Source of the DNA: a virus
Taxonomy: Duplodnaviria > Caudoviricetes
Reading direction: 5' to 3' (one strand)
DNA length: 27,511 nucleotides
Virus record (IMG/VR): IMGVR_UViG_3300027373_000017
Location: 1 to 27,511 of that record
Shown: positions 1-27,511 of the stretch, piece after piece
How the letters are laid out: the number at the start of each line of letters is the position of its first letter
Numbering within the stretch: the stretch's first letter is position 1
Made by a program: the position numbers and the translations under genes
The notes under the pieces: generated by a model
What the model was told of the DNA's origin: nothing
What the model saw: the letters and a program-made list of their open reading frames with translations, nothing else
The model's database searches: none

Positions 1-121
1 CAACCAGGCGAAGACATTGAGACGGATGGACGCGGACAGTTTGAGCCGGGAGCAGTGGGAATTGGTGGACGCGGCCGGGCTGCTGGAAGAGATTGATCTT
101 GAATTGGGGCGGGTTGGAGAA
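1..121. repeat. Terminal direct repeat, left copy (identical to 27391-27511); circular contig overlap
   Basis: Bases 1-121 (caaccaggcg...gggttggagaa) match 27391-27511 exactly, and the reading frame is continuous across the join. Confidence 0.97.
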
Positions 122-1537
122 GCCTGGCGAGTGGCGGAAGAGGCGATTGGGAAGGCTGAGGGGGTGAGTTTACGCGGGGCGAAGAGCGGGCATTACCTGG
201 GAAACGGGATGGTTTACGAAAAAGCCGGCGGCAAGTTTTATGAGGTAGCGAGGAACGGAAGCCGGGGGAGTGAGATCAGCACGAAGGAGATAAGAGCGCG
301 CGGGGCCGAGGTGCTGGTTCCGATGGGTGAGGCGTATAAACTGCAGGTGGAGTACGAACGGCTGCTGGCGCAACGGGGTGAGGTAGAAGAGATTGGGTTG
401 CAGATCGGTGAGAAGGTAAAAGAGGAAGGGAAGCCGGGCGGAGAAGATGGAAGGGTGTTGTACCAATTGGCGGCGGATGGTGACGCGGCGGTAGCTGGGG
501 CGGAAAATGATCTTCAGCAATTGAGGAAGTACAAGCGAGTTTGGGACCGAATCGGTGTGGAAAGCCCAGGGTTCAAGGAGTGGTTTGGGGACTGGGAAGC
601 TACAAAGAACGCGGTTATTTATGAAAGTATTATGCCAAAAGAGTATTCATCGAGTGAATTATTTCCGAACACAGATTTTGAAGCGTTGAAAAATTATACA
701 AAAGAAACCTACCGATCGTTAACACAACATACAGCTGTGAATATGAACGACGGCGTCACTATCAGTTTCCCAAATAGTGCATTAGGAAAAACCATATTTG
801 GAGCTGACAAGAACAGTTATAAGTGGAGGATCATTGGAGATCTGCCGGAACTCTTCGCTAATAGCGTTCGTCTCATTTCTGATATTGGTAGACCAGAAAA
901 AGTAAGTATAGATCTGGTTCATCGATATGGCACAAAAATATCAATTGATGGAAACATTATGAATGTCGCCATAGTAGTTCGAGAGGTTAACACTAATAAT
1001 GTAAAAAAATATTATTATGATTATTTTGTCGATGATAAGACAACAAATAAATCCACTGCATCAGCACTCCCTTACAAGGGAGGTGATACAGTGGAATCTA
1101 CTTTCACTATATCACGCTGGTTATCGGAAGTCAATGATCACTCGATTGTTGTGGATGGAGATGGGAGACCGCTACTTATGAGCCAGGTCGATGGGAACGG
1201 ACTTCAATTCAAAGTCCGTCAAGCTGGGGATGTTGGTGATGGGTATTATTTGAACGCGAGGAATGTCATTGATGACGTGGATGTTAATGGACGGGATATT
1301 CCGACCTTGAAGGCGGAAGGGTACGATGGGATCAGGACCGAGGATGGGTTTATTGTATTCGATGAAAACCAGGTAAAAAGTATTGGAAATCGGGGAACGT
1401 TCTCGAAGACTGATCCGAGAGTGCTTTACCAGGAAGGCGGGCAGATGCCTTTATACCCGGTTGGCGGATATGACCAGCCCCAACTTACATTGGGGTTTCG
1501 CTTCGCTCAAACAGAACGGATTTATTCCCACGGGTGA
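2..1537 (+). CDS. C-terminal part of the giant polyvalent virion protein (continuation of 21851-27390 across the circular join); ART-PolyVal-like domain split by an LPD3-like domain
   Basis: Same frame as the ORF starting at 21851. Motifs FKEWFGDWE...SIVVDGDGRPL and LKAEGYDGI...IVFDENQVKSIGNRGTF resemble ART-PolyVal. The intervening AVNMNDGVTISF...IIGDLPELF...HRYGTKISIDG...VVRE...YYYDY resembles LPD3. The track's start at 17 is an artefact of the window edge. Confidence 0.85.
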   Translation, partial: NQAKTLRRMDADSLSREQWELVDAAGLLEEIDLELGRVGEAWRVAEEAIGKAEGVSLRGAKSGHYLGNGMVYEKAGGKFYEVARNGSRGSEISTKEIRARGAEVLVPMGEAYKLQVEYERLLAQRGEVEEIGLQIGEKVKEEGKPGGEDGRVLYQLAADGDAAVAGAENDLQQLRKYKRVWDRIGVESPGFKEWFGDWEATKNAVIYESIMPKEYSSSELFPNTDFEALKNYTKETYRSLTQHTAVNMNDGVTISFPNSALGKTIFGADKNSYKWRIIGDLPELFANSVRLISDIGRPEKVSIDLVHRYGTKISIDGNIMNVAIVVREVNTNNVKKYYYDYFVDDKTTNKSTASALPYKGGDTVESTFTISRWLSEVNDHSIVVDGDGRPLLMSQVDGNGLQFKVRQAGDVGDGYYLNARNVIDDVDVNGRDIPTLKAEGYDGIRTEDGFIVFDENQVKSIGNRGTFSKTDPRVLYQEGGQMPLYPVGGYDQPQLTLGFRFAQTERIYSHG

Positions 1538-1728
1538 GGTATTCGATTCAGGCTGGAATGGTGATGCGAAACAAGGGATCCATTTCTTCTTGTAGCTCGG
1601 ATTTTAAATGACGGTTCCACCAATGAATAATTAATTTTGCCCAAAGAACCTGATAGTTGGCACTTTATGAGGTTAATTTACCGATCCATTAAAATATACG
1701 TCTGAGATAAACTATTAAGAAAATTAAA

Positions 1729-1779
1729 GGCGCCCTCGGCGGGATTCGAACCCACAACCCACAGCTTAGAAGGCTGTTG
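1729..1779 (-). other. att core: 3' fragment of tRNA-Arg(UCU), not an intact tRNA
   Basis: Minus strand reads CAACAGCCTTCTAAGCTGTGGGTTGTGGGTTCGAATCCCGCCGAGGGCGCC: anticodon arm with TCT, T-arm GGTTCGAATCC and the 3' acceptor strand. The D-arm and the 5' acceptor strand (expected GCCCTCG) are absent. Confidence 0.85.
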
Positions 1780-1880
1780 GCTATGGGGTATCTGTATTTG
1801 GTGGTAGTAATGTGTATTTTCATTGTTTTCGATAGATGTGGCGGCAACAAATGTTCTAATTATCGATCTTTTAAGGTTAG

Positions 1881-1937
1881 GCTGTTGGTCATTATGCGCT
1901 ACGTTTTAGACCAACAGCTCAAGAAGCTGTTGGTCTA
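1881..1937. repeat. Three copies of GCTGTTGGTC (1881-1890 direct, 1909-1918 inverted, 1926-1935 direct); candidate integrase arm-type sites, also a 13-bp hairpin
   Basis: Repeats read directly. TAGACCAACAGCT (1907-1919) pairs with AGCTGTTGGTCTA (1925-1937). They lie ~100-160 bp from the att core. Function is inferred. Confidence 0.55.
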
Positions 1938-1997
1938 TTTCATAGGCGGGTCCAGGTTGGTAATTTTTAGTTTGGTTGGCATGGTTATTCGATCAGT

Positions 1998-2996
1998 TTA
2001 TTGGTCGCATTGGGTGGTGACGCCCGGGGCGTTGGTGATGTTGGATTGTTCTGTTTCGGAGTGGATGATGAAGTTGATGTAGAAATCGTTGTTCTGTGGC
2101 CGGCCATAGGCGAGGACGCAAGTGCCGGCGGGGACATATTCATCATACACCCAGACGTTGGAGATGAGATCAATGGAGCGGTAGCCGAGTTGAAGTTTGA
2201 TGGAGGAAAAGGTGGGCGAATAAGCGCGATCGGCGCGGCCATAAACACAGATGTTCTGGTAAATATCGGCGTCGGTGATTTGGGTGAAGTGTTTGCAGGG
2301 GACGCCGTGGAGGGAGGGCTGAAAGGCGGGGGTGCTGGTGGGTGCCGGCTTTGGGGTGGAGGTAGGGCGGACTGGGACGGTAGTGGGTTGTTTTAAAGCG
2401 CTTGAAGGTGGTGGCGTTTTGGTGGTCGGTTTAGTGCAGGCGGTAAAGGATGAATTGTAATCACCTATAACCTGTTCATATTTTGTTTGGTTATCAATGA
2501 TTTCAACCGCTGGAAGTAGACTTTTAAAATAACCATAAGCGTAAACACACTCACGAGCGTTAGTATTCATATTATAAACATAAAGATCACTTCTAAACTT
2601 TGCTATGGAATTGTTATCCACCAAGATAATCTCGTCATACTTTCCGTTATACGCTTGGGATGCTGAACCATAAATACAAACATAATCCCCTATTTGACTG
2701 TTGGAAAGTGAAGAAAAATGTTGGCAAACGGTACCATTGACGATGGGCGGAAAATCTTCAGGAGTGGTTTCGAATACATCTAATAATGGAATGCCGAAAA
2801 GATTTTGGAAGCCAGACAATAAAAAATAAAAAATGATCAACCCCACAAAGGAAAAATAAAAAAGGGATATTTTAAAACCTAAAAAGACATTGTGGCGTTC
2901 GGAGAGATAGTTAGAAGAAAATCCGAAGATAAAGAAGGAGAGGGCTGCCGCGATTATGCCTGAAATTATCAGTAAAATCAGCTCAAGAGTGTTCAT
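1998..2996 (-). CDS. Membrane-anchored protein with two internally repeated Cys-containing (OB-like) domains joined by a Pro/Thr linker
   Basis: Two N-terminal hydrophobic helices. Repeats CQHFSSLSNSQIGDYVCIYGSASQAY and CKHFTQITDADIYQNICVYGRADRAY. Linker PTSTPKPAPTSTP. Confidence 0.8.
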   Translation of the reverse strand: MNTLELILLIISGIIAAALSFFIFGFSSNYLSERHNVFLGFKISLFYFSFVGLIIFYFLLSGFQNLFGIPLLDVFETTPEDFPPIVNGTVCQHFSSLSNSQIGDYVCIYGSASQAYNGKYDEIILVDNNSIAKFRSDLYVYNMNTNARECVYAYGYFKSLLPAVEIIDNQTKYEQVIGDYNSSFTACTKPTTKTPPPSSALKQPTTVPVRPTSTPKPAPTSTPAFQPSLHGVPCKHFTQITDADIYQNICVYGRADRAYSPTFSSIKLQLGYRSIDLISNVWVYDEYVPAGTCVLAYGRPQNNDFYINFIIHSETEQSNITNAPGVTTQCDQ

Positions 2997-3075
2997 ATCT
3001 TGGTTCTATATTCCATTCAGTCGGTTTGTTTATTTATTTGATAAAGGTTTCAAATTATGATGAAATAACTGCAAC

Positions 3076-3103
3076 TTGACTAATTAATGAAATTAGATAT
3101 AAC
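3076..3103 (+). promoter_or_regulatory. Sigma70-type promoter TTGACT-16-TATAAC
   Basis: Near-consensus hexamers at 3076-3081 and 3098-3103 in an AT-rich intergenic gap. Confidence 0.45.
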
Positions 3104-3112
3104 AATAAGTGG

Positions 3113-3149
3113 AGGCTTTCAACGCAACGCGTTGTATTGCCTTTTTTTT
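3113..3149 (+). terminator. Intrinsic terminator-like hairpin with T8 tail
   Basis: AGGC..CAACGC-AAC-GCGTTG..GCCT followed by TTTTTTTT. Confidence 0.55.
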
Positions 3150-3192
3150 ATTTAATGTGCGATCAAGTAATTCGTAGTGATCTATGCTGTAG

Positions 3193-3546
3193 CTACGCAA
3201 ACGCCGTTCTGAAATAGGGTTTCAAACTTGATGGTTTTTTTATGGTTGGTTTATTCTGGAGCTTTTTCTCAGCCATAAGATCGGGGAGAAAGCCTTTTTC
3301 ATAATTATCCACCTGAAGACCAACTACGGTGTTTGTCGCAATATCGACGATCAAAGCTACAGCTTTCTCTGAATAGAATACAACCTTGTTCTTAGGATCG
3401 TCTGTGAAATAAACCCTCAACATATCAAGGGATCCCTCATATTTTAGGATGGGAGTAATCGATTCTCCGTTCAGATATTCTAAAACCAAAGAATAATCTA
3501 ACTCTCCATCTTTATAGTTTTCAATTAGTTGTTTCATGCTGGCCAT
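3193..3546 (-). CDS. DUF2283-like protein, putative antitoxin
   Basis: LKYEGSLDMLRVYF...VALIVDIATNTVVGLQVDNY fits the DUF2283 pattern (Y...D.L.I.F ... D..G.VVG.EI). Overlaps the upstream RelE-like gene. Confidence 0.65.
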   Translation of the reverse strand: MASMKQLIENYKDGELDYSLVLEYLNGESITPILKYEGSLDMLRVYFTDDPKNKVVFYSEKAVALIVDIATNTVVGLQVDNYEKGFLPDLMAEKKLQNKPTIKKPSSLKPYFRTAFA

Positions 3547-3869
3547 AGTATTTTTTCTCCTTTTGGTCTACCTTTTATAAGATAAGCCGTTAGGATATAA
3601 CCGTCGGAATTGTCGTCAAATTCGGCGACGACTTTTATCTCAAAAAATTCGTTGATTTTGTGATAATAAATGTGATTTGAAGAAATAAATTTATCTCCAT
3701 ATACAATGTTGTTTCTTGGTTTTATTATAGCATTTTTGATCTCTTCTTCGTATTCGAGTATTCCATCGTGTTCGTCTTGTATATGATCACTACACTGAAA
3801 ATCATCACAAGTAACTTTGAAATTTCGAATATCAGTTACTTCCCATCGAATATTGATGACATTTCTCAC
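3534..3869 (-). CDS. RelE/BECR-fold RNase toxin-like protein
   Basis: HIQDEH...IKNAIIKP...IYYH...IKVVAEF...GYILTAY...KGEKILW is typical of RelE-like toxins found upstream of DUF2283. RBS AAGGAGA precedes the GTG. Confidence 0.65.
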   Translation of the reverse strand: MRNVINIRWEVTDIRNFKVTCDDFQCSDHIQDEHDGILEYEEEIKNAIIKPRNNIVYGDKFISSNHIYYHKINEFFEIKVVAEFDDNSDGYILTAYLIKGRPKGEKILWPA

Positions 3870-3917
3870 AAATAATATCTCCTTTGGTCCAGAAATGAGA
3901 AGCTTATTTTTCTGCCT

Positions 3918-4100
3918 TTATTTGAGTGCCAGTGGGATGAGGACGGAGAAGGTGATGATACCGCCGGCGATGGTGCCAGGGAGGGCGGCGCGGCGCGGGT
4001 TACGACGCAAGCGCAAGTAGGCTGCCTTGCGGAACAGGTCTACCTGGTCAATGAGATTGAGATCCTGATAGATGGCGATCATCTGATCGGTTTTATTCAC
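3918..4100 (-). CDS. Small protein with C-terminal transmembrane helix, unknown function
   Basis: 60 aa, co-oriented between repressor and toxin. RBS GGGAGG. Hydrophobic C-terminus IAGGIITFSVLIPLAL. Confidence 0.6.
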   Translation of the reverse strand: MNKTDQMIAIYQDLNLIDQVDLFRKAAYLRLRRNPRRAALPGTIAGGIITFSVLIPLALK

Positions 4101-4119
4101 TGGTAATTCCTCCCTGTGT

Positions 4120-4479
4120 TTATTTGTTGCGTTGTTTTCGTTCCAATTTCAGGATAGCGATGTTGTAAAGTTCGTCGATGTCCTCTTCGGGCAGTTCGGC
4201 GAGGATCTCGGAGAAGCGATCAGCGAGATTATCTTTGAGGTTTTGAACTGGGGGAAGCATGCCGGCGGCGACGAGTATTTCAGATAGAGGCAATCTTAAT
4301 GCTTTTGATAACAGTTTAGCATTTTCGAATGTCAATTTATAAGAACCGTTAATTAACTTATTTACGTATGATCTTCCCTTACCCATTTGCCGTGCTAATT
4401 GTGATTGGTTCAGATTTAGATCAATCATTTTATTCAGAAGCCAATCCGTAAATTCTAATTCCCTACCTTGTGCGTTCAT
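4120..4479 (-). CDS. XRE-family HTH repressor (CI-like)
   Basis: LNQSQLARQMGKGRSYVNKLING...LSKALRLPLSEIL is an XRE HTH, divergent from the early operon. I chose the start at 4479 (AGGA RBS); the ORF can extend to 4530. Confidence 0.85.
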   Translation of the reverse strand: MNAQGRELEFTDWLLNKMIDLNLNQSQLARQMGKGRSYVNKLINGSYKLTFENAKLLSKALRLPLSEILVAAGMLPPVQNLKDNLADRFSEILAELPEEDIDELYNIAILKLERKQRNK

Positions 4480-4500
4480 TTCATAATCCTGTTTACTAAT

Positions 4501-4579
4501 ATCTACAAAATGTAGATTGGGACTTGACATTTATTATTGTATATCATAAAATGTAGATAAATATCTACATTATGTTGTA
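4501..4579. promoter_or_regulatory. Genetic switch: rightward promoter TTGACA(4524-4529)-17-TAAAAT(4547-4552) with palindromic operators
   Basis: Perfect palindrome ATCTACA-AAA-TGTAGAT (4501-4517). ATGTAGATA-AA-TATCTACAT (4551-4570) overlaps the -10/+1. Degenerate copies at 4542-4558 and 4563-4579. Confidence 0.85.
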
Positions 4580-4599
4580 TATTTATCACGAGGTGAGAA

Positions 4600-4791
4600 A
4601 TGGAAAAAAGAAAATTAATCCCAATAAACATAACAATGGACGATGAAATAGTGCGGGAAATTGCACGATTATGTGAGGAGATAGATACAGATCGGAGTAA
4701 GTTCATTCGAAAAGCAGTGAGGTTTTATCTAAACGAGTTGGAAAAGAATCCAAACGTAGAAAAACCTGAGCCGGCTTTGCGACTGGAGTGA
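4600..4791 (+). CDS. Ribbon-helix-helix (CopG/Arc/NikR-like) regulator in the Cro position
   Basis: IPINITMDDEIVREIARLCEEIDTDRSKFIRKAVRFYL fits the RHH pattern. RBS GAGGTG. Confidence 0.8.
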   Translation: MEKRKLIPINITMDDEIVREIARLCEEIDTDRSKFIRKAVRFYLNELEKNPNVEKPEPALRLE

Positions 4792-5078
4792 AGATGAACG
4801 CTTGGACAGAAGAAGAAAAGACTATTCAATTCCTCATTTTAGGCTGGGGATTTGCAGAACTTAAGCGGAGAAATGAACTGGTAAGCGGGATAAAACAGCA
4901 ATCCACGCGGACTTACGCGGTGTTTGGACCTAAGTCTGAACCGGTATCTATTGAGTTTTTTACGGATGTGGAGCGCGCGGAGTTTGAACGAATGCAGGGT
5001 GAGCGACCAGAGGGTGATCGTTTGCGTTTTGAGGAAATCCCGGAAAGGTTGGAGGACATAAAAGGATTTCGAAAATAG
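4788..5078 (+). CDS. Hypothetical phage early protein
   Basis: 96 aa, GTGA overlap with the upstream stop. Confidence 0.7.
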   Translation: MKMNAWTEEEKTIQFLILGWGFAELKRRNELVSGIKQQSTRTYAVFGPKSEPVSIEFFTDVERAEFERMQGERPEGDRLRFEEIPERLEDIKGFRK

Positions 5079-5106
5079 AAAAGTGCCGAACGGTAAGATT
5101 CGGCAC
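5079..5106 (-). terminator. Hairpin GTGCCGAA-N8-TTCGGCAC; terminator geometry on the minus strand
   Basis: 8-bp perfect stem (5083-5090/5099-5106) preceded by AAAA on the plus strand. Confidence 0.5.
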
Positions 5107-5173
5107 CCATGGGGGTGAGCTTTTTTGAGTTGGCTCGCCTTAATTATAAACGAATTTATTAAGGAGTATAGAA

Positions 5174-6160
5174 ATGAATGATTTGATGAAGGCTGGCAGA
5201 GTAGAACTGGTGAGCATGGCGGATGTGGAGAAAGCGGCGCGCCTGATGGCGGCGAGCGGGTTTTTTGAGGATACGAAAGACCTTGCTCAGGCGGCGGTGA
5301 AGATCATGGCCGGCGCGGAATTGGGAATTGGACCATACGCGGCGATGACGGGGATCAACATTATCAAGGGCAAGCCGGTGATCGGGGCCGGGTTGCTGGC
5401 GAGCTTGATCAAGCGGAGCGGGATTTACGATTACCTGGTGGATGAGTTGAATGATGAGCGGTGCGCGATCACGTTCACGCGGAACGGGTACAAGTTGGGA
5501 ACGAGTGTATTCAGCCTGGCGGACGCGCGCAAGACGGGCGCCGGCCGGGCGGACCCGACCAAAAGCGGGCAAAGTAACTTGGATCGATATACCAAGAATA
5601 TTTTGTTCGCGCGGGCGATCAGCAACGGGGTGAAGTGGTATTGCCCGGATGTGCTGGTTGGGCAGGTGTATGTACCGGAGGAGATGGAGAACGAGAGCGT
5701 GATTAACAACCCGGTGAACCAGGTAAGCGCGGAGATTGAAGCCGTGACGAGTATGCCAGAAACGGAAGCCGGCGAGGGTGAAGAAGGGGAAAAAAATACC
5801 ACTAAAAAGAAATCTGAGAGACCTTTTAGGCCGGATGTTTTCAGCGCTAATTTCAAGTTGATGGTGGACAATCTGCAAAACAATGGGGGCGTTTCGGCTA
5901 CCGCGGAGCAGGTGGCTTTTGTGCAGAAAATGCTGACGGGAATATTTGAGAGCGAGTTGGAAGAGCGCATGGTGTTGAAGTATTTGACCGGATTTGAATC
6001 TCCTTACATGTTATCCAATGCGGAAGTGCTGGCGTTTGAGCGGGTATTGCAAAAACTGGATATCGCGAAAACGGAGCTTTTATGGCTGAGGGATGAGCTG
6101 CTGGAAGCAAACGTGGAAGCTGAGATGAAAGGCGAAGGCGAGTCGGATGATGGAGAATAA
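5174..6160 (+). CDS. RecT-like single-strand annealing protein (phage recombinase)
   Basis: AAVKIMAGAELGIGP...GINIIKGKP...LLASLIKRSG...FSLADAR...YTKNILFARAIS...CPDV matches phage RecT-like proteins. RBS AAGGAG. Confidence 0.75.
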   Translation: MNDLMKAGRVELVSMADVEKAARLMAASGFFEDTKDLAQAAVKIMAGAELGIGPYAAMTGINIIKGKPVIGAGLLASLIKRSGIYDYLVDELNDERCAITFTRNGYKLGTSVFSLADARKTGAGRADPTKSGQSNLDRYTKNILFARAISNGVKWYCPDVLVGQVYVPEEMENESVINNPVNQVSAEIEAVTSMPETEAGEGEEGEKNTTKKKSERPFRPDVFSANFKLMVDNLQNNGGVSATAEQVAFVQKMLTGIFESELEERMVLKYLTGFESPYMLSNAEVLAFERVLQKLDIAKTELLWLRDELLEANVEAEMKGEGESDDGE

Positions 6161-6512
6161 AGCGGAGTATACAGTGTATACGGTGGGAAAACAGCCCCAC
6201 CAAAGACCGTATGAACCAGCGGAGTTTAAGCGGCATTACCTGGCTTTGGTGGATGCGCTGGAAAAATTTGACTATCCAGTTTACCAGTATGAGGTTTCAA
6301 TGTTAACCGAACGGATGATCGATATATTGCCGGGCTTAGATATTCGACAAGAGGTATTGGAGGAATTGACGGGTCATCATGCAATGATAATGTTGGATTC
6401 CGCGCAAATAAGAGCGTTGATGATTTTATTGAATGTCACCTGGATGGGAAAACCGCCGGCGACGACCCGAGAGGAATTACTCATGTTTAAAGGCGGAGAG
6501 GTGATGAAATGA
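6147..6512 (+). CDS. Hypothetical protein, apparently paralogous to the C-terminal domain of the upstream RecT-like protein
   Basis: IRQEVLEELTGHHAMIMLDSAQIRAL resembles EERMVLKYLTGFESPYMLSNAEVLAF in 5174-6160. Confidence 0.7.
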   Translation: MMENKAEYTVYTVGKQPHQRPYEPAEFKRHYLALVDALEKFDYPVYQYEVSMLTERMIDILPGLDIRQEVLEELTGHHAMIMLDSAQIRALMILLNVTWMGKPPATTREELLMFKGGEVMK

Positions 6513-6745
6513 TCTGTAGAAAAGAATTGGCAGCCGGCAAGGTATTGATCATTGAGGGTAATGTGCGGATCCCGGAGGGGGAGACCTTTATTGGTGAGGA
6601 CATGGCAGGGCGGGAACATGTGTTGAGGGTGATTGAGCAAAGGTTCAAAGATTACCAGTGGTATTGGTGTTATGAGCATATTTGCCGGGTCATCGATGAT
6701 GAGTTTGAGAGGATGTACCTGGAAGAGGATGACTATGTTCAATAA
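6509..6745 (+). CDS. Hypothetical protein
   Basis: ATGA overlap with the upstream stop; RBS GAGGTG. Confidence 0.65.
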   Translation: MICRKELAAGKVLIIEGNVRIPEGETFIGEDMAGREHVLRVIEQRFKDYQWYWCYEHICRVIDDEFERMYLEEDDYVQ

Positions 6746-6868
6746 AAGGCAGATGGACTTCAGTTGGTCCCACGGGGATACACTTCGTTATATCTGGTGT
6801 TATGAGCATATTTGCCGGGTCATCGATGATGAGTTTGAGAGGATATACCTGGAAGAGGATGACTATGT
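6665..6868 (+). repeat. 74-bp direct repeat (6665-6738 and 6795-6868, one mismatch)
   Basis: tggtgttatgagcatatttgccgggtcatcgatgatgagtttgagaggatRtacctggaagaggatgactatgt occurs twice, 130 bp apart. Confidence 0.95.
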
Positions 6869-6875
6869 ACTATAG
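6735..6875 (+). CDS. 46-aa ORF created by the duplication (shares its C-terminus with 6509-6745)
   Basis: RBS GAGGA plus ATG at the end of repeat copy 1. MFNKRQMDFSWSHGDTLRYIWCYEHICRVIDDEFERIYLEEDDYVL. Confidence 0.45.
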   Translation: MFNKRQMDFSWSHGDTLRYIWCYEHICRVIDDEFERIYLEEDDYVL

Positions 6876-7095
6876 CCGGCTGAAGGATAAGTGTATTGAG
6901 CGGAAGGACGCGGATATCAAGGTGGAGGCCTTCCGGGAGTGGTATGAGACGCGTAACGATCAGGAGCGGGCGCAGATTGATTATCTGCGGGCGGAAGTGG
7001 CGCGATTGAAGGTGCCGAATTTGGGTGATATTGGGATTGATGAACTGGTGGCGAGCCTGATTTTGAAAGCCGACCGGCGGGTTGGGTTGGTATGA
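6865..7095 (+). CDS. Hypothetical protein
   Basis: RBS plus ATG at the end of repeat copy 2 (MYYSRLKDK...). The stop overlaps the next ATG. Confidence 0.65.
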   Translation: MYYSRLKDKCIERKDADIKVEAFREWYETRNDQERAQIDYLRAEVARLKVPNLGDIGIDELVASLILKADRRVGLV

Positions 7096-7361
7096 CCAGG
7101 GCACCGAGGATCAAGGTTCTTTCGGACCGGGACGAAGTGGAATTGCGCTTGTTGTACTCTCATAAACCGTACCGGGTATTTTGGAGTCTGGTTGAAGCGA
7201 AATCGTTCGCGGTGACGTTCCATGAACACGAAGTGTTGAGTGTTGAGGTGTACGGTAAAACACGCTGGTTTGTGGACGCGAGTGAAGCGGGAAACAAAAA
7301 TATGGCGCAAACCGTTTTTGAACGAGCGATCGCTCGACAGAATGGGAGGGCAACGGCATGA
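7092..7361 (+). CDS. Hypothetical protein
   Basis: ATGA overlaps on both sides. Confidence 0.65.
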   Translation: MTRAPRIKVLSDRDEVELRLLYSHKPYRVFWSLVEAKSFAVTFHEHEVLSVEVYGKTRWFVDASEAGNKNMAQTVFERAIARQNGRATA

Positions 7362-7444
7362 GCGCTGATTTTAAGATGTTTGTGTTTGTGATGTTTTTGT
7401 ACATGGTGGCGGAAGCGATTAATTGGTGGGATAGGAGAAATTAG
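7358..7444 (+). CDS. 28-aa hydrophobic peptide (not in ORF track)
   Basis: MSADFKMFVFVMFLYMVAEAINWWDRRN. RBS GGGAGG, ATGA overlap, exactly fills the gap. Confidence 0.55.
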   Translation: MSADFKMFVFVMFLYMVAEAINWWDRRN

Positions 7445-7446
7445 GC

Positions 7447-7830
7447 ATGCCTGAATTTAACGGATTATTGGCTGATTTGGATCGTTTGGAAGAGGAACGG
7501 CGCGGGTTGGTGGCGGAAAGCGACCGGGCGATCACGAATTTATTAGGTGAAGAGAAGCGGGCGGAGTTTGACAAGTTGAAGGAATTGTATGAGTTCAAGG
7601 TTGGGGTGGTGGATACAGAGTTGAACAACCTGATGACTTCGATCAAGGAGTGGGTAGCGTTGAGTGGTGAGCCGGCGGAGACAAAATATTTCAAGGTTGG
7701 ATACCGGCGGGGAAGGATGTTGTGGGATGGAGAGATGTTGAATAGTCTATCCACGCGTTACCCGGAGATCAACGAAGCCCGGCGAACTGGTCCCGCGATT
7801 GCCTTTGTGCGGGCGGTGGACGAGGAATAA
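7447..7830 (+). CDS. Coiled-coil protein, possibly Gam/gp157-like recombination accessory
   Basis: N-terminal coiled coil followed by a short beta region (KVGYRRGRMLWD...YPEI). Family assignment is weak. Confidence 0.55.
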   Translation: MPEFNGLLADLDRLEEERRGLVAESDRAITNLLGEEKRAEFDKLKELYEFKVGVVDTELNNLMTSIKEWVALSGEPAETKYFKVGYRRGRMLWDGEMLNSLSTRYPEINEARRTGPAIAFVRAVDEE

Positions 7831-7840
7831 GGAGGCTGGG

Positions 7841-8233
7841 ATGCCAATACCGAGTTGGATCGAGCATAAGAGCGCGTCACCCGAATTGATCAGCGAGGTA
7901 ATACGGGCGATGAAGACCCATTACCGCGGGAAAGACAAGGCAACAACGAAAGAACGGCTGATGGCGGATTTGTTCGGATTGCACAAGGGAGATCCGAATT
8001 ATGAAAACACAGAGCGGATATTCAGGCGGTGTGTTGAGATCGCGAATTTGGAATATGGGGCGCTGATTGTGAGTGATGAGAGCGTTGGTTATTGGTGGGC
8101 GATAAGCCTGGAGGATGGGTTGGTAAGCGCCGAGCGCCGTTTGAGCCGGGCGAAGACGATGTTTGATAACGCCAAGAAGTTGGTGGATAACCTGAAAACA
8201 ACGTATGGCGGTCAGATGGGATTGGGATTGTGA
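7841..8233 (+). CDS. Winged-helix-like DNA-binding protein
   Basis: RBS AAGGAGG before ATG 7841. HYRGKDKATTKERL...ERIFRRCVE...LIVSD..VGYWWA is a common phage wHTH pattern. Confidence 0.65.
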   Translation: MPIPSWIEHKSASPELISEVIRAMKTHYRGKDKATTKERLMADLFGLHKGDPNYENTERIFRRCVEIANLEYGALIVSDESVGYWWAISLEDGLVSAERRLSRAKTMFDNAKKLVDNLKTTYGGQMGLGL

Positions 8234-8240
8234 GGGTTGA

Positions 8241-8366
8241 ATGAAGCGTTTGGTGGAAGGGTTTGTAATGTTGTGCCTGGTGCCAGTGTGGGCGGTGTTG
8301 CTGGTGGCGTACTGGATTGGGCATGAGATGTTTGGTGATTACGAGGATTGGGACGATCGGGAATGA
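8241..8366 (+). CDS. 41-aa single-TM peptide with acidic tail (not in ORF track)
   Basis: MKRLVEGFVMLCLVPVWAVLLVAYWIGHEMFGDYEDWDDRE; RBS GAGG. Confidence 0.55.
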   Translation: MKRLVEGFVMLCLVPVWAVLLVAYWIGHEMFGDYEDWDDRE

Positions 8367-8378
8367 TGGGAGCCAATT

Positions 8379-9368
8379 ATGAGCGGTAAATATACGTGGA
8401 TCAAGTTGTACACGGAAATATTGCAAGATCCGAAGATGGGGCGGTTGAGTGATGGGGATTGGCGGCTGGCGGTGGAGGTGATGTTACTGGCCGGCAATGA
8501 GGGCAGGGATGGGATTTTACCGAGCCTGGATGATATGGCGTGGATATTACGGACAGATATGGAGAGTTTACAAGCCGGGCTGGAGAGGTTAAGCCAGGCG
8601 ATTGGATTTGGTTACGATGATACGATCGAGCGGTGGATATTGACCCATTTCAGCCAACGCCAGGCGGCGATGAGCCCGGCGGAACGCAAGCGGAAACAAC
8701 GCGGCAGTAACCCGGCGGAAGATGATGAATTAGAAGAAGAAGACTTGAATCAGGAATTTGGCCAGAGCTTAAATGATAGGAATTTGAGCGGGAGAGAAAA
8801 AGAATTTATGTCACGAAAGCGTGACATAAGCGTGACAGAACCAAATAAACAACGTGACATGAGCGTGACAGAAGAAGAAGTAGAAGAAGAAGTAGAAGAA
8901 GAAGTAGAAAAGATAAGAAGCAGAAGCAGAAGCAGACCCGCGCGCGCGTTGCGCGGCGGGTTAAGCGCGGACGCGCGAAAAAAATCGCGCGAAAGATCGT
9001 TGGCGCCCGCAAGGGGCGCCGCTGCCGCCGCCGCTGTGAATTTAAATCTAAAACCAAAAGAGACAAAGGTTCGAGCAACCGATGTACCCCCTGAATTGCT
9101 GGAATATTACGGGGCAAACATCGGGAAGATCAACCAGTACGCGCGGGATTGGTTAGCCCGCCAGACGGATAAATACGGCGCGCCGACTGTGCGCCAGGCA
9201 TTGGAGGAGGGTTTGAGGTTTGGGGTGCAAAATCATCGTTATTTGGAGGCGATTTTGACCCGCTGGGAGACCGAGGGGGTGCCAGGTATGGACGGGGTGG
9301 TGGGTCGAAAGACTACCCGGAATAGCATTCAGGATGAGCTGGCTGCTTTTCTGGCCAGCGGGGCGTGA
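8379..9368 (+). CDS. Phage replication initiator (replisome-organiser N-terminus, DnaD/DnaB_2-like C-terminus)
   Basis: N-terminal YTWIKLYTEILQDPKM; C-terminal VRQALEE...NHRYLEAILTRWETEG; central iterons and low-complexity E/R/S tract. Confidence 0.85.
   Translation: MSGKYTWIKLYTEILQDPKMGRLSDGDWRLAVEVMLLAGNEGRDGILPSLDDMAWILRTDMESLQAGLERLSQAIGFGYDDTIERWILTHFSQRQAAMSPAERKRKQRGSNPAEDDELEEEDLNQEFGQSLNDRNLSGREKEFMSRKRDISVTEPNKQRDMSVTEEEVEEEVEEEVEKIRSRSRSRPARALRGGLSADARKKSRERSLAPARGAAAAAAVNLNLKPKETKVRATDVPPELLEYYGANIGKINQYARDWLARQTDKYGAPTVRQALEEGLRFGVQNHRYLEAILTRWETEGVPGMDGVVGRKTTRNSIQDELAAFLASGA
8807..8936. repeat. Putative replication origin: CGTGACA iterons plus polypurine tract inside the initiator gene
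   Basis: Palindrome TATGTCACG-AAAG-CGTGACATA (8807-8828). CGTGACA at 8820, 8831, 8853 and 8864. Then (GAA)n-GTA and AGAAGC repeats. Same arrangement as the lambda O-type intragenic ori. Confidence 0.7.
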
Positions 9369-9505
9369 TGAAAAAACGTATCATGGATGATTTTCTAACC
9401 TTGATCCTGGTGAGTGATAAGCCGTGCATGTGGACTTATCGGCGGATGATGGAGCGGACGGTGAAGGAATGGCCGAATGACAAGGATATGGTGGAGAAGA
9501 GATGA
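9368..9505 (+). CDS. 45-aa hypothetical protein (not in ORF track)
   Basis: TGATG and ATGA overlaps on both sides; MKKRIMDDFLTLILVSDKPCMWTYRR... Confidence 0.5.
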   Translation: MKKRIMDDFLTLILVSDKPCMWTYRRMMERTVKEWPNDKDMVEKR

Positions 9506-9726
9506 GCGAATTAAGCCCAAAATCGAGGACGGAAGAAGCGGCGCGGAAATTGTTAACTCTGACGATTGAGGATTTACGCATGCGAATGGCGCATACAACG
9601 GATTTGATGGTGATAAGAGCCGCGATCAGGATGATTGACCTGGGAGATATGCCGGGTTATTTTGGCGGTGTTAGCGCGCGGAAATTGTTGCAGGCACGCT
9701 TGAGTAAGCTGGAAAGAGGCGGATGA
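9502..9726 (+). CDS. Hypothetical protein
   Basis: 74 aa, translationally coupled to its neighbours. Confidence 0.65.
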   Translation: MSELSPKSRTEEAARKLLTLTIEDLRMRMAHTTDLMVIRAAIRMIDLGDMPGYFGGVSARKLLQARLSKLERGG

Positions 9727-10091
9727 TGGATATATGGTTAGCGGTTGACCAAAACGGGGATGAACACTTTTTTATCAAAAAACCAGTAAGGAGACAACAT
9801 CCTCTTCTTCCTAATGGCGATGATTATTGGATTTCTGGGGAAAACAATGGTTATCAACTTGCGATAGGGATGATAAAAGCACTTCTTGGCTACAACATTA
9901 CTTGGCAGGACGAACCTGTCGAATGGGATGGCGCGCCTGAAAAATGCGTATGGAAGCACGGAGATGACGGTTATGAAAATTTTTGGAATACATCATGTCA
10001 AGACAGTTACCTCGAAAGTATAAATTATGGTTTTAAATATTGTCCATCATGCGGTAGAGAGATTGTAACCATACGTAAGGAGAAAGAATGA
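9723..10091 (+). CDS. Hypothetical protein with C-terminal zinc-ribbon-like motif
   Basis: CVWK...WNTSC...FKYCPSCGREI; AT-richer than its flanks. Confidence 0.7.
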   Translation: MMDIWLAVDQNGDEHFFIKKPVRRQHPLLPNGDDYWISGENNGYQLAIGMIKALLGYNITWQDEPVEWDGAPEKCVWKHGDDGYENFWNTSCQDSYLESINYGFKYCPSCGREIVTIRKEKE

Positions 10092-10486
10092 CCGAGTTTA
10101 ATGATAATTTTGAATTTATTTTCAAGGATTATAAGATTGATGATGAGTTATTTGCTTTGTATCATAGCGGGATAGGTTCAGTTGTTGTCTTTACTTTAGG
10201 GAAAAACGGTGTTGATCAATCTATTGAACTTAGCCCAGAGAGAATGTTGAAGATTCATAAACTGTTTCTATCCTTGAAAATGAAAGCTGACCCAAAAACG
10301 GGTACTGTGGAAGATTTTATTGTTGGGGATGGGGTAGAAGGTGTATTTTATCCAGAACGTAGAACCGTAAGGTTGCAGACCTATTCCAACGGAGAAATGG
10401 AAATGGAGATCCACTTGGATGAAGAAATGGTTTATGCAATCGCGCTGAAAATGGGGATTATTAAGAATGGCAAGGCGGTACCGTGA
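10088..10486 (+). CDS. Hypothetical protein
   Basis: RBS AAGGAG, ATGA overlap. Confidence 0.7.
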   Translation: MTEFNDNFEFIFKDYKIDDELFALYHSGIGSVVVFTLGKNGVDQSIELSPERMLKIHKLFLSLKMKADPKTGTVEDFIVGDGVEGVFYPERRTVRLQTYSNGEMEMEIHLDEEMVYAIALKMGIIKNGKAVP

Positions 10487-10839
10487 ATACCTGGTCCCAG
10501 TTGATTGTACCGATGCCGCCGAGCGCGAACCGCTATTGGAGACACGTGGGCGGGCGGGTGTATGTGAGCAAGGAAGCCAGGGATTACCGCGATCTGGTCG
10601 GCTGGATTGGGGCAAGCGCCGGGGTAGAATCGCACGATGGGGATGTAAGGGTGAGTGTGATTGTGCGGCGGAAGCATAAACGGGGGGATATAGATAATTA
10701 CCTGAAGGTGTTGTTTGACGCGCTGCAGGGAGTGGTGTATGTGAATGACAAGCAGATCAAGAAGGTTGAGGTTGAGATCATCGAAGGCGCTGAGGAAGGG
10801 GAAATATTGGTGTGGGTCGAGGATTTGGTGAGGGACTGA
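10483..10839 (+). CDS. rusA: RusA-family Holliday junction resolvase
   Basis: PMPPSANRYWR...RGDIDNYLKVLFDALQGVVYVNDKQI contains the DxDNxxK..D catalytic motif. Confidence 0.92.
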   Translation: MNTWSQLIVPMPPSANRYWRHVGGRVYVSKEARDYRDLVGWIGASAGVESHDGDVRVSVIVRRKHKRGDIDNYLKVLFDALQGVVYVNDKQIKKVEVEIIEGAEEGEILVWVEDLVRD

Positions 10840-11109
10840 ATGCCAAACGGACAATTGAAAAAGCAAGAGCGAGCCGAGAGCCGGCGAGAAGAGTTGTTGG
10901 AATTAATTGACGGAATGTGGAAGAGGGAAGCGCGATCCCCTACCATGCGGGAATTATGCTGGACTATGGGTACCAGATCGACCAGTCATATCTCCTGGAT
11001 GCTTAAGCGGCTGGCGGAGGAGGGTAGATTGAAACGATTTACCGGCGGGCGGGTGAGGTATGTGCCGTATTGGGTGATTGATTTGATCATCGAGGGTAAC
11101 GAGAAATGA
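10840..11109 (+). CDS. Stand-alone LexA-type DNA-binding (wHTH) domain protein
   Basis: SPTMRELCWTMGTRSTSHISWMLKRLAEEGRLKR parallels LexA PSVREI...STSVV..L..LE..G; no peptidase domain. Confidence 0.75.
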   Translation: MPNGQLKKQERAESRREELLELIDGMWKREARSPTMRELCWTMGTRSTSHISWMLKRLAEEGRLKRFTGGRVRYVPYWVIDLIIEGNEK

Positions 11110-11300
11110 GCCGGCAGACACTCCAAAAGAGAGAGGGTATCGATCCTATATTGAGCGAGGCACAAATCGAGGAGCTGATGACTGATCTACGAAAGGTGAT
11201 GGAGTGGCGGTTTGGGAGTGTGACGATCGAGGTGGTGTACGGGAAGGTGAAGCGGATCCAGGTGATGATCAGTAAGGATTTGCGGGAAGGGAGTGGGTAG
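11106..11300 (+). CDS. DUF2292 (YezD/OscA)-like small protein
   Basis: LRKVMEWRFGSVTIEVVYGKVKRIQVMIS fits the FG.V.I.V..G.V..I pattern. Confidence 0.6.
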   Translation: MSRQTLQKREGIDPILSEAQIEELMTDLRKVMEWRFGSVTIEVVYGKVKRIQVMISKDLREGSG

Positions 11301-11303
11301 GCG

Positions 11304-12131
11304 ATGGTTGAACTTTATGGAGTTTGTAGAATTTGTGGAGAAATTGGCAGCGGAACCGAATTTAATAATTGGGTAAGAGATACATTTACTAATTATGATC
11401 ATTTGTTTCCTGGTGAAATTATTTGTAGTTCTTGTGCTTTTTGGTTTGATCAGCGATCGGTTGAGTTGCAAGTCAAGATGGGTAAAGATAAGCCACAACG
11501 GATGCAGAATTATTCACATTTTGTGGTGGATGGGATGTGGATCCCGTTGAGTAAGAGTAATAAGGCTGAGATGAAGCGGCTGCTATTGGAGGGTAACTTT
11601 CCTGAATTGGCGGCGATCGCGGACAGCGGGCAAAAGCATTTGGCTTTCAGGGCGAATCGAAATCCGACAGGGCAGGAGAGCGGATGGGTGCAGTTTGAGG
11701 AGACTTCGGTTTATGTTGAGCGCGGTAAGTTAGAGTATTTATTAGTGGTGATCGAGGATCTGTACCGGGTGTTCAGCAAGGGCGAGATAGAGAGTGGTAG
11801 TTACGGTACGGGTCGGATATTGGAGTTTGGGATCGAGGCGTGGCGCGCGGCTGATGAGCGGTTGAAACCGTTCAGAGCTGCGTCTTTATTTAAGTTGGCC
11901 ATCTTTTTGGCGCAAAGGAGTGTGGATGATGGACATACAGGGGCCGGAGGCTTTGACGGCGACACTGCTGAGGACGATCTGGAAGGGGATATCGCCGGAT
12001 TACAAAAGCAGGTACAGAATGACGATTTGGGAGCAGTACGAGAACGAGATCAGATCGGCGGCGTATACAAGCAGCCTTCCGCTTTTTGTCAGCCGACTTT
12101 GTTCGAGGTTGGGGGCGACGTTGGGAACTAA
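11304..12131 (+). CDS. csf1: Type IV CRISPR-Cas large subunit Csf1 (Cas8-like)
   Basis: N-terminal CRIC...TFTNYD.L...CSSC zinc motif and an IADSGQKH motif; first gene ahead of cas11/csf2/csf3. Confidence 0.75.
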   Translation: MVELYGVCRICGEIGSGTEFNNWVRDTFTNYDHLFPGEIICSSCAFWFDQRSVELQVKMGKDKPQRMQNYSHFVVDGMWIPLSKSNKAEMKRLLLEGNFPELAAIADSGQKHLAFRANRNPTGQESGWVQFEETSVYVERGKLEYLLVVIEDLYRVFSKGEIESGSYGTGRILEFGIEAWRAADERLKPFRAASLFKLAIFLAQRSVDDGHTGAGGFDGDTAEDDLEGDIAGLQKQVQNDDLGAVRERDQIGGVYKQPSAFCQPTLFEVGGDVGN

Positions 12132-12303
12132 TGATACAGATAGGGGATTGGCCGAGGCGGCGCTGAGCAGTTTGGATGACAAGACAGCATTGAAACTGCT
12201 GAGGGATCAGACAACGTATCTGGTGCTTCTGGTAAGGGTCGACAACCAGGCGAAACGAGATGAATGGAAAGAAAAGGTTGAAAAACGAGAGGAAGCGAAA
12301 TGA
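11929..12303 (+). CDS. cas11: Type IV-B small subunit (Cas11-like, all alpha-helical)
   Basis: RBS AAGGAG at 11915-11920 (start 11929 or 11926). Helical ~124-aa protein (IWEQYENEIRSAA...LPLFVSRLCSRL) between csf1 and csf2, the Cas11 position in IV-B. Confidence 0.7.
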   Translation: MDIQGPEALTATLLRTIWKGISPDYKSRYRMTIWEQYENEIRSAAYTSSLPLFVSRLCSRLGATLGTNDTDRGLAEAALSSLDDKTALKLLRDQTTYLVLLVRVDNQAKRDEWKEKVEKREEAK

Positions 12304-13265
12304 AAAATTACGTTTTTGAAGGTGAAGTGTTGGCGTTGACGTCGATCAGCCATATTGGCGAGACGCATGGCATCAATAGTATGTTGCGGAGAGAAAAGAT
12401 CATCCAAAGGGATGGCAGCGTTGAAGAGGTGCCGGTTATCAGCGGGAACGCGATGAGGGGTATTTTGAGGGATCGCGGGATGCTGCACATGTTGAAGGCG
12501 CTTGGGTATGGTGTTAATGAGGAAACTGGGGAGATTCGCGGATTGAGTTTGCCGGCGTTCTATTTTTTGTTCAGCGGTGGCATTTTGAGCAAGCAGTCTG
12601 GTAAGGGTATTGATGTGGATGAGGCCAGGCGGTGGAGGAAGGTGATCCCGCTGGTTTCGATCTTTGGTGGGGCGATGGGAAACCAGATTATGCCTGGTAA
12701 GGTTAAGATCGGGAAGATGTTACCGATCTGCGAGGAGACGTCGCATTTGGTGCCGGCGCAGTATGTTGGTGATGATCTCCATTCGATATGGGATGTTACG
12801 CAGCAGGAGCCATATACACGGCGGGATGACGAGAAGAACGATCATTTAAGGCAGTTGATAGAACCAGAAGTTCGGGGCTTGTTGGACTTTGCGAAGGCAG
12901 AGAAGCGTGCGAAGGGTGATGAGATCGCTGGAGAAACCGGGCAGAGCCAACAGATGCGGTATTACGTGGAGACTTTGGCGGCTGGAACTCGATTTTATTG
13001 GGATATAGTGTTGGATGATGTGACCGATCTGGAGTTTGACGCGTTTTGCATCGTGCTGGCAGAGTTTGGGCGGTTCCCGTATATCGGTGGTAAGAGCGGC
13101 GTCGGACACGGTAAGATCGCAGTGAAGTTTGATCATTGGCATGAGATAAACCCACGACTGAGTCAGGGCGGGGCTGAGTTGGATACGAGTTTAGGAACGA
13201 GGTATATGGAGCATCTACGGGAGAATGGGGATGATATCAGGGAATTGATCAATGGCCTCAAATGA
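12300..13265 (+). CDS. csf2: Type IV Cas7-like backbone subunit Csf2 (RAMP)
   Basis: LTSISH..., VPVISGNAMRGILRD, FLFSGG, PLVSIFGGA, ETLAAGTRF and the G-rich loop YIGGKSGVGHG are hallmark Cas7/Csf2 motifs. Confidence 0.9.
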   Translation: MKNYVFEGEVLALTSISHIGETHGINSMLRREKIIQRDGSVEEVPVISGNAMRGILRDRGMLHMLKALGYGVNEETGEIRGLSLPAFYFLFSGGILSKQSGKGIDVDEARRWRKVIPLVSIFGGAMGNQIMPGKVKIGKMLPICEETSHLVPAQYVGDDLHSIWDVTQQEPYTRRDDEKNDHLRQLIEPEVRGLLDFAKAEKRAKGDEIAGETGQSQQMRYYVETLAAGTRFYWDIVLDDVTDLEFDAFCIVLAEFGRFPYIGGKSGVGHGKIAVKFDHWHEINPRLSQGGAELDTSLGTRYMEHLRENGDDIRELINGLK

Positions 13266-13938
13266 TGTGCCGATGCGGGTTACGGCGTATATGCGATCCG
13301 GCATTGTGAGCGATGAGTGGTTTCCGCTGGATGGGATCTTGTTATCGCAGTGGGTGCGGGATGATCTGGGGGTGCGGGATGTTACCGTACCAGGCGCTTC
13401 GCTGCTGGCGGAACCGAAGGGGGAGCCGATGCGCGGAGGGAGGATGCCGATCAAGGTGACGCACAATAAGGATTGGTATTATCACTGCAGTTGGGCGGAG
13501 TGGGGTCCGTATGTGGATGGGACGGAGTATTGGAATAAGAGGTTCGACAACCCTCTTGCGGATCTGATCGAGTTTGATGGCCGGCGGGGTAAGATCGATA
13601 CGAGCGCGGCGATGTATAAGGCGTACAGGATGCCGATGTATTATCGGTCGGCGTTGTGGGTGCGATGGTATTTGGTCGGGGATATTGAGAAGATCCGGTA
13701 TTTGTTGGCGACGGTGACGCACATCGGGAAGAAGATCAGCCAGGGATGGGGGCGGGTGGCGAAGTGGGAGGTGGATGAGGTGGCTGAGGACTGGTCCATA
13801 TGGCGGGATGGTAAGTTGATGCGCGGGATACCGGTGTATAACTTGCCAAAGGATGTGCGGGCGACGCGGCGAGTGAGTTACGGAGTGAGACCGCCATACT
13901 GGGACAAACGTAATCATATGGAATTGGTGGTTGAGTAA
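13252..13938 (+). CDS. csf3: Type IV Cas5-like subunit Csf3 (RAMP)
   Basis: PMRVTAYM...PLDGIL, WYYHCS, YKAYRMP, WYLVGD...IRYLL...HIGKKISQGWGRVAKWEV and RPPYW are typical of Csf3. Confidence 0.88.
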   Translation: MASNDVPMRVTAYMRSGIVSDEWFPLDGILLSQWVRDDLGVRDVTVPGASLLAEPKGEPMRGGRMPIKVTHNKDWYYHCSWAEWGPYVDGTEYWNKRFDNPLADLIEFDGRRGKIDTSAAMYKAYRMPMYYRSALWVRWYLVGDIEKIRYLLATVTHIGKKISQGWGRVAKWEVDEVAEDWSIWRDGKLMRGIPVYNLPKDVRATRRVSYGVRPPYWDKRNHMELVVE

Positions 13939-13967
13939 TCGTTCCGGCTAATGAGCTGGGGAACGAT
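13938..13967 (+). other. Strong stem-loop in the csf3-cysH gap
   Basis: ATCGTTCC/GGAACGAT outer stem with an inner GGCT-AATG-AGCT hairpin; no U tail. Confidence 0.6.
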
Positions 13968-13993
13968 CGGCATTCGGTGAGCGTTAGAGAGGT

Positions 13994-14770
13994 ATGATGG
14001 AGCGAGACGGGTATTTGCTTTACAGCCAGACAAGAGGGTACCAGAAGCGGGTGAGTGGCCTGCATGTTTTGGTTGATTCTTTTTTTGATCGAGCCACATC
14101 TCCATATATATCTATGAGTTTTGGCAAAGATAGTTTGGCGATGGCGCATTTAATTCTGATTAATAGGCCGCAAGTACCACTGGTGTATGTTAATTGCGGG
14201 AAATATGATGAGTGGCCGGACACTCCGAGGGTTATAGAGCAGTTTTTAGCGACGCACAAAGGGTGCGAATTTATTGAGCTGCAAGGTCCATCGATCTGGG
14301 AATATTACGAGGAGGTTGGGTGGTACTTACAGGATGAGGAGAGCGAGAAGGCGGAACGCGGCGCGCAGCGAAGATATTCGGAAAGTTTGGGAGATTTGCT
14401 CGGTGCATGGGCTGAGCAGAATGGTATGGATGGTAGTTTTATCGGAATGCGTAAATCCGAAAGCAGAATCCGTAGTCGGCTATTGATAACCAGGGGAAAC
14501 ACATATTTCGCGAAAACGCGAAATCAATGGGTATGTGCACCGATGGCTGATTGGAATGGAAAAGACATTTGGGCAACCATATATAGTAATGATTTACCCT
14601 ATAACGAATTATATGATCTTATGCCACAAGGCAGGGAGTTAGCCCGCAATGGGGCTATGTTTGGTACCCGATCAGCGCGTTATGGGAGATTAGCATTTCT
14701 TAAAAGAGCGTACCCGGAGCTGTTTTATGAGTTCGCGGGTACGTATCCAGAAGTAAGGAATTATGTGTAA
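13994..14770 (+). CDS. cysH: CysH-like (PAPS reductase fold / adenine nucleotide alpha-hydrolase) accessory protein of type IV-B
   Basis: PP-loop SMSFGKDS, FIGMRKSESRIR and PMADWNGKDIWATI...LPYNELYD. Lacks the C-terminal ECGLH. Confidence 0.85.
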   Translation: MMERDGYLLYSQTRGYQKRVSGLHVLVDSFFDRATSPYISMSFGKDSLAMAHLILINRPQVPLVYVNCGKYDEWPDTPRVIEQFLATHKGCEFIELQGPSIWEYYEEVGWYLQDEESEKAERGAQRRYSESLGDLLGAWAEQNGMDGSFIGMRKSESRIRSRLLITRGNTYFAKTRNQWVCAPMADWNGKDIWATIYSNDLPYNELYDLMPQGRELARNGAMFGTRSARYGRLAFLKRAYPELFYEFAGTYPEVRNYV

Positions 14771-15391
14771 TTATTTCCGACCTGGTTTAGGGCGGTGGTC
14801 GAGGTAATGGTTAAACCCATCATAAGGGATCAGCCAATCTCGGCCAATTTTACGGGCGCCTGGAATATATCCATGTTTTGCGGCGTGGCGGACAGTGCGA
14901 TCGTTAATCGATATCCCTGCCTCTCTGGCATAATCAATGGCGCCATGTACGGTAGTCTCATTAAGCATGATGCCTGTAACCGGTGGGCGCCCAGGGATGT
15001 AGCCAATTGTCGCTCCGTAATTCCAGTGTCCAGACTGATCACTCTCCGCGAGTATTTTATCCGCCCAACTATCAGGTAACAGATAACCTAGATCCTGGAT
15101 TATGGTTAATGTACGTTTGAGACTGCTCGGTATGGTACTGGATGGACCATCATAGTCATACCAGATCCCAGTATAAGTGTCCTCGGCGACCTTGTGCCAG
15201 GCAGTATTTGACATAAGTTTGCCTCCACCGAACGATACCAGGGGAGGGGTGTCTATTGGTCGTGCGAACAAAGTATCATTGTATGGGTTGTAGTGAGCGA
15301 TACCGAACCGCCCGAGATCATCAACTACAACGTATTGACGGATTACCGCTGATAGATCTGGCCAATAGTATTGATTAGAGGTTGCGTTCAT
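14771..15391 (-). CDS. Protein with C-terminal MerR/excisionase-like HTH (HTH_17-type)
   Basis: AREAGISINDRTVRHAAKHGYIPGARKIGRDWLIP...RPKPGRK; RBS AAGGA. Its stop abuts the cysH-like stop. Confidence 0.75.
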   Translation of the reverse strand: MNATSNQYYWPDLSAVIRQYVVVDDLGRFGIAHYNPYNDTLFARPIDTPPLVSFGGGKLMSNTAWHKVAEDTYTGIWYDYDGPSSTIPSSLKRTLTIIQDLGYLLPDSWADKILAESDQSGHWNYGATIGYIPGRPPVTGIMLNETTVHGAIDYAREAGISINDRTVRHAAKHGYIPGARKIGRDWLIPYDGFNHYLDHRPKPGRK

Positions 15392-15442
15392 ATCATCCTT
15401 TTCTGTCGGTTTACTAAGCCAGCCGACTAGCTAAATCGAAAA

Positions 15443-15952
15443 TTAATCTGAGAAATCCTCACACCAATTACTCAAGATCGCTTCCGCTGCCTCTATGCTC
15501 CCACCGCCTGCTAATAATTTCATGGCGGCTTTTCCAGCGCCATATTTTTTAAAATTACTGGCTGCTGTATACCCTTGAGCCCTGATATATACGGCAGCTC
15601 TTGGGTATTGTGCTGAGAGCTGATCAGCGTAGGATCTCAGCGATGTGTCTATCGCGGCGGGAGGGCGGGAGCCGTCATTGTACTCGTCATCCATCATCAA
15701 ATTAGTCTGATCATCATATCGGCAATCCTCGTTGTAGGCAGCATCAAGGGCTTTGGTAAGCTCGTCCAAGCCTGGCACATTACGCGCAATTAATTCTTTT
15801 TTCTCGGCGATCAAGTAGGCTAATATCTCAGCTTGAGAGTCAAAAAGCGCCTGCTTAATGTCGGCGGATAAATTGTTATAACCAGGGGCATTAAGTTTTT
15901 CTGTTTCCGTGAGGCTAATATTATATTGCTCAACCATTTCTTTTGCGTTCAT
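15443..15952 (-). CDS. Acidic helical hypothetical protein (moron)
   Basis: 169 aa, RBS AAGGAGA, own promoter. Confidence 0.8.
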   Translation of the reverse strand: MNAKEMVEQYNISLTETEKLNAPGYNNLSADIKQALFDSQAEILAYLIAEKKELIARNVPGLDELTKALDAAYNEDCRYDDQTNLMMDDEYNDGSRPPAAIDTSLRSYADQLSAQYPRAAVYIRAQGYTAASNFKKYGAGKAAMKLLAGGGSIEAAEAILSNWCEDFSD

Positions 15953-15972
15953 TTCGTTCTCCTTTTTTTATC

Positions 15973-16009
15973 TTGACTATATATTACCACAAGCGGCAAT
16001 AATTGTCAA
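15973..16009 (-). promoter_or_regulatory. Strong leftward promoter TTGACA-17-TAATAT (extended TG) with an imperfect palindrome between the hexamers
   Basis: Minus strand TTGACA (16009-16004), TG-G-TAATAT (-10 at 15986-15981). Palindrome TATTACCAC-AA-GCGGCAATA. Confidence 0.75.
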
Positions 16010-16078
16010 TAGGCAATTTGGAGAAAAAAATATTTTAAGGTTTCGTTCTATTTAATGTTCTAAAAATGATAATAGTTG

Positions 16079-16121
16079 TATAATAGGGTGAGTAGAGCCT
16101 GACAGAAACAGGATAATCCTG
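16079..16121 (+). promoter_or_regulatory. Putative late promoter (-10 TATAAT, no clear -35) and structured leader
   Basis: TATAAT at 16079-16084. Alternative hairpins CCTG-ACAGAAA-CAGG and CAGGA-TAA-TCCTG precede a terminator. Confidence 0.55.
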
Positions 16122-16123
16122 CG

Positions 16124-16154
16124 GGGCACGCGTATATTCGCGTGCCCTTTTTTT
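16124..16154 (+). terminator. Intrinsic terminator upstream of the late operon
   Basis: GGGCACGCG-TATATT-CGCGTGCCC followed by T7. Confidence 0.9.
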
Positions 16155-16192
16155 ATTGTTAAGGCGGAAAATGACAGTTTAAAGGAGAAAAA

Positions 16193-16576
16193 ATGATCAA
16201 TTGGACAGAGATAGGATTAACCGTATTTGAGGCAGTATTGCCGGTTTTGGCAGCGGCATTGACCGGATGGTTACTGGGATTGGCTGCCAAAGCCTGGAGA
16301 GAGTTCCAGTTAGCCCAGCCGGACGTGGCGAAACAGATCGCGAGTGCCGCGGTATGGGTCATTCCGGTGGTGGAGCAACTCAAACATAATGGGGCGATCC
16401 CGGACAACGCCGCCGCTAAAGCGTACGCGGTGCAGGCGATTTTGGATGTGCTGGCGATCAAAAATATTAAGGTTGACGCGGGGCGGGTCGAGAAAATTGT
16501 TGGGGACAGTGTGGAAGGGGCGCTGCGAGAATATAAAAACTGGAACTCAGAACCCGCGGGCAGTTTGGAATTATGA
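16193..16576 (+). CDS. Phage holin, LL-H-like
   Basis: One N-terminal TM helix, then AVWVIPVVEQL...KAYAV...IKVD...VEGALRE, the LL-H family pattern. RBS AAGGAG. Confidence 0.7.
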   Translation: MINWTEIGLTVFEAVLPVLAAALTGWLLGLAAKAWREFQLAQPDVAKQIASAAVWVIPVVEQLKHNGAIPDNAAAKAYAVQAILDVLAIKNIKVDAGRVEKIVGDSVEGALREYKNWNSEPAGSLEL

Positions 16577-16950
16577 CCGGCGATGGCATTCTACTTCCGA
16601 ATGTGCCGGTGAGTGTATGGGATCAGATGGGTGTGGTGGTTTTGTACACGCTGCTGCTGATCATCATCGGCGGGCTGCTGATCAGGCAATTTACCAATTC
16701 GGTGGCTCATATTGAGGAGCAACATACCGTGGTGGTGCGCGGATTGAGCGAGCAATATATTGAGGCGATCAGGATATTTAACCTGCACTCACAGGAGCAA
16801 TCTTCGGCAATGGGCAGGATGATCACGCAACTGGACGCGATGGGCAGGGCGATTGAACGGGTAGACGCATCGGTGCAACAACTGCATGAGCAACAATCGA
16901 GTAATGGGTCTACGAGTACGCCGGCGAGGACCAGAGCGAAGAGGGGGTAA
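16573..16950 (+). CDS. Single-TM plus coiled-coil protein (BhlA/holin-accessory-like)
   Basis: QMGVVVLYTLLLIIIGGLLI TM helix followed by a coiled coil; ATGA overlap. Confidence 0.6.
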   Translation: MTGDGILLPNVPVSVWDQMGVVVLYTLLLIIIGGLLIRQFTNSVAHIEEQHTVVVRGLSEQYIEAIRIFNLHSQEQSSAMGRMITQLDAMGRAIERVDASVQQLHEQQSSNGSTSTPARTRAKRG

Positions 16951-17043
16951 GAGGAAATGTCAGATTAACCCGCACGTCGCATTCGCTCCTGGGGTAATCC
17001 GACATCTGCCTGGAAAAAAGATTAAGAGGAAATGTCAGATTAA
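16948..17043. repeat. 21-bp direct repeat TAAGAGGAAATGTCAGATTAA (16948-16968, 17023-17043) with an inverted partial copy between (16991-17005)
   Basis: Read directly. GGGGTAATCCGACAT is the reverse complement of ATGTCAGATTAACCC at 13 of 15 positions. Confidence 0.9.
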
Positions 17044-17453
17044 TGTCAGGATTTAAGTGGACAAAAGTTAAAGCCCAGGCGGTGGAACTGCTGGCAGAGG
17101 GGTACACAATAGAGGAAGCAGCCGCTCGGATCGGTAGATCGGAGCGGCAACTGTATCGGTGGAAGGCTGACATTGAATTTTTGGAGGAATTGGACCGATT
17201 AAGCAGGATGATCGGGGCGGCTAACAAGGCTGAGCGCTTGCGGATCGCGAACAGGATGGTGCGGGAAGCGATGCGGAAGCAGGCGCCGACGACAAAGGAC
17301 TTGCTGGAATGGCTGAAATATGCGCAATCAGAAACAGATGGAATCAAACTCGAGCTTACCTCCCTCATTGAGGCTGCTGCATCTGTGGCCGGCGGAGGAC
17401 AAAGCGGAATTGATGAATCGGGCGGAGATCAAGAGCCAGGCGGGGACGAATAA
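17043..17453 (+). CDS. terS: Terminase small subunit (N-terminal HTH)
   Basis: AVELLAEGYTIEEAAARIGRSERQLYRWK..EF HTH directly upstream of and overlapping terL. Confidence 0.8.
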   Translation: MSGFKWTKVKAQAVELLAEGYTIEEAAARIGRSERQLYRWKADIEFLEELDRLSRMIGAANKAERLRIANRMVREAMRKQAPTTKDLLEWLKYAQSETDGIKLELTSLIEAAASVAGGGQSGIDESGGDQEPGGDE

Positions 17454-18894
17454 AGTGATCGCTGACCTTCCGCTGGTACAGGCGCGCCAGGCGAAGTTAT
17501 TGGAGGCGTGTGGATTTAAATGCGCACCAGTTGGCGGATCGCACGATAAGGTGGCGATGTGGCAGGTGACGGGGGAGCGTGGGCCGGCGGTGACGGATTT
17601 GATTGGGTATGGCGGGGCGGCATACGGCGGCAAGACGTACGGCAATTTGATTCTGGCACGCGTGGCGGCGACCTTGTGGCCGGGAATTCAGATCGCGTTC
17701 TTCCGGCGGACGTACAGCCAATTGGACGGACCTGGGGCGGCGATGCAAACAGCGTATGAGGTATTTGGATCGGCGGCAACCGCGACTGATGGCGGAAAAG
17801 AGTGGAAGTTTGAAAACGGGAGTGTGTTCTATTTCCGGTATGCCCAGAACGACAAAGATAAATACAACTATCAATCCCAACAGATCGACTTATTGATTTT
17901 AGATGAAGCGACCCATTTTAGCTGGGGGATCGTGGATTATTTATTGACCCGTAATAGAGCCAGCGGGAACTGGGGAAACTACCGGCCGTTTACAGTGATG
18001 ACGAGTAACCCGGGCAATATAGGGCATGTATGGTACAGCCAATTGTATGATCTGGAAAAACGGAAAGGGGAACACGAGCAGGTTAAAACGGTAACGAACC
18101 AGAATGGACGCAATAGCCGGGTGTATTTTATTCCGGCATTTTTGGAGGATAACCAGATCGGGGTGAGCCGAGATCCGGGGTATGAGGGACGTTTGATGGA
18201 GCGCGACCCGGAGGTGGCGAGGGCGTTGCGTTATGGGGATTGGAGCGTGTTTGCCGGGCAGGCATTTGCCGGCTGGACCAGAGAGCGGATCGCATGTAGA
18301 GCTTTTGACATACCCGAACACTGGCCGAGGTGGCGAGCATTGGATTATGGCTACGTTCATCCGTTTACGGCGGGATGGTTCGCGATGGATCCTACCACGC
18401 GGCGGGTATATGTGTACAAGGCGATGTTGAAGAGCGGATTGACGGACGTTGAACAGGCGCGGGTGATCAAGCAGATGACGGCGCCTGATGAGCGCCCGGC
18501 GGCGACGTATGCCAGCCCGGACATGTGGGCACGCAAGAGCGCGGGGAACAAAATATTTACGAGCGTGGATGAATACAAGGATGAAGGGGTGGCGTTAACG
18601 CGGGCGGATGATGACCGGCTGGGTGGAAAGAGGAAGCTGGATCGGTTACTGGCGGATCAGGCGGACGGGATGCCGGGGTTGATGGTGTTTGAGGATTATT
18701 ACCCGGTGTTTAAGTGCATGGAGACGCTGGTGAGGAGTGAGAGAAATCCGGAGGATGTTGAGAAGGTGGATGGGGATGACGCCTATGACATGCTGAGGTA
18801 CGGACTGACGAACCTCGATCCGCCGGCAAGACGGGCGCCGGGTGAGGTGAAGGTGAAGAGGGTGAATCCGATGAGCGGCATGAGGGCGTTGTAG
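17338..18894 (+). CDS. terL: Terminase large subunit
   Basis: Walker A GYGGAAYGGKT, Walker B LLILDEATHF, motif TSNPG, nuclease ALDYGYVHPF and DDAYDMLRYG. Start uncertain (17320, 17338 or 17413). Confidence 0.95.
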   Translation: MESNSSLPPSLRLLHLWPAEDKAELMNRAEIKSQAGTNKVIADLPLVQARQAKLLEACGFKCAPVGGSHDKVAMWQVTGERGPAVTDLIGYGGAAYGGKTYGNLILARVAATLWPGIQIAFFRRTYSQLDGPGAAMQTAYEVFGSAATATDGGKEWKFENGSVFYFRYAQNDKDKYNYQSQQIDLLILDEATHFSWGIVDYLLTRNRASGNWGNYRPFTVMTSNPGNIGHVWYSQLYDLEKRKGEHEQVKTVTNQNGRNSRVYFIPAFLEDNQIGVSRDPGYEGRLMERDPEVARALRYGDWSVFAGQAFAGWTRERIACRAFDIPEHWPRWRALDYGYVHPFTAGWFAMDPTTRRVYVYKAMLKSGLTDVEQARVIKQMTAPDERPAATYASPDMWARKSAGNKIFTSVDEYKDEGVALTRADDDRLGGKRKLDRLLADQADGMPGLMVFEDYYPVFKCMETLVRSERNPEDVEKVDGDDAYDMLRYGLTNLDPPARRAPGEVKVKRVNPMSGMRAL

Positions 18895-18957
18895 GTAGAG
18901 GGTAGCGGGTAGTAGGTAGAGGGTAGTAGGTAGAGGGTAGAGGGTAGGCGGTAGAGG
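18894..18957 (+). repeat. Nine tandem heptamers, consensus GGTAGNN
   Basis: TAG at 18896, 18903, 18910, 18917, 18924, 18931, 18938, 18945 and 18952 (period 7). Confidence 0.9.
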
Positions 18958-18979
18958 TTAAACAGGAAACGGAGAAAAT

Positions 18980-20692
18980 ATGGCTACGAAAAAATTGAGT
19001 ATGGACGAGTTGAAGAAAATCCAGGATCAGGCGCGGCGGTTGGTGAGCCAGAACAGTGAACGGGATTTGATGTTTGATGAGCTGCAGGATATGTATTGGA
19101 TGGAGACGAGCGAGACGGTTAATAAGCGTGATACGGCAGATGTAAAGATGACGATCAGCCCGAGCGCCAGAAATGAGGTACTGGGGATGGTGCGCTTGCT
19201 GACAACCAATGATCCGCACTACATAGCGAGCGCCGAAACTGGTGACCCGGACAAGGTGGAGAAGGCTTTGAATAACATCCTTAAACGATCTGATGAGGTG
19301 ACTTTGACCAAGCTGACCACTGAGGCGGCGCGATCGGCGGTATTGTACAGCGATGTGCATTTGATGATCGAATTGGTGGATGATATGTTGGAGGTGGACG
19401 GCATTCCGGAATACGAGAAGCGCCGGCTGGAAGATATACGATCCAGAACGCCTTTTCTGGTGAGCGCGATCAACCCGCGGGAAGGTTACCCGGTATTTGG
19501 TCGGACGGGGATGAGGGCGTATTTACGCAAGTACAAAGCCCTGGGCGCGGATATCAGCGAGCGGTGGGGTACGGAGGGATTGGATGAAGATGAGGAATAT
19601 ACGGTTTATGACTGGTATGGGATGGAAAATCGGGCGGTGTGGGTTGAGGAAAAGAGCGTCCCGTTGATGTTTGCCGAGCATGGGATGAGCCGAATCCCGA
19701 TTGTGGTGATGATCAGCGATGGTACCAATTTATTCCGGGATGAGGAACACAAGCGTCATCCGTTTTTGTACGCGAAGTGGAAGGGTGAATGGTGGAAGCG
19801 GGAGAATTTGTTATATACGACCTTGTTCACGAGCATGTTTGAGCGAGGCACCGGTCCACTGGTGGCGATTGATCCGGAGAGCTTAGGACAGGACGGGGTG
19901 CTGGATGTGAATTACGCGGGACCGTTTAGATATATTACCGCCAAAGCCCAACTGCTGAATGACAAAGCGTTTGACGCGGATTTGTTGGGGGCGCGCGGGT
20001 TGTTGGATCAGGTGAGCGGGGAGAGCACCATATACAAGCAGACCCTGGGAGAGAACATAGGCGGGAGTAATACCGCGTACAGCACATTGGCCATGTTGAG
20101 CCAGAGCGGACGTTTGCCCCTGGTGAGTTCGCAAGAGTGCATAGGAGCGGCGTTCCGGGAGATGGGCAACATCATCATCCGTTGGATAAAGGCTGAGAAC
20201 ATCAAGAACCCGTGGATCAAGCCGAGTGAGATTGGGGATGATTTGGAACTGGAATGCACAATGGAAGTTAAGCTGCCCCAGGATATGTTCAGGAACGCGC
20301 AGATCGCGGCGGGATTGAAGGGGATTGTGAGTACGGAATGGATGCACACCAATTTACTGCAGATTGATGACAGTAATGAGATGCGCTATCAGGTGTGGAG
20401 TGAGGCGGCGGCGGATACGGTATTCCAGTTGGAGATGCAGAAGTTGACCGAACAAGCCAAACAAGCCTTTATCGCGGCGCAACAACAACAGCAGATGGCG
20501 ATGTCCCGCTCCGCGCCTACGGCTGCTTCGGGGATTCCTTCGTCCATGCCTCAGTCACAAGGTGGTGGTCCTCAGCAGGGAATGGCGCAAGGGCAACCTC
20601 CCCAGTTTATTCAAAACGGAGGAGGGGCGAGGTTGCCAACTTTGAATCAGAGCGGGGAGCAACTACCTTTGAGCGGCCCGCGAGGAGAGTGA
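18980..20692 (+). CDS. Portal protein (podovirus-like head-tail connector)
   Basis: 570 aa directly after terL, with helical/beta alternation (FLVSAINPRE.YP, IPIVV) and a Q/P/G-rich C-terminal tail typical of P22/T7-like portals. Called mainly by synteny. Confidence 0.8.
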   Translation: MATKKLSMDELKKIQDQARRLVSQNSERDLMFDELQDMYWMETSETVNKRDTADVKMTISPSARNEVLGMVRLLTTNDPHYIASAETGDPDKVEKALNNILKRSDEVTLTKLTTEAARSAVLYSDVHLMIELVDDMLEVDGIPEYEKRRLEDIRSRTPFLVSAINPREGYPVFGRTGMRAYLRKYKALGADISERWGTEGLDEDEEYTVYDWYGMENRAVWVEEKSVPLMFAEHGMSRIPIVVMISDGTNLFRDEEHKRHPFLYAKWKGEWWKRENLLYTTLFTSMFERGTGPLVAIDPESLGQDGVLDVNYAGPFRYITAKAQLLNDKAFDADLLGARGLLDQVSGESTIYKQTLGENIGGSNTAYSTLAMLSQSGRLPLVSSQECIGAAFREMGNIIIRWIKAENIKNPWIKPSEIGDDLELECTMEVKLPQDMFRNAQIAAGLKGIVSTEWMHTNLLQIDDSNEMRYQVWSEAAADTVFQLEMQKLTEQAKQAFIAAQQQQQMAMSRSAPTAASGIPSSMPQSQGGGPQQGMAQGQPPQFIQNGGGARLPTLNQSGEQLPLSGPRGE

Positions 20693-20696
20693 TTGA

Positions 20697-20915
20697 ATGA
20701 TTGATGCTGAGAAAATGGAAGACGCGTTGATGTTTGGCCAGGCGGAAATTGAGAACTGGCGGAAACAGTTTGAACGGGATTGGCAGGGAACGAAGCAGGC
20801 AACCTTGATCAAGGGTTTGTATGGGCGATTGACCGATGAGGTAAAGGAAGATTTGAAACAGACGGATCCGGCAGGGTTTGCGGAATTTAATAAGTACATG
20901 GAGAAGAAGAGATGA
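20697..20915 (+). CDS. Small hypothetical virion-operon protein
   Basis: 72 aa, RBS GAGGAG, coupled to the next gene. Confidence 0.75.
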   Translation: MIDAEKMEDALMFGQAEIENWRKQFERDWQGTKQATLIKGLYGRLTDEVKEDLKQTDPAGFAEFNKYMEKKR

Positions 20916-21847
20916 TCACACAATATGACGAAACAGGAAACGCGATGCTGACCAATACCTCGGTGAACAAGCCGGCCGGGGTAACTACGGTACAAAGTTT
21001 GGCGAGCCAGTATCAGAACGCATTGGCTGAACAGGCGAGGAGAGCGGCGGCCGAAAAGACAAAGCGGACACCATTTGGATATGGGGCACCTGGTTACTGG
21101 TGGCGCGGGATGACGCCGTATGTGGCGCCGGGCGGGGTAGCGGCGCCGGTGATGACAGTGGGAAACGGGGCGGGGGTTCCGAGTGTGTATAGCGGGGTGA
21201 CCGGAGCAGAGGCACCCGTTGTTGAGGTAACGGCGCCGGCACCAACCACGGGAGAAGTGCCGATCGTGCCGGAGGTGAGCGCGCCAGTGGAACCGACTAC
21301 CCTGATAGAAACGAATCCGAGTTCAGGAAAAGCGGGATTGTACTCGATCGCGCCAACCTGGGCGAAGGAATATGAAGCGAGGAGCCAGAAAGAGAAGGAT
21401 ACGCCAGGAGATAACTGGGGGAATCTGCCGGCAGGTTTTGTGCAGGCAAATGGCGGAGCTCCGACGAATCCGACTTTTGACGCATCCGCTTTTCAGAATT
21501 GGGGAGTATTTCCTGGTATGGAAAGCAGTCCTTTCCCGTGGCCAAACTATACCAACGGATCGGAATTATTATCTGGCGGACCTTATGGACCGTGGTCTAC
21601 CCCAAAGCCAAAGACTAATTACCACCGAACGGGATATCCAAAACCTTCAACTTCAAATTATCACCGAACCGGATATCCAACCAGTAACCCAACAACCGTA
21701 AGTGATAGCAGCGCATCGAACAGCTCCGGGAGTGGATACGCTGGGGGTAGTTTGTGGGGTGGTGGCGGAGGTTATGGCGGTGGCGGCGGGGGATATAACC
21801 CGTATAACGGCTGGAATTGGAATTTGATCAACTGGAATGTGAGGTAA
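20912..21847 (+). CDS. Low-complexity P/G/S/T-rich protein, candidate internal/ejection protein
   Basis: 311 aa, poly-G/Y tail, duplicated NYHRTGYP, aromatic end WNWNLINWNV; precedes the giant gene. Confidence 0.7.
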   Translation: MITQYDETGNAMLTNTSVNKPAGVTTVQSLASQYQNALAEQARRAAAEKTKRTPFGYGAPGYWWRGMTPYVAPGGVAAPVMTVGNGAGVPSVYSGVTGAEAPVVEVTAPAPTTGEVPIVPEVSAPVEPTTLIETNPSSGKAGLYSIAPTWAKEYEARSQKEKDTPGDNWGNLPAGFVQANGGAPTNPTFDASAFQNWGVFPGMESSPFPWPNYTNGSELLSGGPYGPWSTPKPKTNYHRTGYPKPSTSNYHRTGYPTSNPTTVSDSSASNSSGSGYAGGSLWGGGGGYGGGGGGYNPYNGWNWNLINWNVR

Positions 21848-21850
21848 ATT

Positions 21851-24800
21851 ATGGCGACTGGTCCTTCGGCGTGGGATTTAAAACAGGCACGACTAAAAGC
21901 AATGCGAATGGCGAGACTGGGGAAGTTACCCGGGTTTGGCGGTGTGGCAAAAGGCGAAGGCGCGATCAACTATACAGTACAGGCAGGGGATAGCTGGGAA
22001 AGCATCGCCGGCATGTTTGGAGGAGATCAGCGCAAGGCGTACTGGCTGGCCAATAAAGCAGGGTACAGCCCGTTTGATGTATTACAAGCCGGGACACAAA
22101 TCAAAGTACCGAACGGGATCAATGGGGACTGGTCGCCCTATATCAATGAGAATTTCTTTACAGGAATTAAATACAACGATTTACAAGAAGGTAATCGGGT
22201 GGACGGGTACCGCTTTGAGCGATATGACCCAAAGAACCCGCAAGATCGGCCGTGGACATCAATTGACAGCGATTGGTTAGGAAGTAAATTTGGGGGTGTA
22301 TTGGCAACCCCAAACTACACCCCGAATTATTGGGCGAACCCGGCCAACGTCGTGTATTGGAATAACTTGATCGATACCCAGGCGATCCCCGGTGATAGCT
22401 GGTTGGACGAAAATACCCAGAAATTCATCAAAGATACGTATGCCTATATGGAAATGCGGAACGGGTTCAAACCAAATACAGAATGGGGATATTTACCGGA
22501 CGGAGACCCGAATTGGGGACAATTGCAGGAAATGCCGGCGCCCCCGGAGATTATCTTTGGAGAGAACGGGCAGGTAGCCAACCCATTGGCGGCGATTCCA
22601 GAAGTGGGTTATAACGCGGTAACCAATTGGCAAGACCCGTATTTCGACTGGTCGAAACTGAGCATTGAGCAGAAACAAGCCGTGATCAGAGATCCAAACT
22701 TTAATATGCACGATGTCGCAACTTATAACCAGGGAATGATCCTGAGCGATCCTGTATTTGATGAAGTTTGGAAAGAAATGCCTTACTTCCAACAAATCTA
22801 TCAAAAAAATCTATTTAGTTTATTTTCCAATCCCGCCACCGCTCCAGCAGCGCAAGGGATTGCTGCAGGGGTGATAACTACATCTGTAGCTGGACCGAAA
22901 GCTGGCATTATAGCAGCGCTTGCCCCGATGTTATTAGGGTATGGGCAACAATTGGGTGGAAAAGCAGGTGAAACCATGCAAGCACTTGGTATGGCATTAA
23001 ACAAACCCGCTGAATTAGTAGAACAGAAGGCCGGGCAAGACCAGATTTTACAAAATGTGGCAAAGTATCAAGCGAGTGGAGTAGAAATACCGGCATGGTT
23101 GGAACAAATTAGAAAGGGAACCTTTGATAACCTTATTAATGCGCGTGAACAGAATATTCAGCTCGCCGAAGAATTAAAGCCTTACTCTGATGAAGAAATC
23201 AAAGAAGCTGCCTGGCTGGCAGGTAAATTAGCTTATGAAACCGGTGAACTGTTCAGAGAGACTGGGGCAGGAGCTTCATACGAACTATTTGTTACTCAAT
23301 TGGGAGAAACGGAGAATATAAAGGTGCGAGAGGGTTATACCCTCACTGACGCTACTTTGCGATTATTGAAGGGAGAATCTTACGAATCTATAAGAGAAGA
23401 CTTTATTAGAGAGTATGGCATTACCGGTGTGATCGCTGATTTTGGATTGCAATCAGTATTTGATCCGCTGAATGTAGCCCCGGAGATAGCAGGTAAGGCA
23501 AGAGGTAAATACTTCAGTCATGAAACCGTAAAACTTAGCGGAGAGGCAGGGCGGTTGCGGGGATTGGCGGAGGCGGCTGAACGGGCTGGTAATTTGGCGG
23601 AGGCTGACCGTTTGCTGGGGCTGGCGAATGATACCCAGGCGAAGGCAAGGGTACAAGAACTGCATGCGACGGCGAACAAGATGGCGCCGACCTTGTTTGG
23701 GGAAAATATCTTGCTGTGGAGATCGGAAGCCGGCAGAGCCTTTGAAGGGTTGGCGAAGAGCGCGGACATGGAAACCTTGCGGGCGATGACGCCGAGTGAG
23801 CGGAAACTGGCGGGGCTGGACGCTGATTATGGGATCGCAAAACTGAAACCAACGCCGGCGGAGAGCAGCAAGAAAAGTTTCAGGAAAGCCTGGAGCGGAT
23901 TGTGGGGATTAAACCCGGAAGCGAAAGCGATCATTAATTTCAGAAACGCATCTAATAATATGGGTGTTCTGCTGGACTGGGTAAAAAGCGATGAAATGGT
24001 GGGCGCGAATTTAGAACGGGCATTAACCGCACTGGCTGAACGGGATATAAATACGCTAAAGGATATGGGGGCGACCTTTTTGGATAACCCGGAGTTCAAC
24101 ACAGTGCTGGAGAGTGTGCAGGGTTTTCTGCCCAAATTGAAAGAACTGAACGCGAACTTTGAACTGGCAAAAATACCGAGAGAACGATTTATGGCAATGA
24201 TGGAGATCGTAGGCGGGGATCCGGCAACTTTATTGAAGGGGTTGATCTCCAGTGATCCACGATCGATGTTCAAGGTGGTGGTGGATAAAGCCAGGCAACT
24301 GGATACACTGAGCGCCAAAGACTTTGTGGCGAAGGTGGATAGGGGCGAGATCAGCGCTGAGAGCATCGCCAAAGAGATGGGTGTATTTCGGGATGGCAGG
24401 GTGGCGTTGTACCCGGAAGAACATAAATACCTGGTAAAAGCCTATTATGGTGAGCATTTTGGGAATTGGGCTAAGAAAGCCTTTGGGATAACCAACGAGG
24501 GTGATTTCGCGGGGGTTTTGCGTGGTTTAAAGGGTGCCCAAAGCCTGGCACTGTTGGACATTAACCCGGCTTACATGGTGAATAACTTCATCAATAACCG
24601 GGTATTGATGGCTACCCACGGGGTAATGGGATTTACGACTGACGGGCGGATGAACAGCTGGTTCCAAGATTTTGGGGTAACTCCTGAGGGGGTCAGAGAA
24701 GGGTATGGCGCCTCGCAATACGACGCCGGGACAGTGAATAAACAAGCCAGTGATGGCTCGCTGGGGGTGAAAGAAGAAATTCCGGTAGATGGACAAAATT

Positions 24801-27511
24801 TAATCAGAGAAGCGCGACAGGGATCCGGTTTGGGGAGCAAGATTGCTGATTTTGTGGGTAACGCGCGAAAAGTGGGAGTATTTGGGCGGCTAAGCGCCTG
24901 GCTGGAAGGCGGGAGCAGCAAGCAGATGTATTACAGCGCGATGAGAAGTTTTTATGGCCGGCGCTGGACGGCTGGGAACGGTTTTAAACGGATGCCGGAA
25001 TTGTTGCGCAACCGATTAACGGAGCGCGGGATCGATCCGAATATTTTGGAGCGGACGATTGAAGGTTTTGTGAGCGCGAATGAACTGGATAACCTGGTAA
25101 AGAACACAACCAACCGGAGCGTTGGGGTGCTGGTGAACAGCGCGGCGGATACGTTGGGAATAGACGCGGGAGAAGCGAGCGCATTACTGGGACACCTGGG
25201 GTTGCTGGACGAATTAAAAGACGGGCTGGGGCAGGCGAAGACAGACGCGGAGGTAAAGATTGTATTTGATCAGATCCGGGAGCGGGGAGAGAAATTCGCG
25301 GCTGAACGATGGCGGAATGAATTGCTGGACATGGCGAAACACAGTGAGAACAAGACCAAGACGGAGGGGTTGGCCGGGGCGGTAGATGCTTTTGATATGC
25401 TGGAGGATCGCTATTTTGAAACAAAAATAGAGAATGATTTGAATTGGGATGAAACCTTTGAACGGCTGGCGGAGACCGCGGACAATTACGATTTGCGGAA
25501 TGTGATCATTGAAAGCACGAAGAGCAGGGCAAGCCGGCGTTGGGAACAAGCCCAGGACGCGTACATAGCGACGATGAAGGGGATTTTTGACGGGATCAAC
25601 GTAAGCGGCGCGGACGTGGAGCGAATGCTGGTTTTGATGGGTGAGAAATTTAAAGCCTATCGGACCTTTTTTGGGGAGCGGGATGTGGCCTACGCCGCGT
25701 TTTTTAATGACCGGAACGTGAAGATGAGTTACGCCGATTTGGAACGAACCTGGAACAAGGCATGGGTGAACCTGGTTACTGAGAAGATTGGCGGGATTAC
25801 GAATGAATTTGATGATTTGTTTGTGAAGGTTTTTGGAGAGCATTGGGGCGAAGATGGGGCGAACCTTGCCAGCGCCTGGCGGGGTGATTTACGCACGATT
25901 GATGGGGAGTTGCTGAGTATGATGAGCGAGCATCGGGCGAACCTTGCCAACCTGGACCTGCCTACCCGGGCGGCGCGTTGGAAGGAGTTTAAGCCGGCAT
26001 ACCAGGCGAAATGGAAAGAGCGGATACTGAAACGGAACAATGGCGCGAGTACCCTGTATGAGCGAGCGGGAGAAGGCTTAAAAACGGAGACCCCGGCCGG
26101 GCAGGCTGAAGCGAGCAAACCGGCGGTGAGTGAGCGAGCGACCCAGGTGACGGAAGCGGTTGAACGCGGAAAAGTTTATCGGGCTGGCAAGGAGCGCCAC
26201 CGGACGGCGATTTTTGAGTTGGCGAACCACTATGGCATAGCAACGGCGAACATGGATGGAAGCCCACGGCTTGAGGCATGGGATGAGATCATGGCGATTG
26301 TGCAAGAGTATGGCGGCGCGAACAGCCCGCAATGGCGGCGGTTGGATGATGTACCGTTGGATGTGGTGGATCGGGCGTTTGACAGCTGGCAGCATACGGG
26401 CGCGGATGTACTGACGGGAATTGAAAGCCCTGATTCGGTGGTAAGGCGGATCATGGCGGAAGAATGGGGTGGCGGGGAACCGAAATTGGAGAGTACCCGA
26501 AATGAGGTTAATAGCAGAATTGGGGAGATAAAGAAATACGGAAATGGATTGCCGGTAAGAGATGCCTTTAAACAGAAGATGCTGGATATGGGTATAGAAG
26601 CGGAGGTGGTTAACGCGAATATGGTGTTGGCGGACGCGCACGCCGAGGTATGGGGACGCGGGCACGGAAGGGACGCGGGGGAATGGTATGAGACCCGGAT
26701 TGCAGGCATTGAAGCGGGGGGTGTGGATAAAGACGGCCATCGGGGGATGGTTGAACGATTTGAGGATGGCAGAAATTTGATCACGGCGTTTGAAAACGCG
26801 GACAAGACCACGGTATTGCACGAACTGGGGCATATCTTCCGCCTGGATTTGGAGGGTGAGGATCTGCGGATTGTGGAAGGCTGGGCTGGGGTTGAAGGCG
26901 GGAAGTGGACGATCGCGGCGGAGGAACGCTGGGTGCAAGGGTTGGAAAAGTATATGAGCGAACGCCAGGCACCGGTGGCGGGACTGGAACGGGTGTTTGG
27001 AAAATTTAAAAGCTGGGTTGAAAAGGTTTACAGCGGCTTGCGCGGGTATTTGGATTTGAGTTTGAATGAGGAAATGCTGGGGGTATACGACCGGTTGTTT
27101 GTGGATGAAAAGAACCCGGCGGTAAAGAGCCGGCAGGAATATTTGAATGAAACCGTGGTGAGCCTGGATGATCCGAACCTGATAAGTAACGAAGCGGGGA
27201 CCCGTTTGGGAAAATTGAGGGTCGAGATTGAGGGTAAAGAATACAGCGCTACTGTGAAGATCAGAGAAGACGGGATTCGGTTATATAAGGAACTGGTAGA
27301 AAGTGGGCCAGAGCGGCAGAACTTTAAAGATCTGAATGAGGCGGTAAACCGGTTTGTGGATGAGGCTTTGAACGAAGCGGGGATTGATTACAACCAGGCG
27401 AAGACATTGAGACGGATGGACGCGGACAGTTTGAGCCGGGAGCAGTGGGAATTGGTGGACGCGGCCGGGCTGCTGGAAGAGATTGATCTTGAATTGGGGC
27501 GGGTTGGAGAA
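21851..27511 (+). CDS. Giant polyvalent virion/ejection protein, N-terminal part (~2358 aa in total with 1-1537); N-terminal LysM, HExxH metallopeptidase-like (MPTase) domain
   Basis: RBS GAGG, ATG at 21851. The frame was open in every segment I translated, and the track lists no terminated ORF in this frame. LysM YTVQAGDSWESIA...LQAGTQIKVP at ~21971-22111. FENADKTTVLHELGHIF at ~26789-26839, followed by EERWVQGLEKYM..APVAGLERVF.KFKSWV. Confidence 0.9.
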   Translation, partial: MATGPSAWDLKQARLKAMRMARLGKLPGFGGVAKGEGAINYTVQAGDSWESIAGMFGGDQRKAYWLANKAGYSPFDVLQAGTQIKVPNGINGDWSPYINENFFTGIKYNDLQEGNRVDGYRFERYDPKNPQDRPWTSIDSDWLGSKFGGVLATPNYTPNYWANPANVVYWNNLIDTQAIPGDSWLDENTQKFIKDTYAYMEMRNGFKPNTEWGYLPDGDPNWGQLQEMPAPPEIIFGENGQVANPLAAIPEVGYNAVTNWQDPYFDWSKLSIEQKQAVIRDPNFNMHDVATYNQGMILSDPVFDEVWKEMPYFQQIYQKNLFSLFSNPATAPAAQGIAAGVITTSVAGPKAGIIAALAPMLLGYGQQLGGKAGETMQALGMALNKPAELVEQKAGQDQILQNVAKYQASGVEIPAWLEQIRKGTFDNLINAREQNIQLAEELKPYSDEEIKEAAWLAGKLAYETGELFRETGAGASYELFVTQLGETENIKVREGYTLTDATLRLLKGESYESIREDFIREYGITGVIADFGLQSVFDPLNVAPEIAGKARGKYFSHETVKLSGEAGRLRGLAEAAERAGNLAEADRLLGLANDTQAKARVQELHATANKMAPTLFGENILLWRSEAGRAFEGLAKSADMETLRAMTPSERKLAGLDADYGIAKLKPTPAESSKKSFRKAWSGLWGLNPEAKAIINFRNASNNMGVLLDWVKSDEMVGANLERALTALAERDINTLKDMGATFLDNPEFNTVLESVQGFLPKLKELNANFELAKIPRERFMAMMEIVGGDPATLLKGLISSDPRSMFKVVVDKARQLDTLSAKDFVAKVDRGEISAESIAKEMGVFRDGRVALYPEEHKYLVKAYYGEHFGNWAKKAFGITNEGDFAGVLRGLKGAQSLALLDINPAYMVNNFINNRVLMATHGVMGFTTDGRMNSWFQDFGVTPEGVREGYGASQYDAGTVNKQASDGSLGVKEEIPVDGQNLIREARQGSGLGSKIADFVGNARKVGVFGRLSAWLEGGSSKQMYYSAMRSFYGRRWTAGNGFKRMPELLRNRLTERGIDPNILERTIEGFVSANELDNLVKNTTNRSVGVLVNSAADTLGIDAGEASALLGHLGLLDELKDGLGQAKTDAEVKIVFDQIRERGEKFAAERWRNELLDMAKHSENKTKTEGLAGAVDAFDMLEDRYFETKIENDLNWDETFERLAETADNYDLRNVIIESTKSRASRRWEQAQDAYIATMKGIFDGINVSGADVERMLVLMGEKFKAYRTFFGERDVAYAAFFNDRNVKMSYADLERTWNKAWVNLVTEKIGGITNEFDDLFVKVFGEHWGEDGANLASAWRGDLRTIDGELLSMMSEHRANLANLDLPTRAARWKEFKPAYQAKWKERILKRNNGASTLYERAGEGLKTETPAGQAEASKPAVSERATQVTEAVERGKVYRAGKERHRTAIFELANHYGIATANMDGSPRLEAWDEIMAIVQEYGGANSPQWRRLDDVPLDVVDRAFDSWQHTGADVLTGIESPDSVVRRIMAEEWGGGEPKLESTRNEVNSRIGEIKKYGNGLPVRDAFKQKMLDMGIEAEVVNANMVLADAHAEVWGRGHGRDAGEWYETRIAGIEAGGVDKDGHRGMVERFEDGRNLITAFENADKTTVLHELGHIFRLDLEGEDLRIVEGWAGVEGGKWTIAAEERWVQGLEKYMSERQAPVAGLERVFGKFKSWVEKVYSGLRGYLDLSLNEEMLGVYDRLFVDEKNPAVKSRQEYLNETVVSLDDPNLISNEAGTRLGKLRVEIEGKEYSATVKIREDGIRLYKELVESGPERQNFKDLNEAVNRFVDEALNEAGIDYNQAKTLRRMDADSLSREQWELVDAAGLLEEIDLELGRVGE
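27391..27511. repeat. Terminal direct repeat, right copy
   Basis: Identical to 1-121. Confidence 0.97.

Follow-up and report, generated by a model that had tools for sequence, protein, structure and literature searches.

A phage-borne type IV-B Csf cassette whose Csf1 tail overprints cas11 and carries a predicted sliding-clamp motif

An array-less type IV-B cassette in a phage early gene run

The window, the whole stretch of viral DNA that we analysed (27,511 nucleotides), contains five co-oriented open reading frames at 11304-14770, namely csf1, cas11, csf2, csf3 and a cysH-like gene, with the same coordinates as in a first-pass annotation made from the sequence. The type IV-B identity proposed there held: four of the five genes have matches among the PADLOC type IV profiles, and the cysH-like gene belongs to PF01507. 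The features of the cassette and its surroundings are:

1728..1776, - strand: attP-like core, 3' part of tRNA-Arg(TCT), 48/49 nt identity
4524..4552, + strand: best sigma-70-like promoter (11/12, consensus scan), at a repressor/RHH switch
11304-12131, + strand: csf1, whole frame (PADLOC Csf1_0_IV, E 2.4e-21)
11304..11921, + strand: csf1 core, Cas8-like large subunit, amino acids 1-206, with the Cys8/11/41/44 zinc motif
11914..11920, + strand: cas11 ribosome-binding site AAAGGAG, within csf1 codons (from sequence; the cas11 start is ATG)
11922..12131, + strand: Csf1 C-terminal tail, amino acids 207-275, predicted disordered, overprinting cas11 in a shifted frame
11926..12303, + strand: cas11, small subunit (PADLOC Cas11_1_IV, E 1.2e-28; alignment)
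12090..12104, + strand: QPTLF, Csf1 amino acids 263-267, predicted beta-clamp-binding motif (sequence position; family statistics)
12300..13265, + strand: csf2, Cas7 backbone (PADLOC Csf2_0_IV, E 1.8e-81)
13252..13938, + strand: csf3, Cas5 (PADLOC Csf3_0_IV, E 5.5e-54)
13994..14770, + strand: cysH-like PP-loop enzyme with SFGKDS and GxRxxESxxR motifs (PF01507 PAPS_reduct, E 2e-16)

The zinc motif noticed earlier in Csf1 is real, with Cys8/11/41/44 nearly or fully invariant among 19 sequences. The structure model of Csf1 is confident across residues 1-206, and the top fold match of this core is 7XFZ_A (Z 9.7, r.m.s.d. is 4.2, 179 aligned). The best solved relative of Csf2 is the Csf2 of 7JHY (E 8e-27), and Csf3 matches the Csf3 chain 7XFZ_B (E 2.4e-6). 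NCBIfam matches to csf2 and csf3 score under the curated cut-offs (63 versus 130 and 62.6 versus 140 bits, respectively), and a PDB sequence search with Cas11 and Csf1 returned no significant match. The PDB search also gave a 'Cas7c' match, 11FS, which we take to be type IV-C. The large subunit in our cassette is the 206-residue Csf1 core and not the HD-Cas10 of type IV-C; membership in type IV-A or IV-C was rejected after a profile search of the circle, which found neither dinG with an array nor an HD-Cas10 large subunit. The reported lack of an array or further cas genes was borne out on the 27,390-bp circle, where dinG/recD, cas10-like, cas6 and cas1/2 profiles all went unmatched in 141 stop-to-stop frames of at least 75 amino acids. 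The element holds a complete, array-less type IV-B Csf gene set. Neither the type IV-B cassette nor its presence in a phage nor the missing array is new, and type IV-B systems on prophages and viruses are described in PMC7038947 and bioRxiv 10.1101/2023.08.24.554615.

Gene order (csf1-cas11-csf2-csf3), a cysH-like partner and the absence of an array or cas6 are shared with the type IV-B system of Mycobacterium sp. JS623 (7JHY; PMC7937560) and with actinobacterial plasmid loci. Unlike these loci, the window has a Csf1 with an overprinted clamp-type tail, and its Csf2 is ∼35% identical to the best plasmid Csf2 and to that of Skermania phage SPI1. The window clade is separate from the JS623/actinobacterial type IV-B systems, mostly viral and likely Chloroflexota-associated. 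The Fuxivirus (bioRxiv 10.1101/2023.08.24.554615) and prophage (PMC7038947) systems likewise combine a full type IV-B set and a CysH-like gene in a viral genome; Fuxivirus has a mini-array and Cas4, whereas our element has neither, and the available text of these publications does not mention a clamp motif.

The five genes were said to be mostly overlapping, which is correct for three junctions (206, 4 and 14 nt) but not for csf3 and the cysH-like gene, which are separated by a 55-nt gap. csf1 starts 3 nt past the stop of the upstream gene, and placement of the cassette within the early/replication gene run is supported. Judged from its sequence, the promoter at 4524..4552, flanked by divergent HTH_3 and RHH_1 genes, is likely to drive the early genes up to and including the cassette. 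Between 10165 and 16003, scanning for the sigma-70 consensus gave no site on the + strand. The same scan found 12 sites in the whole window versus 16.9 in shuffles, so the statement that the cassette lacks its own promoter stands as none detected, not as an established absence. Gene packing suggests co-expression with the replication genes.

The Csf1 tail and its clamp-type motif

The csf1 frame enters cas11 for 206 nt, out of frame, and the resulting tail (residues 207-275), which we infer to be translated, has pLDDT values below 50 throughout. The overprinted tail is missing from the first-pass annotation. Its QPTLF sequence fits the clamp-motif consensus Q-phi-x-[L/M]-[F/L] (PMC11139829) within a predicted disordered segment; position 2, for which Leu is optimal, is Pro, as it also is in MuC, whose QPDLF is a tested clamp motif (PMC12867686). 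As in other clamp clients (Pol II, IV and V, MutL, Hda and MuC), Q-x-x-L-F lies near a predicted disordered end with acidic flanks. Unlike in these clients, the motif is predicted, belongs to a Cas large subunit and is encoded by an alternative, second frame within a neighbouring gene. The host beta sliding clamp (DnaN) is the predicted docking partner of the Csf1 tail.

Family statistics argue that this arrangement is not accidental. The shifted frame is open up to the motif in 43 of 60 non-redundant relatives, compared with 1.93 expected from synonymous-codon shuffles, and the same shifted frame at control gene starts is open in 6/60 (csf2), 4/54 (csf3) and 0/41 (cysH) cases. QxxL/M-F/L is found in 34 of the 43 open-frame loci versus 4 of 17 closed ones (Fisher p 1.8e-4, a value that, like the others, exaggerates independence because the loci share ancestry). 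The Cas11 Cys codon is TGT, which reads as Phe in the tail frame, in 32/42 cases versus a background of 134/365, the Leu codon lacks a final G in 31/32 versus 41%, and a stop codon follows within 4 amino acids of the motif in 27 of 43 tails versus 11.5 expected. Across relatives the nucleotides change and the shifted-frame Q, L and F residues stay. Among 119 database relatives of Csf1, the motif occurs in 79 of 94 scored tails, compared with 3.5 in shuffled tails, its commonest form being QLDLF (17). Seven mid-length tails instead finish on, or close to, a hexamer-like Q[LF]QI[PS]L in a second place; in QLQIPL, Ile occupies the position for which the hexamer consensus asks Leu or Met. One relative (L017) has its own beta-clamp gene 2.4 kb upstream of a csf1 that ends in QLTLF. 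By these sequence statistics, the open frame of the tail and its motif are selectively maintained. A search of mostly open-access literature, with PMC11551745, PMC7038947 and PMC12669027 term-searched, found no link of Csf1 to the sliding clamp.

The tail is not universal. Among 81 distinct Csf2 rows, 18 are tail-less and 11 have a shortened tail, and on a quick tree the tail-less state corresponds to at least 2, at fewest 8, changes. No such tail occurs in the actinobacterial and archaeal type IV-B loci examined (L036, L136-L140), most of which keep the cysH-like gene, and thus the core function does not depend on the clamp. Repeated loss, including in the window's nearest relative (L039), would be expected if the tail were simply a consequence of csf1 overlapping cas11, in a cassette that is an ordinary type IV-B passenger with a function unrelated to the clamp. 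The motif letters are also partly dictated by Cas11 residues, in that the conserved NSLC codons of Cas11 partly seed the motif, which persists in 4 of the 17 closed loci. We nevertheless consider this explanation very improbable: the open frame, the codons used and the position of the stop each lie strongly off nulls and controls, and the Q, L and F of the shifted frame are retained while nucleotides vary.

The element, host CRISPR pressure and the search for a guide

The molecule had been described as closed and small, and its growth as lytic. Its 121-nt terminal repeat is real, but the description is weakened by a completeness estimate of 54% for the IMG/VR record, by genes that were not found, by an attP-like tRNA-Arg end and by a 517,153-base contig (L037), within which a ∼21-kb stretch is 100% identical to window positions 2300-23262. 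The element, which resembles a temperate phage, has terminase, portal-like, holin, repressor and initiator genes; profile searches, which diverged forms may escape, turned up neither an integrase nor a serine recombinase nor a capsid gene, and the circle yielded no match to a polymerase or clamp. No relatives of the portal were confirmed in viral contigs, and an Atlas search with a 311-amino acid late protein gave no usable match. Among 401 genomes of the class that were searched, 2 carry a tRNA-Arg(TCT) matching the attP-like core, and in run X1 a single contig crosses this core unbroken. Sequence identity suggests integration of the element in the 517-kb contig, and the molecule may be less than a complete, independent genome. 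The Csf2 clade of the window is present in only 2 of the 401 class genomes, and window DNA searched against 121 genomes for a host gave only short, weak matches. The cassette is also not hard-wired into its operon, as had been claimed: neighbouring genes differ from phage to phage, which makes it a mobile five-gene unit. Among picked neighbours at 33 loci, a helicase, primase or initiator gene is present at 8 loci and a DNA methyltransferase at 6.

In run X1, which contains this DNA, at least four window stretches adjoin a type I-C-like repeat, with TTT or TTC beside them, and such spacers matching the phage indicate that it is under CRISPR pressure. They would suit an anti-CRISPR sponge, an idea already in print (PMC7038947, PMC7937560), in which the Csf filament absorbs host crRNAs, the clamp tail positioning it where the host Cascade meets replicating phage DNA; in a variant, CysH might inactivate RNA by adenylation. 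We hold a sponge to be unlikely. Spacers with canonical PAMs were acquired nonetheless, and run X1 may itself be the source of the phage DNA, with an array that is not tied to a genome. The Mycobacterium type IV-B complex is reported without crRNA enrichment (PMC7937560), type IV-B systems are described as negatively correlated with other CRISPR systems (PMC7038947, PMC7937560), and a sponge has no need for an enzyme that is conserved in 43 of the 46 loci of adequate length.

An element-encoded guide in the intergenic gaps, as earlier proposed, finds no comparative support in the flanks of relatives, which align in 2/1035 upstream and 4/703 downstream pairs, mostly reflecting shared genes or close kin. 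Of 94 loci, only 2 have a CRISPR array, at a distance of 6-9 kb. Repeat and tandem scans of the window revealed no array and no CRISPR-like repeat pair except a 21-nt repeat at 16948/17023, a second copy of the terminase small subunit start that was rejected as a guide, as it folds no better than shuffles. An Rfam scan for a guide RNA returned only the tRNA fragment. The csf3-cysH gap was likewise discarded (z -0.63; the genes overlap there in many relatives), as was a VIPR system, there being no run of at least five GGY-NN units in the window. Four window gaps do fold better than shuffles (z -2.3 to -3.0), at least two of them resembling ordinary terminators.

These folding gaps, together with the mini-array reported in the Fuxivirus locus, would be in line with a guided silencer, loaded with a specific host or phage RNA and, at replicating DNA, repressing or blocking either a rival element or a gene of the host. 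Nuclease-free action has a precedent in type IV-A, to whose subunits Csf1, Csf2 and Csf3 of the cassette show matches by fold or sequence, and type IV-A1 complexes are reported to slow DnaX on targeted plasmids (PMC11551745). The rarity of arrays, the terminator-like gaps, the failure to find dinG and cas6 on the circle, and flanks with no element common to relatives together make such a silencer distinctly improbable in our view.

The cysH-like enzyme and a replication-coupled reading

Nineteen sequences of the cysH-like enzyme share invariant S42, G44, K45, D46, S47, G151, R153, E156, R160, P183 and Y207, and the fold matches PAPS reductases, FAD synthase, TtuA and tRNA thiolases. The enzyme has the PP-loop pyrophosphatase fold of DndC, SspD, BrxP and TdpC, with weak PADLOC matches to BrxP (E 2e-5) and DndC (E 2e-3). 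Unlike DndC, SspD and BrxP, it has no invariant Cys and no Fe-S motif across the 19 sequences, and no profile match on the circle was found for the linked P-loop ATPase of phosphorothioation systems; phosphorothioation is thus unlikely. Adenylation alone is possible, and AMPylation by CasCysH has been proposed (PMC8175902). The literature, as far as its available text goes, names CysH as key to type IV-B function and reports no target, and we found no substrate or product of any type IV-B CysH in the publications searched. In one relative (L008), a radical SAM enzyme occupies the place of the cysH-like gene.

Since the tail is predicted to grip the clamp, the complex is likely to work on phage DNA during replication and not in immunity. 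Of the three roles offered by the first-pass annotation, nucleic-acid modification fits best; the sponge leaves both CysH and the clamp motif unexplained. We tentatively favour a reading, for which we would put the chances at somewhat short of even, in which the Csf1 tail would grip the host beta clamp and thereby hold a Csf2-Cas11 filament on phage DNA as it replicates, where the PP-loop CysH-like enzyme would adenylate or otherwise mark the bound nucleic acid. The substrate would be DNA or RNA at the fork, and the benefit protection from host nucleases. A ribonucleoprotein filament is known for the JS623 complex only (PMC7937560); that solved filament contains RNA, not DNA (PMC7937560), and Csf2-Cas11 is reported to assemble on heterogeneous RNA.

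The same motif could instead serve to hijack the replisome or transcription, the tail recruiting or titrating the clamp for phage replication or late transcription, and CysH producing a nucleotide signal or acting on a protein or tRNA and not on DNA. The MuC motif binds the clamp for late transcription (PMC12867686), the cysH-like fold includes FAD synthase and tRNA thiolases among its matches, and neither a polymerase nor a clamp gene was detected on the circle. Retention of the whole Cas7/Cas5/Cas11 scaffold would be left unexplained, and all five genes are retained in tail-less relatives, which renders a hijack of this kind quite improbable. A broader form of the favoured clamp-tethered modification, which we regard as doubtful, holds that this phage clade remade a class 1 effector into a replication-coupled modification machine. 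Its Cas7-Cas11 filament would present single-stranded nucleic acid at the fork to an exchangeable enzyme, a PP-loop adenylyltransferase or, in some phages, a radical SAM enzyme, which would add an undescribed mark that protects the DNA of progeny phages against restriction and CRISPR nucleases.

Type IV-B systems have been without an established function ever since they were first described. The natural setting here is a small phage in which no polymerase or clamp gene was found and whose DNA is targeted by type I-C-like spacers. Within it, the selected clamp motif in an overlapping frame offers a partner (DnaN), a place of action (replicating DNA) and a two-residue test mutation.

Gene content of the Csf cassette

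All five genes of the Cas module proposed by the first-pass annotation were confirmed in the window, at the following positions:

11304-12131 (+), csf1
11926-12303 (+), cas11
12300-13265 (+), csf2
13252-13938 (+), csf3
13994-14770 (+), cysH-like gene

Csf1, Cas11, Csf2 and Csf3 match PADLOC type IV profiles (E values from 2e-21 to 2e-81), in agreement with their proposed identities, and matches to the NCBIfam csf2 and csf3 models are under the cut-offs. Among solved structures, the type IV-B chain of 7JHY is the closest to the window Csf2. The predicted model of Csf1 is confident over residues 1-206; a fold search with it ranked chain A of the type IV-A complex 7XFZ first (Z is 9.7, r.m.s.d. 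is 4.2, comparing 179 residues), and we infer this chain to be Csf1. The annotated absence of a CRISPR array and of other cas genes also held for the circle: repeat scans found no array or mini-array, and no further cas profile matched any of the 141 window reading frames. By all gene-content tests run, the locus is type IV-B.

The fifth gene product is a PAPS-reductase-fold protein (profile and fold search), with fold matches to PAPS reductases, FAD synthase and tRNA thiolases. It keeps a PP-loop and a GxRxxESxxR motif and has no invariant cysteine. PMC8175902 notes the same for CasCysH and proposes substrate AMPylation. DNA backbone modification is carried out by proteins of related fold in the Dnd, Ssp, BREX type 4 and Tdp systems (PMC12914056, PMC10853773).

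The element, its probable host and the spacers against it

The record forms a circle of 27,390 bp, and its 121-nt terminal repeat lies within a giant ORF that reads through the join. The earlier description of a closed, small genome is weakened by a completeness estimate of 54%, by genes that were not found and by the identity of window positions 2300-23262 to a stretch within a 517,153-base contig (L037). No integrase, serine recombinase or capsid genes were found on the circle. Taken whole, it holds a terminase, a portal-like protein and a ∼2,360-aa LPD3 protein, with no integrase, major capsid or tail genes found, and is possibly a helper-dependent or deleted element. The gene order is repressor/RHH switch, RecT-like, DnaD-like and RusA, then the cassette, holin, terminases and portal-like protein. 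The best match of a promoter scan lies at 4524, at the repressor/RHH switch, and because the plus-strand genes from 9502 to 13938 overlap or abut, a single early transcript is plausible. Other features of the window are a 93-nt duplication that involves two small early genes (6665-6887), a 130-aa early protein (7841-8233) whose terminus QMGLGL resembles a hexameric clamp motif, a convergent gene for a 206-aa excisionase-like HTH protein after cysH (14771-15391, minus strand; three loci, namely the window, L003 and L010, share this arrangement), and, between the terminase and portal genes, tandem copies of the 7-nt unit GGTAGAG (18891-18958).

One feature bears on the host:

1728-1776, partial tRNA-Arg(TCT) (its 3' portion), matching tRNA-Arg(TCT) of 2 of 401 genomes at 48 of 49 bases

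The 401 genomes represent the class that holds an Anaerolineaceae-labelled record, and four of the six genome records in the window's Csf2 clade are labelled Chloroflexota. We read the element as temperate, possibly helper-dependent, and of an Anaerolineae host, its integration being putative.

X1, a sequencing run holding window DNA, contains contigs that end in a CRISPR repeat and point to four protospacers:

19076-19110, protospacer, repeat at both sides
20738-20772, protospacer, repeat at both sides
about 23970-24003, protospacer, one-sided junction at 24003
about 26788-26821, protospacer, one-sided junction at 26822

The 5' flanks of the two two-sided protospacers are TTT and TTC; both one-sided ones are flanked by TTC if their spacers are 34 nt long. 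All four protospacers are late-region sequences, and none was seen within the cassette. From repeat shape and PAM we take the array to be type I-C-like. Genome record G001 contains eight copies of a similar repeat, with three mismatches to that of X1. X1 may itself be the source of the window DNA, and its array is not tied to a replicon. X1 contigs at ∼24-fold depth also share window pieces 1-438, 1408-1517 and 16075-16153, with joints, possibly as the relic of a related prophage.

A predicted clamp motif in the Csf1 tail

The window csf1 frame runs on for 206 nt within cas11, out of frame with it, and the resulting tail carries QPTLF (residues 263-267), a predicted clamp motif. The consensus is Q-phi-x-[L/M]-[F/L] (PMC11139829), and clamp binding has been demonstrated for QPDLF of phage MuC (PMC12867686). 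We collected 89 loci with a Cas11 anchor in which csf1 runs into cas11 in the same frame relation, and thinned them to 60 that share <85% nucleotide identity. In 43 of the 60 the frame stays open as far as the motif, compared with 1.93 expected from synonymous shuffles of Cas11 codons; the observed fraction is raised by the omission of loci that lack an anchor and of those in which the two frames are related otherwise, the latter all being tail-less. In empirical controls at the starts of csf2, csf3 and cysH, the same shifted frame is open in 6/60, 4/54 and 0/41 loci. QxxL/M-F/L is found in 34/43 open versus 4/17 closed loci (p is 1.8e-4; the tail probabilities overstate independence because loci share kinship). 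The Cys codon TGT, which yields Phe in the tail frame, is used in 32/42 open loci versus 134/365 in the background, TGC being present in 11 of 17 closed loci, and the stop lies four residues or less from the motif in 27/43 open loci versus 11.5 expected. Of 119 database Csf1 relatives, 104 allowed the core end to be placed, and 79 of the 94 tails of at least 45 aa contain the motif (mean after shuffling, 3.5). That the tail is meaningless is a rival that we consider very improbable, with the following points on its side.

Among 81 distinct Csf2 rows in a quick tree, 52 have long tails, 11 mid-length tails and 18 none, the tail-less state requiring at least 2 and at fewest 8 changes. The window's nearest relative in this tree is tail-less, and the tail is likewise absent from the deepest rows of the tree and from the loci read from actinobacteria and archaea. 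Seven mid-length tails carry Q[LF]QI[PS]L at or near the end, near the hexamer consensus and not matching it. Translation of the tail and clamp binding are predictions from sequence; a hijack of the replisome or of transcription, which the clamp motif could also serve, appears quite unlikely. A literature search over openly accessible main texts found no paper that connects Csf1 with the clamp.

Clamp-related sequences were also seen elsewhere. L017 (5248-6429) and the related L019 encode a phage β-clamp homologue, in L017 2.4 kb upstream of a csf1 ending in QLTLF. Candidate clamp-like motifs on other subunits or enzymes are QQDLF near the Cas11 C terminus of the tail-less locus L028 and the end QMTF of a second, viral-type PAPS reductase in L014 (14855-15643).

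Distribution and proposed role of the cassette

Scans returned 28 viral, 6 genome and 80 metagenome loci, in overlapping sets. Among distinct loci of sufficient length, 46 with the window included, all five cassette genes are present in 43. In L008 (11585-13126) a radical SAM gene directly follows csf3 in the cysH position, and Csf1 ends in QLSLF. A neighbor scan (150 of 153 picked ORFs, 33 loci) showed varying neighbors, with helicase, primase or initiator genes in 8/33 and DNA methyltransferases in 6/33 loci (raw counts, without a background set). CRISPR arrays occur in 2 of 94 distinct loci, many of them short, at 9 kb (L009, 937-1200) and 6 kb (L107, 11449-11650) from csf2. The 350-nt cassette flanks share no common element (2/1035 and 4/703 pairs align). 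Varying neighbors, rare distant arrays and the lack of a common flank element suggest that the cassette is a mobile five-gene unit without a detected linked guide; a guided silencer, the rival on which this bears, seems improbable to us.

In the cultured Skermania phage SPI1, the gene for Csf2 (35% identity) is one of five consecutive ORFs of similar size. L005 (2461-3945) and L016 (2156-2720) carry long arrays of GGY-NN repeats next to a 194-208-aa ORF (phrog_4652); these arrays are VIPR-like and lie ∼3-7 kb from the type IV-B cassette of the same phage. In the Thermococcus plasmid IV-B locus L139, the csf3 position (4354-5097) is taken by a gene annotated Cas6, possibly a misannotation.

Type IV-B is known from prophages and viruses (PMC7038947; bioRxiv 2023.08.24.554615), and the 2025 classification lists IV-B without a demonstrated mechanism (PMC12669027). 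A crRNA sponge is unlikely, as the solved IV-B complex bound heterogeneous RNA in which crRNA was not enriched (PMC7937560). The reading that uses all parts, which we hold tentatively, is that a Csf filament would be tethered to the sliding clamp through the predicted contact of the Csf1 tail, would present nucleic acid at the phage replication fork, and would thereby offer it as substrate to an adenylating enzyme.
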